DNA from: Chitinophagaceae bacterium
GTDB lineage: Bacteria > Bacteroidota > Bacteroidia > Chitinophagales > Chitinophagaceae
Length of the DNA: 64,000 nt
Assembly: GCA_019752045.1 (NCBI GenBank)
Contig: JAIEMP010000008.1
Span: forward strand, 72,676 to 136,675
Direction: 5' to 3'
Part shown: one piece after another, positions 1 through 64,000 of the stretch
Layout of the letters: every line of letters starts with the position of its first letter
Numbering within the stretch: the first letter of the stretch is position 1
Program-made: the position numbers and the translations under genes
Notes under the pieces: generated by a model
The model's database searches: none
What the model was told of the DNA's origin: nothing
Seen by the model: the letters and a program-made list of their open reading frames with translations, nothing else

Positions 1-1
1 G

Positions 2-262
2 CATGTATCTATCGGTGCTTCTGACCAGAATGTATTTGTAATTGTAAAAGATCATGGTATTGGTATTCCCGATAATGAACTCAAATATATTTATGATCCT
101 TTTTTCCGTGCTTCCAATACATTAAAGTATGAGGGATACGGAATAGGATTACCACTCACCCGCAATATCATACGCCTGCACAACGGCGAAATACTTGTAT
201 CATCTATTGTTGGGCAGGGAACAACCGTACAGATCAACCTGCCGGTAGGCCAAACAGACTAA
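2..262 (+). CDS. Sensor histidine kinase, C-terminal HATPase_c fragment (5' end outside window)
   Basis: Manual translation HVSIGASDQNVFVIVKDHGIGIP...DPFFRAS...GYGIGLPL...HNGEI...GQGTTVQINLP*, with G1 (DxGxG), F and G2 boxes; TAA at 260-262. Confidence 0.9.
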   Translation, partial: HVSIGASDQNVFVIVKDHGIGIPDNELKYIYDPFFRASNTLKYEGYGIGLPLTRNIIRLHNGEILVSSIVGQGTTVQINLPVGQTD

Positions 263-350
263 AGACTCTCTTAACAACACAGCAACAGTTGTTCAATCTT
301 TTTTATATCGGAATTGCAGTGCGTTAAACAAGGAAATAAATGGCTGCATT

Positions 351-420
351 TTTTAATTTCTTTTTAATATTTCTGTTGCTTTTCTAACAACATTCTAATG
401 GCAGCTTAAAACTGTTTTAA
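351..420 (+). promoter_or_regulatory. 11-bp-phased TT(C/T)TAA direct repeats, putative response-regulator binding array
   Basis: ttctaa at 382 and 393, gcttaa at 404, ttttaa at 415; also ttttaa at 351 and 362; lies between a histidine kinase gene and the next operon. Confidence 0.45.
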
Positions 421-465
421 TGTTCCAGCAGCAGTTTTGCATACTAATCGCAAAACAAAATAGCT

Positions 466-966
466 ATGGAAAAAACAGTATTAATTCCAACCGACTTCAG
501 CATTGCATCTTTAAACATTGTAAAAAATTATTTAAATGAGCAACCTGCACATGTGCGACTGAATATTATCCTGTTGCATGGTTTACATCAAACCGATTCA
601 ATTACAGGGTTACTTTTCTATTCTAAATCACGTCTGTTGCAGGATCTGGTAAGTAAAGAGTTTAACGAAGGGTGTGATGTGTTAAAAAATAAATACGCTT
701 CCAAAATACGCAGTATGCGTAAAGATGTGTTTAGTGGTTTTACACAGGCTGCCTTTAATCAATATGTTGAAGCAAACCGTGTTGATGAGGCATGTGTTCC
801 TATCCTTTACAATCCTAAGTTTAAAAACAACAGCAGTTTTGATTTGATGCCTTATGTAAAAGCAAGCAACCTGCATATTGAAAGTACAGGCTCCGGTATT
901 GATGTGCCAATGCCTGAAAGGGGAAAAGTTGCTGAACTTTTTTTTAACCGTGTGCCTGTAAGCTAA
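466..966 (+). CDS. Universal-stress-protein-like hypothetical protein
   Basis: N-terminus KTVLIPTDFS matches the USP first strand motif. Confidence 0.6.
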   Translation: MEKTVLIPTDFSIASLNIVKNYLNEQPAHVRLNIILLHGLHQTDSITGLLFYSKSRLLQDLVSKEFNEGCDVLKNKYASKIRSMRKDVFSGFTQAAFNQYVEANRVDEACVPILYNPKFKNNSSFDLMPYVKASNLHIESTGSGIDVPMPERGKVAELFFNRVPVS

Positions 967-975
967 ACAGTAAAC

Positions 976-1458
976 ATGACCATTATGAAATTATGGATAA
1001 CCTATAGTGTTGTATTTACATGCGGTATACTTATTCTTCTACTGCTGTTCCGTGCCTCAACAAATCCGGAAGAAGTGATATTGGGTACATGGCAGGAAAC
1101 AGATTGGAAATATGAAAAAGGAATTGCGTTTGCTGCAGACATTGCTGCTGCCAGTAAATCCAAAACAACACAACCTGAATTTTCTTTTCATAAAGCTGAA
1201 GACTGGGAATTTTTACCCGGCGGACGTTTGCGCTTAACCATTGCGGGGCAGGAAGAAATTTTATCCTGGTGTATGAAAGGGCGTGGACACGTGCTCCAGA
1301 TAAAATATGGGAATGACCGAACCGAAAATTACCAGCTCACCGTTCTGGATAATCATCAAATGGTGTTGAATGCAGAGTCCGATGTACAGGCAAGAGGAAT
1401 TGCACAATTGATTTTTGAACGGAAAAAAACAGAAACCTATGCTCAGAAAATACAGTAA
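976..1458 (+). CDS. Membrane-anchored lipocalin-like hypothetical protein
   Basis: N-terminal hydrophobic segment followed by ILGTWQE (GxW lipocalin motif) and beta-strand pattern. Confidence 0.55.
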   Translation: MTIMKLWITYSVVFTCGILILLLLFRASTNPEEVILGTWQETDWKYEKGIAFAADIAAASKSKTTQPEFSFHKAEDWEFLPGGRLRLTIAGQEEILSWCMKGRGHVLQIKYGNDRTENYQLTVLDNHQMVLNAESDVQARGIAQLIFERKKTETYAQKIQ

Positions 1459-2260
1459 CAGCAGAACGTTGGGTGATAATGTAAGGCTGGGTGTGCTCAC
1501 TGCTTTCTCAGCAGGGATGGTGAACATTGCTTCGCTGCTTCTGTTTTTTTCATTCAGCTCCAATGTAACAGGGCACTATGCCATTCTTGCTGCAGAACTG
1601 GTGAAAGGAAATTTATTTCAGGCTGCTGTTGTATTGGGCTGGGTATTTCTGTTCTTCTTTGGCGGTTTTGTTTCCAACATGTTTGTAATAAATCTGAACA
1701 AAAAAAATACTTACATCGCACATGCCCTGCCAATTGTACTTGAAATTATTTGTTTGGTTGCAGTAGGTACATACGGGCATTTTTTTTATAAAGAAACATT
1801 GGCCGAAACTGAAGTGATGTTGGCATTGATGTTGTTTGCTATGGGTTTGCAAAACGGGCTCACCGCCAGCATTTCAAACTTTACGGTAAAAACCACGCAT
1901 CTCACCGGTATCACAACTGATCTGGGTATTTTATTTTCCATGTTTACAAGAAAGGAATACCGGAGAAGTAAAGAATTAAAAAACAAAGCTGTTCTGTTGC
2001 TGTCTATTGCGGCAGCTTATCTGTCGGGTGCCGTGGTATCGGGCATAACATATATGCACATGGGCTTCCGTTTGTTTTATGTGGTGAGTGTTTTTCTGGT
2101 TGTAGTGATTGTATACGATTTCTATAAAGTAAAACTGTTTCGCTATTTGCATGTAAAAAGGAAAACTCCGTACACAAGACCGGTTCAATTAAGCAATGCG
2201 AAGCACTTCCCTAAAATGCAGATACAACGAGAAGAAGAGGAAGAAGTTGCTGCCTGTTAA
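1439..2260 (+). CDS. YoaK/DUF1275 family membrane protein
   Basis: Motifs AFSAGMVN, NVTGH, FAMGLQNG, TTHLTGITTDLG; multiple TM helices; likely start ATG 1439 overlapping the upstream gene. Confidence 0.9.
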   Translation: MLRKYSNSRTLGDNVRLGVLTAFSAGMVNIASLLLFFSFSSNVTGHYAILAAELVKGNLFQAAVVLGWVFLFFFGGFVSNMFVINLNKKNTYIAHALPIVLEIICLVAVGTYGHFFYKETLAETEVMLALMLFAMGLQNGLTASISNFTVKTTHLTGITTDLGILFSMFTRKEYRRSKELKNKAVLLLSIAAAYLSGAVVSGITYMHMGFRLFYVVSVFLVVVIVYDFYKVKLFRYLHVKRKTPYTRPVQLSNAKHFPKMQIQREEEEEVAAC

Positions 2261-2295
2261 ATACAAAAGCTTGCAGGTTGGTTTTTTAGAGGTGG

Positions 2296-2321
2296 GATGC
2301 AGCCGTAAGGCTGCATCTTTT
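2296..2321 (+). terminator. Rho-independent terminator
   Basis: gatgcagcc-gtaa-ggctgcatc followed by T run, between convergent genes. Confidence 0.75.
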
Positions 2322-3438
2322 ATTTTGTACACAAGATGCCTGATCGAAAAACATCTTTTACTTGTTTTGTGGTTGACAGCACGACCAAATCGGCTGTATA
2401 GCCGGGCTCAATTTTACCCAACTGTTTTTGCAGCTTTACAACAGTTGCGGGGTAGAGTGATGCCATTCGTAATGCTTCTTCAAATGGCAATCCCACTTTG
2501 TCTGCACAGTTGTTTACCGCTTTGATCATGGTTAAAGAAGAACCCGATAAAGTTCCATCGGGTAATGTATAACGGTCTTGCTGAAATACATGTTGATATT
2601 CTCCCTCAGTTGTTTCTGTTACTGCATCGGTAATTAAAAACAAACGCTCCTTCATTATTTTTTTACTGATGCTCACTGCTGCAAAATCGGTATGCACCCC
2701 ATCACACACAATACTGCTGTGCACCGTTGCATGATCATAGATAGCGCCCACCATACCCGGTTCACGACTTTGTAAGGGCGACATGGCATTAAATAAATGT
2801 GTAGCCGTTGTAATGCCTTTGTTGAAAGCAGTTGTTGCCTGTTGATAGGTTGCATTACTATGTCCTGCAGAAACTACCACATTGTTATCAAGTAATAGTT
2901 GAATTACTTCCTCACTGCATTGCTCGGGTGCAAGGGTCATCATTTTTAAAACACCATCTGCTTTGTCGAGTAACAATTTCACTTCATCAACAGTTGGTTG
3001 TTTTACACTGTCTTTTAAATGAGCACCTCTTTTTACGGGATTGATATAAGGACCTTCCAGATGCAAACCCAATAAACCACTTTTATATTCCTGTTGAAAT
3101 TTTTTTACTGCCTCAATACCCTGCAGAAATTTATCAATAGTATTGGTTGCCATGGTAATGAGGAAACGTGTACAACCGCCGCTTATACAATACGCATCTG
3201 TTGCCAGCAATGCATCAGCATTGAGCTCCTGTGAAAAAAGTTTTCCATTGCCGCCATATAATTGCAGATCAATAAAAGCAGGAACAAGAAAGGCACCGTT
3301 TAAATTATATTGCTCTGCTGTTGATGGAACTTCAGTTGCATCAACAATATCAACAATGCGGTCTTCTTCCACTAACACCGCTTTCTCAGCAGTGAATGTA
3401 TCGCCTGTAAAAATGAATCCGTTATGGAATGCAAGCAT
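2320..3438 (-). CDS. nagA: N-acetylglucosamine-6-phosphate deacetylase
   Basis: PAFIDLQLYG, GLHLEGPYI, HLFNAM, LITDA and LSGSSLTM motifs. Confidence 0.93.
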   Translation of the reverse strand: MLAFHNGFIFTGDTFTAEKAVLVEEDRIVDIVDATEVPSTAEQYNLNGAFLVPAFIDLQLYGGNGKLFSQELNADALLATDAYCISGGCTRFLITMATNTIDKFLQGIEAVKKFQQEYKSGLLGLHLEGPYINPVKRGAHLKDSVKQPTVDEVKLLLDKADGVLKMMTLAPEQCSEEVIQLLLDNNVVVSAGHSNATYQQATTAFNKGITTATHLFNAMSPLQSREPGMVGAIYDHATVHSSIVCDGVHTDFAAVSISKKIMKERLFLITDAVTETTEGEYQHVFQQDRYTLPDGTLSGSSLTMIKAVNNCADKVGLPFEEALRMASLYPATVVKLQKQLGKIEPGYTADLVVLSTTKQVKDVFRSGILCTK

Positions 3439-3561
3439 ATTGCAGAAATGTTTTTTTCTATTCTTAATGATCGATCAGCCCACGTCTCAAAGTTTGATCG
3501 TATTGACAAATGATGTGTAAACCGGTCAGACCACGAGGCGTGGGCCGACCTTGTTATAAGT

Positions 3562-4440
3562 CTAAATCAACACACTAAAATCATCTGCATCTTTCAAGAA
3601 AGGAAGTTTGGTTCTTACTTCCTGCAGTTTTTCTTTTGAAAGTGTTATGGTATGGATATCTTCTTCATGTTCTTTTTCATACAGCACATCGCCCATGGCA
3701 TCAATCACTGTGCTGTTGCCGCTGTGATAAATATCATTGCCATCTTTTCCCGTTCTGTTTACGCCAATTACATAGCATTGATTTTCGATGGCTCTCGCAT
3801 TGAGTAAAGTTTTCCATGCATGAATTCTTCGCTCGGGCCAGTTGGCAACATAGATCAATACATCATATTCGGGAGCAAGCTCCTGAGCGGAGTCGAAGGG
3901 CATGCTTTCAGCATCGAGCGAAGTCGAGATGCGTTGAGGAGTTTGTCTGGCCCAAACAGGAAACCGCAGATCATAACAGATCTGCAGATTAATCTTCCAT
4001 CCATTCACTGAAGCAATTAATCGTTTAGTGCCTGCTGTATAATGATAGTGTTCACCGGCGTATGCAAACAGGTGTCGTTTATCATACACTCCGTACTGAC
4101 CGTTTGGTAACATCCAGATGAGTCGGTTGAAGAAAACCTCTCCCCCCGCCCTCTCCGAAGGAGAGGGAGCCATAACAGCTTCACGCATCATCACACTTCC
4201 TGTAAGAATTATTTTTTTTTCAGCTGCTATGCGTTTCATCCATGCAATGGTTGGCCCGCTCATATCTTCTGCAAGTGTTTCGGGTTTCATGCTGAAGCCG
4301 GTGCTGAACATTTCGGGCAACACAATAATCTGTGTGAGATGTTGAATGCTGTTGATCTTTTGTTCCAGCATCTGCAGGTTGGCTGTAACATCTTCCCAAT
4401 GCAATTGGGTTTGAATAAGCGTGAAGGTTAAATGACTCAT
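3562..4440 (-). CDS. Nitrilase-family amidohydrolase (omega-amidase YafV-like) carrying two in-frame repeat insertions
   Basis: Catalytic triad motifs LPEMFSTGF, YDKRHLF, ICYDLRFP; ANWP and ARAIEN; likely start ATG 4440. Confidence 0.92.
   Translation of the reverse strand: MSHLTFTLIQTQLHWEDVTANLQMLEQKINSIQHLTQIIVLPEMFSTGFSMKPETLAEDMSGPTIAWMKRIAAEKKIILTGSVMMREAVMAPSPSERAGGEVFFNRLIWMLPNGQYGVYDKRHLFAYAGEHYHYTAGTKRLIASVNGWKINLQICYDLRFPVWARQTPQRISTSLDAESMPFDSAQELAPEYDVLIYVANWPERRIHAWKTLLNARAIENQCYVIGVNRTGKDGNDIYHSGNSTVIDAMGDVLYEKEHEEDIHTITLSKEKLQEVRTKLPFLKDADDFSVLI
3882..3932. repeat. Two tandem REP-like palindromic units inside the amidohydrolase CDS
   Basis: cctgagcggagtcgaagggc and gcatcgagcgaagtcgagatgc share a GAGCG(G/A)AGTCGA core; they encode the extra peptide ISTSLDAESMPFDSAQE. 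Confidence 0.7.
4137..4170. repeat. GC-rich hairpin repeat inside the amidohydrolase CDS
   Basis: ccctctcc-gaa-ggagaggg perfect hairpin with a purine tail on the minus strand; encodes APSPSERAGGE; related copy at 61074-61110. Confidence 0.75.
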
Positions 4441-4462
4441 GCCGTAAAGTTCGTAAAAATCT

Positions 4463-5434
4463 TCAGCGAAAGCGAACGGCAACTGCAAAGGCGCCAAACA
4501 CTTCCATTTTCTTAATCATGCTGGCCGCTTCTCTTTGCTTAAATGTATAAACAATAGATAAGGAAGTTTTTTTTCCTGAAATAACAGCGCCTGTTTTTAT
4601 AAGGTACAAAAATGGATTGAGGGGTGAAGTATACAATCCTTTATCTGATCTCAATAATCCACCTTGTACAGTTGCATTGTAAGCCTGTACCATTAAAACC
4701 GGTTCAAGAAAAATAAACGCTTCCGTTTTATGTTGTCCTTTTTCATTTGCTTGACCCATTCGTCCGCTCCAGTAAGCGGTGTGTTCTTCAGCTTCTTTTA
4801 AACCGGCCTTTAATAAAAAACCTGCAGAGGCATTGGTAAATGTATTTCCAACAATGGCTTTTCCAACAGCATGCAGTGATACATGCGCAGGTTGGTTATG
4901 GAGCAATGAACGGTAATACTGCACTGATGCATTGATACCCACTTCGTTTTGCAACTGATACTCCCATCCGTAAATTTTATACAGCATCACCAGTTTGTGA
5001 TAACCCATTTGTATTTGTTTTCCTAAAGCAGCAGGGCCCAGTATGCCAATCACTGCATCGAACTGTAATACATCATTGTTACGGTAAATTTTTGTTTGTC
5101 CATATGATGCATACAGCCAACCTGCAAATGGTCGGTCCAATGTTTTAAGTACAGTATCTAATGAACGTCTGTTGTAGTAAGGATTAAAAATCATTTGTCC
5201 CGCTTCTGTACGGTGAATGGTTTTTAGTACACGGTCGTTTGCCGGGTTGTTTGAAAGCCAGTTAAAGCGGATAAAAAACCCATTGGAATAATAACGGTCT
5301 TTGAGTGTAAAATTATAATTATCGTTTTCTGTTATGATGGAAAGCTCTTTGTTATATACAGACGAATCCTGTGCATACAATAGTGCCGAAGTAAAAAGGA
5401 ATAAACAAAATATGAATATAGCTTTGATGCTCAT
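4463..5434 (-). CDS. Lipid A deacylase LpxR family (DUF2219) outer-membrane protein
   Basis: Signal peptide, ENDNY...DRYYSNG, GQMIFNP, DRPFAGWLY, GWEYQL motifs; C-terminal VRFR. Confidence 0.85.
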   Translation of the reverse strand: MSIKAIFIFCLFLFTSALLYAQDSSVYNKELSIITENDNYNFTLKDRYYSNGFFIRFNWLSNNPANDRVLKTIHRTEAGQMIFNPYYNRRSLDTVLKTLDRPFAGWLYASYGQTKIYRNNDVLQFDAVIGILGPAALGKQIQMGYHKLVMLYKIYGWEYQLQNEVGINASVQYYRSLLHNQPAHVSLHAVGKAIVGNTFTNASAGFLLKAGLKEAEEHTAYWSGRMGQANEKGQHKTEAFIFLEPVLMVQAYNATVQGGLLRSDKGLYTSPLNPFLYLIKTGAVISGKKTSLSIVYTFKQREAASMIKKMEVFGAFAVAVRFR

Positions 5435-5475
5435 AAACTGCAAGGATACTTAAAATTTAAAAATTGATGAAGGAA

Positions 5476-5940
5476 TTACCGCAGCAGTTCAGCAATGAGC
5501 GGCCGTTCATATCCTTTCTGCAGCAGATAATCCTGCAGCTTTCTTTTTTTGGTGAATTGATTTTTTTCTGAAGCCAGCTGTTTTGCTTTTTGTTCATACA
5601 ATTTATACAAAGTGGCTTTGTAATTTTTTTCATCAATCAGCTTCAATGCTTTTTTAATGACATATTCACTCACCTGTTTTTGTTTCAGTTCGTAACTGAT
5701 TTTTATCTTGCCCCACTGCTTCATCCTGAATCGCCCACCTGCAAACTGTATGGCAAAACGTTCTTCATTGAGATAATCTTCTTCAATCAATGCCGATAAC
5801 AATTCCTCCACTTCCACTTTACGTAAACCAAAGCCGTATAGTTTTTCTTTTACCTCGCTGTGGCAACGTTCCTGGTAAGCACAGTAATGCTTTGCTTTTT
5901 GATGCGCCTGTTCTTTGCTGAGATATTTCTGAAAGGACAT
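5476..5940 (-). CDS. recX: Regulatory protein RecX
   Basis: YCAYQERCHSEV, YLNEERFA, WGKIKI, YLLQKGYE; likely start ATG 5940. Confidence 0.92.
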   Translation of the reverse strand: MSFQKYLSKEQAHQKAKHYCAYQERCHSEVKEKLYGFGLRKVEVEELLSALIEEDYLNEERFAIQFAGGRFRMKQWGKIKISYELKQKQVSEYVIKKALKLIDEKNYKATLYKLYEQKAKQLASEKNQFTKKRKLQDYLLQKGYERPLIAELLR

Positions 5941-6018
5941 GGGTAAAAATAGAAAGAACAGTTGAAAAATTGTTAGAAGAGTGATTGTATACATTCTTTT
6001 CTCCCAATACAACGAAAG

Positions 6019-6342
6019 TTATTTTTCAATAATGTAAGCCTGATACTTTTCTAATTTATAAATTTGAGATTTGAAAGAAGGTAAGAAGGTTACAAGTTCT
6101 TCAATTTTACTGGTCAGGCTATTTAATACAACAATGGATAAGGGATATTTTTCAGTGTTTTGTTGAAACATTAAATTTTTATCAATAGTAAGTAAAATAT
6201 CAAAGTTATTGTCGACACAATAGTTCATTAACTTCCCGTTTTTTACTCCACTCAACCCCAATTCTCTAACTGTGAAAACTTCGAATTCTTCCAAATGCTT
6301 TTTCAAACGTTTGGTAATACATTCATCAAGCAAAATTTTCAT
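6019..6342 (-). CDS. DUF5615 PIN-like toxin
   Basis: MKILLDECI, LLTIDKNL; overlaps a DUF433 gene. Confidence 0.85.
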   Translation of the reverse strand: MKILLDECITKRLKKHLEEFEVFTVRELGLSGVKNGKLMNYCVDNNFDILLTIDKNLMFQQNTEKYPLSIVVLNSLTSKIEELVTFLPSFKSQIYKLEKYQAYIIEK

Positions 6343-6559
6343 TGAGAATATTTGTTGATGATTCAATTAATTTTTGGGACATTTCAAGCACTTTGATAAC
6401 CTGTTCTTTGCTAACAGCTTCAAAATCTTCAAGAAAAACTTCAATAGAATCGCCGGTCTCTAAATAATCAAAAAGGTTTTTAATGGGTACTCTTGTTCCA
6501 AAAAAAACGGGAGTTCCACCTAAAATTTCAGGGTCAATATTTATTACACGTCCATCCAT
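6326..6559 (-). CDS. DUF433 antitoxin
   Basis: IDPEILGGTPVFFGTRVP motif; upstream of and overlapping DUF5615. Confidence 0.9.
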   Translation of the reverse strand: MDGRVINIDPEILGGTPVFFGTRVPIKNLFDYLETGDSIEVFLEDFEAVSKEQVIKVLEMSQKLIESSTNILNENFA

Positions 6560-6760
6560 GACTTCAAATTTAAGCAAATTTAGCTGCTATTCAAAGTCTC
6601 AATATGTTGAGATTGTAAGCTAAAAGGCGTATATGTTGGCCATCATTGGTTATAAATTTCTGATTGTGTCCGACAAAATCAATCTTACCATCATAATGTT
6701 ATTTGCAATTATGATAGCAGGAATTGTAAATAAAAAAAGGCCATTCACAGCAGTATATTG

Positions 6761-7645
6761 TTAGTCTTTCTTTTTTATTATTGTTTTCTCCTGCTTCACA
6801 TAAAAAACAAACGGCTTACTTCTGCCTTCGTTACTGTTTTCCTGTAATACTATTCCGTTGCGGTCGAGCGTTTGCACCGTCCAGATAAATGATTTCTTCT
6901 GTTGTAGTACAGTGTCTGCAGGGTTTTGCAGAAAAGAAAAATCAAGCTGCGGTTTCCAGATGTATTGTGTAATGCCGGGCATGGCTATATCATCGAGTAA
7001 CGGTTGATTACTCCTTAACGCCTGCACAGGCGATTGGTTTTGTAATACTTCAAAAACCATAATGCGGTATTGCACGGGTTCTTTTGCAGCAGGTGCCAGC
7101 GGACTCCAGCGAAAAATTACAGCTGTTTGTGCCTGTGTGCTGTTGAGCTCTGCTTCGTGCAATGGCTGCATAAGAATGGGCAACTGATAACTCACTACAG
7201 TAAAGTTGCGGCACAGCTCTTCACTTACAGGAAAAAAATCTGTTGGTGTAACGGCACGTATGCATAACTGATACTGACCTGCAGGTAATTTACCTGTGCG
7301 TTGAATGGCTTGCTGATAACTACCCGTGAACGATAACAGTTCAGGTTGAAAAAAATCAGCCATCGTCAATACCGTTGTTCCGCTTTGTATAGTGATCACT
7401 TTAGCTGCGGCTAAATTAGTAGTAGCTGCAAGTGTTCCATCTATCGTTTTAATTTCTGTTTTTATAACAATGCGCTGATTGGCCGATCCCTGTAAGGTTG
7501 CAATAATGGTAAACAGATCTCTGCGGTAAGTCCATTCATTGATCTGTGCCGGCGGGGTATTATTTCCTGCAACCAACTGCAGCCTTACCTGTGCAGTTGC
7601 TGCAAGTTCAATCATCAATGAGAGCAATAGAAAGATTGTACGCAT
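6761..7645 (-). CDS. Secreted Ig/FN3-like protein D (TANFOR-like N-terminal module), paralogous to the N-terminus of 15012-16595
   Basis: Signal peptide ending ATA|Q; RTGKLPAGQYQLC, IFRWSP, FIWTVQ motifs. Confidence 0.7.
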   Translation of the reverse strand: MRTIFLLLSLMIELAATAQVRLQLVAGNNTPPAQINEWTYRRDLFTIIATLQGSANQRIVIKTEIKTIDGTLAATTNLAAAKVITIQSGTTVLTMADFFQPELLSFTGSYQQAIQRTGKLPAGQYQLCIRAVTPTDFFPVSEELCRNFTVVSYQLPILMQPLHEAELNSTQAQTAVIFRWSPLAPAAKEPVQYRIMVFEVLQNQSPVQALRSNQPLLDDIAMPGITQYIWKPQLDFSFLQNPADTVLQQKKSFIWTVQTLDRNGIVLQENSNEGRSKPFVFYVKQEKTIIKKKD

Positions 7646-7649
7646 ACTT

Positions 7650-9395
7650 TTATTTTGAAGTATTGAATGAATAATTAAAACCGGTCCTTAAAAAACTTTC
7701 TAAATAGCCCGGGTTGGTTAAAGGTGTTTTTTGGTTTCCGAAACGAAACAGATTGGCATTCATCATGGTTTGCCAGGTGAATTTTTTGGCCAGCTTCCAG
7801 TCAATGCTGCAGTTGGCCAGAATATTATGATTGGGCGAGAATGCATTGATCTTTTCAAAATTGTACTGCAACTGACCACGCAGTTTTAATTTCTTTTTAG
7901 CTGCAGGAAAACTGATGCCGGTGCTGAGTGTGGCAATGGTTGTTTTCAATGTATTAGGTGTAGGAAATGAAATGGGTGTTTGATTATTAAAAAATAGAAT
8001 ACTGAAATCAGGATTCACCTCTTTTTTCAAAAACACCGGTACCCAGCTAAAGAAAGCGGTATGAGTATTGTTTTTTGTTTTGGTTAAAAGAAAGGCATCA
8101 ATTTCATCATAACGGCTGTAGCTGTAGTTAAAGCTCAATGAATGCATCATGTTGGTATTTGTCCAGCTGTACGAAGGGTTAATGCTGAAATCATTCGCCA
8201 CGTTTTTTATGTTGTAAGGGCTGGTGATTGTTCCTACACTCTGAAATCCAAAATTATTATAGTTCATATTTAAACTGAATGCATCACTGAACTGTGTAAA
8301 CCAGTTAACATTACCAATAAACTGCACACTCCTTGCTGCTGTACCCGATACGTTGTTCACCCTGCGGCCAACACTGGCAATTAAATTCGACTTGTTGTTT
8401 TTCATAAAATTTAAACGGGTGTTGAGCGTCACATCAAAACGGTCGGGTTGCATAAACGGATAACCGGTTGTTTGAAATCCTGCGCCGAGATATTTTGTTC
8501 CAATACCCAGATCGAAGTTTTTACTTTTTTTACCAAGTGTAACCATGCCTGCATAATCTTTAATAGTCGAGGCTCTGGCTGTAATAAACGGTTTAAAACC
8601 TGTTGTGGAAGTATCAACCACTGCACTGTTGAGATCAGAAGTGTAATTCGATTGAGCACCTTCTGTTTTCAAGTACCAGCCTTTAGTAAAAAAAAGATTA
8701 GTGACCAAGCTTAAAGTAAATCCTTCCTGCGGACGGATGGATGTCAACTGAGGGGCAACACTGCTGGTCCTGTCTTTTCCTTTTGCAAAATTAAATGCTA
8801 CCTGGTACTTGCCTTCTTCTTCTTTACCCAACTGAAACATCCAGTGATCTCTTTGGTATGCACCGTTCACTAACGGAGGCCCGGGAGCGAAGTTGATACC
8901 CCGTTGCGATTGTCCTGTAAAAAATTTAATGCGGTACGATTTCGGCTTCAGCTCAAAGCCTGCACCAAAGGCCCCAATATCGCCGGTGCTTAAATCGCTG
9001 TACTTTAAATACTGTGTGCCCAACTGCAACTCTGCCCATTTGTATTTTGGATTGATACCAATCGTATTCATAGGATTGGTGAGGTACTGCATGAAGTTCT
9101 GATTTTTAATTCCTGCATAGGGCCCTGCAAAATTGGTAGGCAATGCAGTAAGGTTTACATTAAACGGTAAACTCCAGTTGCCAAAATTGATTGTAGGCGA
9201 AAAGTTAAACCGCACCTGGTTCCATGGTCTTCGCTGCAGATACAATGGCGGTACTGCATTGTTTGGGTTCACGTTTAACCCATAGCCTTCATACCAAACA
9301 CCCATGGTGCCGCTGATTGACGGTTTGCTTTTTTTATCCTGTGCATGCAATGATGTACAGCATAAAATGAAAACTGCTCCAAGAATTTTTTTCAT
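7650..9395 (-). CDS. Putative outer-membrane beta-barrel protein C
   Basis: Signal peptide ending LHA|Q; long run of amphipathic aromatic beta-strands; C-terminal FLRTGFNYSF strand; no Cys-rich or TM-helix regions. Confidence 0.7.
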   Translation of the reverse strand: MKKILGAVFILCCTSLHAQDKKSKPSISGTMGVWYEGYGLNVNPNNAVPPLYLQRRPWNQVRFNFSPTINFGNWSLPFNVNLTALPTNFAGPYAGIKNQNFMQYLTNPMNTIGINPKYKWAELQLGTQYLKYSDLSTGDIGAFGAGFELKPKSYRIKFFTGQSQRGINFAPGPPLVNGAYQRDHWMFQLGKEEEGKYQVAFNFAKGKDRTSSVAPQLTSIRPQEGFTLSLVTNLFFTKGWYLKTEGAQSNYTSDLNSAVVDTSTTGFKPFITARASTIKDYAGMVTLGKKSKNFDLGIGTKYLGAGFQTTGYPFMQPDRFDVTLNTRLNFMKNNKSNLIASVGRRVNNVSGTAARSVQFIGNVNWFTQFSDAFSLNMNYNNFGFQSVGTITSPYNIKNVANDFSINPSYSWTNTNMMHSLSFNYSYSRYDEIDAFLLTKTKNNTHTAFFSWVPVFLKKEVNPDFSILFFNNQTPISFPTPNTLKTTIATLSTGISFPAAKKKLKLRGQLQYNFEKINAFSPNHNILANCSIDWKLAKKFTWQTMMNANLFRFGNQKTPLTNPGYLESFLRTGFNYSFNTSK

Positions 9396-9410
9396 CAGTT
9401 GTACAGGAGT

Positions 9411-12400
9411 TTATTTTTTCTTGATTACAAATTCAAAACATTTAATCACTTCACATTCCTTGCAGTCTTTATCACGGAAGGTGAACTTCACACAAATTTT
9501 TCCTTTCAGTTCACAACAATCGATACCCGATGGCGGCGGCAGAATAAAATTCATTCCAATGTTTGTGCCGTTGGGAATGGAAATAGTTGTGCCGTTATTC
9601 CAAACCACTTCTCTCGGGTTTTGATATGCACCTGCACCGCTTCCGTTAAATGATGGAATGGTTGCTCCGCCAAACATGGTAATTTTTGGCGGTACCGATC
9701 CAATGTTTGTTGCAGATGAAACACTGGCCCAGGTAAATGGCAGATTCACACACTGCATACACGCTTTACCAAAATTATCGGTGATGGTATAGCTTACTAC
9801 ATTGGCTCTAACTTCCGTAATACTTGCAGTGCTCAGTCCGCTGATGCTGAATGTTTCTGTAAGAACAGTTGCATTGGGTATCTGCACATAATCATATTTC
9901 ACCGGTGTAGTATCTGCTTTTATTTCATAAGGGCAACAATTGGTTTCTACCGGACATTCTGTTTTAAAGCGTATAACACAACTGTCGCAAATTTTATTAC
10001 CACACCATCCATACAGTGTAACCGTGTATATACCTGTTTGATTGGGTGTAAATGTAAAGGGCGCAGTACCTGTTGTTGGTGAACCGGTTGGTGGTTGTAA
10101 TGTGTATGTTACTTTTGGCGGACAATTATTCGGATCAGGACAAATGTAATTTGCATTGATGCTGATTGGCTTTTTACATTTTACATCAATCGGTTTATCA
10201 GTAGGCTTCATACAGTTGAACGACTTTGTTACTTCATCAATCGTGTATGTTTTTTCGCCCCACTTACTTCCTTTGCAATCACATTCTTTATTGCCGCAAT
10301 CCACTTTAAATACAATTTTACAACTGTCGCAAATCTTATCGCCACACCATCCGTACAGCATCAGTGTATACGTTCCGCTTTGAGTGGGCGTAAAACTAAA
10401 CGGAGCGTTACCGGTAATAGGTCCACCGGTTGGTGGTTGTAAAGAGTAAGTCACTTTTGGCGGACACGACGTATCCTTACAAATATAATTTGCATTGATG
10501 TTGTAGGTTTGATTACACTTTAATGTGTATTCTGCTTTGCATTCTAACTTTATACCATTACCAATGGGTACATTTTTCGGGTTGCCTGTTTTTGCAGCAG
10601 GCGCCGGCGCATGTTCACCTTCTTTCAATATAATATCACCCCACTTGCTTTCTTTACAATCGCAGGTATCACATGGTAACACAACAACAGAATAAGTATT
10701 GCTCGTGTCTTTACATCCTGTTACAGGATCTGTTACAACAATGTGATATGTTCCGTTAACTGCCGGCGTATACAGTGGATTGTTTCCGTTTGTACCAACG
10801 GGGTTGCCGTTGAAATACCATTGTATCTGATAATTGGTTGCAAACGCACCGATTAATGGCTTGGGTGCATAAATAGTGAAGTTGCCTAACGAATCACGGC
10901 AGGTACAAGGTATCTTATCGCAGTAATGCGGAAACAGATCAGTGGGCGGTCTTCTGTTGATCTTGATGTTCTTACTGCTGCTGCAACCTGTTACAGGATC
11001 GGTATATGTTGCTGTATAAACTCCTGCTGTATAAACGGTGATACTTGTTGTGGAAGAACCTGTGTTCCATGTAATGTTGTTTGCATAATTGGTAACGGTT
11101 AATGTAATAGGTACACCTTCACACAAAGTAGGACTTGAAGTAATAACAGGAGGCGCAGGAATTGGATTGACCACAATCTGTAAAGAGCAGGTGTCTTTAC
11201 ATCCGTATTCATTTGTGAGAATTAAATTAAATACGGTGGATACTGAAACGCCTGCTGCATAATAACTCTGGCCAGTTCCTAACAAAGTACCATAATTACC
11301 ATTGGCATACCAATCAGATGTATAACCGGTTAAATGATTTGGACTGCTCAGCACCACATTGCCCGGTCCGCACAATTTGCTGGATGGCGCTGCTTTAATA
11401 ATTGCTTTGGGCTTTGTTACAGTTTTTACTTCTACTTTATTACTGATGCATATACAACCATTGCTGCCTGTTACAATTACACGATAGAAGCCCGGCGTGG
11501 TTGTAGTATAGTTGATGGTATTGTTTGTTCCCGGAGCTGCAACAAAATTGCCCGGTGTTGTTTCAACCTGCCATGCATAAGTGGCACCTGCAATAACCGG
11601 TCCTGCTAATGTAGCAGAACCACCCGGACAAATATATCCCGGCTGTATTGTACAACTTGTAATACCGGGTAACACATTAATAGTTGTATTCGCATTGCAG
11701 GTATTACCTAATGCATCCGTTACAGTTAATGTTACAGGTATGCCTGCACCTGCTGTATTATAAATATGTGATGTAGGAATGGTATAAGCTGTAAACCCAT
11801 CACCAAAATTCCATGCCGCTGTTACAATGGTGAACGAAGGTGATCCCACCAAACTGAAAGTTGTTTGAACACCTGTACATACCGGCGACGGATTTACCTG
11901 TATGGCCAGCGGTGCATAGGTAACTGTTTTTGTATCGGTACTTGAACAGGTTAAACCTAATGAAGGATCAGAATAATTAATGGTGAGTGTAATGGTATAG
12001 GTTGTGGGCGATGTATTGGTATAACAATGTGCAGGAGGTGTGGGCGATGTTGTTGTAACAACAGGACTGCCATCACCAAAATTCCAATTATAGGTAGCTG
12101 TTGCTGCATTACTTGTTGGTGCAATCACAGATAGATTTTCTAATACCAGACAACCATTGCAACCAAGCTTGTAATTAAATGCAGCCAATAGAGGAACTCT
12201 TACTGTTCTTGATACACAATTACCTGTACAGTTTGTTGGGTTGGGTGAAGGCGGACCAACACAGAACGTAACACAATAATCACCCGGTTGTGTGCCCGGA
12301 GGATATACATAGGTAATAGGCACACCCGAAGTACCGGGCATGGTAACCCCATTTCCAAAATTCCATGTAATAGCTGCCCCTGTTGGGTTTGGAGTGGTAC

Positions 12401-15005
12401 CTGTAAATGTAAAGGAGTTGCAGCTGTTGCGTACTACACTTGTTATTTGCGGATTATTTACATCAGGACAGCATACTTTCTTCACTGTAAAATTCAAATA
12501 CCTTGTACAACTGCCATAAGTAACAACTACACTATAATTACCATGAGTTGGCGCAGTATAGTTGGGCAAGGTTGCACCTGAAATAGGAGTTCCCGGATAA
12601 AATCCATTATACCATTGATAAGTAAATGTGCCGCTTGTTGGTCTTATCACCTGCACGCCCAATACTTCATTAGTTGCAGTACCGTTACAGGTTCCAACTC
12701 CGCATGTTAATCCACGAATAATAAATGGATCTTCAACAGTATATGTTTTAGTAAATGAGCATCCGCCTTTTGTTGCAGTTACACTATATGTTGCAGGGTA
12801 AGATGGCGGTTCTGTTGTAATAGTAATGGATGATGTGGTTTGTCCTCCCGGGCTCCACAAATAAGTAGAGCCGCTTGGTGCACCTGTTGCTGTTAATGTA
12901 ATACCGCCGGGTAAGCAAACATCTGTTCCTGATTTTGTAATGCCAATGGAAAACTTGGGATACACCATGATGCCTGTAAGTGCTGTTGCATTTCCACAAC
13001 CCGTTGTTGCATTTAATGTAACAGGTCCCCATGGTCCGGCACCGGTAGTGCCATGCCATAAGATGGTAATATTGTTGGTGCCTTGTCCTGTTGTAATTGT
13101 TCCCAAACTTGCATAAGGTGCTGCAATGCTCCATGTAATCATTTCTCCCGGAGGTAAAGTGCCGCCGGTTAAAGTATACATACCGTTTCCATCCACACAG
13201 GTATTCATGGTGCCGCTGATGCTGCCAACAGTTGCCTGTACAACATTCAACGTAACAGCTGCTGATGGACATGCAGGATAACCATTGGCCGCTAATACAA
13301 CAGAGATGGTTCCTGTTAATCCTGTCCATTGAATGCTTGCACTGTTACCATTTACTGTTGTAAGATTGCCCGGTTGAAATGTTCCTGTACCACCGGTGAT
13401 GCTCCACTCATAATGAAAACCGGCAGGAGCAGGACTGCTCATTGTATAATTATAATTTGATCCGACACATGCAGTAGTTGGTCCGTTGATTGTTCCGGGA
13501 GCTGGCGTATTAATAACGGTGACCTTCACCTGCTGCGGATTACCTGCGCCACTGTTGCAATAGGTGTTGGCAGTTTCTGTTACCTGTACAGTATACACAC
13601 CGGCATTTAAAAAAGTGGGATTAAAAGTATTTCCCGGTCCGCCGGTTAATGGTGATACGCCTCCGTTTGGTGGAAGAACAGTCCAGTTATAAGTACCTGC
13701 TGCAGGGAGTGCAGTAAGACTCGCAGCGGTTCCTTTACAAATTGTCTGATCAATGTACAGCTGCCATTTGTCGGATGGTTTGATGGTTAATGATCCACTG
13801 CTGTTACAGCAAATATGTTTATTGTCTAACTGAATACTTAATTGATACGTTCCCGGAGGAGCAAGTGCCCAGTTAATCCACACCGTATTGTTATCAGGAT
13901 AAGTGTTGAGTAAATTGTTATGATTGGTTGCGTTGGTTACATTGGTCAGAGTCCATGTATAAAACGTTCCCGGTAATACAGGTAAGCTGTAAGATGTGGT
14001 TGATGTATTACACGGACTTGTATTACCAACAATAACAGGAGTTGTTGGTATGATGGGCACCGGCACCGATGCAATACAGCCGCCGGGGCATTGCGCCTGC
14101 ACCTGTCCCTGCAGATTTCCATTACCCCAGATAATGGTTACTGTAGTGGGTGTTTGATTAAGAATAGTTCCGCCAACAGGTGGCAGCCAGGTAACACTTG
14201 CACAACCAACTACATTGTATGTTGCAGTATCTCCTGCACAAACGGTACTGACGCATTCAATTTTTAATGTGCCCGGTTTGATGGTAACTGTTTTTGTAAT
14301 TGTATCGGCACAACAGGTTTTTATAGAGGTTTGTTGTTCTCCTGTTGGCCCCTGAGCAGACACAGTTGTGAAACTGTATGCAATTAATGTAACCGTATAC
14401 GTTCCTGCTGCATTGTATGTATGTGTTGGATTGGTAACGGTGCTGAAGTTGTTACTGCCCGATGCAGGATCTCCAAAATTCCATGAGTAGGCAACACCTC
14501 CTCCAAAGGTTGTGGTATTGGTAAATGAAATGGTACTGCCTGCACAAACATTGTTTGGAGTAAATGTAAAATTGGCAACAGGTTTGTCTTTTACATTTAC
14601 CGTTAAGCAACTCGTAAACACATTGCCCGATGGATCTGTAGCAGTAAACGTTAATGTATACGCACCCAATTGCGGCCATACAACTGTTACGGAAGAAGAA
14701 GTAGTATTTGGAATAAACGTTACAGTTGACGGACCGGTTGCAGACCATAAATAACTCCAGCCCGGTAATACAATAGATGAAGTGTACGTGTATGGCTGAT
14801 CTTTACAAACAGCAATGGGTTTGCATCCACGGCCCTGGTTGCCGCCGGGATCTGCTGAATGTTCTTTATCAAAACAATCGGGTGATGTATATAAAATTTC
14901 TACCTGATTGCAGGATTGTGCAGTGAGCCTGTTAGCTGTTGCAGTAAAACAAACAGCAAGCAAAAGCATCAACGCAAATTTGGAAAAGTTGTTTAGTTGT
15001 TTCAT
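9411..15005 (-). CDS. Giant secreted PKD/Ig-repeat Cys-rich protein B (adhesin-like), 1864 aa
   Basis: Signal peptide ending LTA|Q; four W(N)FG(D/N) PKD-type motifs; Thr/Gly/Pro-rich Ig-like repeats; two ~110-aa Cys-rich repeats; Cys-rich C-terminal domain. Confidence 0.85.
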   Translation of the reverse strand: MKQLNNFSKFALMLLLAVCFTATANRLTAQSCNQVEILYTSPDCFDKEHSADPGGNQGRGCKPIAVCKDQPYTYTSSIVLPGWSYLWSATGPSTVTFIPNTTSSSVTVVWPQLGAYTLTFTATDPSGNVFTSCLTVNVKDKPVANFTFTPNNVCAGSTISFTNTTTFGGGVAYSWNFGDPASGSNNFSTVTNPTHTYNAAGTYTVTLIAYSFTTVSAQGPTGEQQTSIKTCCADTITKTVTIKPGTLKIECVSTVCAGDTATYNVVGCASVTWLPPVGGTILNQTPTTVTIIWGNGNLQGQVQAQCPGGCIASVPVPIIPTTPVIVGNTSPCNTSTTSYSLPVLPGTFYTWTLTNVTNATNHNNLLNTYPDNNTVWINWALAPPGTYQLSIQLDNKHICCNSSGSLTIKPSDKWQLYIDQTICKGTAASLTALPAAGTYNWTVLPPNGGVSPLTGGPGNTFNPTFLNAGVYTVQVTETANTYCNSGAGNPQQVKVTVINTPAPGTINGPTTACVGSNYNYTMSSPAPAGFHYEWSITGGTGTFQPGNLTTVNGNSASIQWTGLTGTISVVLAANGYPACPSAAVTLNVVQATVGSISGTMNTCVDGNGMYTLTGGTLPPGEMITWSIAAPYASLGTITTGQGTNNITILWHGTTGAGPWGPVTLNATTGCGNATALTGIMVYPKFSIGITKSGTDVCLPGGITLTATGAPSGSTYLWSPGGQTTSSITITTEPPSYPATYSVTATKGGCSFTKTYTVEDPFIIRGLTCGVGTCNGTATNEVLGVQVIRPTSGTFTYQWYNGFYPGTPISGATLPNYTAPTHGNYSVVVTYGSCTRYLNFTVKKVCCPDVNNPQITSVVRNSCNSFTFTGTTPNPTGAAITWNFGNGVTMPGTSGVPITYVYPPGTQPGDYCVTFCVGPPSPNPTNCTGNCVSRTVRVPLLAAFNYKLGCNGCLVLENLSVIAPTSNAATATYNWNFGDGSPVVTTTSPTPPAHCYTNTSPTTYTITLTINYSDPSLGLTCSSTDTKTVTYAPLAIQVNPSPVCTGVQTTFSLVGSPSFTIVTAAWNFGDGFTAYTIPTSHIYNTAGAGIPVTLTVTDALGNTCNANTTINVLPGITSCTIQPGYICPGGSATLAGPVIAGATYAWQVETTPGNFVAAPGTNNTINYTTTTPGFYRVIVTGSNGCICISNKVEVKTVTKPKAIIKAAPSSKLCGPGNVVLSSPNHLTGYTSDWYANGNYGTLLGTGQSYYAAGVSVSTVFNLILTNEYGCKDTCSLQIVVNPIPAPPVITSSPTLCEGVPITLTVTNYANNITWNTGSSTTSITVYTAGVYTATYTDPVTGCSSSKNIKINRRPPTDLFPHYCDKIPCTCRDSLGNFTIYAPKPLIGAFATNYQIQWYFNGNPVGTNGNNPLYTPAVNGTYHIVVTDPVTGCKDTSNTYSVVVLPCDTCDCKESKWGDIILKEGEHAPAPAAKTGNPKNVPIGNGIKLECKAEYTLKCNQTYNINANYICKDTSCPPKVTYSLQPPTGGPITGNAPFSFTPTQSGTYTLMLYGWCGDKICDSCKIVFKVDCGNKECDCKGSKWGEKTYTIDEVTKSFNCMKPTDKPIDVKCKKPISINANYICPDPNNCPPKVTYTLQPPTGSPTTGTAPFTFTPNQTGIYTVTLYGWCGNKICDSCVIRFKTECPVETNCCPYEIKADTTPVKYDYVQIPNATVLTETFSISGLSTASITEVRANVVSYTITDNFGKACMQCVNLPFTWASVSSATNIGSVPPKITMFGGATIPSFNGSGAGAYQNPREVVWNNGTTISIPNGTNIGMNFILPPPSGIDCCELKGKICVKFTFRDKDCKECEVIKCFEFVIKKK
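9954..10664 (-). repeat. Tandem ~110-120-aa Cys-rich repeats within protein B
   Basis: CDCK.SKWG...INANYIC...CPPKVTY.LQPPTG.P.TG.APF.FTP.Q.G.YT..LYGWCG.KICDSC...FK..C at 10296-10664 and 9954-10283. Confidence 0.9.
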
Positions 15006-15011
15006 TGCTGT

Positions 15012-16595
15012 TTATTTTAAGTCTTTAGGGTTATTATCTGCAGGTAATTTTTCGCAACCTTCTTTTTTCTTTTCATAGCACACTAATTTGCTGCAGCTTG
15101 TGCAATCGGTAAATTCAATCTTGTACCGTATACACCATCGGAACAACGCACTGCAACAGGGAACCAGTTGTGGTGTAGTGATGTTGATGTTGAGAGCTGT
15201 TTGCGGACCGTTCCATTGCAAACTGTTACTGCCATTCGTAAAGTGACCGTACGTTGCTGCATCTTTATTACAGGGTATGCAGAGATTATTTTCAGGAACC
15301 AGTTCAAAATAAACCAGTTCTGCAGTTATGCTTTTGATGGTCTTGGAAGGAGTAGTTGTAACCGTTATATTTTGATTATATGAAAGATTGTTGTTGATAT
15401 AATTAATGGGCGATGGTTTAGGAGTATTCAATACAAAATTCTTTTCATCACAAGCATCGCATCTGCACGCATCAACTTTTACGCAGCTGTCTTTCGATGC
15501 TTTCCAGAATGCATTACCCACATCTTTTATTTCGGCACCAATACAAATGTTGGATAAGTTGGGAGGAGCATTAATGGTTCCTGTTATGGTTAACTGATTA
15601 CCTGCATTGATCACTGTATTAATAGGCGGAGCAAATGTTCCGATACTTGCGCCTGCAGGTGCGCTGGATGTAACAGTAAATAAATTGAGAGTTGCAGGGC
15701 CGGGATTGGGATTGGTAATGGTATAAGAAAAAGCATACACGCCGGGTGTATTGGTGCAGGTTACTTTTATAGAATCGAGCTGAATAATATATTGTGTAAC
15801 AGCAAAAGCAGTTGGTTCACTGGTTCCATTGTTATTACCAATTGGTTTTCCATCACGGTTCAAAGCCTGCACCGTCCACATGAAATCGCATAAGTAAGGA
15901 GGTTTGCAGGGACCGGTATATAAATTACTGATGGTTGTTTGTGTAAGATTGTCTACATCTTTTGTAACCACGGGTTCATTTGCACGCATGGCAGATGCAG
16001 CATTTTGTCCCTGCATCAACTGCCATACTTTTAGACGATAGGTGACCGGTTCTTTTGGTTTGGGAACAATGGGTGTCCACCGAAATGTAACAGGAGCACT
16101 GATCTCTTTTTCCGTAAACTGTTTTTTATCTGCGGGTGCAATATTTTGTGGGGATGAATAATTGCTGACCAATGATTCTACTCTAAACTCTTTGCATACT
16201 TCCCTGCTGATTTCTTTTCGCTCTGCATTAAAGAACTGCACACATAATGTATACGTTCCTTCTTTCAGTTCTCTGCAACCGGCTAAATAAGAAAGCAGTT
16301 CCGATGTGGTGAACGTACGTACATCAAACGGATCTATTTGTTTGGCGGTGGAGTTGTTGTTGCCACAGATGATGGCACCGCCGCTTCTGATCTGTAACAC
16401 CATAAAGGGTTTCAGATCTCTTGCCTGCGGACCTTTTTGTACCGTGAGTACCAAGGCTCCGGGGCTGCTGTTCCAGCTGTCAACAGTTGCAGGCAGTGTA
16501 TTTTTCACTGTAAAGTTGACAATGTTGATCTGGTTGGGCTGGCTGCGGGCAGCAAAACAGGACAGCAGTAGCAGAAAGAAAATAATTTTCTTCAT
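15012..16595 (-). CDS. Secreted protein A: D-like Ig/FN3 module plus Cys-rich C-terminal domain shared with protein B
   Basis: Signal peptide ending ARS|Q; LKEGTYTLC, TFRWTP, FMWTVQ; C-terminal CCSALFRWCIRYKIEFTDCTSCSKLVCYE. Confidence 0.75.
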   Translation of the reverse strand: MKKIIFFLLLLSCFAARSQPNQINIVNFTVKNTLPATVDSWNSSPGALVLTVQKGPQARDLKPFMVLQIRSGGAIICGNNNSTAKQIDPFDVRTFTTSELLSYLAGCRELKEGTYTLCVQFFNAERKEISREVCKEFRVESLVSNYSSPQNIAPADKKQFTEKEISAPVTFRWTPIVPKPKEPVTYRLKVWQLMQGQNAASAMRANEPVVTKDVDNLTQTTISNLYTGPCKPPYLCDFMWTVQALNRDGKPIGNNNGTSEPTAFAVTQYIIQLDSIKVTCTNTPGVYAFSYTITNPNPGPATLNLFTVTSSAPAGASIGTFAPPINTVINAGNQLTITGTINAPPNLSNICIGAEIKDVGNAFWKASKDSCVKVDACRCDACDEKNFVLNTPKPSPINYINNNLSYNQNITVTTTPSKTIKSITAELVYFELVPENNLCIPCNKDAATYGHFTNGSNSLQWNGPQTALNINITTPQLVPCCSALFRWCIRYKIEFTDCTSCSKLVCYEKKKEGCEKLPADNNPKDLK

Positions 16596-16733
16596 TTTGA
16601 TGGTTGCTTTAATGGTTACAGCCTGTTATGCCTCCTGTTCAAAAAGCGGTGGCTTTCAGAAACAGCATTCAGCAAACAGGAAAATGCAAAATGATCTTAC
16701 TGTTATAGTTCATCAGGTGTTGAACATTCGTTA

Positions 16734-16749
16734 CGGCAGTATACTGCCG
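16734..16749. promoter_or_regulatory. Perfect 16-bp palindrome upstream of the four-gene operon
   Basis: CGGCAGTATACTGCCG, about 140 bp upstream of the protein A start codon. Confidence 0.45.
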
Positions 16750-16982
16750 CTTTAACTGTTGTTCTGTATGGTATATACAGGCCAACAGGAAATTGTTACT
16801 GAAAAATTCAATATTATTTTTAAAGGAGAGTAGTGGATAGCAAGGAACAGCAGTTGCTTTGGGCAAGTATTTCCTCATGAAGCCGGGTTAATGGTACTCC
16901 AAAATACAATTTTGTTGCTGGAGTAGCAATATTATCGTGGTATTTTAAAGAATATGGAGTTAGAAATGGTTTAACTAAAAAC

Positions 16983-17009
16983 AAAAAGTTGCCCTTGAGG
17001 CAACTTTTT
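16983..17009 (-). terminator. Rho-independent terminator of hsp20 (bidirectional shape)
   Basis: aaaaagttgcc-cttga-ggcaacttttt. Confidence 0.8.
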
Positions 17010-17030
17010 AAAAACCAATGCATAGTTGTA

Positions 17031-17483
17031 TTATGAAATCTGGATTCGGCGTACCGGCTTTTGTTTGGCTTCTTCTTTTTTAGGAATCAGCAGGTGCAGC
17101 AATCCGTTTTCATACTTTGCCACAATCTTATCTATATCCATCACTTCTTTCTGCAATGTAAATGTTCTTTGAAAAGACTGATAGCTGAATTCTTTACGGG
17201 AGTATCGTTCGTTTTCGTTGTCTTCTTTTTGATCACTTCTTTCTGAGCTGATCAACAAAGTGTTTCCGTTTAACTCAACTTTAAAATCGTTCTTGGTCAT
17301 ACCCGGAGCGGCTACCTCCACTTCATAATTTTCAGGAGTTTCTTTAATGTTTACCGCAGGGATAGTGGTATCTGTATCGGAAAAATTAGATGTTTTCCAG
17401 TTAAACAGATCCCTGTTAAAGAAATCATCAAAAAGCATTGGTAAGGGATTCAGGATGTTTCCATTTCTTTTTACCAGTGTCAT
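17031..17483 (-). CDS. Hsp20/alpha-crystallin small heat-shock protein
   Basis: PAVNIKET, AAPG, EFSYQSFQRTF, AKYENGLL motifs. Confidence 0.95.
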   Translation of the reverse strand: MTLVKRNGNILNPLPMLFDDFFNRDLFNWKTSNFSDTDTTIPAVNIKETPENYEVEVAAPGMTKNDFKVELNGNTLLISSERSDQKEDNENERYSRKEFSYQSFQRTFTLQKEVMDIDKIVAKYENGLLHLLIPKKEEAKQKPVRRIQIS

Positions 17484-17531
17484 AACAACCTCCTTTTAAT
17501 TGGTGAACAATAAAAATTTTACAACAAAAAA

Positions 17532-17546
17532 TCAACTACTGTGCCA
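17532..17546 (-). promoter_or_regulatory. Sigma-54-type -24/-12 promoter of hsp20
   Basis: Minus strand TGGCACAGTAGTTGA versus consensus TGGCACG-N4-TTGC; upstream palindrome ctgaaaa-a-ttttcag at 17591-17605 is a possible activator site. Confidence 0.6.
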
Positions 17547-17693
17547 TAGGAAATTTAGCAGGAAGCAGGATGAAAATTTGTCTCAGGTTGCTGAAAAATT
17601 TTCAGATAAAAGTCAAAATTTCTTATTGATTTTTTCAGGAAGGGGTGGAAATGTGCTCTTCAAAGTCTCCAGACAACCGGTTAGGGTGTTGCC

Positions 17694-18083
17694 TTATCCC
17701 AGCACATTTAATTTGTCTATTCTGTCGAAATGTTTCTTGTTTAACGTAGCAAAAGGTATGTCGTAGAGGAGGGCTGTCGCTGCAATAAACAAGTCGGCAA
17801 TGTCAATCTGTTTCCTTTTCCGTTTTAATTCGTTATTGATGTCAACAGCCACATCAACAGTATTTTCGTCAAAAGGAATGATCGTTATTTTTTGCAGAAC
17901 GCTGTCCCAGAATGTCAGTTGAGAAGGAGTAGCACCGGAGTATATTTCATATTTGGTTATTGCAGAAATCGCAAATTCGTATCCTTGTCGAACAAGTGCA
18001 ATCCAAACAGAATTGGCTTTGTCTGTTTTGCGGTAAAAATCAATAAGAATGGAGCTGTCAATCAATATTAATTTGTCCGCCAT
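17694..18083 (-). CDS. VapC-family PIN-domain toxin
   Basis: LIDSSILIDF, SAITKYEI, DIADLFIAATA, ATLNKKHF. Confidence 0.9.
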   Translation of the reverse strand: MADKLILIDSSILIDFYRKTDKANSVWIALVRQGYEFAISAITKYEIYSGATPSQLTFWDSVLQKITIIPFDENTVDVAVDINNELKRKRKQIDIADLFIAATALLYDIPFATLNKKHFDRIDKLNVLG

Positions 18084-18295
18084 TGATTGATTGCTTTTCT
18101 ATTGTTTTTGATCACTGATAATTGCTTTTGTGTCGCAACGGGGCCTGTTAAAAGAAAGGTTTCTAAATCTGTCTTTGATTTTTTAACCTTTCTTTTCCGA
18201 TCAATTTCCGCTTTGAGCAGCTTGAGCTGTCCAGCGGGCAATGTCTTTACAATTTTGAGTAACTGATCAAATTCTATGTCTACCTGTACTTGCAT
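18068..18295 (-). CDS. Putative antitoxin paired with the PIN toxin
   Basis: 75-aa ORF upstream of and overlapping vapC by 16 nt. Confidence 0.7.
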   Translation of the reverse strand: MQVQVDIEFDQLLKIVKTLPAGQLKLLKAEIDRKRKVKKSKTDLETFLLTGPVATQKQLSVIKNNRKAINQWRTN

Positions 18296-18356
18296 AAGGT
18301 AAATTTAATAAAGTTTTGTCGAACCTCAAACGGTCTCTAAGATGACGCATAATAGC

Positions 18357-18421
18357 GCAAGGTTTCGCTTGTGCTGCAATAATTGCAAATCGTTTTCATG
18401 AAGGTACAAGCGAGACCTTGC
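18357..18421. repeat. Imperfect long hairpin (attC/REP-like)
   Basis: Arms gcaaggtttcgcttgtgc and gtacaagcgagaccttgc pair 16/18, with a 29-nt loop. Confidence 0.7.
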
Positions 18422-18446
18422 ACAGTTGGGGATTATTACAAAAAGC

Positions 18447-18818
18447 TTATGAGTAAAATACAACAACAAGAAGCGGTATGGAAAATGGTAGAGCAAAAGA
18501 AAACCAATAACCCAAGTTGAAAAGTTTTTGTCTAAATCCTTCGTCGTTCTGTCGATTATATAGCCGGTCGAGCAATGGTCCAAGCCCGTAAAAGATGTTA
18601 GCAACTCCAATCATAAATAAATAACCAACTCCTTGAAAAGCGATTGTAAATAAAGTTATTTCAAAATTATCTTTGATAAGCAATGAACCGACTATTGCAT
18701 ACAGTAAAAAAGCCAATAGTCCTGCAATAACAAGTCCTTTATTATACTTGAACCTGCGGTTTGCCCACCATTGTCTATATGTTTGCTGAATTAGTTTTGT
18801 GTCTACTGAGTTTGTCAT
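18447..18818 (-). CDS. Hypothetical membrane protein (3 predicted TM segments)
   Basis: ORF with hydrophobic helices; likely start ATG 18818. Confidence 0.7.
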   Translation of the reverse strand: MTNSVDTKLIQQTYRQWWANRRFKYNKGLVIAGLLAFLLYAIVGSLLIKDNFEITLFTIAFQGVGYLFMIGVANIFYGLGPLLDRLYNRQNDEGFRQKLFNLGYWFSFALPFSIPLLVVVFYS

Positions 18819-18962
18819 TTTTAGTTTCAATATTTTTTTCAAGTCTTGCTAAAAGTATCAGGTGTCTCACTTAAGCATGAGCGCTAACTCATAAATGTAC
18901 TTAACGTCTTGTATAATTTATCCTAGATTTTTCCTCCCAAAACCCACTTCCCCTTAATCAAC

Positions 18963-18970
18963 TACTTTTG
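18963..18970 (+). promoter_or_regulatory. Bacteroidota -7 promoter element
   Basis: TACTTTTG (TAnnTTTG) 18 nt upstream of ATG 18989. Confidence 0.6.
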
Positions 18971-18988
18971 CCCAAAGCAAATCCCTTC

Positions 18989-20659
18989 ATGCGCCTGCTG
19001 CTCACAACACTGAACGCAAAATATATTCACATGAATTTGGCCATACGCATCCTGTATGAGCTGAACAAGCAACAGCCCGGCCTGGCATGGAAGGAATTTA
19101 CCATTCGCCAAAACCCGGATGAGATTGCTGCGGAATGTAAGGATTATAATGTAGTGGCGTTCAGTTGTTATATCTGGAATATTGAGCAAACACTGAAGGT
19201 GGCGGCAAAGATCAAAGCGCTGAACCCTGCTGTAAAAATTTTACTCGGCGGACCGGAGGTAAGTTATGAGTGGGAAGAAATCATTGCACATCACTTTGTT
19301 GATTATATCATTTGCGGTGAAGGTGAAATTCCGTTTCATGAATTTCTTACACATTACCCTGCAACAGAACAGGTTCCCAATCTTGTATATAAAGTGAACG
19401 GCGAAGTTGTGTTTCATGAACGGAACACAACGTACGACATGAGTAATTTCATTGGCGTAAATCCGTACATCAATGATCCGGTTGAAGAACTAAAGAACAA
19501 AGTGAGTTATATTGAAACCAGCAGAGGTTGTCCGTACAAATGCGGATTCTGTTTGGCGAGTTTGGATAACAATGTGCGTTACTTACCCATTGCTGATATC
19601 AAAAAAAATCTTTTGTATTTGATGACCCATGGAAAGGTGATCAAGTTCTTAGACCGCACCTTCAACATCAAACGGGATTTCACGATTGATATTTTTAAAT
19701 TCATCTTAGCGCATCATCGTCCGGGATATGTTTTCCAGTTTGAGATTACTGCCGATATTCTGCATCCGGATATTATCCGCTTCATCAATGAAGAAGTGCC
19801 GAAGGGATTGTTCCGTTTTGAAATTGGTATTCAAACCGTGAATCAAAAAGCAAATCTCGAAGTCAGCCGTAAACAGAGTTTTGAAAAAACAAAAAGTATT
19901 ATTCAACAGGTAAGGGATAAAGTTGATCTGCACCTTGATCTCATTGTTGGTTTGCCGCTTGATTATTTTGAAGACATCAAATATAGTTTTGAAGAAGTGT
20001 TTAAACTCTTTGCACCTGAACTGCAGGTGGGCTTTTTAAAATTTTTGAAAGGCACACCTGTTCGTGCTACAAGTGCAGAGCATGGTTATGTGTACGATGC
20101 TGTTGCTCCATACGAAATTATAGAGAGCCGGTATTTAAATAAAGAAGAACTGGCGCAGATACGCATTGTAGAAGAAGCCCTGGAAATTTACTGGAACAAG
20201 AACCGAGCAAGACATACACTGAAATATGTAACAGCTTATTACAGTGTGTTCGATTTTTTACAGGGGCTGGGTAACTATTTTCAACAGCACAGCAATTTTC
20301 ACAAACACGATTTAAAAGATGTGTACAGTTTGCAGTATGCATTTGCAAAAGAACAATACCCAACAGATGAAGTGTTGCAGCAACTCATCAGCATTGATTA
20401 TTATCTCAACCACAAAATTAAACCCGTTGCGTTATTACTGCCCGAACTGGAAGGCGCTGCCAAACAGCAGCTGATTGAGCAATACAAATTAAATCATCAC
20501 AAGCTTCGTCATGTGATTCTGTCTGTTTCTTTTAACTGGCAGGAATTTGTAGAGCACAATCATATTCTGAAAGATGAGAGACTGTTTGTGCTGGAGTATG
20601 ATGGAAAAGCGTTTCCACGTTTGATTGAAGGTGTTCAATCTGTTTCATATAAAAAATAA
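18989..20659 (+). CDS. B12-binding radical SAM protein with DUF4080-like C-terminus
   Basis: FSCYIWN and LGGPEVSY (B12-binding); ETSRGCPYKCGFC; FEIGIQT; DLIVGLP. Confidence 0.9.
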   Translation: MRLLLTTLNAKYIHMNLAIRILYELNKQQPGLAWKEFTIRQNPDEIAAECKDYNVVAFSCYIWNIEQTLKVAAKIKALNPAVKILLGGPEVSYEWEEIIAHHFVDYIICGEGEIPFHEFLTHYPATEQVPNLVYKVNGEVVFHERNTTYDMSNFIGVNPYINDPVEELKNKVSYIETSRGCPYKCGFCLASLDNNVRYLPIADIKKNLLYLMTHGKVIKFLDRTFNIKRDFTIDIFKFILAHHRPGYVFQFEITADILHPDIIRFINEEVPKGLFRFEIGIQTVNQKANLEVSRKQSFEKTKSIIQQVRDKVDLHLDLIVGLPLDYFEDIKYSFEEVFKLFAPELQVGFLKFLKGTPVRATSAEHGYVYDAVAPYEIIESRYLNKEELAQIRIVEEALEIYWNKNRARHTLKYVTAYYSVFDFLQGLGNYFQQHSNFHKHDLKDVYSLQYAFAKEQYPTDEVLQQLISIDYYLNHKIKPVALLLPELEGAAKQQLIEQYKLNHHKLRHVILSVSFNWQEFVEHNHILKDERLFVLEYDGKAFPRLIEGVQSVSYKK

Positions 20660-20669
20660 AAACGGAATG

Positions 20670-20715
20670 CGGTGTCTGTTCATCCGCCAAAAGGCGGATG
20701 AACAGACAACAAAAA
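20670..20715. repeat. Palindromic repeat copy 1 (downstream of the Fic gene)
   Basis: cggtgtctgttcatccgcc-aaaa-ggcggatgaacagacaacaaaaa. Confidence 0.85.
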
Positions 20716-21501
20716 TTATTGAATGATAACAGACTCCGGCAGCATTTTTAAAAACAACATCGCTTCTTCGTAATTCAGTTGATCATATTCCACGCCAAGC
20801 AGACGAATATGTTTGTAATAAGTTTGATGCAGACTGTAGTAATGTTTTTCTGATTGCACAAACCAGGCTTTTTCTCCCAGTTTTTGTGCAAGGAACCATT
20901 TTTCCAGTAGTCTTCCTGTTCTGCCATTGCCATCTTCAAAGGGATGAATTTTAATAAAAACCAAATGCAGCATAGAAGCAAAAAAGAATATTTCTTCAAA
21001 ACTTAAACGGACTGAAAGCAATGTTTCAATATCTGCATGAAGCTTTTGCATTTCAGTATTTAACTGATCAGGAGCAGCCGCAACGTATTCAATTTTTCCA
21101 TCCTTGGTTACAACAAACATCTTTCCTTTTCTGAAAGCTCCCTGTTGTAGCGGCTGCAAAATATTTTTCGTTAAAAGACCATGAGCCTGCAGTAAGGTTT
21201 GAGCGTTGAGTTTGTTTTGCTGTGCAAACAAATAGGCATCATAGAGATCGTCAATCTTCTTTGTATAATCTGGCTGATAATGTACACCCAGCCTTTTATG
21301 TTTGATAAACGAATCAAGGTCTATCTCTTCACCTTCAATTTTGGATGAAAACACAGCAGAAACAGAAGTATAAAAACTAAAATTTTCAATACTGAGTTCA
21401 CTATCCTGTAATGCTTCAAATCGTTGTTGCAGCAACGGATCAAACTCAATTATGTATTGAGGCAGTAAACTGATTGGTAGTATTTGAAGAGGTTCTGTCA
21501 T
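20716..21501 (-). CDS. Fic-domain protein (class II, intrinsic inhibitory motif)
   Basis: Active-site HPFEDGNGRTGR; N-terminal SSKIEG matches (S/T)xxxE(G/N). Confidence 0.92.
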   Translation of the reverse strand: MTEPLQILPISLLPQYIIEFDPLLQQRFEALQDSELSIENFSFYTSVSAVFSSKIEGEEIDLDSFIKHKRLGVHYQPDYTKKIDDLYDAYLFAQQNKLNAQTLLQAHGLLTKNILQPLQQGAFRKGKMFVVTKDGKIEYVAAAPDQLNTEMQKLHADIETLLSVRLSFEEIFFFASMLHLVFIKIHPFEDGNGRTGRLLEKWFLAQKLGEKAWFVQSEKHYYSLHQTYYKHIRLLGVEYDQLNYEEAMLFLKMLPESVIIQ

Positions 21502-21554
21502 TTACTGAAGCAGAACAAAGATAAAGGAGTATTTGAATGGGGTTCATGTGATTT

Positions 21555-21600
21555 CGGTGTCTGTTCATCCACCATTCGGAGGATGAACAGACAACAAAAA
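21555..21600. repeat. Palindromic repeat copy 2 (upstream of the Fic gene)
   Basis: cggtgtctgttcatcc-accattcgga-ggatgaacagacaacaaaaa, same orientation as copy 1. Confidence 0.85.
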
Positions 21601-21646
21601 ACCCCGACACGAATGCCGGGGCTGGGTTTTCTAATGCTGTTCCAAT

Positions 21647-24600
21647 TTATTCAATCGGCTTATAATCTTTAAATAACTTGATGGGTGTTGCTTCTGCCTG
21701 TGTGCGGTAAGCTTTCCATTTACCATCCATAAATTCATTGATCTTTTTTACTGATTCTTTTACGGCTGTTTCTGCTTCAACCACCAAACGCTCGGTTTGT
21801 GCAGTTGGTGCAGCAATCTTGCGCATAATTTCCATACTTGCATTTTGTAAAATGGTTGTAGTGGTAATATCAGCAAAACGGGTTATACCCTGGCGGTCGG
21901 TTGCAACACGTCCAAAAATACTTTCTCTTATTTTTTTGATTTCTGCTTTTATGGCTGTGCCTGCTTTGCGTAAACTGTCGGCTTCTTTTCCTTCTACACC
22001 ACGCAATGAATTCTCCATTTTTGCAATGGTTTCTTCAGCATCAGCAATACGGTCAACTGCTTCGGTTAACTTATCACTGCTCATTTGCAAACGATCCATC
22101 ATTTTCTTTTTTGCATCGTATACTTCTTTCTTTGTTTCAATACGTGGGTCAGCTTTTACAACAACCATTGCAGAATCGGCTTCCTTTCCCAATGAAACAA
22201 CTACTTTATAAGTGCCGGGGAAAGCATCCATTCCGCCAAATGGTTCAGGTGCGCCCGGTCTTGGTTTGGGTGAGCCGGGACGGCGGTTGCCTTTTGTTTC
22301 AAAACCCCAGTAGAAACGGTTGAAACCGGTATCGGCTTTTATTTTATAGCTTCTGATCTGTTTGTTCTGTTCATCAAAAATTTTCACCCATGCACTGTCG
22401 CTTTTTTGTCTGGATGAATCCTTGCTATCCTTAGCTGAAGCTCCGGCGGGCGGGGCATCTGCAGGTTTTACAAAATATGAAAGCATGGCCCCTCTTCTTC
22501 TGTTTTCACCTTCATACAAACCCCATGTGCTCCACTCATAGCCAAGTGCATTTTTTACAGATGCCTGATATGCAACAGGAGGTTCGAACATGGTTAATTT
22601 TTTCGTTGGTGCAGCGCCGTTAGCTGCAGCAATTGCACGCAGCGGACGGATATCATCCATCACCCAAAGAGCACGACCAAAGGTTGCAATCACTAAATCG
22701 GCTTCTCTTTCCTGAATAGCTAAATCGTAGGTTGATACAGATGGATAACCGTTTTTCCATTGCGAAAAACTTTTGCCGTTATCATAACTGATCCACAGGC
22801 CATGCTCTGTTCCAACAAAAATTAAATTGGGTTGAACAGGATCCTGGATCATACACAACGCATAACCTTTCAATCCTTTGTTGGCCACCATGTTCTCCCA
22901 TGTTTTACCAAAATCTTTTGTGCGGAAAACAGTAATGCTGAAATCGCCACGACGGTAATCGTTGCTCACAACAAATGCTTCACCTTCGTTGTAACGGCTT
23001 GCATGTACTTGTGTAATCCAAGCACCGGTATTCATTCCTGTAATTTTTCCACGGAAGTTGGTCCATGTTTTTCCGCCATCCTGTGTTAACTGCACATTGC
23101 CATCATCGGTACCAACCCAAATGATATTTCTGTTTTTAGCCGATGGCGCAATGGCCATGATGGTATTGAAATTTTCTGCACCGGTAATATCTAAGGTTAA
23201 ACCACCGGTTTCTTCTTTTTGTTCTTCTTTGTTATTGGTGGTAAGGTCTGGTGAAATAATTTCCCAGCTGGTTCCTTTGTTGGTACTCTTGTGCAACACA
23301 TTGCTTCCGTAGTAAACAGTTTTGCTATCGAAGGGATCTAAAGCAATACCACTGTTCCAGTTAAAACGCAGTTTTGTTTTTGCATCGGGTGCAGGTGGCT
23401 TAATAAATTCCTGCTGACCTGTTGTAACATGATAACGACCAACAGAACCTCCCTGGCTCATGGCATAAACCCATTTGCTGTCTTCCGGATCGGGCACCAC
23501 ATCAAAGCCATCACCACCCCAAAGGCTTTCCCAATAATAGTTGCGGATGCCGCCATCAATCCAGGTGTAAGCCGGTCCACGCCAGCTGCCATTATCCTGC
23601 AATCCACCCATTACGTTGTAAGGGATTTCATTATCTGTATTAATATGGTAGAATTGTCCAAACGGCAACTGCTCATCAAAGCGCCAGGTGTAACCACGGT
23701 CTTTGCTGATGCCGATACCACCATCATTGCCTTCAATAATTAAATTTTCGTTGGTTGGGTGAATCCACCATGCATGGTGATCCGGATGAATACCATTGTA
23801 TGGAATAAGTGTAGTAAATGATTTGCCGCCATCTTCACTTATAGTAACAGTAGAGTGAATATCGTAAATACGATTTTCATTTTTCGGATCTACATAAATT
23901 TCGTTGTAGTAAAACGGACGGTCTGTAACCTCTGCAGGATCACTGTTTATCAGCTTCCAGCTAAAACCACCATCTTCACTTTTATAAAAACCATTTTTGG
24001 TGGCTTCCACTTTTGCATACACATTATTTGGACGGGAAGGAGCAAATGCCAAACCGCAGCGACCAATCGGATCAGCAGGCAGTCCATCTTCTTTACTCAG
24101 CTTCTTCCAGTTTTTACCTCCATCAACTGTAATATAAATACCACCGCCGGGACCACCACTGTTAAAGTTGTAGGGCTTGCGTTGGTGTTGCCACATATTG
24201 GCAATGAGTTTATTTGGGTTGGATGGGTCCATAATTAACTCCGCACAACCGCTGGTATCGTTGGTATAAAGTATACGCTCCCATGTTTCGCCGCCGTTGG
24301 TTGTTTTGTACACACCACGATCGGGATGAATACCGTAAGGATTACCAATGGCTGCTGCATAAACGGTGTTAGGATTGGTTGGGTCGATGAGGATACGATG
24401 GATATTTCTTGTTTTTTCAAGTCCCATTCGCTTCCATGTTTTACCGCCGTCGAGTGATTTAAAAATTCCTTCACCCAAATTGAGAGAGTTACGGGGGTTG
24501 CCTTCACCGGTACCTGCCCAAATAACAGAAGGATTGCTTTGCTGAATTTTCAACGAACCGATATTGATGAGAGGCTGTTCATCAAACAAGGGTTTCCAGT

Positions 24601-24817
24601 TGGCACCGCCATTATCGGTTTTCCATACACCACCGCTGGCAGCACCTACAAAAATCACATCAGGGTTAGTGTACAATGCATCAATAGCGGTTACACGTCC
24701 GCTCATACCGGCAGGGCCAATATTGCGGGGTTTTAACTGTTTAAAATGTTCGGGCTTTACTTGTGCTGTTGCCGAAAACGACAACAGGGCCAGTGCGGCC
24801 ATTACAATTAGTCTCAT
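21647..24817 (-). CDS. VPS10/BNR-repeat glycosyl-hydrolase-like secreted protein
   Basis: RNIGPAGMSGRVT, repeated SxDGGxTW BNR boxes, DHHAWWI, GGLQDNGSW; likely start ATG 24817. Confidence 0.88.
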   Translation of the reverse strand: MRLIVMAALALLSFSATAQVKPEHFKQLKPRNIGPAGMSGRVTAIDALYTNPDVIFVGAASGGVWKTDNGGANWKPLFDEQPLINIGSLKIQQSNPSVIWAGTGEGNPRNSLNLGEGIFKSLDGGKTWKRMGLEKTRNIHRILIDPTNPNTVYAAAIGNPYGIHPDRGVYKTTNGGETWERILYTNDTSGCAELIMDPSNPNKLIANMWQHQRKPYNFNSGGPGGGIYITVDGGKNWKKLSKEDGLPADPIGRCGLAFAPSRPNNVYAKVEATKNGFYKSEDGGFSWKLINSDPAEVTDRPFYYNEIYVDPKNENRIYDIHSTVTISEDGGKSFTTLIPYNGIHPDHHAWWIHPTNENLIIEGNDGGIGISKDRGYTWRFDEQLPFGQFYHINTDNEIPYNVMGGLQDNGSWRGPAYTWIDGGIRNYYWESLWGGDGFDVVPDPEDSKWVYAMSQGGSVGRYHVTTGQQEFIKPPAPDAKTKLRFNWNSGIALDPFDSKTVYYGSNVLHKSTNKGTSWEIISPDLTTNNKEEQKEETGGLTLDITGAENFNTIMAIAPSAKNRNIIWVGTDDGNVQLTQDGGKTWTNFRGKITGMNTGAWITQVHASRYNEGEAFVVSNDYRRGDFSITVFRTKDFGKTWENMVANKGLKGYALCMIQDPVQPNLIFVGTEHGLWISYDNGKSFSQWKNGYPSVSTYDLAIQEREADLVIATFGRALWVMDDIRPLRAIAAANGAAPTKKLTMFEPPVAYQASVKNALGYEWSTWGLYEGENRRRGAMLSYFVKPADAPPAGASAKDSKDSSRQKSDSAWVKIFDEQNKQIRSYKIKADTGFNRFYWGFETKGNRRPGSPKPRPGAPEPFGGMDAFPGTYKVVVSLGKEADSAMVVVKADPRIETKKEVYDAKKKMMDRLQMSSDKLTEAVDRIADAEETIAKMENSLRGVEGKEADSLRKAGTAIKAEIKKIRESIFGRVATDRQGITRFADITTTTILQNASMEIMRKIAAPTAQTERLVVEAETAVKESVKKINEFMDGKWKAYRTQAEATPIKLFKDYKPIE

Positions 24818-25017
24818 ATATGCTGGTTTAAGAATGTTGAAATTCTGAAAACAAAGCTGGGCTTCCAAATGTTTTTGATAAGCGGTGCTGAATGTGGAAT
24901 GATTTTGGCTTCTTTCATACACTAACAGTGCTGATACTCAGGGCAACAAAAGTTTAACAACCGTGTATAGGATTTGCAATTAACTTTGTCAATGTTTAAA
25001 CACTAAATCAATTCAAT

Positions 25018-25656
25018 ATGAAACGTTTCTTTTTTTCTATGATGGCGATCGGCGCTGTAACGGTGCTGGTTGCTTTTCTCCCTAAGCAAAACAATCAACC
25101 TGCTGCAATGGAAACAGCAGTACAAACACCTGTAAAGTGGACGGTAGACAAATCGCACACCAACGTAAAGTTTGCTGTAACGCATATGGTGGTTGCAGAA
25201 ACAGAAGGTTCTTTTAAAGTATTTGACGGTACTGTAGAGCACACAAAAGCCGACTGGAGTGATGCGAAAATCAATTTTAGTGTTGATGTTAATTCAATTA
25301 ATACCGATAACGAAAACCGTGATAAGCATTTAAAGAGTGATGATTTCTTTAATGCAGAAAAATTTCCTGTTATCACTTTTGCAGGAACCAAGTTTACTCC
25401 AAAAGGCGGCAACAAATATGAATTAACCGGTAACCTCACTATCCGTGATGTAACAAAGCCCGTTAAGTTTGATGTTACATTTGGCGGTATTGCAACAAGC
25501 ACCCGTGGTGATAAAGCCGGGTTTAAAGCAAAAACAACCATCAACCGTTTTGATTACAATCTGAAATGGGACCGTGCAACAGAAGCTGGTGGACTGGTTG
25601 TAGGCAAAGATGTTGATGTGACCGTTTTGTTAGAGTTGAATAAAGCAAAACAATAA
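25018..25656 (+). CDS. YceI family protein
   Basis: WTVDKSH, RDKHLKSDDFF, GNLTIRDVTKPV, INRFDY. Confidence 0.93.
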   Translation: MKRFFFSMMAIGAVTVLVAFLPKQNNQPAAMETAVQTPVKWTVDKSHTNVKFAVTHMVVAETEGSFKVFDGTVEHTKADWSDAKINFSVDVNSINTDNENRDKHLKSDDFFNAEKFPVITFAGTKFTPKGGNKYELTGNLTIRDVTKPVKFDVTFGGIATSTRGDKAGFKAKTTINRFDYNLKWDRATEAGGLVVGKDVDVTVLLELNKAKQ

Positions 25657-25672
25657 GAAATTTGATGAAGAT

Positions 25673-25699
25673 AAAATGCCCCACCATGTGGGGCATTTT
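25673..25699. terminator. Bidirectional terminator
   Basis: aaaatgcccca...tggggcatttt between convergent genes. Confidence 0.8.
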
Positions 25700-25712
25700 C
25701 ATTTACGCACAT

Positions 25713-26171
25713 TTAATTTATTTCTTCCGCCAGTTTTTTTATTTCAACTAAAATTGGGTTCCACCCCTCGCCATTATTATATGCTTCGTTATAACGCCGT
25801 TCTCCTTCCGCTACTTTTGAATAATCGCCTTGTGTAACAGTTAAAATCGTTTGCCCGTTTTCTTCACTTAATGCATACGTAACGCTGAGATAGTTTTCAG
25901 AAACATCATCAATACTTGAGTTGGGGTCAATGGTGGTATAAACAAGCAATCGGGGCGGATCAATTTCAAGTATAGTTCCTTTTACAAAAACCATTTCTTT
26001 TCCTTCATATTCTCCCTTCCACAATAATTCGCTACCGGGCTTCCAGTCAGAAACCGTTTCGCAGCCAAACATGTATTTTTTTGTTTGTGCAGGATTTACC
26101 AGAGCATCCCATACATCAACCAGCGCTGCATTAATACGGATTGAATTTTTTACAAATAAAACGTTACTCAT
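25713..26171 (-). CDS. SRPBCC (AHA1-like) domain protein
   Basis: VWDAL, SDWKPGS, GWNPIL..IK pattern. Confidence 0.85.
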   Translation of the reverse strand: MSNVLFVKNSIRINAALVDVWDALVNPAQTKKYMFGCETVSDWKPGSELLWKGEYEGKEMVFVKGTILEIDPPRLLVYTTIDPNSSIDDVSENYLSVTYALSEENGQTILTVTQGDYSKVAEGERRYNEAYNNGEGWNPILVEIKKLAEEIN

Positions 26172-26215
26172 ATAGTTGTTATTTTTTCGGCTTGTAAAGT
26201 AAATATTTCTGAAAG

Positions 26216-27148
26216 TTATTTCTGATTAAAAAATAAAAAGGCAGGACCGTTTTTATACAAGGCAACGGCTTTTTGCCCAAACCCGATTGCAATCAGCAAA
26301 TCATCGGAAACAAAGGATTCATCCCATTCAATATAAGCTTCCTGTCTATCGGACGAAAGAAAATTGCCGTTTTTAAACCAGTTAGAGAATGTTGATTTAT
26401 AAAGACCTTCTTTATTTTTTGTATACAATGAAGCCGACTGATTGGATTTATTGGTGCAGATCAATTCATCTTTTGGGGTAAAGCGTAAACAGCGGTATGG
26501 ATTTTTGATGGTTTGTAATTCTTTGCCTGTTGTTGTTTCAATGAGCACCGTTTCTTTACCGTTCCATATTGCTATATGATCGCCATTATTGTTTAACACA
26601 AAAGCAAGTTCGTTGTTACCGGAAGCTTCCTGTTGCCATATAGGTTGTAATGTATCGGTAATATTATATACACACAACAACTGCCTATCTTCTTTTTTCC
26701 AATGGATAGCTAGGCATTTTTGGTTATTGCTGATAGCAGCTGCAACATACCGAGCACCTGCAGGCTTTTGTAAATAAGCTGATTGTTTTTGTGTGATGAT
26801 ATGCGTGATGCTGATAGCTCCATCTGTTTCCATCAATTGAAATAATGTATTGGGGATGGGCTTTCCGGCGAGGGTATAGTTTTCTTTTTTACCTGTTTGA
26901 AAATTAGAAACCGCAACATTGCTGTTATCTATTACAACCAACAGATTATCTGCAAACCACATCATGGGTTCTGGTCCTTTGTATTCATACCAATAAAAAA
27001 CCTGGTTGGTAAAAGTGTTGACCAGTTTTATTTTCTGATCGTGCTGACTGTAAAATGCCGCCATAAAACCTCCTTTAATAAAGCAGGCCTTTTGCGCCGA
27101 AAGTTGAAGTGAAAAACTAAGAAGCAGAAAAGACAGGTATCGTTTCAT
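26216..27148 (-). CDS. Secreted hypothetical protein, possible beta-propeller
   Basis: Signal peptide ending LSA|Q; WD40-like strand patterns; likely start ATG 27148. Confidence 0.6.
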   Translation of the reverse strand: MKRYLSFLLLSFSLQLSAQKACFIKGGFMAAFYSQHDQKIKLVNTFTNQVFYWYEYKGPEPMMWFADNLLVVIDNSNVAVSNFQTGKKENYTLAGKPIPNTLFQLMETDGAISITHIITQKQSAYLQKPAGARYVAAAISNNQKCLAIHWKKEDRQLLCVYNITDTLQPIWQQEASGNNELAFVLNNNGDHIAIWNGKETVLIETTTGKELQTIKNPYRCLRFTPKDELICTNKSNQSASLYTKNKEGLYKSTFSNWFKNGNFLSSDRQEAYIEWDESFVSDDLLIAIGFGQKAVALYKNGPAFLFFNQK

Positions 27149-27226
27149 GAAGATGTATAAAAGCTGAACTGTTGAAGTTACGAAAAGAACAACAGTGTAC
27201 AGAAGCAAACATTCATTGCAGCAAAC

Positions 27227-27254
27227 AAAAAAACCATCTCTTGAGATGGCTTTT
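27227..27254 (-). terminator. Rho-independent terminator
   Basis: aaaa-ccatctc-tt-gagatgg. Confidence 0.6.
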
Positions 27255-27271
27255 AAAAAAATATATGATAA

Positions 27272-27742
27272 TTACATCACTAAAACACCCTTCGCAATAA
27301 ACTGTGTTTCTTTTTTTATTGTTTTGATCTTTTCAATTTCAGCTTTGCTTTTACCCGCATCCTGCGCTAAATGCTGCTGTTGCTTAACACTTACTTCTTT
27401 TTGTTTGGCTTCACCTTCCAGCACCACCGTTTTGCCTACAATATCTTTCGGCATAAAAAAACCGTAATCTTTAAAACGCACCATCAAGGTTTCTCCATTG
27501 CCTTTGTCAACCTTCATCCAGCAACCTTTTTCCAGACATACTTCCGTCACCTTTCCTGTAATTTTTCCGGTAAATGTGCCTTTGTCCATTACCTGTTCTT
27601 CCATATCGCCAAGGGTTCTTACATCTGTATTATTTGTTCCCTCGCCGTAAGTAACACCCTTGACTGCGGGGGTTGGATTGTTTTGGGCAAAAGCTGTTAC
27701 AGTAGCTAAAACAACAACGAACAATAAGATCAGTTTTTTCAT
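27272..27742 (-). CDS. DUF4920 domain protein
   Basis: VCLEKGCWM, VRFKDYGFFMPKD, QHLAQDAGKS. Confidence 0.88.
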   Translation of the reverse strand: MKKLILLFVVVLATVTAFAQNNPTPAVKGVTYGEGTNNTDVRTLGDMEEQVMDKGTFTGKITGKVTEVCLEKGCWMKVDKGNGETLMVRFKDYGFFMPKDIVGKTVVLEGEAKQKEVSVKQQQHLAQDAGKSKAEIEKIKTIKKETQFIAKGVLVM

Positions 27743-27936
27743 TTTCAGTTTATTTAAAGGACAAAGTTAATCATGTAAATGAACAGACCAAACTGCTCCT
27801 GTTAAAACTCTCCTCACTGCGCAAACCGTTTTAAACCGAAGCAATGGAAAATTAGTTGCTAAAAAATTTGGCATCTAAAATAATTAGTATTATTATTGCT
27901 AAACAAATTAGTGTTAACAAACAAAACAAACCCGTT

Positions 27937-29013
27937 ATGGAAGAGAGTTTAATTTTGGAGAAACCAAAGGAGAAAAAAATGAGTAAGGAAAACAGCAAGG
28001 AGAGCAACGAAAAGCTCAAAGCATTAAAACTCACCATCGACAAAATTGACAAGGATTTCGGAAAAGGCAGTGTAATGATGATGAATGAACGTGGGGTGCA
28101 TGAGATTGAAGTGATCTCAACCGGTTCCATTGGTCTGGACGTTGCATTAGGAATTGGCGGTGTGCCCAAGGGCCGTGTCATTGAAATCTACGGACCTGAA
28201 AGCAGTGGTAAAACAACCATCGCTACACATATTATTGCAGAAGCACAAAAGAAGGGCGGCATCTGCGCCATTATTGATGCGGAACATGCTTTTGATAGTG
28301 TGTATGCTCAAAAGTTAGGTGTTGATGTAGACAATCTGTTGATCTCACAACCTGATTATGGAGAACAAGGATTAGAAATTGCTGACCGTTTGATTCTTTC
28401 CGGCGCATTGGATGTGGTAGTAATTGATTCTGTTGCGGCACTTGTTCCAAAAGGTGAACTGGAAGGTGAAATGGGTGATAGCAAAATGGGATTGCAGGCA
28501 AGGTTAATGAGCCAGGCTTTACGTAAACTCACTGCTACCATTTCTAAAACAAATACCATCTGTATTTTCATTAACCAGTTGCGTGAAAAGATCGGTGTCA
28601 TGTTTGGTAATCCTGAAACAACAACCGGTGGTAATGCATTAAAGTTCTATGCATCGGTGCGTTTAGACATTCGTCGTATGAGCCAAATCAAAGATGGTGA
28701 TGAAGCCATTGGTAACCGTGTAAAAGTAAAAGTGGTAAAGAATAAAGTTGCCCCACCATTTAAAGCAGCAGAGTTTGATATCATTTTTGGAGAAGGCATC
28801 AGTAAAACAGGAGAAATCATTGATATGGGTGTTGATATGGCCATTATTCAGAAAAGCGGAAGCTGGTACAGTTATAACAGCGACAGGCTGGGTCAGGGAA
28901 GAGATGCAGTAAAACAATTATTGCTCGATAATCCTGAAATGGCCAATGAAATTGAAGCAAAGATTCGTGAAAAGATAAAAGAAATTCAAAGCGGAGCAGT
29001 TGCTGCTTCGTAA
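27937..29013 (+). CDS. recA: Recombinase RecA
   Basis: [37 protein letters not shown]; start 27937 or 27979. Confidence 0.99.
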
Positions 29014-29037
29014 ACTTCGGGTTTGTTTGTAAGTATC

Positions 29038-29068
29038 AAAGCCTTTCGCTTCTGCGAAGGGCTTTTTC
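29038..29068 (+). terminator. recA terminator
   Basis: aaagcctttcgc-ttct-gcgaagggcttttt. Confidence 0.85.
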
Positions 29069-29141
29069 TTTTGCAGTAAACAGAAGTTGGTTATTGCGGA
29101 TGAGATACAGATGTTCTACTTTAGTTACTTAACCAACCGCC

Positions 29142-29645
29142 ATGAATAAAATTGTTTCCTTCTTATCTGTTATTACAGCTTCCGTTTTTTTAACTGCCTG
29201 TCCTTACGAGTCAGCAGTTCCCGTGAGCAGTCCAACGGTAAAATATCCTGCTTCCTTACTTGGTAAATGGGAACTGAAAAATTCTTCAGATGACCTTTTT
29301 TTGATCACAAAGAAAGATGAGTTCAGTTTTGTAGTTACAAAAACAAAAAAGCAGCCAAAGGCAGATGATGCGCCGGAAGTGTTTGAAGCTTTTCTCTCCG
29401 ATGTTGCAGGAGTTACATTTCTGAATGTAACCGAAAAAGAGGATGAGCTATCCGGATCGGGTAAGTTTTATCTGTACAAAATAATGATCAGCCAAAACGG
29501 AACAGTTATAACACTGAGCGAAGTATCAGAAAATATTGATGAACAATTTGATAACTCTGCAGCTTTGAAAAGTTTTATTGAAGAAAACATGCAACATTCT
29601 TTTTTCTTTACAAAGGATGAAGAAGTTTACATAAAGTTGAAGTAA
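29142..29645 (+). CDS. Hypothetical lipoprotein
   Basis: Lipobox LTAC; LLGKW lipocalin-like motif. Confidence 0.75.
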   Translation: MNKIVSFLSVITASVFLTACPYESAVPVSSPTVKYPASLLGKWELKNSSDDLFLITKKDEFSFVVTKTKKQPKADDAPEVFEAFLSDVAGVTFLNVTEKEDELSGSGKFYLYKIMISQNGTVITLSEVSENIDEQFDNSAALKSFIEENMQHSFFFTKDEEVYIKLK

Positions 29646-29777
29646 AAATTGCAGAGAGTTCTTGTAACCATCATCACTCTGCCGTATTAATGATTATATG
29701 AAAGGTGATCATTTGAAGTTGAACTGTATTAAATTGCTTTCTATAAAATTTATAGTTATCCATTTAAATCAATATTT

Positions 29778-31433
29778 ATGCGTTTAATGTTTGTTTTATG
29801 CTGCTTGAGTTTTGTTGTTTCCACAAAGGCACAGCATGCAGATACAATTTCACGAGCCGATATTAAATCAGCCTCTAAAATTTTCAGCATCAACTATACA
29901 GAAGCTGAAATAGACAGTATGTATGCATACATACGGGGCCGTAACAGGGAATACAACAAGCGCTATGAGCTTACTTTGGAGAACAGTGTACCCATGAGCT
30001 TATGGCAAAGTCCGGTGTTGTCCGGTATGCAGTTTGAAACTAAGCAAAAGCCTGTGCAATGGGACATTCCCAAAAATGTTTCAGTACCTGCTAACAAAAA
30101 TGATTTGGCATTTTACTCTGTATTGCAGCTGGCATCATTGATCAAGCATAAAAAAATCACTTCAGCAGAACTTACTCAATTCTTTTTAGACCGAATTAAA
30201 AAATGGGGCGACACATTACAATGTGTTGTCAGTATAACCGAAGAGTTTGCTATGCAACAGGCCCGTGCTGCAGATGCAGAAATTGCAGCAGGAAAATATC
30301 GTGGCCCGTTGCATGGTATTCCTTATGGTTTAAAAGATTTATTTGCAGTAAAAGGTACTAAAACAACCTGGGGAGCTGCCCCTTTTAAAGATCAAGTGAT
30401 TGAAGAAGATGCGTATGTGTATACAAAACTAAAAGATGCAGGTGCTGTATTGGTTGCAAAATTTACACTGGGTGCATTGGCTCAGGGCGACTGGTGGTTT
30501 GGAGGAAGAACAAAAAATCCATGGAATCAAAATTTCGGTTCCTCAGGTTCATCTGCAGGCTCGGCATCAGCAACAGTTGCAGGTCTTGTACCTTTTGCAA
30601 TTGGTACTGAAACATTAGGTTCTATTGTATCACCATCGCACACTTGCGGAGCAACAGGGTTGCGCCCTACGTTTGGCGCAGTGAGTCGTAGTGGAGGAAT
30701 GACGCTTTGCTGGAGTTTAGATAAAACCGGTCCTATCTGTCGCAGTGCAGAAGATGCAGCTGTAGTTTTTTATTACATCAAAGGAACAGATGGAAAAGAT
30801 CCGGGTGCAGTAAACATGCCGTTCAACTTTTCTGTAAAAACAGATATAAAAAAACTCCGCATTGGTTATGCTAAAAATTATTTTGATCGGATTAAGGATA
30901 CATCTGCCAACGAATGGAAAGTGTTGAAAGCATTTGAACAGATGGACGTGCAATTGATTCCTGTAGTATTTCCCGACAGTGCTGTTTATAATTATGACAT
31001 AGTAGGTATTACACTGGCCTCAGAAAGTGCTGCTGCTTTTGATGCATTAACAAGAACCGATCTCGATGATCAGCTTACACGCCAAAACAGAAACGACTGG
31101 CCCAATTATTTCCGTACTGCAAGGCTCATCCCTGCAGTTGAGTATGTAAATGCACAACGTCACCGCTATTTATTAATGAAAAAAATGCAGGAATTTTTTA
31201 CAACAGTTGATGTGGTGATCACACCTAGTTTTGCAGGAAGTCAGTTAGCCATTACTAACTTAACCGGACATCCTGCATTATGTATGCCTACCGGCTTCAG
31301 CAAACAAGGGTTACCAACAAGCATAACGCTGTTGGGTAATTTATTTGGTGAAGCAAATTTGTTGAGTGTAGGAAAGGCATTACAGTCTGCTACTGGTTGG
31401 GAAGATGTACATCCCGAAAAATTTCAGAAATAA
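29778..31433 (+). CDS. Amidase signature family protein
   Basis: GPLHGIPYGLKD, GSSGSSAGSA, IGTETLGSIVSP. Confidence 0.93.
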   Translation: MRLMFVLCCLSFVVSTKAQHADTISRADIKSASKIFSINYTEAEIDSMYAYIRGRNREYNKRYELTLENSVPMSLWQSPVLSGMQFETKQKPVQWDIPKNVSVPANKNDLAFYSVLQLASLIKHKKITSAELTQFFLDRIKKWGDTLQCVVSITEEFAMQQARAADAEIAAGKYRGPLHGIPYGLKDLFAVKGTKTTWGAAPFKDQVIEEDAYVYTKLKDAGAVLVAKFTLGALAQGDWWFGGRTKNPWNQNFGSSGSSAGSASATVAGLVPFAIGTETLGSIVSPSHTCGATGLRPTFGAVSRSGGMTLCWSLDKTGPICRSAEDAAVVFYYIKGTDGKDPGAVNMPFNFSVKTDIKKLRIGYAKNYFDRIKDTSANEWKVLKAFEQMDVQLIPVVFPDSAVYNYDIVGITLASESAAAFDALTRTDLDDQLTRQNRNDWPNYFRTARLIPAVEYVNAQRHRYLLMKKMQEFFTTVDVVITPSFAGSQLAITNLTGHPALCMPTGFSKQGLPTSITLLGNLFGEANLLSVGKALQSATGWEDVHPEKFQK

Positions 31434-31435
31434 GT

Positions 31436-31744
31436 TTAGCTGTTTTTAAGAAGTATTTCTTCTTTCTTCAATTGTTTATCATAGATAAACGTACCAAGCG
31501 GCAACCATGCTGCTATAAATGAAAACAGGAATTTTTTAAAGGGCCAGTTGTAGGTTTCTTTTACAAACCATGCAAGTGCTACATAAGCAATAAACAAAAA
31601 GCCATGTACACAGCCAACATATTTTACTGCTAATGGAAAATCAAATGCATACTTTAATGGCATTGCAATCAGCAGTAAAACAAGAAACGAAATACCTTCT
31701 GCTATTCCTGTTTTTCGTAAAAGTTTAAGAGGCTTAATGTTCAT
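31436..31744 (-). CDS. DUF3817 membrane protein
   Basis: AEGISFLVLL, HGFLF, AAWLPLGTF. Confidence 0.88.
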   Translation of the reverse strand: MNIKPLKLLRKTGIAEGISFLVLLLIAMPLKYAFDFPLAVKYVGCVHGFLFIAYVALAWFVKETYNWPFKKFLFSFIAAWLPLGTFIYDKQLKKEEILLKNS

Positions 31745-31799
31745 GAAATGATGATGATTATAAAGTGTACCCAAGGGTTGTGATAAATTCTTTCAGCAC

Positions 31800-32198
31800 T
31801 TAATGTGCGCAATCATCTGTATGGCAATGATTGGCTTTTTTGCAATAACGATGATTGAGCACATGCGCTATAATTACAAGAGCAGCTGCAGGGATCACAA
31901 ATACAAAAGAAGAATAAGGAAACTTAATAAACTGGTTGAGTGTAAACAAAACCATTCCAACTGAAAATGGAATCAGCGTTGCCCAATGGTGATGATGCTT
32001 TTTATAGCCATGCCATAGTGTTGAAAAGCCAATCAGAAAAGCAGAGCCCAGCAACAGCACTTCAACAAAAATGTTGTGAATAATATTGATTCCGAAAAGA
32101 GGGAGGCTGGTAATAAACAGCGGCAGCACAGCACAGTGAATGGCACAGGCTACGGATGCGGCAATACCTAAAGCTTCCCAATTGATGCGAAAATTCAT
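31800..32198 (-). CDS. MerC-domain membrane protein with His-rich motifs
   Basis: ASVACAIHCAVLP; KKHHHHW; C-terminal NHCHTDDCAH. Confidence 0.85.
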   Translation of the reverse strand: MNFRINWEALGIAASVACAIHCAVLPLFITSLPLFGINIIHNIFVEVLLLGSAFLIGFSTLWHGYKKHHHHWATLIPFSVGMVLFTLNQFIKFPYSSFVFVIPAAALVIIAHVLNHRYCKKANHCHTDDCAH

Positions 32199-32219
32199 AA
32201 AGGACAGCAAAAATACAAT

Positions 32220-32238
32220 TTTGCAATTATGTTGCAAA
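32220..32238. promoter_or_regulatory. Palindromic operator TTTGCAA-N5-TTGCAAA, putative Fur-family site
   Basis: tttgcaa-ttatg-ttgcaaa between the divergent merC-like and sco-fur genes. Confidence 0.55.
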
Positions 32239-32276
32239 TATTATTTTTCATTTTAATTTCGCCAGCTACCCCTTCG

Positions 32277-32284
32277 TACCTTTG
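32277..32284 (+). promoter_or_regulatory. Bacteroidota -7 promoter element
   Basis: TACCTTTG upstream of the SCO gene. Confidence 0.65.
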
Positions 32285-32301
32285 CCCTTTATTTTACTGA
32301 T

Positions 32302-32958
32302 ATGTCGAAGAAATTAGCATTTTACCTCACTTTTTTTTTATTGCTTTTGGGCGTTTTTTACCTGGTTTTGTTTTGGGGAACCGATTTATGGCGTAAGAAA
32401 CTGCCAACAGTAAGTAATGTAAAAGAGTTTGTTTTTGTAAACCAGTTTGGTGATACTGTTACCAACAGAACTGTAACCGGCAAAGTGCACGTAGTAGAGT
32501 TTTTCTTTACAACCTGTACCGGTATTTGTCCAAAAATGAATATGAATATGGCTGCCATTGCAGATGATTTTGCAAATGAAGATGATTTTATGATCCTCAG
32601 CCATACAGTTGACCCCGACATTGATACTGTGGCACGGTTAAAGCAATATGCAGATTCGTTAAAATTAGATGGAAGTCGCTGGATGTTACTGACAGGTACT
32701 AAAGAAAAATTGTACGAAGCTGCCAGAAAAAGTTATTTACTCGACGATCAGAATAATAATAAAGAAGCCATTGAAGATCAGTTTATCCATACACAGCTTT
32801 TTGCACTGGTAGATAAAGGCGGAAAAGTACGGGGAATCTACGACGGGTTAAACAAAAAAGAACTGGCCAAGCTTGATGAAGATATTCGCCTTGTATTAAA
32901 AGAACGATATGATGGTCCACGTTTTGTAAACGGAATTTTTCAAAACAGTCCCAATTAA
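32302..32958 (+). CDS. SCO1/SenC family protein
   Basis: FFFTTCTGICP (CxxxC), SHTVDPDID, HTQLFALVD. Confidence 0.93.
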   Translation: MSKKLAFYLTFFLLLLGVFYLVLFWGTDLWRKKLPTVSNVKEFVFVNQFGDTVTNRTVTGKVHVVEFFFTTCTGICPKMNMNMAAIADDFANEDDFMILSHTVDPDIDTVARLKQYADSLKLDGSRWMLLTGTKEKLYEAARKSYLLDDQNNNKEAIEDQFIHTQLFALVDKGGKVRGIYDGLNKKELAKLDEDIRLVLKERYDGPRFVNGIFQNSPN

Positions 32959-32971
32959 TTAATTTACGGCA

Positions 32972-33391
32972 ATGAGTGAAGCTATTCGTGAACTGCTGAA
33001 AAAAAATCACATGAGTGTAACCGACAGCCGGTTGCAGATACTCGATTTGTTTTATCATGCACCGGGTGCATTGGCACATGCTGATATTGAAAAGAAAGCA
33101 AGCGATAAAATAGATCGTGTAACTATTTACAGAACACTTCAAACGTTCGAAGAAAAAGGAATCATACATACCATTCCCTCAGCTGATAACTCTGTTAAAT
33201 ATGCATTGTGCAAAGATCAATGTGCAGAAGGGCATCATCATGATAACCATGTACATTTTGTTTGCGACAACTGCAGCAAAACCATTTGTCTCGATGATGT
33301 GTTGGTGCCTGAAGTAAAACTGCCGGGCGGATTTGAGCCGCACCAATCGAACATGGTTGTGAATGGATTGTGTAATGAATGCAGGAGTTAG
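32972..33391 (+). CDS. Fur family transcriptional regulator
   Basis: DRVTIYRTL, HHHDNHVHFVCDNC, GLCNEC. Confidence 0.93.
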   Translation: MSEAIRELLKKNHMSVTDSRLQILDLFYHAPGALAHADIEKKASDKIDRVTIYRTLQTFEEKGIIHTIPSADNSVKYALCKDQCAEGHHHDNHVHFVCDNCSKTICLDDVLVPEVKLPGGFEPHQSNMVVNGLCNECRS

Positions 33392-33413
33392 TATAAGTCA
33401 GTATAGTAAAAAA

Positions 33414-33578
33414 ATGAATGCAAAAAATAGTAGGAACGATGAAAATAAAATACCAAGATGGCTCTATGCACTAATTTTGGTAGTAGGCTTTTTATATTTA
33501 ATATGGCTGCTATTTATCAAACAACCCGGACCACAACGAAACGATTTCCCATTCTTTAAACGAACTCAGCTAAAATAA
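33414..33578 (+). CDS. Possible small single-TM protein (54 aa)
   Basis: ATG after an A-rich tract; hydrophobic helix WLYALILVVGFLYLIWLLFI. Confidence 0.4.
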   Translation: MNAKNSRNDENKIPRWLYALILVVGFLYLIWLLFIKQPGPQRNDFPFFKRTQLK

Positions 33579-33644
33579 AAATGCCCTTCCGTAGAAACAG
33601 AAGAGCATGATTAATGTTCTGATTTAGCAATACAAATATCGGTA

Positions 33645-35366
33645 TTAATTCAAATTATCCATTTCTGTTTTTACAAAATCCATCAAGGTCTTAATATGGT
33701 CGGGAGAAAAATCAAATCGCAGACCTGCTGCTTCATATAAAGCAGGCAACGTTTTTGTTCCCCCCAAACTCAATGCGTTGATATAATTGCTTAAAGCTTT
33801 TTGCTGATCCTGTTTAAACTGCATCCACAAACCAATGGCGCCAAGCTGTGCAATTCCATACTCAATATAATAAAAGGGAACTTCAAATAAATGCAATTGG
33901 CGTTGCCATTCGTACGGACGAAATTGTTCCAAACCGCTGTAATCAATTAAGCCTGTGCTGTATTCACTTGCAAGCGACATCCATTTTTCAGCACGCTCAT
34001 CTGCAGTATGTGCAGGATTCTCATACAGCCAATGTTGAAATGCATCAATACGTGCAATCCATGGTAAAATGGTGAGCACACGTTCCAGTTGTTTAAATTT
34101 TGCACGACGCAGTTCGTCGGCATCTTTAAAAAAGATGTTCCAATGTTCCATGCTGAACAACTCCATGGCCATACTTGCTACTTCCGCTATTTCAGCACCG
34201 TATTCTTTAAAGCCTGTTAACTCTAAATGATGTGTAAGAAAAGAATGCACTGCATGTCCGCCTTCATGCACCATAGTTGTTACATCATCCAATGTACCTG
34301 CTGCATTCATAAAAATAAACGGAGCACCTGTTTCAGCTAAAGGCATATTGTAACCGCCGGGGGCTTTTCCCTTGCGGCTGTCAAGATCAAACCGTTTCAA
34401 CTCCTGCATTTTCTGCAAACAATCTGCAAAAAAGGGATTCAGTTGCTTGAAACATTCAATTGTTTTCTCTGTTAATTCATTGCCGTTTGTAAAGGGTTGT
34501 AATGGTACGATGCCTGCCGGTTCTGCATCCATATCCCAGGGACGGAGCTGATCTACCCCAATTGCTTTGCGTTGTTCTTCATAAATAATTTTCACCAGCG
34601 GAACCACGTGTTGCTTTACTGCTTCATGAAAATTGAAACAGTCTTGCGGCGTATAATCAAAACGCCCCAGCTCTTTAAATTTATAATCACGGTAGTTGTT
34701 GAAATCAGCATTCAATGCAATCTGATGGCGTTGTGCAACCAATTTATTAAACAACTCATTCAATGCTTCCCGATCCTGGTAACGGCGGTTTTGTATTTTC
34801 ATGTACACTTCTTCACGCAAAGCACGGTCGGGGTTTTCTAAAAACTTTCCTGCCTGTTGTAACGTGTACTCTTTACCGTTTACTTCAATCGTCATCTTCC
34901 CTGCAATTTGCCCAAACTGTTGCTGCATTACATTCATCTCAGCCATAATGGGAATGTTGGCCTCACGAAACAACTCAATGCTTTTTTTTATGGAACGTAA
35001 GTAGGTAAAATATTTATCAGCATCCAGTTCCTTCGTCAATGGGCACTCAACTAATTTTCGATTGAGCTTATCTGCATAGGGTTGCATTTTTGGTGCAATC
35101 TCCATGTAGAAATAATTGAACGCTTCTTCCAGTTGTTTGTTTTCGGTATCGCAGGTCATGCGTACCTGACGCCAGCAGGCATCTTCGCTAATCACTGCTT
35201 CCAGTTCACTGCTGTCTTTTAACCATTGTTCCAGTTCTGTTTTGGTGTTGATGCTGCGATCGAGTAATTGTTGAAAATAGGGTTCTAACAAATCCCAGGT
35301 AGTAATAGTAAAATCGTTCGGTAAAAAGCTACGCTCAATCGGCTTTATATCGGCTGTGAATGTCAT
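33645..35366 (-). CDS. M3 family oligoendopeptidase F
   Basis: HEGGHAVH zinc motif, AEVASMAMEL, KGKAPGGY, PFYYIEYGIAQ. Confidence 0.93.
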   Translation of the reverse strand: MTFTADIKPIERSFLPNDFTITTWDLLEPYFQQLLDRSINTKTELEQWLKDSSELEAVISEDACWRQVRMTCDTENKQLEEAFNYFYMEIAPKMQPYADKLNRKLVECPLTKELDADKYFTYLRSIKKSIELFREANIPIMAEMNVMQQQFGQIAGKMTIEVNGKEYTLQQAGKFLENPDRALREEVYMKIQNRRYQDREALNELFNKLVAQRHQIALNADFNNYRDYKFKELGRFDYTPQDCFNFHEAVKQHVVPLVKIIYEEQRKAIGVDQLRPWDMDAEPAGIVPLQPFTNGNELTEKTIECFKQLNPFFADCLQKMQELKRFDLDSRKGKAPGGYNMPLAETGAPFIFMNAAGTLDDVTTMVHEGGHAVHSFLTHHLELTGFKEYGAEIAEVASMAMELFSMEHWNIFFKDADELRRAKFKQLERVLTILPWIARIDAFQHWLYENPAHTADERAEKWMSLASEYSTGLIDYSGLEQFRPYEWQRQLHLFEVPFYYIEYGIAQLGAIGLWMQFKQDQQKALSNYINALSLGGTKTLPALYEAAGLRFDFSPDHIKTLMDFVKTEMDNLN

Positions 35367-35387
35367 ACAAATGAGTTTAAAAAATGA

Positions 35388-35447
35388 TGCCGGTAAGATG
35401 GTAAGCTGAAAAGAAGTTGAACTTCCCGCCTCCCCGTCTTACCGGCA
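35388..35447 (-). terminator. Long-loop hairpin, terminator-like
   Basis: 14-bp arms tgccggtaagatgg and ccgtcttaccggca, flanked by A/T runs. Confidence 0.5.
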
Positions 35448-35466
35448 AAAATGTATTGATTCGGAA

Positions 35467-36009
35467 TTAGTCTTCTTTCTTCTTTTTAGCAGCCTTCTTT
35501 TTTGGCGCTTCTTCAGTTGCTGTTTCTGCAACCGGTTCTGCTTTCTTTTTCGCCGCTTTCTTTGCAGGTTTTGTTACTTCTGCTGCTACTTCTTCAACAG
35601 GTGCTTCCTCTTCTTCAACAACCTGCTCACTTAATTTAATTTCAATGCCTTTGGCTTTGATGACGCTGTACCATTTCAACATCTTTTTCATGTCGCTGGT
35701 GTACACACGTTCAAAATCCATATCCGGAAACACTTTTTCAAAATAGGATTTGATCGCCTTGCCATCTTTATCATCCGGAAGTTTTCCGCCATCGGCCTCT
35801 ATCGCCTTTAACACATCGGTTAAATTCACATTATCACGAATGGTATAAATTTCAATACTCTCGAGATGTGAAAACTGGTGTTGCCGTGTGGAAGCAAATT
35901 TTGTTGAATTATCTTCCAGCGAACGCACAATGGCGCCATCGCTTTTACTGCTGATCAGTTCGTACAAACCGGGCATTCCGGTTACTGCAATTAATTTTCC
36001 GTATTCCAT
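35467..36009 (-). CDS. DUF5606 family protein
   Basis: IAVTGMPGLY, FERVYTSDMKK; Ala/Glu/Lys-rich tail. Confidence 0.88.
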   Translation of the reverse strand: MEYGKLIAVTGMPGLYELISSKSDGAIVRSLEDNSTKFASTRQHQFSHLESIEIYTIRDNVNLTDVLKAIEADGGKLPDDKDGKAIKSYFEKVFPDMDFERVYTSDMKKMLKWYSVIKAKGIEIKLSEQVVEEEEAPVEEVAAEVTKPAKKAAKKKAEPVAETATEEAPKKKAAKKKKED

Positions 36010-36108
36010 ATTATTTCAATTCAAGGGCTGCAAGTTAAGTTATTTGCACAAACCTGATTTCATAAATCCGGGAGCTTGGAGTAGCTTCGAAAGAAATCAG
36101 CTTTTGTT

Positions 36109-38532
36109 ATGATACGCAGCCTGTTTGTTTTGTTATTTGCCCTGCAAAGCCTGTGCCTCGTTGCACAAAATGGACTGGGAACCTATAAAAGTTTTAAGCA
36201 AGAAAACGAAACAGCAATTATCAGCACTTCTTCCGTAAAAATTTTTCTCAAAAATTTCCTTGGCGGTATTGTACAAACAACAATTGAAACCAATACTTAT
36301 AAAGGTGAACAGGTGAGCAACGCAGTTCTTAAAAAAGCAATACCCGGTATTGAGCTTATTAAAAATGATGAGGGTTTGCTCCGATTAATGGTAGGTACTA
36401 CCGAGGTTGTTGTTCAAAAAAATCCGGTTCAGATTACCTATTCAAACAAAACGAAAATTGTTTCACTGAATAATTATGGATGGAAAAATGAACATCATGT
36501 TTTGCAGTTTGCTGCAGATCCAACAGAAAAATTTTTCGGTACAGGATCCCGCTCTATTCCTTTAGATAAAAAAGGATATAAAGTAGAACTCAACAATAAT
36601 CCGTGGTATGGATACAGCAGCAATGCAGACAATCTTAATTTCTCCATCCCCTTTCTGCAATCGAGTAAAGGCTATGCATTGTTTATTGATAACCCATCCC
36701 GTGGTTATTTAGATATAGGCAAAACAAATGATCGAATAGTTGAAGTGGGATTGAAGGCAGGCAAACTTCAATTCTACACATTCTTTGCTGAAACGGCAGG
36801 AGAATTGGTTCAGCAGTTTACATCATTAGTTGGTCGCATGCCCATGCCTGCACGTTGGGTGATGGGAAATTTTATGAGTCGCTTTGGTTACAGAACACAA
36901 GACGAAGTAATGAGCATTGCACAAAAAATGAAAGACCAGCAATTTCCGTTTGATGCAGTGATCATTGATCTGTTTTGGTTTGGTGATGCAGTGCATGGCG
37001 CATGGAATATGGGAAACCTTGATTGGAACAAACAACGATTCCCTCAACCTGAAAAAATGATTGCAGATCTCGGCAAACAAAATATCAAAACCATTTTAAT
37101 TACAGAACCGTTTGTGTTATCTGAATCGTTTAATTATAAATTCACACAACAGAATAAACTGAATGCTGTTGATAAAAATGGGGACACTGTTGGCATCAAA
37201 GAATTTTATTTTGGACATACAGGTCTGTTGGATATTTTTCAAAACAAAACAAGAGATTGGTTCTGGAGTAAGTATGATGCACAGATTAAAAAAGGGGTTG
37301 CCGGTTGGTGGGGCGATTTGGGTGAACCGGAAAAGCATCCCAGTTATGTGTACCATAATTTAAAAGACTTGGGCCAAAAGCGTTTGTTCAATGCCGATGA
37401 AGTACATAATCTCTATGGCCATGCATGGAGCCAGATGTTATTTGAAAAATATGCGAAACATTATCCTCAGCAACGATTGTTTCATTTAAACAGAAGTGGT
37501 TTTGCAGGCACATGGCGTTATGGTTCTTTTCCGTGGAGTGGTGATGTAGACCGCAGCTGGAACGGCTTTCGTGCACAGTTGCCCATTATGCAGAGCATGG
37601 CTTTGTGTGGCGTACCAACTATGCACAGCGATGCCGGTGGTTTTGCAATGGGAGTAAGAGATCCGGAATTATATCTGCGTTGGTTGCAGATGGCGGTGTT
37701 TACACCCATCTTTCGTCCGCATGGCAGTGTAAATGCACCCGATCCAACCATTGCCCAAATAGAAAGCGAACCTGTTTTTTATGAGGAACCCAATAAAAGT
37801 ATTTTACGCAAGTTTGTACAGTTGCGTTATCAACTCATGCCTTATACTTATACACTGGCCTATGAAGCTGCAACCAAAGGAACTCCGTTTGTGCGCCCGA
37901 TGTTTTTCAACGATAATACCGACAGCAACTTGTATAAAGCCAACGATCAGTATATGTTTGGTGATGCATTATTAATTGCCCCTGTTTTAGAAAAAGGAGC
38001 AACAAAACGTACACTCTATTTGCCAAAAGGTGAGTGGTATAATTTCTGGAATCCTTCGATTAAACTTAAAGGTGGTGAATGGATAGATGTAGATGCAACG
38101 GCAGAAAGTATTCCTGTGTTTGTAAAAGCAGGAACTGTAATACCCATGAAGCCAATGTTTGATAACACAGCCAACTATCCCAAAGAAAGCATCATTCTTC
38201 ATTATTATTCAGCGGAAGGAAATCAGCAGACAGTGATGTATGAAGATGATGGCACAACCAATAAGGCAAATGAAAAAAATCTGTTTGAACTGATCCACTT
38301 CAACACATCAACGAAGGAGGGACGGATTCAGTTTACAATCAACAGTAATAACGGACAGTACAAGGGCAAACCTCTTCAACGCAACATTGAATTATATGTG
38401 CATGGGGTAAAAGAAGCGAAGCAGGTTTTAATTGATGGAAAATCTCTAAGCAAATGGATGCAGCATGATGATGGAATACATCTGCTAATGTTTATGTGGA
38501 CGCAAGGAATAAAGAAAGTTGAAATAAAATAA
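36109..38532 (+). CDS. Glycoside hydrolase family 31
   Basis: IIDLFWFG, GWWGDLGEPE (nucleophile), WSGDV, RPHGS, YMFGDALLIAP. Confidence 0.93.
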   Translation: MIRSLFVLLFALQSLCLVAQNGLGTYKSFKQENETAIISTSSVKIFLKNFLGGIVQTTIETNTYKGEQVSNAVLKKAIPGIELIKNDEGLLRLMVGTTEVVVQKNPVQITYSNKTKIVSLNNYGWKNEHHVLQFAADPTEKFFGTGSRSIPLDKKGYKVELNNNPWYGYSSNADNLNFSIPFLQSSKGYALFIDNPSRGYLDIGKTNDRIVEVGLKAGKLQFYTFFAETAGELVQQFTSLVGRMPMPARWVMGNFMSRFGYRTQDEVMSIAQKMKDQQFPFDAVIIDLFWFGDAVHGAWNMGNLDWNKQRFPQPEKMIADLGKQNIKTILITEPFVLSESFNYKFTQQNKLNAVDKNGDTVGIKEFYFGHTGLLDIFQNKTRDWFWSKYDAQIKKGVAGWWGDLGEPEKHPSYVYHNLKDLGQKRLFNADEVHNLYGHAWSQMLFEKYAKHYPQQRLFHLNRSGFAGTWRYGSFPWSGDVDRSWNGFRAQLPIMQSMALCGVPTMHSDAGGFAMGVRDPELYLRWLQMAVFTPIFRPHGSVNAPDPTIAQIESEPVFYEEPNKSILRKFVQLRYQLMPYTYTLAYEAATKGTPFVRPMFFNDNTDSNLYKANDQYMFGDALLIAPVLEKGATKRTLYLPKGEWYNFWNPSIKLKGGEWIDVDATAESIPVFVKAGTVIPMKPMFDNTANYPKESIILHYYSAEGNQQTVMYEDDGTTNKANEKNLFELIHFNTSTKEGRIQFTINSNNGQYKGKPLQRNIELYVHGVKEAKQVLIDGKSLSKWMQHDDGIHLLMFMWTQGIKKVEIK

Positions 38533-38601
38533 ATCATAAAACAGCGCTTCACAGACAGCTCTGTCTAACTCACAAACTCATTTCCTCTGTGTTGAATACA
38601 T

Positions 38602-38633
38602 AAAAAAAGCTCCGGCTGAAATGCCGGAGCTTT
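38602..38633 (-). terminator. typA terminator (possibly bidirectional)
   Basis: aaaaaaa-gctccggc-tgaaat-gccggagc-ttt. Confidence 0.85.
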
Positions 38634-38647
38634 GACTTTTATTATGC

Positions 38648-40459
38648 TTACGCCATTTGTGCGTTCATTGATTTTGATTGCTTCTTACGTTCCTCTTCAT
38701 CTAAAATCACTTTGCGCATACGGATATAATTTGGAGTTACTTCAATACACTCATCAAACTGAATATATTCCATACACTCTTCCAAAGTCATCAATGTTTT
38801 TGGAGCCATGCGTGTTGCATCATCCGTTCCGCTTGCACGATGGTTGGTTAATTTCTTTGGTTCCGTTGCATTCACCACCAGATCGCCCGGTTTAATGTTT
38901 TCTGCAATGATCTGCCCGGCATATACTTCTTCAGCAGGATCAACAAAGAAAGTACCACGGTCCTGTAACTTATCAATAGAGTAACCGGTTGTTTTGGCTG
39001 TGTTCTTTGAAATCAACACACCGTTATTTCTTCCCGGAATATTTCCTTTCCATGGTTTGTATTCGTTAAAACGATGCGCCATTACAGCTTCGCCTGTTGT
39101 AGCAGTGAGCATTTGTGTACGCAAGCCAATCAACCCTCTTGATGGAATTTCAAATTCAAGATGCTGCATTTCACCTTTGGTTTCCATGATCAGCATTTCA
39201 CCTTTACGGCGTGTAACCAAATCAATTACTTTACTGGCAAATTCCTGCGGCACATCAACAACCAGTGTTTCATAAGGCTCACATTTTTTACCATTGAGTT
39301 CTTTGGTAATCACCTGAGGTTGTCCAACAGTTAATTCATATCCTTCTCTGCGCATGGTTTCAATTAAGATACCAAGGTGAAGAATACCACGACCGTACAC
39401 CATCAAACTATCACCGTCTTCACTATCTGTTACACGAAGTGCTAAGTTTTTTTCTGTTTCTTTCATCAACCTGTCACGCAAGTGGCGACTGGTAACAAAC
39501 TTTCCGTCTTTACCAAAGAACGGGGAGTTGTTTACACTGAACAACATATTCATGGTTGGTTCATCAACACTAATCACCGGTAATGCTTCCGGGTTTTCTG
39601 CATCAGCGAGTGTATCACCAATATTAAAATCATCAACACCCACAACTGCACAAAGATCACCAGCAATCACTTCCGTTACTTTTTTCTTACCCATTCCTTC
39701 AAACACATACAGCTCTTTTACTTTGAGCTTTCTTACTGTTCCATCTGCCTGCATCAATGCTGCCTGCTGACCTTCTTTGATTGCACCACGGCTTACTTTA
39801 CCAATGGCAATACGACCAAGGAAAGAAGAATAATCCAAAGAAGTTAACTGCATTTGCAATGGACCATCAGCTACTTTAGGAGCAGGTACATGTTTGATGA
39901 TGCCATCTAATAAAGGGAAGATATTATCAATCTCGGTTAATGAATCGTTGAACCAACCGTTCTTTCCGCTACCATAATAAGTAGGGAAATCCAATTGCTC
40001 TTCAGTAGCATCGAGGTTAAAGAATAATTCAAATACAGCATCATGCACTTCATCAGGGCGACAGTTTGGTTTATCAACTTTGTTGATCACCACAATCGGT
40101 TTCAGATTTAAGTGCAATGCTTTCTGCAACACAAAACGTGTTTGCGGCATCGGTCCTTCAAACGCATCAACCAACAGAATTACACCATCGGCCATTTTCA
40201 ATACACGCTCTACCTCACCACCAAAATCGGCGTGACCGGGAGTATCGATTACGTTAATTTTTACACCATTATATACTACGGCTGCGTTTTTTGAAAAGAT
40301 GGTAATGCCACGCTCTCTTTCGAGATCGTTACTATCCATAATCAGTTCGCCGGTGTCCTGATTATCACGAAACACCTTGGTGGCATGTAATATTTTATCT
40401 ACCAGGGTTGTTTTTCCATGATCTACGTGTGCAATAATTGCTATGTTGCGGATATTCAT
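38648..40459 (-). CDS. typA: Translational GTPase TypA/BipA
   Basis: NIAIIAHVDHGKTT, DTPGHADFGGEVER, NKVD, GRGILHL. Confidence 0.98.
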   Translation of the reverse strand: MNIRNIAIIAHVDHGKTTLVDKILHATKVFRDNQDTGELIMDSNDLERERGITIFSKNAAVVYNGVKINVIDTPGHADFGGEVERVLKMADGVILLVDAFEGPMPQTRFVLQKALHLNLKPIVVINKVDKPNCRPDEVHDAVFELFFNLDATEEQLDFPTYYGSGKNGWFNDSLTEIDNIFPLLDGIIKHVPAPKVADGPLQMQLTSLDYSSFLGRIAIGKVSRGAIKEGQQAALMQADGTVRKLKVKELYVFEGMGKKKVTEVIAGDLCAVVGVDDFNIGDTLADAENPEALPVISVDEPTMNMLFSVNNSPFFGKDGKFVTSRHLRDRLMKETEKNLALRVTDSEDGDSLMVYGRGILHLGILIETMRREGYELTVGQPQVITKELNGKKCEPYETLVVDVPQEFASKVIDLVTRRKGEMLIMETKGEMQHLEFEIPSRGLIGLRTQMLTATTGEAVMAHRFNEYKPWKGNIPGRNNGVLISKNTAKTTGYSIDKLQDRGTFFVDPAEEVYAGQIIAENIKPGDLVVNATEPKKLTNHRASGTDDATRMAPKTLMTLEECMEYIQFDECIEVTPNYIRMRKVILDEEERKKQSKSMNAQMA

Positions 40460-40510
40460 AATCAATACGTTAGGCTTGAAGCATTTACCTCAAAGCCATT
40501 TTTGAGGCGG

Positions 40511-40518
40511 CAAAGGTA
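40511..40518 (-). promoter_or_regulatory. Bacteroidota -7 promoter element
   Basis: TACCTTTG on the minus strand upstream of typA. Confidence 0.65.
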
Positions 40519-40726
40519 TGCTTTAAAAACGGGGTGGCAAGGGAAAAGGAGGTTAATGTTTGGTTACGGGCTGTTGTTCTTTAATGAACCACGGTTGCCA
40601 CGCTCGCTTGTACTTACAGAACAAATTGCAGCTATTCGTTCAACTATCTTAAGACTTCTCTAAGATGAGAAAAGGATAACGTTGTTATCAACACGATCCC
40701 TTTTCAAAAAAATCAATTCAATCATG

Positions 40727-41617
40727 TTAATATAATGCTGCTCCTGCTTTCATTTTCTCCATTGCTTTCTCTGCTCGTTTAATGGCCAGTTGCTTTTTAT
40801 AGTTGAACCATTTCTGACCACGGATCTTGAACATGATGTCATCGAATTTACGCTGGAGCGTTACATTCCATAATCCGGTTAAGATCGTACCCATGCTTGC
40901 ACCAATGGTACGCACCGATAAGCCAAAACCACCTTCGGCATATTCAATGTGATGCCAGTAACCACTTGGCATGTACAGTGTATCGCCATACTCCAGATAA
41001 CCTGTTACGCCTTTTGCGTATTGCATAGCGGGATAGGTTTCAAAATCAGGCTTATCAATATCAACCAAACCATGCACATTAAACGGAAGACGGTATAAAA
41101 AATCGCTTTGATCGGGAGGAAATAATACTACACGACGTTTACCGACAAACTGTGTAAGGAACACATTGCTCATGTCTATATCCATGTGCATACGTGTTAC
41201 CGAATGCTTGGGGCCAAAGAACATGAACGGTATTTTAATATAACGGCCGGTGATTTTTGGATAGCCAAAATCTTTCAGCAGTTCAGGTTTGTGTTTAAAT
41301 ACAGGAAACAAAAACAGACGGAGATCGGTTGGCTCTTTTTCAATAAGCTCCAAATATTCATTAAACTTCATCTCCGCATGTGCCACACTGAGTGTTTCAC
41401 TTGGGTTGGCTTTCTTGGTGCTGAACAGTTTCACTTTTATATCGCCCATGGATTGTTTGAAATAATCCATCGTCCATTTTTCATATGCAGGATATTGCTT
41501 CCACAAGCCACGAAGAATAACGGGCTTTTGCGGCTTCAGATATTTCTCAGTAAACTCTTTACGTGTTATGGTAGTTCCGTCAATGATAGGAATTGGCGTA
41601 TCAATATTCATCTTCAT
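40727..41617 (-). CDS. JmjC/cupin-like (Cupin_8) protein
   Basis: FMFFG, MHMDID, GDTLYMPSGYWHHI. Confidence 0.88.
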   Translation of the reverse strand: MKMNIDTPIPIIDGTTITRKEFTEKYLKPQKPVILRGLWKQYPAYEKWTMDYFKQSMGDIKVKLFSTKKANPSETLSVAHAEMKFNEYLELIEKEPTDLRLFLFPVFKHKPELLKDFGYPKITGRYIKIPFMFFGPKHSVTRMHMDIDMSNVFLTQFVGKRRVVLFPPDQSDFLYRLPFNVHGLVDIDKPDFETYPAMQYAKGVTGYLEYGDTLYMPSGYWHHIEYAEGGFGLSVRTIGASMGTILTGLWNVTLQRKFDDIMFKIRGQKWFNYKKQLAIKRAEKAMEKMKAGAALY

Positions 41618-41667
41618 GTATGCCTTTTTTACAAATGTTTTGTAAGGGCACAAATTTAGGTCAATTT

Positions 41668-41756
41668 AAGGAACAAGGCACAAGGGGCAGGAAATCAAAT
41701 GTTCAAGCCACAAGAGAAAAAATACATTATGCAAGGAATAAGGTCCAAGGCACAAG
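41668..41756 (+). repeat. Clusters of heptameric AAGGnnn tandem repeats
   Basis: aaggaac/aaggcac/aaggggc at 41668-41688 and aaggaat/aaggtcc/aaggcac/aag at 41733-41756. Confidence 0.65.
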
Positions 41757-41794
41757 TATTTAAATTATAAATCCTCCATCATAAAAAAGACATC

Positions 41795-43204
41795 TTACAG
41801 TTGTTCCCATACCAATTTTGCAAACTGCTCCAGTGAAGGATCACGGGCACCCATAAGAAGCAACACACAGTCATCTGAAAAATGCGGACGAAGTGAAGCA
41901 ACAAGATCGTTCCTGTTGTCGACGAAAAATGCCTGTGCTCCCTTTCCTTTTAAATCAATAATCAGATCATTTGCAGAAATGTCTTTTACCGTTGTTCCGC
42001 CGGCATAAAAAATTTCACTCATCCATATTTCATCTTGCGGACGTAATACTTTGCTGATCTCTTCCACAAAATCGTTGCGTAGAAATTTTGTTGGCCCATA
42101 ACCATGTGGTTGAAACCAGGCAATTACTTTTTTAGCAATGGGCTGACAGGCCTCAATACTTGCCGCACACTTGGCGGGGTTGTGTGCGTAATCATCAATT
42201 AGCCACACATTGTTTTTTTGTCCGATGATTTGATGACGACGATAGATGCCTTCATAATTTTTCAATGCTTCGGCTGCTGTTTGCAAAGGAACGCCGATAA
42301 GATTGGCAATTGTTGCAGCAGCCAGAGCGTTTTCCATATTGTGTTTACCGAGAGCGTGCAGAATGAATGATGAGTGATCAGTGATGAGTGATTGTCCTCC
42401 ACTTTTTTGAATCTCAAATGAAATGGAAAAGCCTTCCTGTTTAAAGTTTGTAGCATGATAAGCTGCATCATCCGAAATATCAACTGAAAAATTATGCAAA
42501 GGGTTAGCAGATAATTTTTTTGCCAGTGTATGCGATTGATTAACGACAAAGAATTCGCTTGTATTTTTTTTGAACTGTTCAAAAATTTCGATGAGCGTAT
42601 CAATTTCTTTGTGATCCTTATCGATGTTGATGAGTAATCCAACTTCAGGTGTATAGTTCACAATGCTGCCATCGCTTTCATCGGCTTCGATAACGAGCCA
42701 GTCGCCACTGCCAACTTTTGCATTACCTATCTTACCCTCCTTTATAATGCTTGTCAACCCAGCACCGCTAATGATGCTTGGTTGCATACCTGCATGTTGC
42801 AAAATATCAAACAACATGGCACTGGTAGTTGATTTACCACTGGTGCCGCCAACAGCAATCGTTTTTTTGCTTCTTGCAATAATGGCCAATAGCTCTGCAC
42901 GTTTGATGATGGGAATGTTGAGTTGCTTAGCTTTGATCACTTCTTCAACCGTATCTTCTACTGCAGTTGATACAACAATCAAATCTGTTTTATCAGTTAT
43001 GCCTTCACCATCCTGCAAAAAACAACGGATGCCTTCTGCTTCCAGTTTTTCTTTTGTTTCATTCGGCTCATTGGGATGAAAATACCGGTCGCTGCCACTT
43101 ACATCTTTGCCAATACCTTTTAAATATTGTGCAATGGCACTCATGCCGGTACCGGCAACACCAATAAAAAAAATATTGTTGAAATCGTTGATGGATTTGA
43201 TCAT
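41795..43204 (-). CDS. murC: UDP-N-acetylmuramate--L-alanine ligase (MurC/Mpl-like), outside the dcw cluster
   Basis: GVAGTGMSAIA, GGTSGKSTT, EADESDG, HNMEN, DDYAHNP, FQPH. Confidence 0.8.
   Translation of the reverse strand: MIKSINDFNNIFFIGVAGTGMSAIAQYLKGIGKDVSGSDRYFHPNEPNETKEKLEAEGIRCFLQDGEGITDKTDLIVVSTAVEDTVEEVIKAKQLNIPIIKRAELLAIIARSKKTIAVGGTSGKSTTSAMLFDILQHAGMQPSIISGAGLTSIIKEGKIGNAKVGSGDWLVIEADESDGSIVNYTPEVGLLINIDKDHKEIDTLIEIFEQFKKNTSEFFVVNQSHTLAKKLSANPLHNFSVDISDDAAYHATNFKQEGFSISFEIQKSGGQSLITDHSSFILHALGKHNMENALAAATIANLIGVPLQTAAEALKNYEGIYRRHQIIGQKNNVWLIDDYAHNPAKCAASIEACQPIAKKVIAWFQPHGYGPTKFLRNDFVEEISKVLRPQDEIWMSEIFYAGGTTVKDISANDLIIDLKGKGAQAFFVDNRNDLVASLRPHFSDDCVLLLMGARDPSLEQFAKLVWEQL
42361..42395. 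repeat. Heptameric TGAT(G/C)AG tandem repeat inside the murC-like gene
   Basis: gaatgaa tgatgag tgatcag tgatgag tgattgt; encodes QSLITDHSSFI. Confidence 0.7.
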
Positions 43205-43238
43205 AGTTTACAAAAATAAGCGCTTCGGATTTGATTAT

Positions 43239-43278
43239 GCGGGTGAGCCACCCTTGAAGAAAGCGGGTGATGCACCCT
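43239..43278. repeat. Two direct copies of a small palindrome
   Basis: gcgggtgagccaccct (43239) and gcgggtgatgcaccct (43263): GGGTG-N3-CACCC, 24-bp spacing. Confidence 0.7.
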
Positions 43279-43302
43279 GCATGTAAGTGAAGTGAGATTC
43301 TC

Positions 43303-43310
43303 TACCTTTG
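43303..43310 (+). promoter_or_regulatory. Bacteroidota -7 promoter element
   Basis: TACCTTTG upstream of the FAH gene. Confidence 0.65.
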
Positions 43311-43344
43311 GCACTCTTCAATTAATACGTTAAACGATTGTACA

Positions 43345-44349
43345 ATGAAATTGATCTCTTACTTAAAAGATGAACACGAACAGCTAGCAGTTTTTCACAA
43401 CGGACTTGTGTATGATATGGATACGCTGCATCCTGATTTGCCCACCAGTATGAATATGTTTTTGCAATACTGGGATGAATATCTTGAACTTGCAAAAGCC
43501 AGTTTAAAAGCTGTACAGGAAGGGCGTTTAATGCCGGGTAATGCTGTGCCGATTGACGATCTGCAATTACTGGCTCCTGTTCCCATGCCGCCCAGTTGCA
43601 GAGATGGATATGCGTTTCGCCAGCATGTGGAAGCTGCACGAAGAAATCGCAAAGTGGATATGATTGCCGAATTTGATCAATACCCGATTTTTTATTTTAC
43701 CAATCATCACAGTATACAAGGTCCCGGCGATGTGCGTTGCATGCCTGATCATTTTGAAAAGCTCGATTTTGAATTGGAAGTTGCCATTGTGATTTGTAAA
43801 CATGGCCGCAACATCCGTGCAGAAGAAGCGGATGCATACATTGGCGGTTTGATGATCATGAACGATATGAGTGCACGTCGTTTGCAGATGGAAGAGATGT
43901 TGCTGAATCTTGGTCCAGCTAAGGGGAAAGATTTTTCAACAGCGATTGGTCCGTGGTTGGTAACACTTGATGAACTGCAGGAGTTTGTTGTACCCGCAAA
44001 AGAAAATCATGTGGGATTAAACTGGAATTTAAATATGAAGTGTAAGGTAAATGCTGTGCAAGTGAGTAGAGGCAATGTTTCTGAAATGAACTGGACCTTT
44101 GCTGAAATTATTGAACGTGCCAGTTATGGTGTTGATCTGTATCCCGGTGATGTGATTGGAAGTGGTACTGTTGGCACAGGTTGTTTTTTAGAATTAAATG
44201 GAACAGCCAAACTAAACGATCCCAATTATACAGAACAATGGTTAAAAGAGGGTGATGTGGTTGAAATGGAAATTGATGGCTTGGGCAGATTGAGTAATAC
44301 AATGGTGAGCGAGGGGGATGATTTTTCGATTTTGGGGAGGAAGAAATAG
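43345..44349 (+). CDS. Fumarylacetoacetate hydrolase family protein
   Basis: RDGYAFRQH, LDFELE, MNDMSAR, KGKDF, GDVIGSGTVG. Confidence 0.92.
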   Translation: MKLISYLKDEHEQLAVFHNGLVYDMDTLHPDLPTSMNMFLQYWDEYLELAKASLKAVQEGRLMPGNAVPIDDLQLLAPVPMPPSCRDGYAFRQHVEAARRNRKVDMIAEFDQYPIFYFTNHHSIQGPGDVRCMPDHFEKLDFELEVAIVICKHGRNIRAEEADAYIGGLMIMNDMSARRLQMEEMLLNLGPAKGKDFSTAIGPWLVTLDELQEFVVPAKENHVGLNWNLNMKCKVNAVQVSRGNVSEMNWTFAEIIERASYGVDLYPGDVIGSGTVGTGCFLELNGTAKLNDPNYTEQWLKEGDVVEMEIDGLGRLSNTMVSEGDDFSILGRKK

Positions 44350-44835
44350 TTGGCGCAGAGAACAAGAGATGCAGAGTTGAACGCAGAGTATTGAAAAAAA
44401 TTTATTAATATGAATAAGGAACGCCTTAACCAAATAGGTTCGGTTATTCTGGATTCAGCAATAACAGTTCACAGGGAATTAGGTCCGGGCTTGTTGGAAT
44501 CTGCTTATCAACTTGCTTTAAAGAGAGAATTGGAGCTGCGGGGATTACATGTGTTGGCCAATGTACCTGTGCAATTAATCTATAAAGATCAGCCACTGGG
44601 GAAAGCATATGAAATTGATCTATTGGTAGAAGGAGAAGTGGTGATTGAAAACAAATCGGTTGAGTTAGTGAATCCGGTTTTTCAGTTTCAGGTAATTACC
44701 TATTTAAAGCTTTACAATAAACAACTCGGTTATCTCATTAACTTTAATGTGCCGCTTTTAAAAGATGGATTTAAACGAATCGTTCACAATTTTTAACTCT
44801 GCGCATCACTCTTTTTCTCTTGTTCTCTGCGCCAA
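44350..44835 (+). mobile_element. GxxExxY cassette with perfect 20-bp terminal inverted repeats
   Basis: ttggcgcagagaacaagaga (44350-44369) and tctcttgttctctgcgccaa (44816-44835) span exactly from the upstream TAG to the downstream ATG. Confidence 0.75.
44410..44796 (+). CDS. GxxExxY protein (PD-(D/E)XK-like nuclease fold)
   Basis: GPGLLESAY motif; IDLLVEGEVVIENK; QVITYLK; GYLINFN. Confidence 0.93.
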   Translation: MNKERLNQIGSVILDSAITVHRELGPGLLESAYQLALKRELELRGLHVLANVPVQLIYKDQPLGKAYEIDLLVEGEVVIENKSVELVNPVFQFQVITYLKLYNKQLGYLINFNVPLLKDGFKRIVHNF

Positions 44836-45729
44836 ATGAATCATATGATCATTGATCTCACAGACATCAACCCCATGCAAAAACAACAATGGCTGCAACA
44901 TGCTGTTGCGCCACGCCCCGTTTGTTTTGCATCTACAATAGATAAAGAAGGAAATGTAAACCTGAGTCCGTTCAGTTTTTTCAATTTGTTTTCATCGAAT
45001 CCACCCATCGTTGTGTTTTCGCCTGCACGCAGGGTAAGAGATAATACAACCAAGCATACATTGCAGAATGTATTAGATGTTCCTGAAGTTGTGATCAACA
45101 TTGTTGATTATGAAATGGTGCAGCAGGTAAGTTTAGCCAGTTGCGAATTCCCAAAAGGCACCAATGAATTTATAAAAGCAGGATTTACAGAAGAAGCTGC
45201 CACATTGATAAAACCACCGATGGTAAAGGAAAGCAAAGTGAAGATGGAATGTAAAGTGATTGAAGTAAAACCATTGGGAACAGAAGGTGGTGCAGGTAAC
45301 CTGGTTATTTGTGAAGTGCTGCGTATGCATGTAGATGAAAGTATTTTGAATACAGAAGGAACAATGATTGATCAGCGCAGGCTGCAGCATATTGCACGCC
45401 TCGGCGGCGATTGGTATTGCAAAGTAGATGAACACAGTTTGTTTCATGTAGCCAAACCAAATACGCAACTCGGTATTGGCATTGATGCCATACCTGAAAC
45501 CATCCGCAACAGTAACATTCTCACGGGTAACAATCTGGGTCAACTGGCCAATGTGCATGATTACCCTGTTGTGGATGCTGCATTTTATGATGAACGATTA
45601 AAAAACATCATCCAATATTTTTCCATCAATCCCGATGAGATGGATAAAGAATTGCATCGTTATGCAAAAGAGCTGCTCGATGCAGGGAAAGTGAACGAAG
45701 CATGGCAGGTATTACTGGCCGACAGCTAA
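44836..45729 (+). CDS. Flavin reductase family protein
   Basis: VAPRPVCFAST, NLSPFSFFN, KHTLQN, ARLGGDWY. Confidence 0.9.
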   Translation: MNHMIIDLTDINPMQKQQWLQHAVAPRPVCFASTIDKEGNVNLSPFSFFNLFSSNPPIVVFSPARRVRDNTTKHTLQNVLDVPEVVINIVDYEMVQQVSLASCEFPKGTNEFIKAGFTEEAATLIKPPMVKESKVKMECKVIEVKPLGTEGGAGNLVICEVLRMHVDESILNTEGTMIDQRRLQHIARLGGDWYCKVDEHSLFHVAKPNTQLGIGIDAIPETIRNSNILTGNNLGQLANVHDYPVVDAAFYDERLKNIIQYFSINPDEMDKELHRYAKELLDAGKVNEAWQVLLADS

Positions 45730-45772
45730 AAAACGATGAATTTTTTGCAACCACTTGTAGTAATTTTAACCC

Positions 45773-46540
45773 ATGCTTCAGCCCAACGGTACATGGATCA
45801 GTTATTTCCTCGTGATAGGTTTGCGGTATATTGTTATTGCCGGACTGGCTTTTTTGATCTGGTATATTTTTTTGAAGAACAGGATTTCGTTCAAAAAAAT
45901 TCAACATCGATTTCCTGTAAATAAAGATTACCAACGGGAAATTTTCTTTTCACTTTGCACCATGTTTCTGTTTGCATTTGTGCCCTGGTTTTTTCTAAGT
46001 CATGCAGAAATAAGAAAGCACACAACCTTTTACTACAACATCAACCAACACGGGCTATTGTATTTCTGGCTGGCTTTTCCTTTGATGTTGCTGATACATG
46101 ATACCTATTTTTACTGGATTCATCGGCTGATGCATCATCCAAAACTGTTTCGTGTATTTCATCTCATTCATCACAAGAGTACCAATCCATCTCCATGGGC
46201 CGCCTTTTCATTTCACCCGTTAGAAGCAATTCTGGAAGTAGGAATTCTTGTTGTACTCATTTATACCATTCCAGTAACCAAAGCACATTTGTTCTTTTTC
46301 TTTTTGTTTCAAATGTTTTATAATGTGTATGGCCATTTGGGTTGGGAATTGTTTCCAAAGAATTTTCAACGCACATGGATTGGCAAATGGATCAACACAT
46401 CGGTGAATCACAATCAACATCATCAATACTTTAAAGGAAACTATGGTTTGTATTTTCTGTTTTGGGATCGTTTGATGGGAACCATCCGAAGCGATTATGA
46501 TGAGCAGTACGATGAAGTGAAAAACAGAAAAGTCGCTTAA
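45773..46540 (+). CDS. Sterol desaturase / fatty-acid hydroxylase family protein
   Basis: His boxes HRLMHH, HLIHH, HLG, HNQHH; NYGLY. Confidence 0.92.
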   Translation: MLQPNGTWISYFLVIGLRYIVIAGLAFLIWYIFLKNRISFKKIQHRFPVNKDYQREIFFSLCTMFLFAFVPWFFLSHAEIRKHTTFYYNINQHGLLYFWLAFPLMLLIHDTYFYWIHRLMHHPKLFRVFHLIHHKSTNPSPWAAFSFHPLEAILEVGILVVLIYTIPVTKAHLFFFFLFQMFYNVYGHLGWELFPKNFQRTWIGKWINTSVNHNQHHQYFKGNYGLYFLFWDRLMGTIRSDYDEQYDEVKNRKVA

Positions 46541-46845
46541 TCGAATTTGTAAGAAAGTATGTTGAGATAGATAATACCCCCGCATTCTCTGTCGAAACTT
46601 TTATTATATTTTATTCTTTTTGGAAAAGTAAGCTTGCTGAGTTCATCATTGCTCATACCGGGCAGCGATTCAATGTGATAAGTTTTTGAATCATCCGATT
46701 CTAAAAAGATACCACCACAGCAGGCGCATAAACGGGGATCAAAACCGGTTAAAGTTCCGGAATCAGAATAAGTGATTGCAGTGTTCTTCTTTCTGCAACC
46801 ACCTATGCTGATCAATAGAAACAGGATGATGATTTTTATATTCAT
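46537..46845 (-). CDS. Hypothetical lipoprotein
   Basis: Lipobox IGGC; CACCGG motif. Confidence 0.65.
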   Translation of the reverse strand: MNIKIIILFLLISIGGCRKKNTAITYSDSGTLTGFDPRLCACCGGIFLESDDSKTYHIESLPGMSNDELSKLTFPKRIKYNKSFDRECGGIIYLNILSYKFD

Positions 46846-46857
46846 CTGTCAAATCAA

Positions 46858-47571
46858 TTAATTCCACACAGCGCCAAATACTTTTTTCAGAATCTCCGTT
46901 GTACGCTTAATGGGGTTTTCTCTGATCTCCAGTTCTTCTTTTGCAATCTGATCAAACAACGCTGCTGTTGCTTTTTCCACTACATAAGCGGTAAGATCAG
47001 GATTTACTTTGTTACGTGTTGTAGGAAAACTGTTGTATGTATTTACCAGATCGCCATAGTATTTTGTTGCCTCTACTTTATCCAGCGAATTTTTTACAAC
47101 AGGAGTAAATGCCTGCACCAACGCTGCAGTTGTTTTTTCTCTGAAATAATTGGTAGCTCCATCTTTTGGTCCACGGATAATATTGATGGCATCACGAATG
47201 CTCATTTGCTTAATGGCATCAATAAAAATGGGTTTGGCAAAGCCTACTGCATCTTCTGCTCCACGGTTGATTTGCAGAATAGCTTTATCAACTGTTTTTC
47301 CCAATCCAATCCGGCGCATGGTTGCTTCCACTTTTTGTACTTCCGGGGGCAGTAATAATTTATAAAACTGGTTGCCAAAAAAGCCATCTGTTTTATTGAG
47401 GTTAAACACAGCACGTGTAAGACCCTGGCCGAGTGCTTCTTTAATTCCCTGACCTGCTTCGGCTTCAGTAACCGGAGCACCGGGTATCTGTACTTTAGGC
47501 AATTGGCTCATCACTTCGCAGGATGAAAAAAACAGGGGGATTGATAATAACAGGAGGAAACGTTTGATCAT
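46858..47571 (-). CDS. DUF4197 lipoprotein
   Basis: FSSC lipobox; GIKEAL, INRGAEDA, ATNYFREKT, EELEIRENP. Confidence 0.9.
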   Translation of the reverse strand: MIKRFLLLLSIPLFFSSCEVMSQLPKVQIPGAPVTEAEAGQGIKEALGQGLTRAVFNLNKTDGFFGNQFYKLLLPPEVQKVEATMRRIGLGKTVDKAILQINRGAEDAVGFAKPIFIDAIKQMSIRDAINIIRGPKDGATNYFREKTTAALVQAFTPVVKNSLDKVEATKYYGDLVNTYNSFPTTRNKVNPDLTAYVVEKATAALFDQIAKEELEIRENPIKRTTEILKKVFGAVWN

Positions 47572-47737
47572 AAAGGGTTATTTAATTTATTAAACGGTTT
47601 TACAGCTAAAATAGTTGCATACACCGTGCCGAAGATACTGTCTTTGCTGGTCTGCTTCAGTTACGGTAAATTTGCGACCTGTTAAATTGAAGCATCAAAT
47701 AGAATATTGGTATGCTCCAATCAGACAATTATTTTAT

Positions 47738-49258
47738 ATGAGTACACATTTATCCGAACAAGAGATTATCAGAAGAGAGAAGTTAGCCGAGCTGAATAAA
47801 TTAGGTATTGATGCCTACCCTGCTCCATTGTATCCCGTTTCGCACCATTCAACTGCAATTAAAGCAGGGTTTAATGAAGAAACCAAGGAGCAATACAAAG
47901 AGGTTTGTATGGCGGGACGCATCATGAGTGTAAGAGATATGGGTAAAGCATGTTTTGCGGTTATTCAGGATAGCCATGGCCGTTTGCAGATTTATGTACG
48001 CAGAGATGATATTTGCCCCAGTGAAGACAAGACGCTATACGATGTAGTGTTTAAAAAATTATTAGACATAGGTGATATTATTGGTGTAAAAGGATTTGTG
48101 TTTACCACCAAAACAGGCGAAACAAGTTTGCACGTGCAAGAGTTAACAGTGCTCACCAAATCGTTAAAGCCACTGCCTGTGGTAAAAGAGGCCGAAGGCC
48201 AAACCTTTGATGCAGTTACAGATCCTGAATTCAAGTATCGTCAACGGTATGCCGATCTTATTATTAATCCGCAGGTGAAGGATGTGTTTGTAAAACGTAC
48301 ACTTTTAGTTAATACTATTCGGGAATATTTAAATGCACAAGGTGCATTAGAAGTAGATACACCGGTGCTGCAAACCATCCCCGGTGGTGCAGCAGCACGG
48401 CCATTCTCTACGCATCACAATGCATTGGATGTTCCTATGTACATGCGTATTGCCAATGAACTTTATTTAAAACGTTTGATCGTTGGCGGGTTCGATTGGG
48501 TGTATGAGTTCAGCCGCAACTTCCGTAACGAAGGTATGGACCGCACACATAATCCTGAGTTTACCATTCTTGAATGGTACACGGCTTACAAAGATTATTT
48601 CTGGATGATGAATGTAACAGAAAATCTGCTGGAGCAAATTGCCATTGCATTACACGGAACAACCGATGTAACAGTAGGTGACAGAACCATCAGCTTTAAA
48701 ACTCCCTTCAAACGCATTTCTATTTTTGATGCCATTAAAGAAAACACGGGCATTGATGTAAGTGAGCTGGATGAAGATGGACTGAGAGCCGTTTGTAAGC
48801 AATTGCACATACATGCCGATGCAACAATGGGCAAAGGAAAATTGATAGATGAACTCTTTAGTGAAACATCTGAAGCTAAATGTATACAACCAACATTTAT
48901 TATTGATTACCCGGTTGAAATGAGTCCGCTTACAAAAAAGCACCGCAGCAAAGCCGGACTGGTGGAGCGTTTTGAACTCATGATCAACGGTAAAGAAGTA
49001 GCCAATGCATACAGTGAGTTGAATGATCCCATTGATCAGCGTGACCGTTTTGAAGAACAGGTGAAATTGAAAGAGCGTGGGGATGATGAAGCCATGTTTA
49101 TTGATTATGATTTTTTACGATCACTCGAATATGGAATGCCGCCTACTGCCGGTATTGGTATCGGGATTGACAGGTTGTGTATGCTCATGACCAACCAGCC
49201 CAGTATTCAGGATGTGCTTTTATTTCCAATGATGCGACCGGAGCGGACGGAGGAATAA
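47738..49258 (+). CDS. lysS: Lysine--tRNA ligase (class II)
   Basis: YRQRYADL, RIANELYLKR, FRNEG, ERFEL, YGMPPTAGIGIGIDRL; start ATG 47738; -7 element TAAATTTG at 47667. Confidence 0.99.
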   Translation: MSTHLSEQEIIRREKLAELNKLGIDAYPAPLYPVSHHSTAIKAGFNEETKEQYKEVCMAGRIMSVRDMGKACFAVIQDSHGRLQIYVRRDDICPSEDKTLYDVVFKKLLDIGDIIGVKGFVFTTKTGETSLHVQELTVLTKSLKPLPVVKEAEGQTFDAVTDPEFKYRQRYADLIINPQVKDVFVKRTLLVNTIREYLNAQGALEVDTPVLQTIPGGAAARPFSTHHNALDVPMYMRIANELYLKRLIVGGFDWVYEFSRNFRNEGMDRTHNPEFTILEWYTAYKDYFWMMNVTENLLEQIAIALHGTTDVTVGDRTISFKTPFKRISIFDAIKENTGIDVSELDEDGLRAVCKQLHIHADATMGKGKLIDELFSETSEAKCIQPTFIIDYPVEMSPLTKKHRSKAGLVERFELMINGKEVANAYSELNDPIDQRDRFEEQVKLKERGDDEAMFIDYDFLRSLEYGMPPTAGIGIGIDRLCMLMTNQPSIQDVLLFPMMRPERTEE

Positions 49259-49288
49259 GTTGATAGAGTTAATTAAGGTGATAATGGA

Positions 49289-49315
49289 GCCGCAGTTGAA
49301 AGACTGCGGTTTTTT
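49289..49315 (+). terminator. lysS terminator
   Basis: gccgcagt-tgaaag-actgcggt-ttttt. Confidence 0.8.
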
Positions 49316-49330
49316 GCAGGAATAAGAAGC

Positions 49331-49366
49331 AGTACAAATTTATCATTCAAATGATAAATTTGTACT
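49331..49366. promoter_or_regulatory. Perfect 17-bp inverted repeat overlapping the promoter of the AAA gene
   Basis: agtacaaatttatcatt-ca-aatgataaatttgtact; contains TAAATTTG at 49355. Confidence 0.7.
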
Positions 49367-49376
49367 ACTTTTAAAT

Positions 49377-50528
49377 ATGGTTAAACGGGATGCAGAAAAG
49401 AAAGTAAGGCTTTTTGCAAAGCAATTCAGAGCATTGGCAATTGTTGGGCCGAGGCAATCGGGCAAAACCACGCTGGCAAAAACTATTTTTCCTAAAAAGC
49501 CATACATATCGCTTGAAGATCCTGATGAACGGTCGCTGGCATTGCAGGATACACGCTTTTTTCTCAGCCGTTTTAAAAACGGGGCTATCATTGACGAAGC
49601 GCAACGTGCTCCTGAATTATTTTCGTTTCTTCAATCAATTATAGACAAATCCGAAAAGAATGCACAGTTTATTTTAACTGGCAGTAACAATTTTCTGTTG
49701 CAGCAATCTATTTCGCAGTCACTGGCCGGCCGTATAGGTTATATTGATTTATTGCCATTTACACTTTCAGAAATTAAACAGTCAGGTACGATATTCAAGC
49801 AACCTGAAGAATGGATTCTAAAAGGATGTTACCCTGAAATTTATGACAGGAAAAGAAAGCCTGAAATATGGTATCCGTCGTATACACGCACTTATGCAGA
49901 GAGGGATGTACGTCAGTTAAAAAATATTGGCAATACCAATCAGTTTACAAAATTTCTTCGTTTATGTGCAGGGCGCACAGGACAATTACTTAACATTAAC
50001 GCATTAAGCATTGAAAGCGGGTTAGATATGCGAACAGTGCAGGCGTGGTTAAGTATTTTAGAAAGCAGTTATATTGTTTACCAACTACGGCCACATTCAA
50101 CAAACTATAATAAGCGGTTGGTGAAAACTTCTAAAATGTACTTTCATGATACAGGGTTAGCCTGCTCATTATTGGGTATTAAAACGCTGAAAGAGCTGGA
50201 ACTATCTCATTTTCGTGGGGCTTTGTTTGAAAATGCAGTAATAAATGAAATTCAAAAGCAAAATATAAACAGTATAAAAAGCAGCGAGTTGTTTTTTTGG
50301 CGTGATAATAAGGGGATAGAAATTGATTTACTGCTGCAAACAGGCGCTAAACAATTGCCTGTTGAAATCAAAGCAAGTCATACGTTTAATACCGAGTTTC
50401 TTAAAAATATTAATTACTGGAATGGTTTATCAGGGAACAAAACAGGTAAAGTCATTTATGGTGGTGTTAAAAGTTTTGAACTGCCGGGGAAAATGACTGT
50501 GCAAAGCTGGAAAGAAGTGACGGTTTAA
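49377..50528 (+). CDS. AAA_14 ATPase with DUF4143 (PD-(D/E)XK-like) C-terminus
   Basis: Walker A GPRQSGKTT, Walker B IIDEAQ, LTGS, K.YF.DTG, FENAV, EIDLL...PVEIK. Confidence 0.92.
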   Translation: MVKRDAEKKVRLFAKQFRALAIVGPRQSGKTTLAKTIFPKKPYISLEDPDERSLALQDTRFFLSRFKNGAIIDEAQRAPELFSFLQSIIDKSEKNAQFILTGSNNFLLQQSISQSLAGRIGYIDLLPFTLSEIKQSGTIFKQPEEWILKGCYPEIYDRKRKPEIWYPSYTRTYAERDVRQLKNIGNTNQFTKFLRLCAGRTGQLLNINALSIESGLDMRTVQAWLSILESSYIVYQLRPHSTNYNKRLVKTSKMYFHDTGLACSLLGIKTLKELELSHFRGALFENAVINEIQKQNINSIKSSELFFWRDNKGIEIDLLLQTGAKQLPVEIKASHTFNTEFLKNINYWNGLSGNKTGKVIYGGVKSFELPGKMTVQSWKEVTV

Positions 50529-50549
50529 GCACAGCAATTGATTTTATTC

Positions 50550-50639
50550 GATAGAGAGTGGATGTTAATGCTGGATCAACATTTTGTCCCGGATGTGCTT
50601 TTATTCCCTATGATGCGGCCGGAGAAGATGGATGATTAA
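50550..50639 (+). pseudogene. Decayed duplicate of the lysS 3' end (29 codons plus stop)
   Basis: DREWMLMLDQHFVPDVLLFPMMRPEKMDD* aligns without gaps to LysS DRLCMLMTNQPSIQDVLLFPMMRPERTEE*; 31/34 nt identity for 49210-49243 versus 50591-50624. Confidence 0.85.
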
Positions 50640-50660
50640 TTCTGAACAGATATATAATCT

Positions 50661-50692
50661 AAGCCATGGTTAAATCAACTGTGGCTTTTTTT
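50661..50692 (+). terminator. Terminator after the lysS remnant
   Basis: aagccatggtt...aactgtggctt-ttttt. Confidence 0.65.
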
Positions 50693-50762
50693 ATTCCATT
50701 CATACAAATCATACTAAGTCTATCTCTAAAAAAATTATCTTCATCCTATTAAATACATTCAC

Positions 50763-52895
50763 ATGAGAAGAACAGGAATTCTTGTTTTATTTTTATCAAT
50801 TGCATTGGCTGCAACAGCGCAGCAAAAAGATTTTACCATAGAGCAAATGCTCAAAGGCGCTCCGCATAAAGTAACCAAAGTACTCCCGCAGTTTGTAAAA
50901 TGGATTGATGACAAACAATTTGTATTGATTCGTGAGGGAAAACAATACCTGCACGATTGCAAAACAGGAAAAGAACAGGAGTATACAAACAAGGAAATGA
51001 CGATCCAGGTTGTAGTACCCGAGATCATCAGTAAGAACAACGACCTTTATCTTAAAATGGCCAATGAGGAAACACGGCTCACCAATAATAAAGATGTAGA
51101 AAAAAATCCTGTGCTTTCGCCCGATAAGCAATATGTTGCTTTTACACGTAACAACAATTTATTTACCATCCGTCTTAATGATAAAAAAGAAACCCAATTA
51201 ACAACAGATGGTACAGATGTGATTTTGAATGGCTATGCCAGTTGGGTATATTTTGAAGAAATTTTAGGAAGACCAACACGTTACAAATCTTTTTGGTGGA
51301 GCCCCGACAGTAAACATATTGCGTACATGCGGATGGATGAACACATGGTGCCGATGTTCCCGATTTACAGCGAAGAAGGACAGCATGGATTTATTGAACA
51401 AACACGCTATCCAAAAGCAGGCGATAAAAATCCCGAGGTAAAAGTTGGTGTTGTAAAACCCGAAGGTGGTGCAACGGTGTGGGCCGATTTTAATGAAAAA
51501 GACGATCAGTATTTCGGCATGCCTTACTGGAAACCCGATGGTAGTGCTTTATGGATTCAATGGATGCCACGTACACAGGATAATCTGAAAGTGTATGAAA
51601 TGAATCTTGCAGACGGCTCAAAGAAAGAAGTGTATGATGAAAAACAAAAAACATGGGTTGATCTGGATGACCAGGGCGATCGCATCACATTTTTACAGAA
51701 CGGGAAAAATTTTATCATACAAAGTGACGCAAGCGGCTGGAGTCATTTGTATCTGCATGATATGAGCGGCAAACGCATCAACGCCATCACCAGCGGTAAC
51801 TATACCGTAACAGCTGTAAACCGGATTGATGAAAAAAATCAAACCATTTATTTTACCTGCAGAAAAGATAACAGTGCAAGGTATGATCTGTATAAAGTAA
51901 AGTTGAATGGCACTGGCTTGCAACGTTTAACCTTTGGTGATTATACACACCGCAATATCAGGTTATCTCCCAATGCATCTTACTTCATCACCACACTTTC
52001 AAACAGCATTACTCCTGATGTAATGACGCTGGTGAATGGTAAAGGAAAAATAATTCGTGAATTAGGAAATGCTGTTGGTGAAGATTATTACAACAATGTT
52101 CTGGCTAAAACAGAAATGATCCGTGTAAAAAGCGAAGATGGAAAATATGATTTGCCCCTGCGGATCATCTGGCCAACCAACTTCAATAAAAACAGAACCT
52201 ATCCGGTGCTCATCAGTATCTATGGCGGTCCTAATGCAGGAACTGTATATGATGGGTGGCAATTAAATATGCAGCAGCAATGGTGGGCAAGGCAGGATTT
52301 AATTCAGGTGCAAATGGATCACCGGGCCAGTGGTCATTTTGGAAAGGAAGGCATCAATTATATGCACCGTAACTTGGGCTATTGGGAAATGAAAGACTGG
52401 ACAACCATTGTAAAATGGTTAATTGAAAATGCAAATGTTGACAAAAAGAAAGTGGCCATCAGCGGTTTCAGTTATGGTGGTTATATGAGTGCATATGCAT
52501 TAACATACGGTGCAGATTATTTTACACATGGTTTGGCAGGCGGCAGTGTTACCGACTGGAGCTTGTACGATACACATTACACCGAGCGTTTTATGGATAC
52601 ACCTGCAGAAAATCCGGAAGGATATAAAACCTCTTCTGTGTATTCTTATATTGATCAGTATAAAGGTATGCTTCGTATTTATCATGGCACCATGGATGAT
52701 AATGTACATGTGCAAAACAGTTTGCAGCTGGTAAAAAAATTACAGGAAAAGAAAAAACAATTTGAGTTTATGTTATATCCCGGCGGAAGGCATGGCTGGG
52801 GAGGAAATCAGCAATTGCATTCACAAAACGAAATTGCCCGGTTTATTTATAAGTATCTGTTGGAAAAAGAAATACCAAAAGACGTACTGCGGTAA
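50763..52895 (+). CDS. S9 family peptidase (DPP IV-like)
   Basis: YPKAG, GFSYGG nucleophile, HGTMDDNVH, YPGGRHG; signal peptide. Confidence 0.93.
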   Translation: MRRTGILVLFLSIALAATAQQKDFTIEQMLKGAPHKVTKVLPQFVKWIDDKQFVLIREGKQYLHDCKTGKEQEYTNKEMTIQVVVPEIISKNNDLYLKMANEETRLTNNKDVEKNPVLSPDKQYVAFTRNNNLFTIRLNDKKETQLTTDGTDVILNGYASWVYFEEILGRPTRYKSFWWSPDSKHIAYMRMDEHMVPMFPIYSEEGQHGFIEQTRYPKAGDKNPEVKVGVVKPEGGATVWADFNEKDDQYFGMPYWKPDGSALWIQWMPRTQDNLKVYEMNLADGSKKEVYDEKQKTWVDLDDQGDRITFLQNGKNFIIQSDASGWSHLYLHDMSGKRINAITSGNYTVTAVNRIDEKNQTIYFTCRKDNSARYDLYKVKLNGTGLQRLTFGDYTHRNIRLSPNASYFITTLSNSITPDVMTLVNGKGKIIRELGNAVGEDYYNNVLAKTEMIRVKSEDGKYDLPLRIIWPTNFNKNRTYPVLISIYGGPNAGTVYDGWQLNMQQQWWARQDLIQVQMDHRASGHFGKEGINYMHRNLGYWEMKDWTTIVKWLIENANVDKKKVAISGFSYGGYMSAYALTYGADYFTHGLAGGSVTDWSLYDTHYTERFMDTPAENPEGYKTSSVYSYIDQYKGMLRIYHGTMDDNVHVQNSLQLVKKLQEKKKQFEFMLYPGGRHGWGGNQQLHSQNEIARFIYKYLLEKEIPKDVLR

Positions 52896-52914
52896 ATGCA
52901 GCAGTTTTTTTAAG

Positions 52915-52947
52915 AATAAAGTGCCTCTGTAAAGGGGCATTTTATTT
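52915..52947 (+). terminator. Rho-independent terminator
   Basis: aataaagtgcctct...ggggcattttatt. Confidence 0.6.
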
Positions 52948-53048
52948 GCGGCGATATGTAAACGAAGAACTGTTAAGATACAGTTCTGTTCAAATATTTG
53001 CATTCGCAATATTTTAAGTGTAACTTAAGGAAACAAAACCCCAACGCT

Positions 53049-53426
53049 ATGAACAATAAAACGATTATCAGAATTGCCGTTATTGTTTATGCTATAGCCA
53101 TGGCAATGTTCGGCATCAACCATTTGCTACAGCCCGTTTACATTGGAAAAATTGTACCCGAATGGATGCCGGGCGATGGAGTGATCTGGTCTTATTTCAC
53201 AGGAGTTTGCTTAATCCTTGCTGCTATTGCTTTTGTGATCAACAAATTTGCAAAGCTTGCCGGCATTCTGTTAACGATTTTTCTACTGTTGATTGCCATT
53301 ACTGTACATCTGCCGCCTGTTTTTGAAGCTGACCATGGAATGCTGCGTGTACCGGCATTGGGATTATTGCAAAAAGATCTGGCCATTGCAGCGGGTGCTA
53401 TGCTGGTTGCGTTCAGAGGTCATTGA
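53049..53426 (+). CDS. DoxX-like membrane protein
   Basis: FGINH, VPEWMPG, KDLAIAAGA; four TM segments. Confidence 0.8.
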   Translation: MNNKTIIRIAVIVYAIAMAMFGINHLLQPVYIGKIVPEWMPGDGVIWSYFTGVCLILAAIAFVINKFAKLAGILLTIFLLLIAITVHLPPVFEADHGMLRVPALGLLQKDLAIAAGAMLVAFRGH

Positions 53427-53644
53427 GATGGATGTTTCATAAGTGCAAAGACAGTTCAAAAGACGGTCTTCTAAAAATCTATTGCTTTTTTTATCTGTAA
53501 TTTATCCAAGGGAGTATTACCAAAAAAAATCCTGATTTTTTTGCTCAAGTCTGGCTGTTGTAAACGGCCTGACTAAATCTTATGTGCACTCACCATCTCT
53601 GTTTCTCTGTGTTGAAAAATTATGAGCAAAACAAATATTCTTCA

Positions 53645-54466
53645 TCAATCAACAAATAAATCAGTAAATAATTTACCACCTGGTACTACACTGTACTTAT
53701 TTAAATCAGTTATACCTTCTGCAGCAAACACCTGTTCATCAATAAATAAATTGCCTGTGCATTCATTTGCCGGTTTGCTTAAAATAATATGAGCAGCATC
53801 GGCTAATACATCAACTGTACGGCTCATGTTGGCCAATGCTTCTCCGCCTAATAAATTTCTTACAGCTGCAGTATCAATAGTTGTTCTTGGCCATAGTGCG
53901 TTGGCAGCAATACCGTCTTTTTTTAATTCTTCGGCCCAGCCCAATGTCATCATGCTCATGTTGAACTTGGTAAGCGTGTATGCAATATGTCCCGCCAGCC
54001 ATTTGGGTTTTAAGTTAACGGGAGGAGAGAGAGTAAGGATATGCGGATTCTTTCCTTTTCGTAAATGCGGAATGCATGCTTTGGTCATTAAGAAAGTGCC
54101 ACGCACATTGATGCTATGCATCAAATCAAATCGTTTGACTTCGGTTTGTTCTGTTGTGGTTAATGAAATAGCAGAAGCATTGTTGATGAGAATATCAATA
54201 CCTCCAAATGTTGCAACGGTTTTTTCAACGGCAGCCTGTATCTGGTCTTCATAGCGGATGTCTAACTGAATGGCCAACCCTTTACCGCCTGCCGCTTCCA
54301 TTTCATTGGCAGCAGAAAAAATAGTGCCGCCGAGTTTTGGATTTTCTTCCACACTTTTAGCAGCTACAACTACATTGGCACCTTCTGCCGCTAATTTTAA
54401 TCCCATTGCTTTACCAATGCCTCTTGATGCACCGGTGATGAAAACTGTTTTTCCGTTGAATGACAT
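53645..54466 (-). CDS. Short-chain dehydrogenase (HSDL2-like)
   Basis: ITGASRGIG, NNASAI, YTLTK (YxxxK), NALWPRT. Confidence 0.92.
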   Translation of the reverse strand: MSFNGKTVFITGASRGIGKAMGLKLAAEGANVVVAAKSVEENPKLGGTIFSAANEMEAAGGKGLAIQLDIRYEDQIQAAVEKTVATFGGIDILINNASAISLTTTEQTEVKRFDLMHSINVRGTFLMTKACIPHLRKGKNPHILTLSPPVNLKPKWLAGHIAYTLTKFNMSMMTLGWAEELKKDGIAANALWPRTTIDTAAVRNLLGGEALANMSRTVDVLADAAHIILSKPANECTGNLFIDEQVFAAEGITDLNKYSVVPGGKLFTDLFVD

Positions 54467-54555
54467 AGAATTGTTTTAAGAAATGAAAGTTAATGAATGA
54501 TGTGCAAGAGGAGCAAAAGAATTTGTACTTTGTTGAACTTCAAACCAACGCTATC

Positions 54556-55743
54556 ATGAAATTGTATGCATTGATGATTGTTTTCGGATTAGTTGTCTCT
54601 TCTTCTTTTGCACAGGAAGATATACAAAAACAAATGCAGCGTCAGTTTGTAACTGCAACCGACAACTCTGTTATTGAATTGCCCGAAGGAACTTTTCAAC
54701 TCAACAGCAGTCTATGGCTGGATGGGAAAAAGAACATCGTTATTAAAGGAAAGGGAAAAGATAAAACCATACTCAACTTTAAAAACCAGATCAGCGGCGC
54801 AGAAGGAATCAAGATCACCAACTCAACAACCATTACACTGCAGGATCTTACTGTGCAGGATACCAAAGGCGATGCCATTAAAACACAGCATGTAAATGGA
54901 ATGATTTTTAAACAGGTAAAAGCAGAGTGGACAAGAGGCGCTCATAGTAAAAACGGCGGCTATGGTATCTATCCTGTGCAATGTATAAACGTGATCATTG
55001 ATGGTTGCGAAGCAAGAGGAGCAAGCGATGCCGGAATTTATGTAGGACAGAGCAAACACATTATGGTGAAGAATTGCAGAGCCACTGAAAATGTGGCCGG
55101 TATTGAAATTGAAAATTCGTTGTATGCTGATGTGTTTAACAATGAAGTAACCAATAACACAGGCGGTATTCTGATTTTTGACCTGCCCGATCTGATTGTA
55201 AAAAAAGGCGGTTATGTAAGGGTGTTTAAAAACAATGTGCATCATAACAACCATATCAATTTTGCACCAAGGGGAAACATTGTAGGTAAAGTGCCACAGG
55301 GAACCGGCATCATGATTCTTGCAACCAATCATGTAGATATTTTTGAAAACAGGATCATCAATAACAAAACGGTTGGTACGGCTATTGTGAGTTATTATAT
55401 TACAGAGAACCCAATTAAAGACTCAGTGTATTATCCTTTTCCCGCTGCAATTGCAGTGTTTAATAATCAGTACGAACGGCCGCAGACAAAAGCTACTATG
55501 AAAGGCAGGATGGGAAAACTGTATCGCTTAAAACTCCGCTTTGGAAAAAATGTACCGCATATTGTGTATGATGGAATTGTTGATAAGAAAAATCCTGCGC
55601 AAATCTGCATCAGAGATAACAGTAATCAGAGTTTTGCAAATATTGATGCAGAGAACAACTTCAAAAACATCAGCAGAGATGCGTCTAAACATCAATGTCA
55701 GTTGCCTTTGATTACTCCTGTTGAAATAAAACTAAATAACTGA
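54556..55743 (+). CDS. Secreted parallel beta-helix protein (TIGR03805-like)
   Basis: YGIYPV, GASDAGIYVGQS, NVAGIEIENS, NNTGGILIFDLP; signal peptide from ATG 54556. Confidence 0.88.
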   Translation: MKLYALMIVFGLVVSSSFAQEDIQKQMQRQFVTATDNSVIELPEGTFQLNSSLWLDGKKNIVIKGKGKDKTILNFKNQISGAEGIKITNSTTITLQDLTVQDTKGDAIKTQHVNGMIFKQVKAEWTRGAHSKNGGYGIYPVQCINVIIDGCEARGASDAGIYVGQSKHIMVKNCRATENVAGIEIENSLYADVFNNEVTNNTGGILIFDLPDLIVKKGGYVRVFKNNVHHNNHINFAPRGNIVGKVPQGTGIMILATNHVDIFENRIINNKTVGTAIVSYYITENPIKDSVYYPFPAAIAVFNNQYERPQTKATMKGRMGKLYRLKLRFGKNVPHIVYDGIVDKKNPAQICIRDNSNQSFANIDAENNFKNISRDASKHQCQLPLITPVEIKLNN

Positions 55744-55744
55744 G

Positions 55745-56782
55745 ATGAAGAAAACGGCAATAGTAGTTATGATCATTGCAGTTGCAATACTTTCCTTTAA
55801 TCAAAAAAAACTTGATCCATCTTTTCAGTTTTATGAAGAGTTGTCGGAGTACAAATTCTTTACGGGAAGGATGGCGGATCTGCAACCTGCAGCCGGTATT
55901 GTTCCATACGATCTTAATTCAGCGTTGTTCAGCAATTATGCCGAAAAAGCAAGATTCATAAAGTTGCCTAAAGGCAAAAAGATCGTGTATAATGATTCAT
56001 CCACTTTTGATATGCCTCTTGGCACGGTGCTCATCAAAAACTTTTATTATTATAATGATTTCCGTGAGCCGGAACAGGGCAGACGCATTATTGAAACACG
56101 CTTGCTTGCACATATGCAGGATGGCTGGCATACTTATCAATACATTTGGAACAAAGAACAAACAGAAGCCATATTTGAACCAATAGGTGATGTAACAACG
56201 GTTGAATATATTGATGCAGCCGGAAGAAAAGTAAAAGCCAATTATGTAATTCCTAATCAACCGCAGTGCAAAGGCTGTCATAACAGGAACGATACTATCC
56301 TGCCAATCGGCATAGCAGCAAGGCATCTCAATGGCAATTATTCTTATGCAGGCGGAGCGCAAAATCAATTACAATACTGGCAACAACAAAAAATGATTGA
56401 TCTTCCTTCAAGCAACATCCCGGCAAATGCAATTTGGGATAATGAACAGAGCGGTACGGTTGATCAGCGTGCAAGAGCTTATCTCGATATCAACTGTGGT
56501 CATTGTCATAATAAATCAGGACCGGCCAATACATCTGGATTGTTTCTGGATATACATGAAACAAACAAAACTGCATTAGGGGTTTTAAAAACACCGGTAG
56601 CAGCAGGAAAAGGAAGTGGCGTATTGAAATATGATATTGTGCCGGGGGTGCCTAATAAATCAATCCTAATTTATCGCATGAATACAACTGACCCCGGATT
56701 TGCAATGCCCGAAATTGGCCGGGAGCAAATTCATAAAGAAGGAATTGGATTGATTAGTAAATGGATCAGAGAAATGAATTAA
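55745..56782 (+). CDS. SO2930/TIGR03806-like diheme c-type cytochrome
   Basis: Two CxxCH motifs (CKGCH, CGHCH); LFSNYAEKAR, GTVLIKNF, IETRLL, MPEIGR. Confidence 0.88.
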   Translation: MKKTAIVVMIIAVAILSFNQKKLDPSFQFYEELSEYKFFTGRMADLQPAAGIVPYDLNSALFSNYAEKARFIKLPKGKKIVYNDSSTFDMPLGTVLIKNFYYYNDFREPEQGRRIIETRLLAHMQDGWHTYQYIWNKEQTEAIFEPIGDVTTVEYIDAAGRKVKANYVIPNQPQCKGCHNRNDTILPIGIAARHLNGNYSYAGGAQNQLQYWQQQKMIDLPSSNIPANAIWDNEQSGTVDQRARAYLDINCGHCHNKSGPANTSGLFLDIHETNKTALGVLKTPVAAGKGSGVLKYDIVPGVPNKSILIYRMNTTDPGFAMPEIGREQIHKEGIGLISKWIREMN

Positions 56783-56825
56783 TGCAGCGATATTGGACAA
56801 CGGGGTGTCAATAAAATAAACGGTT

Positions 56826-57167
56826 ATGCATAAACTAATATACTTTATACTCCTGCTCAGCTTTACAGCATGTATAAAAAATGATTGCGTAAAAGATATA
56901 CCTGCTTGTATAGAAAATAAAATCAATCAACTGAAAGCAAAACCAAAAGGAACTGCTTCTTCTGAGGTAAATGAATACAACTATAAGGGCAAACGGGTTT
57001 TTCATTTTGCTGCATATTGTTGTGATGTTTACGGTGAACTGCTGGATGAAAACTGTAATTATATCTGCGCTCCTGACGGTGGAATAACAGGCGGCGGTAA
57101 TGGAGCCTGTACAGATTTTTTCTCCACAGCAACTAATAAACGGCTTGTTTGGAAAGATGAACGTTGA
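56826..57167 (+). CDS. Small Cys-containing lipoprotein (DUF6970-like)
   Basis: FTAC lipobox; CCDVYGELLDENCNYICAPDGGITG. Confidence 0.75.
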   Translation: MHKLIYFILLLSFTACIKNDCVKDIPACIENKINQLKAKPKGTASSEVNEYNYKGKRVFHFAAYCCDVYGELLDENCNYICAPDGGITGGGNGACTDFFSTATNKRLVWKDER

Positions 57168-57206
57168 TTTAATCCCGGATATAGTTCAATTTAAAACTTG
57201 TACTTC

Positions 57207-58247
57207 TTATACTTTGTGCATTTGCGACTCTTCGTCTCCGTGCATTGGCCCAAACTCATTGGTATATATTTTAAACAGCAGCATAAAGTAACTGATAAGC
57301 AATGGCCCGAAAATAAATCCCCAGAAACCGAATAAGCTCAATCCCACAATTACGCCCAGTACAGTTACCAGCGGATGCACATCACCCAGCCTTTTCATTA
57401 AAGTAATTCTTGCCAGGTAATCAACATTCCCTGTAACAAGCAAACTAAAAATCAACAGGCCGATACCTTGCCCCGTATTTCCCTGCGAAAAAAGAAAAAC
57501 AACCAACGGAGCCCAGATAAGTGTTGTACCCACAATAGGAAAGAATGCAAATACACCGGTTAAAAATCCCCACAATACAAAATCATTGATGCCAAATATC
57601 CAGTAGCCAATTAACGCACAAATGCCTTGAATCAATGAAATAAGCGGTATGCCAATAGCGTTGGCTCTTACAACACTGATGGTTTCTTTACCGAGGATGT
57701 CAATATTTTCTTCACGCAAAGGCAGGAAGGAATTAAAAGATTTTTCAAGCTGTCTGCCATTGGTAAGCATAAAGAAATAAACAAACAGCATCATAGCGAG
57801 GTTGGCAAGAATCATTGCTGTGCTGTTTAAAAAGGCAGGAAAAAAATTAGCAATCCGTTTTTGTACTTCACCAATATTTTCATCAGTTAACAACTCCTGA
57901 CCTGTCCATGATTTTATTTGAGTCGATACAGATTTTAAACCAAGCACCAGTTCATCAGAATGGCTAAACACCTGACTGATCTTTGGCGACAGCATACTTA
58001 CAATTGAATAAACAGGCAACCCGATGGTAACAATAAATCCCAGAATAAAAACAGTAGCAGTTAATCCGGTGTTCCATTTTTTATGGATTGTGAGGTAGCG
58101 GAACCATTTCTTACTTAAAATATATAAAGTAACAGCACCTAAAAAGCCCGGCAAAAAAACATAAAGTTCTTTTACCAGTAATAATCCGAGCGCAATTAAA
58201 ACAACTAATAAAATAATCTGCCGTAAGCGGTTGCTGAAAGAAGTCAT
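57207..58247 (-). CDS. AI-2E family transporter
   Basis: Multi-TM; FFPIVGT, VHPLVTVLGVIVG, GFIFGPLL; likely start ATG 58247. Confidence 0.9.
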   Translation of the reverse strand: MTSFSNRLRQIILLVVLIALGLLLVKELYVFLPGFLGAVTLYILSKKWFRYLTIHKKWNTGLTATVFILGFIVTIGLPVYSIVSMLSPKISQVFSHSDELVLGLKSVSTQIKSWTGQELLTDENIGEVQKRIANFFPAFLNSTAMILANLAMMLFVYFFMLTNGRQLEKSFNSFLPLREENIDILGKETISVVRANAIGIPLISLIQGICALIGYWIFGINDFVLWGFLTGVFAFFPIVGTTLIWAPLVVFLFSQGNTGQGIGLLIFSLLVTGNVDYLARITLMKRLGDVHPLVTVLGVIVGLSLFGFWGFIFGPLLISYFMLLFKIYTNEFGPMHGDEESQMHKV

Positions 58248-58300
58248 GGTATGAAAATACAAAGAAAAACACTTGAAGCAAGATGGGTCTGGCTGGTCAC

Positions 58301-58332
58301 AAAAAAAGGTGCCGGACATTTGCCCGGCACCT
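58301..58332 (-). terminator. Terminator of the CHRD gene
   Basis: aaaaaa-aggtgccgg...ccggcacct. Confidence 0.75.
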
Positions 58333-58352
58333 CAAGTATTAAAAAGGTTAGC

Positions 58353-59174
58353 TTATCTGATCTGACCTCTTACTACACCACTTGCATAAAGTGTAGAATG
58401 GGCGTTTACATAGAGTGCTTCATTTTTAAGTGCGGTATACACTGCATCATCCAGTGTAAATACTTTATTGATTGCAAAGTCGCCGGCAACTCCTGCAATA
58501 GATAATAATACAGCACCGTTAACTCCAGCAGCACCTCTGTGAATATGTGCAAACTGTAATGCATCACCTGCTTCAAGAGAACTTACAGTAATAACAGAAT
58601 ACAATTTCTTATCGGCTGTTAAACGAATACGGGCAACACCGGTTGCTGTAGTTGTAATAGCCGGTACTTCATTTGCACCGCTTAAAGCAATATCCATTGC
58701 TAATTCAACTTTGGTATTGATCTGGGTGCGTACAATACCGGAAGGAACCTGTGTAGAGTGAATGTTTAAATAAATTTCATTCGCATCGCTTTTTAAACTG
58801 TCAACCAATGATTGACGCAGATTTACAACTGTACCTGTTGCTGCAGAACCACTGAAGGTAGGGGCAAAATTGAGGATGACAGCACCATTACTTCCTGCAT
58901 TACCTGCATGGAAATGGGCTGCATTCAGAGCATCGCCCGATGCAAGACCGGTTACAGAAAAGTTATACATCAGCGAGTTGTTACTCATTAACTTAAATGT
59001 GGCAGTACCAGCTTCATTACGACCCGCAGGTGCAGGAATTTCATTTTTTGCACTGAGTGTTATACTCCACTCTTTTACTACAGTTACCTGTGGCATGTCG
59101 TCTTTTTTCTTGCAGGAGTTCATGATTAGCGGTAAAGCAAGAAGTAAAGCACCTTTCAGAAATAAATTTTTCAT
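58353..59174 (-). CDS. Tandem CHRD-domain lipoprotein
   Basis: MNSC lipobox; two LSxxNExPA...AHxHxG...YxNxHS...GxVRxQI repeats. Confidence 0.9.
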   Translation of the reverse strand: MKNLFLKGALLLALPLIMNSCKKKDDMPQVTVVKEWSITLSAKNEIPAPAGRNEAGTATFKLMSNNSLMYNFSVTGLASGDALNAAHFHAGNAGSNGAVILNFAPTFSGSAATGTVVNLRQSLVDSLKSDANEIYLNIHSTQVPSGIVRTQINTKVELAMDIALSGANEVPAITTTATGVARIRLTADKKLYSVITVSSLEAGDALQFAHIHRGAAGVNGAVLLSIAGVAGDFAINKVFTLDDAVYTALKNEALYVNAHSTLYASGVVRGQIR

Positions 59175-59315
59175 AAAACTGATTTTGTTGTTTTTAATGA
59201 TTTGATGAAGACATATACGGAATCAGCCAAAAGATGGATGTAAGAAATCCGTATTCTTTTCAATACCGTTGAAAATCATGCCAGAAGAAGATAATGTGCG
59301 AAAAAGGAAAAAATT

Positions 59316-60347
59316 TTACTTTTCCCATACCTTAAGGCCTTCGCTGCAATTAGCACAGATGTCAATATTTTTCCGGCTGGTCATAAGTTCCTTACGAAAC
59401 TGTCTGTAGTTGTCGTTCTTCCAAATCTGTTTAAACGATTGCATTTTTAAATTCCCCAGCTGATGCATGGCATCTTTATCAAAACAACAGGGAACAACAA
59501 GGCCATCCCAGGTAATTACATTTGCATGCCACAATTTCCAGCAGTGATTTTGCAACTTATTCTTGGGTGAATGAGAACCATCTGTATTTTTTGTATAACG
59601 ACTGTATTTATCTAAAGTAGGAATGAGTTGATTGGGATCTTTTTCATAATCATAGATCTGTGCAGTTTTAAACCACACATCATCTGCACCAATTTCTTTG
59701 GCCAGTTTTTTTACATCTTCCATTTGATGTTCATTGGGCTTTACCACTAAAAACTGAAACACAACCAATGGTGTTTTGCTCTTTAGTTCATTTTTCCACT
59801 TCACAATATTCTTTGCACCTTCCATTACTTTGTTTAATGTGCCGCCTACACGGTATTGCTGATAAACATCCTGTGTGGTGCCATCAATGGAAATGATCAA
59901 ACGGTCTAACCCGCTTTCTACTGTTTGTTTTGCTTTTTCTTCTGTGAGATAATGTGCGTTGGTAGAAGTGGCTGTGTAAATTTTTTTCTGCGACGCATAG
60001 TTTACCATTGGCAAAAACTCCGGATTGAGATAGGGCTCTCCCTGGAAATAAAAAATGAGGTACAGCAAGTCTTTATGAATATCATCAATGGTTTGTTCGA
60101 AAAAACTTTTCTGCAACATTCCTGTTGGCCGGGTAAACTCTCTTAACCCGCTGGGGCATTCAGGGCAACGGAGGTTACAACTGGTTGTTGGTTCAAAAGA
60201 AATAGAAATAGGGTAACCCCATTGAATAGGTTTGTTGAGTAAACGGCTCAACTGATAGCTGCTCCACACCTTTGCTGCATTCACTGCACGGCGAACAGTA
60301 AGCTTGGAAAACAGATTCAGCAGATCATTGCGGTGTAATTGAGCCAT
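59316..60347 (-). CDS. Radical SAM/SPASM domain protein
   Basis: CNLRCPEC; YFQGEP; C-terminal CWKLW...CCFD...CANC. Confidence 0.9.
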   Translation of the reverse strand: MAQLHRNDLLNLFSKLTVRRAVNAAKVWSSYQLSRLLNKPIQWGYPISISFEPTTSCNLRCPECPSGLREFTRPTGMLQKSFFEQTIDDIHKDLLYLIFYFQGEPYLNPEFLPMVNYASQKKIYTATSTNAHYLTEEKAKQTVESGLDRLIISIDGTTQDVYQQYRVGGTLNKVMEGAKNIVKWKNELKSKTPLVVFQFLVVKPNEHQMEDVKKLAKEIGADDVWFKTAQIYDYEKDPNQLIPTLDKYSRYTKNTDGSHSPKNKLQNHCWKLWHANVITWDGLVVPCCFDKDAMHQLGNLKMQSFKQIWKNDNYRQFRKELMTSRKNIDICANCSEGLKVWEK

Positions 60348-60460
60348 GGCGTACAAAGATAAACTGCAATACCCATGCATCATCACACAAGATTTGACGC
60401 ATTTCACAAAATATTTTTTTGCTGAAGAAAGATTATTTAAAAAAAAGACTTATTTTCGAG

Positions 60461-60478
60461 TAGTTGCATAAACAACTA
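60461..60478. promoter_or_regulatory. Putative MarR autoregulatory operator
   Basis: TAGTTG-cataaa-CAACTA, ending 1 nt before the MarR ATG. Confidence 0.6.
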
Positions 60479-60479
60479 T

Positions 60480-60920
60480 ATGCCAAACAACCAATTTAAA
60501 AAGGGTGAGCTGTACAGCTTCATGACGGGTAAAGCCAGCACGGCTATTGCAAGGCGTTTGCAAAAAAATTTAAAACAGGGCGGTGCTGAAATTACCGTTG
60601 AGCAATGGAGTGTATTGTATCATTTGTGGAAGAACGATGGGTTGAGTCAACAGGATTTATGCAATGCAACTTTCAGAGACAAACCGAGTATTACAAGGTT
60701 GGTTGATAATCTGGAAAAATTAAAACTGGTAAAACGTGTGGCCAGTAAAAACGACCGCCGCATTAACCAGGTTTTTTTAACGGAGCAGGGAAAAAAGCTG
60801 GAAGAAGAAACCATGTTGCTCGCCAACACTACTTTGAACGAAGCATTGATTGGAGTGCCGGCCGATAAAATTGATATCTGTAAAGAAGTGTTGCAGATAG
60901 TGTATGATAATTTGAAATAA
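60480..60920 (+). CDS. MarR family regulator
   Basis: ITVEQWSVL, SITRLVDNLE, DRR...LTEQG. Confidence 0.92.
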   Translation: MPNNQFKKGELYSFMTGKASTAIARRLQKNLKQGGAEITVEQWSVLYHLWKNDGLSQQDLCNATFRDKPSITRLVDNLEKLKLVKRVASKNDRRINQVFLTEQGKKLEEETMLLANTTLNEALIGVPADKIDICKEVLQIVYDNLK

Positions 60921-60924
60921 AGCG

Positions 60925-60952
60925 GCCCCCTCTGGCTCCCCCGAGGGGGAGA
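60925..60952. repeat. GC-rich hairpin repeat
   Basis: ccccctctggctccccc-ga-gggggaga. Confidence 0.55.
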
Positions 60953-61073
60953 AACCAAAGCACAGCCCAAGCTCGATTAAAATGTTGATTTTATTTAGAG
61001 ATATTGAAATGTGATGATAAGAATATAAAAGATGATGTGGTAGAACGATTGATAGGATAAATGATGAAGCACC

Positions 61074-61110
61074 GCTCCTTCTCTACGGGAGAAGGAGAAG
61101 GAGGAAGAGG
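61074..61110. repeat. Hairpin repeat related to the insert at 4137-4170
   Basis: gctccttctc-tacgg-gagaaggag followed by a purine tail ending gagg. Confidence 0.65.
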
Positions 61111-61137
61111 CCGATTAAACTTTTAAAACATAAATAT

Positions 61138-62928
61138 ATGAGCACCGTAACGATTGCAGCAACACGTAAAGGCGGCGAGTGGCTGGTAAAAACAAGTACG
61201 CCGCAGGATACCTTTATTCCTGAAAATTTCAATGAAGAGCAACTGATGGTAAAAGAAATGTGTTCCACATTTATTGAAACCGAAGTATTGCCCATTGTTG
61301 CCAGTTTAGATAAAATGGAAGAAGGCCTCATGCCGGGTTTAATGACCAAGGCAGGCGAGCTTGGATTGTTAGGCAGTTCAACACCGGAAGATCTCGGCGG
61401 ATTGGGAAAAGATTTTGTTACCTCCACACTCATCAGCGAAGGATTGGGCGGCGGTTATTCTTTTTCTGTAGCAGCAGCTGCACACTCGGGTATTGGGTTA
61501 TTACCCATTTTATATTTTGGTACACCCGAACAAAAAGCAAAATATATTCCCAAGCTTTCAACTGGTGAATGGAAAGGAGCATACGGACTAACGGAGCCCA
61601 ACAGTGGCAGCGATGCACTGGGTGCAAAAACAACAGCCGTATTAAGTGAAGATGGAAAGCATTATATATTGAACGGACAAAAATGCTGGATCACCAATGG
61701 TGGATTTGCAGACATCTATACGGTGTTTGCAAAAATTGATGGTAAAGAATTTACCGGCTTTATTGTTGAACGTGGTATGGAAGGATTTACACAAGGCCCC
61801 GAAGAACATAAGATGGGTATTAAAGGATCATCTACTGTTCAGTTGTATTTCCAGGATTGTAAAGTACCTGTTGAAAATTTACTGGGCGAAAAAGGAAAAG
61901 GACATGTCATTGCTTTCAACATTTTAAACATCGGTCGTTTAAAATTAGCTGCTGCAGCAATTGGCGGATCAAAACGCACATTGAATCTTGCACTGCAATA
62001 TGCTATCACAAGAGAGCAGTTTAAAACGCCCATCATCAACTTCGGTGCTATTCAGTTTAAACTTGCAGAAATTGTAACACGCATCTGGGTAAGCGAAAGT
62101 GCATTATACCGCACCAGTAAATGGATTGATGAAAAAGAACACGAATTAATGGCAGCAGGAAAACCCTTTTATGAAGCATTACTCGGCGCAGCAGAAGAAT
62201 ATGCTATTGAATGTGCCATGTTAAAAGTAGATGGCAGTGAGGTGCTGGATTATACAGTAGATGAAGGTGTGCAGATACATGGTGGTAACGGGTTTAGTGA
62301 TGAGTATGATATTTCAAGAGCTTATCGTGACAGCCGCATCAACCGTATTTATGAGGGTACCAATGAGATCAATCGTTTATTAACAGTTGATATGGTATTG
62401 AAACGTGCCATGAAAGGTCGTTTGGATATTATGGGTCCGGCTATGGCAGTTCAGAAAGAACTGATGAGTATTCCTGATTTTGGAAGCGATGATGAAACTC
62501 CATTTGCAAAAGAGATGAAAGCCATTGCTAATTTCAAAAAAGCAATTATGATGACGGCCGGTGCTGCAGTTCAAAAATTGATGATGAAGATTGAACAGGA
62601 GCAGGAAGTGTTGATGAATATTGCAGATATGGCCATTCAAACATTTAATGCAGAAAGTGCGTTACTTCGTGCGGCAAAACTGGTGGAGCAAAAAGGTGAA
62701 GCAGCTTGTCAGTTTGAACTGGATATTATGCGTACTTATATCTATGATGCTGCCGACCGCATCAATAAATTTGGTAAAGATGCCATCAATGCGTTTGCAG
62801 ATGGAGATGAACAACGCATGATGTTGCTGGGCTTAAAACGCTTTACAAAAGTTGATCCGTTTAACAGTAAAGAAGCAAGAAGAAGAATTGTTGCCAAGCT
62901 GCGCAACGACGGAAAATATCCGCTTTAA
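61138..62928 (+). CDS. Acyl-CoA dehydrogenase
   Basis: YGLTEPNSGSDA, LNGQKCWITNG, KMGIKGS, QIHGGNG, RIYEGTNEI. Confidence 0.95.
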   Translation: MSTVTIAATRKGGEWLVKTSTPQDTFIPENFNEEQLMVKEMCSTFIETEVLPIVASLDKMEEGLMPGLMTKAGELGLLGSSTPEDLGGLGKDFVTSTLISEGLGGGYSFSVAAAAHSGIGLLPILYFGTPEQKAKYIPKLSTGEWKGAYGLTEPNSGSDALGAKTTAVLSEDGKHYILNGQKCWITNGGFADIYTVFAKIDGKEFTGFIVERGMEGFTQGPEEHKMGIKGSSTVQLYFQDCKVPVENLLGEKGKGHVIAFNILNIGRLKLAAAAIGGSKRTLNLALQYAITREQFKTPIINFGAIQFKLAEIVTRIWVSESALYRTSKWIDEKEHELMAAGKPFYEALLGAAEEYAIECAMLKVDGSEVLDYTVDEGVQIHGGNGFSDEYDISRAYRDSRINRIYEGTNEINRLLTVDMVLKRAMKGRLDIMGPAMAVQKELMSIPDFGSDDETPFAKEMKAIANFKKAIMMTAGAAVQKLMMKIEQEQEVLMNIADMAIQTFNAESALLRAAKLVEQKGEAACQFELDIMRTYIYDAADRINKFGKDAINAFADGDEQRMMLLGLKRFTKVDPFNSKEARRRIVAKLRNDGKYPL

Positions 62929-62950
62929 AAGAATATCCGGAATAGGTTCT

Positions 62951-62983
62951 AAAATCCTTTGCCTAATTTGCAAAGGATTTTTT
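62951..62983 (+). terminator. Rho-independent terminator
   Basis: aaaatcctttgc-ctaattt-gcaaaggatttttt. Confidence 0.8.
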
Positions 62984-62999
62984 ATTTAAATACAGCATC

Positions 63000-64000
63000 A
63001 TGATTCGTCTGTTTATATTTTTTTTCTGTTTACTGATTCTTTTCAACACAGGAGCACAAACTGTTACGCTCAAGTTTGTAAACCCTTCAAAACTGCAAAA
63101 CAGTGTAACAACTCCACGGCAGTTTATTACAGGAACAACCTGTAAAGAATGCACGCTTACTATTAATGGAGCAGAAGTAAAAGTATGGCCCACAGGTGCA
63201 TTTGCTGCAGAAGTAAATCTGAAAACGGGAGATACAAGCTTTGCATTTGTTGCCACAGATAAAAGAGGATATGTAGTAACTCAAAAAGTTTCTTACAACT
63301 ATCAACTGCCTGCAAAAGAAAAAGAAGTAAACAGTTATACGGTAGAATATCTGCGTATTGAACCGCAGGGCGATCTGTTGCTGAAGCCCGGCGATCATAT
63401 AAAATTCAGCATTAAAACATTTCCCGGCTCCGCTGTTAAACTGGAAAATGGTTTTGAGTTATTGGAAGTACCGGTAAAAGATTCAAACGGAATAAAAGGA
63501 ATTTACAAAGGCGAGTATATTGTAAAAGAAAAAGAGGATCTGTTAACATCAACTAAAACAAAACTGAAAATCATCATTCGTACAAAAGATGATCAGCAAA
63601 TAGAAGCTGTTACTAAAAGCACATTTGCATTAATGCCCGAAAGGCCCATGGTTTTGCAAACAAAAGGGAAGCTGCCGTATGTATTACTTGGTTTGGGTGA
63701 AGACAGATTAGGTGGAACTAAGATGGGTTATCTCGATTCGTTGGTAAAATTGTATGCGGTTGGTAAAGTAGGCGAGAAGTATTGTGTGCAATTAAGTAAA
63801 AACAGACAGGCCTATATTGAAGAGCAACACGTGGATGTGTTGGCCAATGGAAGTTTCAGCCCTTCATCAATAACCGGCAGCATGCGTGTGTGGGGCGATA
63901 CTGCTTTTGATTATGTATCACTCATCTTAACCAATAGACTGCCCTATCAATCTTTTCAGGAAATCAATCCATCAAAAATTACGGTAGATGTGTTCGGTGC
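63000..64000 (+). CDS. Secreted protein, probably the N-terminal part of an N-acetylmuramoyl-L-alanine amidase (3' end outside window)
   Basis: Manual translation MIRLFIFFFCLL...GAQ...INGAEVKVWPTGAFA...GEDRLGGTKMGYLD...LPYQ, open to the window end; the catalytic domain is not visible. Confidence 0.6.
   Translation, partial: MIRLFIFFFCLLILFNTGAQTVTLKFVNPSKLQNSVTTPRQFITGTTCKECTLTINGAEVKVWPTGAFAAEVNLKTGDTSFAFVATDKRGYVVTQKVSYNYQLPAKEKEVNSYTVEYLRIEPQGDLLLKPGDHIKFSIKTFPGSAVKLENGFELLEVPVKDSNGIKGIYKGEYIVKEKEDLLTSTKTKLKIIIRTKDDQQIEAVTKSTFALMPERPMVLQTKGKLPYVLLGLGEDRLGGTKMGYLDSLVKLYAVGKVGEKYCVQLSKNRQAYIEEQHVDVLANGSFSPSSITGSMRVWGDTAFDYVSLILTNRLPYQSFQEINPSKITVDVFG

Follow-up and report, generated by a model that had tools for sequence, protein, structure and literature searches.

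TANFOR is the N-terminal domain of a class of secreted polymorphic toxins of Bacteroidetes, whose export route is not known (Jana, Salomon & Bosis 2020, PMC7073777; TIGR02542). Its relatives bear nuclease and anti-eukaryotic toxin domains, the T9SS is found in >95% of the genomes with TANFOR, and SprB repeats and Por_Secre_tail are enriched near TANFOR genes (PMC7073777). In a table of the same publication, several of these toxins have an unannotated SPI protein of 548-593 aa encoded just upstream (PMC7073777). In SprB-SprF and PG1035-PorP, a giant Bacteroidota adhesin is encoded beside a dedicated outer-membrane barrel, its presumed anchor, and T9SS type-B cargo operons also encode accessory adaptor proteins (PMC9143113). 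Two-partner secretion (type Vb, TpsA/TpsB) combines a giant Sec-dependent exoprotein, carrying a recognition module of ~250 aa, with an adjacent cognate barrel. In the giant adhesins of the T1SS (LapA/MpIBP), a folded N-terminal retention module is held in a LapE/TolC-like pore with the stalk pointing outward.

We have analysed a stretch of 64,000 nucleotides (the window) from a freshwater Chitinophagaceae bacterium. Four co-oriented genes of its minus strand, on which all features given below lie, form a tightly spaced cassette: A (15012-16595, 527 aa), B (9411-15005, 1864 aa), C (7650-9395, 581 aa) and D (6761-7645, 294 aa). The ORF coordinates confirmed the gaps that had been described for this set, 6 nt between A and B, 15 nt between B and C and 4 nt between C and D. 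The signal-peptide junctions read from the sequence were FAARS/QPNQ in A, RLTA/QSCN in B, SLHA/QDKK in C and AATA/QVRL in D, and the A/S-Q junction was invariant or nearly so in the homologue alignments (A18 and Q19 in C and in D, Q19 in A). The reading of all four proteins, and the alignments of A, C and D, agreed with the original prediction of a Sec signal peptide with Gln at +1. This Gln is not specific to the cassette, as it follows the general "Q-rule" of Bacteroidetes (PMC5837995).

The cassette was searched for known export signals. At E<=1, A, C and D had no match in Pfam and NCBIfam except for TANFOR in D (14.9 bits), and B matched nothing beyond PKD/Ig models and had no T9SS CTD. 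The models of the T9SS type-A and type-B signals (TIGR04183/PF18962 and TIGR04131/PF13585), pilins, ushers and PorP/SprF found no match in A-D, and those of TPS and TonB none in the cassette proteins. The same CTD models did detect neighbouring genes of related loci, which served as positive control. The Cys residues in the h-regions of A and C were not conserved and hence are not part of a lipobox. The expected lack of T9SS signal, lipobox and pilin match was thus borne out, and none of A-D appears, from these profile searches, to belong to any described secretion or pilus family.

The layout was compared across 80 Chitinophagaceae loci. D lay directly 3' of C in 71/74 of them, with a gap typically between -4 and +12 nt and most commonly a 4-nt overlap, which is consistent with translational coupling. 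A was upstream of B in 37/37, and exactly two ORFs with a Cys domain (A and B) were present per locus wherever enough upstream DNA was available. Upstream of C in L013, L017, L018, L052 and L080, the Cys domain was unrecognisable or B was absent. The co-occurrence proposed for the four genes was therefore found to hold over these loci, and it supported that A-D may constitute a conserved functional module.

The AF2 model of C was all-beta (pLDDT 76.9, pTM 0.64), with ~26 strands joined by short periplasmic turns and lacking a plug domain; both the number of strands and the "empty lumen" come from a DSSP reading only. The best Foldseek matches were large outer-membrane barrels: MtrB at the top (6r2q_B, E=8e-10, TMq 0.56), then FimD/PapC, as well as TonB-dependent transporters and porins, with TM-scores of 0.43-0.56 that speak for the fold class only. 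The best of these structural matches (MtrB, then FimD/PapC) all house a protein in their lumen. No match was obtained for the C sequence in Pfam, NCBIfam or the PDB sequences, and a profile of the C family retrieved 1,453 representatives at E<=1e-3. This agreed with the earlier view of C as an outer-membrane barrel, and supported that C founds a putative, so far unannotated family of large barrels. At L091 the barrel was fused to LysM, which places its N-terminus in the periplasm.

D would be a free-standing copy of a module (N1-like at residues about 20-150, mod-like at about 153-285) that also forms the N-terminal part of A. BLASTP matched residues 95-268 of A to residues 98-285 of D (E=4e-22, 29% identity) and phmmer aligned D to A 9-268, in line with the homology between the two that had been noticed at the outset. 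D is predicted to be the partner or plug of the barrel, based on its similarity to A, its linkage to C and the existence of fusions. In two lineages (P0376 and P0454, each present in two independent assemblies) a D-like module was fused N-terminally to the barrel; P0376 contained the module at residues 7-263 (E=4e-43) followed by the barrel at 339-863, and P0454 was arranged alike. The order of the fusion, D then C, is opposite to the gene order of the window, so that read-through of adjacent genes would not explain it. We have also considered eight remote loci from Kapabacteria, Pontibacter and other Bacteroidota MAGs, with barrels 20-35% identical. In 8/8 the gene adjacent to the barrel started with a D-like module, and in the two fusion lineages, which are among the eight, the gene downstream of the fusion started with a further such module. 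Several remote systems had no free-standing D, implying that its role is not universal. What accompanies the barrel over large evolutionary distance is hence the N-terminal D-like module and not the Cys domain, as judged from these gene arrangements.

Comparison of the D-like family with TIGR02542 showed that 9/34 members match TANFOR (best E=2e-10), and the giant protein of L085 scored 39 bits across the full profile. D of the window, at 14.9 bits, stayed far below the cut-off of 67, and A had no score. The family matches indicate that the N1 half of the module is a distant TANFOR relative. The claim that the system is undescribed stood in part: the barrel matched no known family, but the N1 half is related to a published domain (PMC7073777). 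The pairing of a ~26-strand barrel with a TANFOR-related N-terminal module may well be previously undescribed. As in the cassette, TANFOR toxins are large Sec-dependent proteins with the module right after the signal peptide, followed by stalks rich in FN3/PKD, and their cargo is sometimes split onto a neighbouring gene. The SPI proteins upstream of them would fit the C family, by size and features only. The cassette differs in having no toxin or immunity domain and in its adhesin-like cargo, coupled by a dedicated Cys domain. It also includes the barrel C, whereas the TANFOR publication names no partner barrel (PMC7073777). The cassette may represent the missing export or anchoring route of this toxin class.

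A, the predicted adaptor, yielded an AF2 model with four beta-sandwich domains (pLDDT 81.6), for which Foldseek returned generic Ig/FN3/MG-like matches only. After the signal peptide, the D-like module comprises the TANFOR-related N1 domain (residues 20-140, 16176-16538), defined by homology to the N-terminal half of D, and the "mod" domain with the motif FRWTP...PVTYRLKVWQL (residues 145-268, 15792-16163), defined by BLASTP against D and present in one copy in A and in 1-6 copies among homologues. A middle beta-sandwich (residues 269-375, 15471-15791), seen in the AF2 secondary structure and in phmmer matches of this part in relatives, precedes a Cys domain with 12 invariant cysteine columns in the homologue alignment (residues 376-527, 15015-15470). 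All 664 homologues of A were annotated as hypothetical.

B is a giant, variable, adhesin-like protein. Behind its signal peptide, it consists of a PKD/Ig-like stalk (residues about 30-1440, 10686-14918) with Pfam matches to seven PKD stretches, PKD_4 and a marginal Ig_7, two Cys-rich "Bm" modules detected by jackhmmer (residues 1441-1689, 9939-10685) and a Cys domain homologous to that of A by BLASTP and jackhmmer (residues 1690-1864, 9414-9938). In other genomes a different type of protein, with DUF11, SdrD_B or DUF7507, occupied the position of B. In the homologues of B, 1-4 Bm modules preceded the Cys domain and 0-1 followed (jackhmmer).

The Cys domains of A and B matched at A 462-511 and B 1812-1864 (E=1e-4), and jackhmmer searches started from either one converged on the same 134 ORFs, so that the homology first suspected between the two C-termini is real. 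We have then correlated the distance matrices of the domains over 46 loci. The Cys domain of A co-varied with that of B (r=0.94, Mantel p=0.0005; partial correlation controlling for C, 0.94) and the N-terminus of A with C (r=0.81). The correlation was low between the Cys domain of A and C (r=0.35) and between the two halves of A (r=0.33). The length class of the Cys domain of A (150, 156 or 220 aa) also tracked the type of B, and the Kapabacteria locus encoded, in order, C, an A-like protein (D-like module and Cys domain) and a B-like protein (PKD and Cys domain). These results supported that A may act as an adaptor between C and B, as the original prediction had put forward when it placed A as a bridge between the barrel side and B. 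The co-variation of the Cys domains could also reflect joint transfer of B and the 3' half of A as one contiguous block of DNA, with no physical contact between the proteins. The same prediction had considered the Cys domain a targeting or polymerisation signal. A role in targeting was not supported, since in most remote systems the giant protein had no such domain and, of 42 homologues of B, 23 ended in it and 19 had a Bm module behind it. The domain is therefore unlikely to be a targeting signal and would more probably couple A to B.

The likeness to chaperone-usher or two-partner systems that had been proposed turned out to be an analogy only, as no defining feature of either family was detected with the Pfam/NCBIfam models. 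The cassette shares with two-partner secretion the general scheme described above, and its POTRA domains have a parallel in the D-C and LysM-C fusions, as periplasmic N-terminal additions to a barrel. Unlike that system, it gave no match to TPS (Haemagg_act), ShlB/Omp85 or POTRA, C has ~26 strands versus 16 in TpsB, and the D-like module is made of two beta-sandwiches instead of the beta-helix of TPS. In strand number C is comparable to MtrB-MtrA (26), LptD-LptE (26) and the FimD/PapC ushers (24). By their size, the Ig-like beta-sandwich partners could be lodged in the lumen of such a barrel or pass along it, and the partner gene is adjacent, as there. Yet C has no sequence or profile similarity to MtrB, LptD or ushers, no haems and no LptD jellyroll, and the cassette has no usher N- or C-terminal domains, plug insert or PapD-like chaperone. 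LapA/MpIBP would be close in concept, with an N-terminal module tethering a giant stalk adhesin in an outer-membrane channel, but have no Sec signal. They depend on an RTX/T1SS signal at the C-terminus together with a TolC-type channel, neither of which is evident in the cassette.

The reading that we prefer, at about even chances, is that the cassette is dedicated to docking a surface adhesin at the outer membrane, and possibly to exporting it, and is as such a candidate new system; its evidence base is computational throughout. A, B, C and D would enter the periplasm via Sec and signal peptidase I, as read from their sequences. C would insert in the outer membrane, where its own loops would not suffice to close so wide a lumen, so that a D-like module presumably fills or gates it. 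D, made in step with C, may serve as plug, gate or periplasmic receptor. A would dock on C by its N-terminal D-like module, with the Cys domain at the far end, as suggested by co-variation and fusions. The variable PKD/Ig stalk of B would join A through the paired homologous Cys domains, possibly by disulfide bonds, a step suggested by the co-variation and by the comparison of split with fused architectures: A and B together would be the counterpart of the single giants of distant systems, where the module is directly on the stalk. B, or the A-B pair, might then reach the surface via C, either as folded Ig-like domains passing singly as in ushers or as an unfolded chain. Against this reading, B lacks a D-like module of its own. 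A further difficulty is how so large a protein (1,864 aa), bearing a disulfide-rich domain, would cross the outer membrane, and what would power the passage.

That difficulty would be solved if A, B and the D-like giants were T9SS cargo with an unrecognised signal and C only a surface anchor binding the D-like module, much as type-B CTD proteins such as SprB are bound by PorP/SprF-like barrels, since the T9SS exports folded multidomain proteins. We consider this rather unlikely, although an involvement of the T9SS is plausible from the T9SS-CTD genes that are often near remote loci (in L088, L089 and L090 as the next gene upstream of the barrel, in L084, L085 and L091 nearby) and from the association of TANFOR genes with the T9SS, SprB repeats and Por_Secre_tail (PMC7073777). 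SprB-SprF and PG1035-PorP would also be the nearest Bacteroidota precedent, with adaptor proteins in type-B operons as a further likeness (PMC9143113). However, the CTD models that detected those neighbours missed A, B, the variants of B and the remote giants at E<=0.01-1, and the cassette has no TIGR04131/PF13585 as type-B cargo does. The conserved recognition element is N-terminal, while T9SS signals are C-terminal, and the homologues of B have no constant C-terminal element. C is also dissimilar to PorP/SprF and, at ~26 strands, about twice as large.

Confinement of B to the cell envelope is improbable in our view. The barrel would in that case tether periplasmic or vesicle-associated giants, or the genes would merely be co-inherited without forming one machine. 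The surface exposure of B is a prediction, and the LysM and D-like parts fused to the N-terminus of the barrel should lie in the periplasm; against this, stalk arrays of PKD, DUF11 and SdrD_B are typical of extracellular proteins, the toxin domains of TANFOR relatives must leave the cell, and both the gene fusions and the strength of the co-variation favour one machine. Nutrient capture or uptake, with C as a large channel fed by substrate-binding A, B and D under SusCD-like, glycan-sensing two-component control, seems very improbable. PKD/Ig arrays do occur in glycan-binding surface proteins, a few homologues of A had faint precomputed matches to SusE, fn3 or cadherin-like domains, and a two-component pair is encoded beside many of the loci (see below). 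But the cassette contains no TonB plug, SusD-like protein or lipoprotein, and no hydrolase or inner-membrane transporter was found in or beside it at the 80 loci. B is swapped among genomes like an adhesin or antigen, and the relatives of the D-like module are giant stalk proteins and toxin-delivery proteins (PMC7073777).

In 13/27 Chitinophagaceae loci, and also in the remote L090, the genes directly upstream encoded a Reg_prop/Y_Y_Y sensor kinase and a LytTR regulator, and such Reg_prop/His_kinase sensor and LytTR pairs probably control expression of the cassette in many relatives. In the window, a terminator-like hairpin (17010-16982) closes the upstream Hsp20 unit; it is strong, and no comparable hairpin was found inside A-D. 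The 386-nt intergenic region that follows (16596-16981) is the presumed site of the promoter and 5' UTR of an A-D operon. A contig from a run flagged "RNA?" was 100% identical to 16581-16748.

The cassette consists of four minus-strand ORFs arranged head to tail: gene A (15012-16595, 527 aa), encoding a putative adaptor; gene B (9411-15005, 1864 aa), a giant adhesin-like protein; gene C (7650-9395, 581 aa), a predicted barrel; and gene D (6761-7645, 294 aa). The A-B, B-C and C-D gaps are 6, 15 and 4 nt, respectively. A strong terminator-like hairpin (17010-16982) closes the Hsp20 gene upstream of A, a spacer of 386 nt lies 5' of A, and no comparable hairpin was found within A-D. Thus, a single operon is the natural reading. 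A scan for the sigma-70 consensus, which is uninformative for Bacteroidota, returned 17 sites against 28.5 expected. In runs presumed to be RNA, all four genes were covered by sparse, low-depth contigs of 100% identity; one such contig bridged the A/B junction, and part of C was covered in one true RNA-Seq run. This would be weakly compatible with transcription and co-transcription of the cassette, given that DNA carry-over is possible.

By inspection, each of the four products starts with an n-h-c signal peptide ending in Ala/Ser|Gln, and alignments of the homologues show little or no variation at this junction. The cysteines that A and C have in their h-regions are not retained by homologues, which argues for processing of A-D by signal peptidase I and against a lipoprotein nature. 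All four proteins therefore read as Sec/SPI substrates, and the conserved junction upholds the original prediction of Sec signals cleaved before Gln and of no lipobox. Gln at +1 corresponds to the general Q-rule of Bacteroidetes (PMC5837995).

The structural model of A (pLDDT 81.6) comprises four beta-sandwich domains, namely N1 (residues 20-140), "mod" (145-268), a middle domain (269-375) and a Cys-rich C-terminal domain, hereafter the Cys domain (376-527). D is composed of an N1-like and a mod-like domain, and the N-terminal half of A is homologous to the entire D (BLASTP E=4e-22; also phmmer); we refer to this unit as the D-like module. B contains a PKD/Ig stalk, two Cys-rich modules (Bm, residues 1441-1689) and a Cys domain. 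The last ~150 residues of A are homologous to the last ~175 of B (E=1e-4), and jackhmmer searches seeded with the Cys domain of either protein converged on the same 134 ORFs. Hence, both paralogies that had been proposed (A N-terminus with D, A C-terminus with that of B) were recovered, and the observation of a four-gene unit was confirmed as to its ORFs, gaps, signal peptides and homologies. The Cys domain has 12 invariant cysteines in the A homologues. In the window, the two Cys domains (9414-9938 and 15015-15470) display two CxxC pairs, a CC pair and a CxCxxC or CC start, a pattern that could point to disulfide bonding or to the binding of metal. With 21 cysteines, an odd number, mature A may have one left over for an intermolecular bond. 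Foldseek searches with A returned only generic Ig/FN3/macroglobulin arrays and no functional lead.

The model of C was all-beta (pLDDT 76.9, pTM 0.64). Counting DSSP strands, with an even number and short periplasmic turns required, suggested about 26 strands and no plug-sized insert. The top Foldseek match was MtrB (6r2q_B; E=8e-10, TMq 0.56, 9% identity), followed by the FimD/PapC ushers and then by TonB-dependent transporters and porins. Model and fold matches agree with the earlier impression that C looks like an outer-membrane barrel; by fold class they place C among the very large barrels of the outer membrane, and the model shows no plug of its own. To our knowledge, the very large outer-membrane barrels of known structure all house a partner protein or a plug.

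We have then investigated the conservation of the cassette. Scanning with a profile, at one genome per species, identified 179 relatives of C, and all the 80 that were retrieved belonged to Chitinophagaceae or to unclassified Bacteroidota MAGs. D was found directly 3' of C in 71 of 74 loci, most commonly with a 4-nt overlap, and A was upstream of B in every locus with a complete B (37/37). This supported the claim that homologues of the four genes co-occur. A sensor of the Reg_prop/His_kinase type and a LytTR regulator were directly upstream of A in 13 of 27 loci; the same pair (Reg_prop/Y_Y_Y His_kinase plus LytTR) occupies this position in the related loci L001, L002 and L003 and in L090, one of the remote loci with divergent barrels. 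No homologue of the sensor or regulator was found anywhere in the 64-kb window, where an Hsp20 and a PIN gene hold the position. The MAG JAEUVU01 carries two complete cassettes (L031 and L071), each with its own sensor and regulator, which differ in B type (1,397 and 1,821 aa) and in the number of A repeats.

Iterated HMMs detected exactly two Cys-domain ORFs, A and B, per locus with enough upstream DNA, and no further one either in the 64-kb window or in ~1.4 Mb of flanking sequence. Five loci break this pattern (L013, L017, L018, L052 and L080), in that no Cys domain could be recognised in the gene just upstream of C; in L080 the ORF immediately 5' of C is A-like, has "mod" repeats at its end and is not accompanied by a B. 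Between genomes, A holds 1-6 "mod" copies and B falls into size classes of ~1,040, ~1,400 and 1,810-2,100 aa, with a stalk made of PKD or of DUF11/SdrD_B/DUF7507 domains. The original prediction had viewed the Cys domain as a targeting or polymerisation signal. Of 42 B homologues, 23 end with this domain and the other 19 continue for ~80-130 more residues, mostly one more Bm module. Since the domain is not strictly C-terminal, and is also missing from most of the giant proteins of remote loci, its role as a C-terminal sorting signal was rejected as the main reading.

A different role is suggested by the co-variation of A with its neighbors, for which we have compared pairwise distance matrices from 46 loci (Mantel p=0.0005). 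The N-terminus of A correlated with C (r=0.81), and the Cys domain of A with that of B (r=0.94, unchanged at 0.94 when controlling for C). The correlation was far lower between the Cys domain of A and C (r=0.35) and between the two ends of A itself (r=0.33). Moreover, the A Cys domain occurs in length classes of 150, 156 and 220 aa, which go with the B type. At the sequence level, A thus appears to be an evolutionary chimera, as expected of an adaptor: the exchanged unit runs from mid-A to the end of B, and the docking half of A stays with C. The pattern strongly supports, though does not prove, a specific pairing of the A and B Cys domains, as physical linkage alone could give part of it; we strongly infer that these domains form a matched pair.

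An exhaustive profile search extended the C family to 1,453 representatives at E<=1e-3 (970 at E<=1e-10), all unnamed, reaching Kapabacteria and Ignavibacteria MAGs and Pontibacter. Family matches of these representatives were sporadic, weak and of generic outer-membrane-protein type. In all eight remote loci examined, a barrel-adjacent gene begins with a D-like module and mostly encodes a giant protein (~1,360-2,830 aa). Two representative proteins, each found in two independent assemblies, are natural fusions: P0376 (881 aa) joins a D-like module (residues 7-263, E=4e-43) to a barrel (339-863), and P0454 has the same build. The order in these fusions is D-C, the reverse of the gene order in the window, and therefore they are not read-through products of adjacent genes; in these lineages, the D-like-module gene is one downstream of the fusion. 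Based on the remote pairing and the fusions, a barrel plus an N-terminal D-like module is the invariant across the whole range. In a Kapabacteria locus, C is followed by an A-like gene (D-like module plus Cys domain) and a B-like gene (PKD plus Cys domain). Cys domains occur only where the module and the stalk are separate polypeptides, and A and B together would be the equivalent of what other systems have as one giant protein.

One C-family barrel, P0504 (L091, 10001-12601), carries N-terminal LysM (peptidoglycan-binding) domains, which would fit a periplasmic barrel N-terminus and recalls the periplasmic LysM domain of the intimin-type inverse autotransporters. The giants of L090 (11707-19011) and L094 (11764-20256) contain long SMC-like coiled coils (weak TIGR02168/02169 matches) and share a conserved beta-rich C-terminal region of ~1,000 aa. 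In six remote loci (L088, 16452-18617; L089, 12525-14711; L090, 19044-20969; L091, 16785-18806; L092, 10617-12800; L094, 20265-21725), the giant with the D-like module is followed by a member of a third homologous family, of ~640-730 aa and with faint fn3 similarity. This family has no member in the window cassette and might represent an additional part of the ancestral system.

We have searched the four proteins against known families and systems. At E<=1, Pfam and NCBIfam gave no match for A, C and D, except for TANFOR (TIGR02542) in D (14.9 bits, E=0.019, compared with a curated cut-off of 67 bits), and B matched only PKD/Ig. Together with PHROGs, these databases provided nothing usable for A, C or D; neither sequence nor profile searches of the PDB, run with C and with the C and D-like alignments, gave a match, and literature searches retrieved no description of the barrel family or the cassette, TANFOR being the sole link. 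A predicted outcome was that TIGR04183, TIGR04131 and the type V pilin models would not match any of the four proteins, and this was the case. The type-A CTD (TIGR04183/PF18962) was not detected at E<=1 in A-D, and was absent too from five B variants and the remote giants, those of L090 and L094 included; the same model does detect neighboring genes in L084, L088, L089, L090 and L091. Likewise, the type-B CTD (TIGR04131/PF13585 CHU_C) had no match in A-D, B showing a marginal mid-protein match to the "CHU_C-associated" Ig_7 (27.5 bits), and CHU_C was detected in an L085 neighbor gene. None of the B size classes has a T9SS CTD.

As for C, it had no NCBIfam match, and C and 30 homologues had no Pfam match at E<=1 except a weak DUF481 in three; the lack of any PorP_SprF match ruled out a PorP/SprF identity. 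A TonB-dependent transporter or porin was discarded because C lacks Plug and TonB_dep_Rec matches and resembles these proteins only in lower-ranked fold matches; among 74 remote relatives of C, sporadic weak matches were to OMP_b-brl (4), DUF2490 (3), Porin_4 (1) and BBP2_2 (1). The MtrB/PioB similarity is likewise of fold only, there being no sequence or profile match and no CxxCH-rich cytochrome gene in the cassette. Type V (FimA/Mfa) pili were set aside in view of the missing lipobox, the absence of pilin family matches and the Ig/FN3/MG-only matches of the A model. The module had also been likened to chaperone-usher and two-partner systems, and the defining features of neither were found: there was no usher or PapD match in Pfam/NCBIfam, the likeness of C to FimD/PapC being at the fold level only (TMq 0.36-0.45), and no TPS, Omp85/ShlB or POTRA match, with C having ~26 strands. 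One D-like family member gave a chance-level match to a "fimbrial assembly chaperone" (E=0.079). None of the four components falls within a characterised secretion, pilus or porin family. JGI annotates the D homologue P0124 as a "predicted phage tail protein", which looks like a misannotation; a phage origin was rejected, with no PHROGs or context support for it and a chromosomal, single-copy locus that has recX after D in 51 of 64 loci.

In A, D and all remote giants, the D-like module begins near residue 20, right after the signal peptide; TANFOR likewise directly follows the signal peptide of large secreted proteins. TIGR02542 did not match A, but it matched 9 of 34 D-like family members (best E=2e-10), and in the L085 giant it aligned over profile positions 7-144 of 145 with 39.1 bits. 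This indicates that the N1 half of the D-like module is probably a distant TANFOR relative, although it falls below the curated threshold for membership. In one class of polymorphic toxins from Bacteroidetes, TANFOR forms the N-terminal domain (Jana, Salomon and Bosis, PMC7073777); ~87% of these proteins have predicted Sec signals, and some have the toxin split onto the next gene. These toxins have a C-terminal toxin domain and a downstream immunity gene. In contrast, A, B and D gave no Pfam/NCBIfam match to a toxin or an immunity domain, and B is directly followed by C and D. The export route of TANFOR toxins is unknown, T9SS having been merely speculated (PMC7073777), and the domain-enrichment method of that study is blind to any partner without a domain model. 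Its Supplemental Data 1 lists unannotated SPI proteins directly upstream of TANFOR toxins: WP_044218632.1 of 581 aa in C. pinensis, 20 nt upstream, WP_149837919.1 and WP_149837613.1 of 574 and 593 aa in Chitinophaga sp. BN140078, and WP_046825218.1 of 548 aa in T. forsythia. These resemble the C family in size and features only and constitute a lead.

That C and the D-like modules form one complex is strongly suggested by their adjacency, coupling and fusions and by their co-variation, across a wide evolutionary range. D would plug or gate C, or serve as a POTRA-like periplasmic receptor; B would cross through C; and A would dock via its own D-like module, keeping B at the surface. The main rival is that T9SS does the translocation and C is merely a new kind of anchor. 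For this there is the SprB-SprF precedent (PMC9143113), and T9SS substrates often adjoin the remote loci; however, no CTD of any kind was found, and the conserved module is N-terminal. If T9SS were the translocator, the barrel would still be a new class of cargo anchor, one reading an N-terminal and not a C-terminal domain. Less likely, the cassette would be a nutrient-uptake apparatus or a structural complex not located at the surface.

A further-reaching possibility, which falls somewhat short of probable, is that the C-family barrel and the N-terminal TANFOR-like module constitute an unrecognised, T9SS-independent outer-membrane secretion/anchoring pathway, widespread in Bacteroidota and relatives, which displays or releases giant adhesins and is the missing export route of TANFOR toxins. 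The Chitinophagaceae cassette would be its modular version, with A and a swappable B joined by a dedicated Cys-domain pair. The original interpretation of an export system was partly supported and sharpened, the key being the N-terminal TANFOR-like module and not the Cys domain. Large surface proteins of Bacteroidota are thought to depend mainly on T9SS, lipoprotein export and type V pili. An unannotated barrel family (>1,400 clusters) always paired with one N-terminal module on giants would add an export route or anchoring principle, and how TANFOR polymorphic toxins exit the cell would become directly testable. The A-B Cys-domain pair, exchanged between genomes as a unit, would be a natural plug-in for adhesin swapping. 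All this evidence is computational, and the cassette is a candidate new system.

The cassette is flanked by housekeeping or small mobile-type genes. On the D side, overlapping minus-strand ORFs for DUF433 (83 aa) and DUF5615 (115 aa) proteins (6019-6577), resembling a toxin-antitoxin pair, separate D from recX (5476-6012); as recX directly follows D in most relatives, the pair appears to be a small insertion. Beyond is an LpxR-like outer-membrane lipid A deacylase gene (4463-5443). On the A side are the Hsp20 and PIN-domain genes (within 16596-18083), a B12-binding radical-SAM/DUF4080 protein (18968-20659) and a Fic/DOC-family protein (20716-21501). In the flanks, recA, bipA and others are located further out. 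The Fic/DOC, LpxR-like and radical-SAM/DUF4080 genes look unrelated to the cassette. The best genome match was the Chitinophagaceae MAG JALHRP010000013.1 (99% identity), the closest named A homologue was from Lacibacter, and the sequence recurs in aquatic, drinking-water and biofilm metagenomes.

Follow-up and report, generated by a model that had tools for sequence, protein, structure and literature searches.

How does a small nuclease gene framed by inverted repeats come to lie between two co-oriented genes of an operon, and what keeps it there? The question arises from a 64-kb stretch of DNA from a Chitinophagaceae bacterium (hereafter the window, whose numbering is used throughout), in which positions 44350–44835 consist of inverted repeats around one small nuclease ORF, set between a fumarylacetoacetate-hydrolase-family (FAH) gene and a flavin reductase gene. 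The initial annotation had read this segment as a minimal selfish element, a nuclease plus its inverted repeats, that inserts between operon genes. The features of the locus are as follows.

43303–43310, + strand: candidate Bacteroidetes-type −7 promoter box TACCTTTG, of putative function, 5′ of the FAH gene
43345–44349, + strand: upstream host gene, FAH family, 334 aa, with its TAG stop at 44347–44349
44350–44389, + strand: left arm, made of purine-rich units (TTGG terminus, CGCAGAG 44354–44360, AGAGA 44365–44369, TGCAGAG 44370–44376, CGCAGAG 44382–44388)
44350–44369, no strand assigned: outer 20 bp of the left arm, perfect complement of 44816–44835
44390–44409, + strand: A/T-rich leader from the left arm to the ATG, without a promoter box
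44410–44796, + strand: GxxExxY protein gene, 128 aa plus TAA, minimal PD-(D/E)XK nuclease fold (PF13366, TIGR04256)
44796–44835, + strand: right arm, pyrimidine-rich complement of the left (CTCTGCG 44797–44803, CTCTGCG 44825–44831, CCAA terminus)
44845–45729, + strand: downstream host gene, flavin-reductase-like; the start conserved among relatives is 44845, with a further in-frame ATG next to the arm at 44836
45773–46540, + strand: co-oriented fatty-acid-hydroxylase-family gene, probably the last member of the FAH/reductase transcription unit

The two arms are 40 nt each and 83% complementary, the complementarity being perfect over their outer 20 nt. This outer 20-mer, with up to three mismatches allowed, occurs at just two sites in the 64 kb, versus 0 expected from 100 shuffles; a chance inverted repeat is thereby ruled out, the more so since 26 of 32 cassettes of this type have an inverted-repeat score above that of every one of 320 shuffles. 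The GCAGAG/CTCTGC sub-repeats described at the outset were recovered in both arms, one of them (44797–44803) adjoining the GxxExxY stop codon, as were the boundaries: the FAH stop ends at 44349, the left arm starts at 44350 and the right arm ends at 44835. The perfect outer 20 bp, although real in the window, is lineage-specific: the left arm is more divergent in loci L011, L012 and L014, and locus L007, whose GxxExxY protein is identical to that of the window, nevertheless carries two tandem left arms, one window-like and one L011-like. The spacer between left arm and ATG (44390–44409 in the window) shrinks to just 0–4 nt in many relatives.

The claim that the repeats fill the exact gap between a stop and a start codon holds in part. 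The in-frame ATG at 44836 does abut the right arm, but the reductase start in relatives is the codon matching 44845 (MIIDL...), and identical contigs are annotated with either position. Since the arms of relatives lie 0–8 nt after the upstream stop and ~5–15 nt before the downstream start, exact gap filling is peculiar to the window strain.

Neither flank of the window cassette shows a target-site duplication, in agreement with the first reading of the locus, and the same is true of the class: over 52 cassettes, the direct-repeat score of the flanks stayed near the permuted control (best z ~2.4), compared with z ~5.7 for inverted-repeat extension. In L011 and L012 the two flanks resemble each other in being A-rich; this low-complexity similarity was not counted as a duplication. 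The cassette contains no transposase or recombinase, its neighbours are housekeeping genes, and no integrase was found among cassette neighbours. The segment thus resembles transposon/MITE pairs in its terminal inverted repeats with several sub-sites per end, in its gene-less derivatives and in its presence/absence polymorphism (both described below), but differs from them in lacking a target-site duplication and a DDE, HUH, serine or tyrosine recombinase. We know of no 128-aa hydrolytic nuclease that carries out strand transfer by itself. An integron cassette is likewise a poor match: here arms lie on both sides, in place of a single 3′ attC, and no integrase is nearby.

The ORF had been named a GxxExxY gene, and profile searches bear this out: its product matches PF13366 (PDDEXK_3; 126.6 bits for a cut-off of 22, E = 8e-37) and TIGR04256 (GxxExxY protein; 128.4 bits for a cut-off of 35, E = 1.6e-37), which are its sole Pfam and NCBIfam matches. 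The motif reads G27-L-L-E30-S-A-Y33, with E30 and Y33 invariant and G27 present in at least 90% of 65 diverse members. E30, D70, E80 and K82 are all invariant in 65 sequences 40–56% identical to the window protein; D70, E80 and K82, together with E30 of helix 1, are the predicted PD-(D/E)XK catalytic residues. The gene is under strong purifying selection (Ka/Ks 0.03–0.07 across saturated synonymous divergence).

Structure prediction was sensitive to the depth of the alignment. A first AlphaFold model, built on sequences 77–96% identical to the query, reached a pLDDT of 63, gave meaningless Foldseek output and was discarded. With a diverse alignment, the AF2 model reached a pLDDT of 96.7 and displayed the topology H-H-E-E-E-H-E-E, which includes the alpha-beta-beta-beta-alpha-beta core fold of the PD-(D/E)XK superfamily. 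Nearly all Foldseek matches of this model are PD-(D/E)XK nucleases, the top ones being the Cas4 protein SSO0001, alkaline and lambda exonucleases, MGME1, an archaeal (tRNA-)splicing endonuclease and RecB-type nucleases; for SSO0001 the probability was 1.00 and the TM score 0.48–0.52, with weak E-values (6e-3 at best). No PDB chain is a relative of the window protein at the sequence level, profile search included. The model suggests a minimal Cas4/RecB-like PD-(D/E)XK nuclease: the best structural matches lie in the Cas4/RecB/lambda-exonuclease clade, whereas the GxxExxY protein consists of the 128-aa core alone, without an Fe-S cluster domain. A GxxExxY HMM of a published pipeline also matched a cas4 gene (PMC8934634).

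We then turned to the same joint in relatives, using the FAH orthologues of ~80 Chitinophagaceae genomes/species (84 FAH loci). The joint is empty, with an overlapping stop and start (TGATG or ATGA), at 12 of the 84 loci, in 12 species. Short spacers occupy 13 loci, 7 of them forming strong hairpins (z ≤ −2.3). A GxxExxY gene is present at 22 loci and a frameshifted one at 2; a cassette encoding a four-helix-bundle protein of the 23S_rRNA_IVP family is found at 5 and a remnant of one at 1, and other genes occupy the joint at 11. Locus L028 exemplifies the empty joint, and the complete genome of Lacibacter sp. MH-610 (NZ_CP116002.1, locus L029) one filled by the cassette. These states switch between relatives at FAH protein distances of 0.05–0.08, with homology stopping exactly at the joint; the relative with the most similar FAH (L024) has the arms alone, with no gene. 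The ~30 cassettes at the joint all lie on the operon strand. As the occurrence of empty joints in 12 species and the switching between close relatives show, the cassette was inserted into an originally overlapping stop/start joint of the co-transcribed FAH/flavin-reductase pair, and the proposal of an insertion between operon genes was correct. Metagenome DNA contigs from four runs were all of the filled form, none having an empty joint, which says nothing about rare empty alleles because contigs drop rare variants.

The initial annotation had set this insertion against fixation of the gene at the locus throughout the family, and the relatives show something of both. GxxExxY homologues 58–100% identical to the window protein sit nearly all at the FAH|reductase joint, their identity tracking host divergence, yet empty and replaced states exist. 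For this reason the window lineage is, judging by sequence comparison, a long-term and mostly vertical resident that is occasionally lost, decayed or replaced, and no frequent jumper.

A lineage tied to one joint is what would be seen if the gene were a site-specific homing endonuclease gene, whose product cuts the FAH|reductase joint where it is empty, so that repair on a filled allele as template brings the cassette in and the arms are incidental. PD-(D/E)XK homing endonucleases exist, and the presence/absence polymorphism with degenerate copies at this joint, where intact, frameshifted, remnant and empty states coexist, resembles the gain–decay–loss cycle of homing endonuclease genes. However, the identities of cassette and host genes fall together, as in vertical descent, and a Ka/Ks this low over saturated synonymous divergence would be unusual for a cyclically decaying homing gene. 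Homing moreover leaves unexplained the strong, family-specific conservation of the arms documented below, and the joint is also used by cassettes that encode no nuclease and by hairpins without a gene. We therefore give little credence to homing into the empty joint.

The check for flanking inverted repeats at other GxxExxY genes gave a positive answer. Such cassettes occur in Bacteroidia, Cytophagia and Alphaproteobacteria and on many metagenome contigs, in four bacterial classes altogether; examples are Bacteroides (between radA and a gene for an FAD protein), Bernardetia, Sphingomonas (between fabD and fabG) and dozens of metagenome loci. They share one design: the cassette is co-oriented behind its upstream gene (in 24 of 26 unrelated loci), and the ORF is tightly bracketed by arms of about three CRCRRAG units, the left arm ending 0–4 nt before the ATG in many cases. 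No rRNA genes were found near 20 other GxxExxY loci. Gene-less hairpins with CRCRRAG units occur in relatives at the FAH|reductase joint, in a few other places and as tandem arrays; at locus L116, a GxxExxY gene is flanked on both sides by arrays of 84-nt hairpin units, of 2.8 and 3.1 copies. Within the 64-kb window the cassette is single copy and no gene-less arm copies lie elsewhere, and among the loci examined, no genome had near-identical copies at more than one site. Our literature searches on GxxExxY, PDDEXK_3, S23p/four-helix-bundle proteins and STRR heptamers yielded no description of these cassettes, which the TIGRFAMs/InterPro curators' notes may mention; the window cassette is one of a widespread class of repeat-bounded cassettes that has apparently gone undescribed.

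Strong purifying selection on a gene with an invariant active site, its long vertical residence at the joint and the very large size of its family (13,763 clusters at 50% identity, E ≤ 1e-3) would also fit a small nuclease domesticated for repair, defence or RNA turnover, without present mobility, whose arms serve as a cis-regulatory device for expression or transcript stability. Such a gene would hardly be expected to be lost frequently, to decay into pseudogenes or to give way to an unrelated cassette at its joint, nor to be inserted in unrelated housekeeping operons of different phyla, always with arms, and the arrays of gene-less arm hairpins also speak against this explanation. Regarding defence, no PADLOC model matches the window protein; PHROG gave no meaningful match and GenBank phages no phage record. 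A purely host-serving role is in our view distinctly unlikely.

The arms themselves are the most informative part of the cassette. In GxxExxY cassettes they consist of about three short tandem units of consensus CRCRRAG, inverted between left and right, and the outer termini follow the class consensus TT(A/C)ACC...GGT(T/G)AA (TTGGC...GCCAA in the window). The orientation of the units is nearly absolute: upstream of 27 GxxExxY cassettes, CRCRRAG was counted 46 times in sense and once in antisense, and in the reverse complement of the downstream flanks 45 times in sense and never in antisense. In 23S_rRNA_IVP cassettes the unit is absent (0 occurrences), and GTTAYGRG units are found instead (20 upstream and 12 downstream). 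Unit type is thus matched to protein family within the GxxExxY cassettes; as a general rule this was rejected, since the units of the four-helix-bundle cassettes vary with the taxon.

In close relatives, the arms are far better conserved than synonymous sites: the right arm is identical to that of L011 at 38 of 40 positions despite a Ks of 1.18, and over both L011 and L012, with Ks above 1.1, its identity is 93–95%. The two arms also co-vary. In the comparison of cassettes, 78% of the arm cells are paired versus 66% in shuffles, a value reached by none of 500 shuffles; cells altered on both sides number 123 versus 54, and the covariation score is 0.374 versus 0.09–0.16 with the partners slid. 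Arm mismatches show no RNA wobble bias (88 G.U versus 93 A.C), and the unit sequence is kept across phyla far beyond the need for pairing, while the spacers between units are often unpaired. The last two observations point to a constraint acting at the level of DNA or of protein recognition; the missing G.U bias is weak evidence in this respect, as many of the mismatches are in spacers and many of the cassettes share ancestry, and the co-variation could alternatively reflect RNA pairing.

How the cassette is expressed bears on this alternative. The + strand was scanned for promoter boxes with TANNTTTG: the box TACCTTTG at 43303–43310 is the sole one before 45816, so that there is none inside the cassette, and the genes downstream of it also lack a box of their own. 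Neither a sigma-70-like promoter or terminator nor an intrinsic-terminator-like site (a short GC-rich hairpin followed by a T run) was found on the + strand between 43200 and 45000. The cassette hence appears to be promoterless and to be transcribed by read-through from the FAH promoter. Four or five RNA-like contigs, short and of low depth, fall in the region; one covers 44375–44592, and another (44727–44883) spans the boundary of right arm and reductase gene without a break. They show no processed ends or cassette-less joints, at a coverage far too low to judge.

Transcribed in this way, the segment could be an RNA-level element akin to an rRNA intervening sequence, an extension of the loop-out idea of the initial annotation. 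A ~40-bp stem in the mRNA would then either hold the reductase start next to the FAH stop, preserving translational coupling, or be cleaved by RNase III or the GxxExxY protein itself to release the cassette RNA, the arms being conserved as a processing site. The stem is indeed predicted to close, and none of 100 shuffles of the region folds as well (z −3.9); the arms lie close to the neighbouring stop and start in most cassettes, the empty joint is a translationally coupled overlap, both arms co-vary, and the fold matches of the protein include an archaeal tRNA-splicing endonuclease. Against this, arm mismatches display no excess of G.U, the units are conserved across phyla beyond what pairing needs, with spacers often unpaired, and no Rfam family matches the region even at E values up to 10. 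The gene of L116 sits between hairpin units and not inside a loop, and the contig that crosses from the right arm into the reductase gene is uncut, within the limits of coverage just given. On balance, an element that works primarily as RNA is a serious but less probable explanation.

It draws further support from the 23S_rRNA_IVP cassettes found at the same joint in relatives, since this is the protein family of genuine rRNA intervening sequences. Apart from their GTTAYGRG arms, these cassettes are identical in design to the GxxExxY ones. Similar four-helix-bundle cassettes on Nostoc and Geminocystis plasmids have arms made of inverted runs of the heptamers AGTCAGG/A and GGGAAAA. Since the four-helix-bundle cassettes share the design and encode no nuclease, a nuclease is not required for the cassette architecture. 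The description of the segment as a minimal selfish element accordingly captures a repeat-bounded insert but leaves too much out: cassettes without a nuclease and hairpins without a gene are found at the same joint, and the protein is under strong purifying selection.

Known ORF-bearing 23S rRNA intervening sequences encode a protein of the S23p family (PF05635) within a stem, and are excised by RNase III (PMC4990558, PMC11270868); they are patchily distributed, for instance in Leptospira, Coxiella and Brucella, and are transcribed within the host transcript (PMC4990558). The window cassette resembles them in its size of a few hundred bases, in its complementary ends able to form a long stem around one promoterless ORF, and in that the joint of its relatives holds cassettes of that very protein family. 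It differs from them in lying between two protein-coding genes and not in an rRNA helix, in encoding a PD-(D/E)XK nuclease, and in having arms of tandem CRCRRAG units conserved across phyla without a wobble bias. The heptamer arms of the cyanobacterial plasmids have the same design as the GTTAYGRG arms and recall the STRR heptamers of heterocystous cyanobacteria; STRRs, however, are described as intergenic tandem repeats, the window arms being of CRCRRAG and not of cyanobacterial heptamers, and we found no link between STRRs and bracketed ORFs in the searchable literature.

The other close parallel is the REPIN/RAYT system, in which a gene is flanked by inverted hairpin repeats that also exist as gene-less copies, and which persists vertically for long periods under purifying selection (PMC3116915; bioRxiv 10.1101/2021.07.10.451892). 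The GxxExxY cassettes share the inverted hairpin-forming repeats around a gene and the mostly vertical persistence under purifying selection. Gene-less hairpins of their units were seen in relatives in the places named above, with none elsewhere in the 64-kb window, and may correspond to the dispersed copies of REPINs. Unlike a RAYT, the window protein is not an IS200-like HUH/Y1 tyrosine transposase but a PD-(D/E)XK protein, and its gene is promoterless and co-oriented within an operon.

The reading that we prefer, and to which we give roughly even chances, is that 44350–44835 is a promoterless, inverted-repeat-bounded nuclease cassette, inserted in an operon, whose nuclease acts on its own arms. 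The data show that the cassette was inserted and lies in the orientation of the operon, that the joint is polymorphic, that the arms are constrained in sequence and co-vary, and that selection maintains the active site of the nuclease; the action of the nuclease on its arms is probable, and is the step we infer. In such a scheme, the GxxExxY nuclease, probably as a dimer, would recognize the repeat units of its own arms as DNA, and cleavage-stimulated recombination or copying would thereby maintain or propagate the arm-bounded unit. The system would be an autonomous/non-autonomous pair of the RAYT/REPIN type, housed like an ORF-bearing 23S rRNA intervening sequence. Within the polycistronic transcript, pairing of the arms would also give a long stem with the FAH stop and the reductase start close together at its foot, which may limit polar damage, probably as a by-product and not as a selected function. 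Several findings count against this reading: near-identical copies at separate sites of a genome, which would mark recent mobility, were not seen among the loci examined; homologues at least 58% identical are almost exclusively at this one joint; the Ka/Ks is as low as that of a housekeeping gene, which fits a host-useful resident equally well; and four-helix-bundle cassettes of the same design, with units that vary between taxa, do without a nuclease.

A bolder version holds that the GxxExxY nuclease and the CRCRRAG hairpins form a self-propagating system of a hitherto undescribed kind. A dimer would cut a gene-less hairpin, in which the adjoining arms make an interrupted palindrome, and repair from a filled copy through the ~40-bp arms would insert a copy of the gene in the hairpin loop (‘hairpin homing’); or the protein would remove the cassette from the mRNA much as introns are removed in archaeal bulge-helix-bulge splicing. 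We regard it as speculative and rather unlikely. If true, either route would be a new mechanism of mobility or processing for a family of >13,000 protein clusters, and would unite operon-joint cassettes with the intervening sequences of rRNA and the STRR repeats of cyanobacteria as a single phenomenon.

GxxExxY (PF13366) and 23S_rRNA_IVP proteins, two very large families, both occur as promoterless cassettes bounded by tandem-unit repeats in tight operon joints. This explains many orphan small ORFs and hairpins annotated in conserved operons such as fabD–fabG. A single joint that cycles between empty, hairpin-only, nuclease, decayed and four-helix-bundle states provides a testable frame for what these proteins act on, for the spread of rRNA intervening sequences and STRR-type repeats, and for how an insertion persists in a translationally coupled gene pair over long evolutionary periods.

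The GxxExxY ORF lies between two genes that match PF01557 and PF01613 in a domain search. The initial annotation had described it as bracketed by inverted repeats, and this observation was confirmed as regards coordinates, arms and family match:

43303, plus strand: Bacteroidetes-type -7 box TACCTTTG, ahead of the FAH gene (motif scan)
43345-44349: FAH-family ORF, stop codon TAG, neighbour from the PF01557/PF01613 pair
44350-44389: left arm TTGGCGCAGAGAACAAGAGATGCAGAGTTGAACGCAGAGT, directly after the FAH TAG
Between left arm and cassette ORF: A/T-rich leader of 20 nt
44410-44796: GxxExxY ORF, 128 codons (PF13366 PDDEXK_3 and TIGR04256)
44796-44835: right arm ACTCTGCGCATCACTCTTTTTCTCTTGTTCTCTGCGCCAA, then ATGAATCATATGATC..., the flavin-reductase-like gene

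The arms, as delimited by a repeat finder in the window, are 40 nt long and 83% complementary, with perfect pairing of the outer 20 nt. The outer 20-mer (up to three mismatches) has no further copy within the 64 kb, where none is expected, and the window holds only this GxxExxY gene, whose G+C content (38%) matches that of the window (40%). Motif scans found no other -7 box on the plus strand until 45816 and no terminator-like site on the plus strand around the cassette. Since the sole box lies ahead of FAH and no terminator-like site follows, the FAH gene, the cassette ORF and the reductase gene look like a single transcription unit. The orientation of the cassette and its lack of promoter box or terminator show, at the sequence level, that its expression would depend on host transcription.

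The FAH-reductase joint was surveyed by an FAH alignment scan with one genome per species, which yielded 80 Chitinophagaceae loci (L numbers), the state of each joint being the content of the interval from the FAH stop to the reductase start.

States of the FAH-reductase joint
Empty (0-22 nt): 12 species, six with a TGATG or ATGA stop/start overlap
Short spacer (54-154 nt): 13 species, seven with strong hairpins (z <= -2.3) of tandem units
Intact GxxExxY gene: 22 species, window included
Frameshifted or truncated GxxExxY gene: 2 species (L062, L070)
Four-helix-bundle cassette (480-570 nt; arms GTTAYGRG...CYCRTAAC; protein of 130-148 aa): 5 species
Remnant of a four-helix-bundle cassette: 1 species (L041, 280 nt)
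Other genes: 11 species (e.g. a DUF2807 protein, opposite strand)
Unclassifiable: 19 species (contig ends, or reductase gene not adjacent)

Empty sites, which the initial annotation had proposed to look for in relatives, thus exist in 12 species; a TGATG or ATGA overlap is the signature of a translationally coupled gene pair. The states are interspersed on the FAH distance tree, as seen for L029 (GxxExxY) and L030 (four-helix-bundle; distance 0.054), L031 and L032 (0.072), the window and L024 (hairpin only; 0.075), L053 (empty) and L070 (pseudogene; 0.078), and L025 (four-helix-bundle) and L028 (empty; 0.081). In closely related pairs that differ in state, DNA homology ends exactly at the joint. 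L024, which has the most similar FAH gene (93%), carries a gene-less hairpin, CCACAGAGATACAAAGAGCACAGAG-ATT-CTCTGCGTACTCTGTGCTCTCTGTG. Throughout the 80 loci, searched over 8 kb each, GxxExxY and four-helix-bundle matches all lie at the joint and on the operon strand; the L025 four-helix-bundle protein, the only one of the five scanned, is PF05635 23S_rRNA_IVP (E 8.6e-27). The empty sites, the interspersed states and the homology break show that the cassette segment was inserted where a coupled stop and start overlapped and that the joint has been repeatedly gained, lost and re-occupied.

Further arrangements were noted at the joint. L058 and L061 are separated by an FAH tree distance of 0.003 (DNA identity about 92%), yet the former has a 55-nt spacer and the latter an insert of 624 nt. 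The insert contains an ORF of 172 aa lacking a Pfam match, lies between the halves of a short inverted repeat (TAGCAGCC...GGCTGCTA) and represents a third cassette type at this hot spot. In L038 and L072, the interval (1.7-2.2 kb) holds a candidate gene for a serine beta-lactamase-type esterase (363 aa) together with a distant GxxExxY gene and a solo CGCGGAG/CGCAGAG hairpin, so that several insertions appear stacked there.

In a metagenome scan, homologues with at least 58% identity were nearly all located at the FAH-reductase joint, the few others being L116, L121, L153, L159 and L018 (P0066, at rhaM|Ldh_2); below about 56% identity, homologues occupied other gene contexts. Cassette identity declines roughly in parallel with FAH and reductase identity, and the ORF has a Ka/Ks of 0.03-0.07 (Ks 1.2-1.3 for L011 and L012 against the window). 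These three observations indicate that the cassette lineage has long descended mostly vertically and been strongly constrained by purifying selection, with occasional decay, loss or replacement. Classical homing would find its target in the empty joints; we consider it very improbable. A domesticated nuclease of the host, with the stem as a cis-regulatory device, might also be kept under such selection, and we consider this unlikely. The initial interpretation was supported in part: insertion stood, but the cassette is an old, mostly vertical resident of the joint, and fixation of the gene there across the family, counted in advance against the reading, thus applies in part.

The arms are constrained as well. 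At Ks > 1.1, the right arm is identical to that of the window at 38/40 (L011) and 37/40 (L012) positions, and the left arm at 32-34/41 (L011, L012 and L014). An alignment of 47 cassettes of the lineage shows a conserved ACC-GCAGAGAAC-ANGAG-(N3)-CAGAG-(N4-5)-CGCAGAG with freer spacers. Arm symmetry was tested in a 40-cassette alignment covering the 20 outermost nt of each arm, with 500 shuffles: pairing reached 78% of cells vs 66% in shuffles, and cells changed on both sides numbered 123 vs 54 (0/500 shuffles reached either value), the covariation score being 0.374, as opposed to 0.171 in shuffles and 0.09-0.16 with slid partners. Lineage-specific termini also agree between arms (TTGGC/GCCAA, TTCACC/GGTGAA, CCAACC/GGTTGG and TTCAAC/GTTGAA).

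Paired arms could also serve RNA-level processing like that of an intervening sequence, or a coupling device. Helices under selection as RNA usually have markedly more G.U; however, the arm mismatches of 69 cassettes, many of which are related, which weakens the inference, comprised 88 G.U in the mRNA vs 93 of the mirror type A.C (p = 0.77). This, together with sequence conservation exceeding pairing, makes the RNA-level reading rather doubtful and points to recognition of the units of both arms at the DNA level, as symmetric protein sites or through inter-arm copying. No target-site duplication was detected at the cassettes.

The position of the arms varies among close relatives. The identical GxxExxY protein occurs on at least 24 contigs, invariably in the order FAH-GxxExxY-reductase, and homologues with 81-94% identity occupy the joint too, even where the outer gene order varies. 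All have the arms, but not flush with the codons, contrary to the initial view that the repeats fill the exact gap between stop and start: L011 reads TAG+AGGCTCA+arm on the left and arm+AGGAATAAA+ATG on the right, and L012 and L014 are similar. In the relatives, the reductase ORF begins with the equivalent of the codon at window position 44845 (MIIDL...), which makes the ATG at 44836 an unlikely native start. L007, whose GxxExxY protein is identical to the window's, has two tandem left arms 36 nt apart (1104-1238), the outer being that of the window and the inner, which adjoins the ORF, resembling that of L011; this suggests replacement or duplication of an arm within the species. The perfect 20-bp repeats are thus present in the window but would reflect recent left-arm turnover rather than a fixed property. 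Separately, L022 carries an extra gene-less arm pair (TTAATCGCTGAGAAAAGCAGATGCATAGATGG ... CTCTCAGCGTAAACTTATTTTCTCTTTTTCTCAGCGTTAA; 4391-4544) downstream of GxxExxY, before a reductase gene that appears truncated or rearranged.

As to the protein, G25, E30, Y33, D70, E80 and K82, which include the helix-1 glutamate and the D...ExK triad, are invariant in 65 family members 40-56% identical to the query. The family comprises 13,763 clusters at 50% identity (E <= 1e-3; 3,294 at E <= 1e-10). PDB chains gave no match by sequence or profile, and PADLOC, PHROGs and GenBank phages gave none for the protein. An AlphaFold2 model built from a diverse alignment (pLDDT 96.7) retrieved with Foldseek almost exclusively PD-(D/E)XK nucleases, with weak E-values (6e-3 at best): Cas4 SSO0001 (probability 1.00, TM 0.48-0.52), alkaline and lambda exonucleases, MGME1, Bax1 and an archaeal splicing endonuclease. 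Three proteins of the representative library (P0121, P0122 and P0130; 276-295 aa) have two tandem GxxExxY domains, the second without the D...ExK residues, and may be pseudo-dimers; these fusions suggest that the working unit is a dimer.

The same architecture recurs in distant taxa, where tblastn against plasmid records located GxxExxY genes with a co-oriented housekeeping gene on either side:

Bacteroides finegoldii: radA / FAD-dependent protein, arms CACCACAGAGGACGCAGAGGACACGGAGG ... CTCTGTGACCTCTGTGTCCTCTGTGGTG
Bernardetia: adenine deaminase / mannose-1-phosphate guanylyltransferase, arms AACACAGAGATAAGGAGAACCACAGAGA ... TCTCTGTGTTTCTCTGTAACTCTGTGTT
Sphingomonas: fabD / fabG, arms TTCACGCGAAGGCGCGAGGACGCGAAG ... 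TCGCGTCTTCGCGGCTTCGCGTGAA

Dozens of metagenome loci are alike, with units such as CACAAAG, CGCGGCG and ACACAGCG and termini TT(A/C)ACC...GGT(T/G)AA. Flanking inverted repeats, suggested at the outset as a test of other GxxExxY loci, were borne out, flank complementarity exceeding the maximum of 320 shuffles in 26/32 cassettes. Taken together, the 110-nt stretches preceding 27 GxxExxY genes contain 46 sense copies of CRCRRAG and a single antisense one; for the downstream flank, read as its reverse complement, the ratio is 45:0 (background 0.41 per kb). The five four-helix-bundle cassettes have no CRCRRAG but contain 20 + 12 GTTAYGRG units. The upstream neighbour is co-oriented at 24/26 independent loci and the downstream one at 15/24. 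Many cassettes have no space for a promoter, as 0-4 nt separate the left arm from the ATG and the right arm begins at the stop codon.

Four-helix-bundle cassettes outside Chitinophagaceae are of like design, with units AAGGTTY (Riemerella), GGGAAAA (Nostoc sp. ATCC 53789 and Geminocystis) and AGTCAGG/A (Nostoc punctiforme), the last ones being STRR-like heptamers. 23S_rRNA_IVP genes bracketed by inverted runs of 7-8-nt tandem units were seen in L025, L027, L030, L031, L074 and L041 (joint) and in L188-L191, and such units in cyanobacterial plasmids resemble classical STRR heptamers. Gene-less forms comprise solo hairpins and arrays. L116 (2244-3247) has a GxxExxY gene that shares 78% identity with that of the window and is surrounded by tandemly arrayed gene-less hairpins. 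Their 84-nt unit, present in 2.8 copies upstream of the gene and 3.1 downstream, has CGCAGAG in its arms and the loop ATGGTTTTTC, which is conserved; L121 carries related units. The related metagenome contigs L178 (711-788) and L179 (688-765) have a Flavo-1 RNA (RF01705) about 1.7 kb upstream of their cassette, probably by coincidence.

The window also contains a Fic-domain gene flanked by two direct copies of a palindromic hairpin of about 44 nt, one on each side (20671-21600); the arrangement may represent a further type of hairpin-bracketed gene or a REP-like terminator pair:

20671-20714: hairpin copy GGTGTCTGTTCATCCGCC-AAAA-GGCGGATGAACAGACAACAAAA
20716-21501, minus strand: Fic-domain gene, motif HPFEDGNGRTGR
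21556-21600: hairpin copy GGTGTCTGTTCATCCACC-ATTC-GGAGGATGAACAGACAACAAAAAA

The arms co-vary, gene-less hairpins exist and the joint turns over; the protein and the arm sequences are maintained by selection. We infer, with about an even chance of being right, that the predicted nuclease would recognise the repeated units within its own arms and that the arm-bounded unit would be maintained or propagated through cleavage-stimulated recombination or copying. The stem in the mRNA, at whose foot the FAH stop and the reductase start lie, would be a side effect that is tolerated or slightly beneficial.

The nearest described systems are ORF-bearing 23S rRNA intervening sequences (PMC4990558, PMC11270868) and REPIN/RAYT systems (PMC3116915). 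The window element lacks a defining feature of each, as it lies outside rRNA and has no HUH transposase; unlike transposons, it has neither target-site duplication nor transposase, and it fails the features of integron cassettes. The proposed relation between nuclease and arm hairpins is comparable to that of RAYT with REPINs, or of an autonomous element with MITEs. Full-text literature searches found GxxExxY mentioned rarely and in no case in connection with these cassettes, and no link was found there between four-helix-bundle or STRR repeats and bracketed operon cassettes. Within that scope, with the defining features missing and no published description, the element may be classed as repeat-bounded and intervening-sequence-like or REPIN-like. 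The result is broader than the original finding, as it concerns a whole class of cassettes and hairpins, with a documented hot spot that has at least four states and with arm units of the nuclease-bearing type conserved across phyla.
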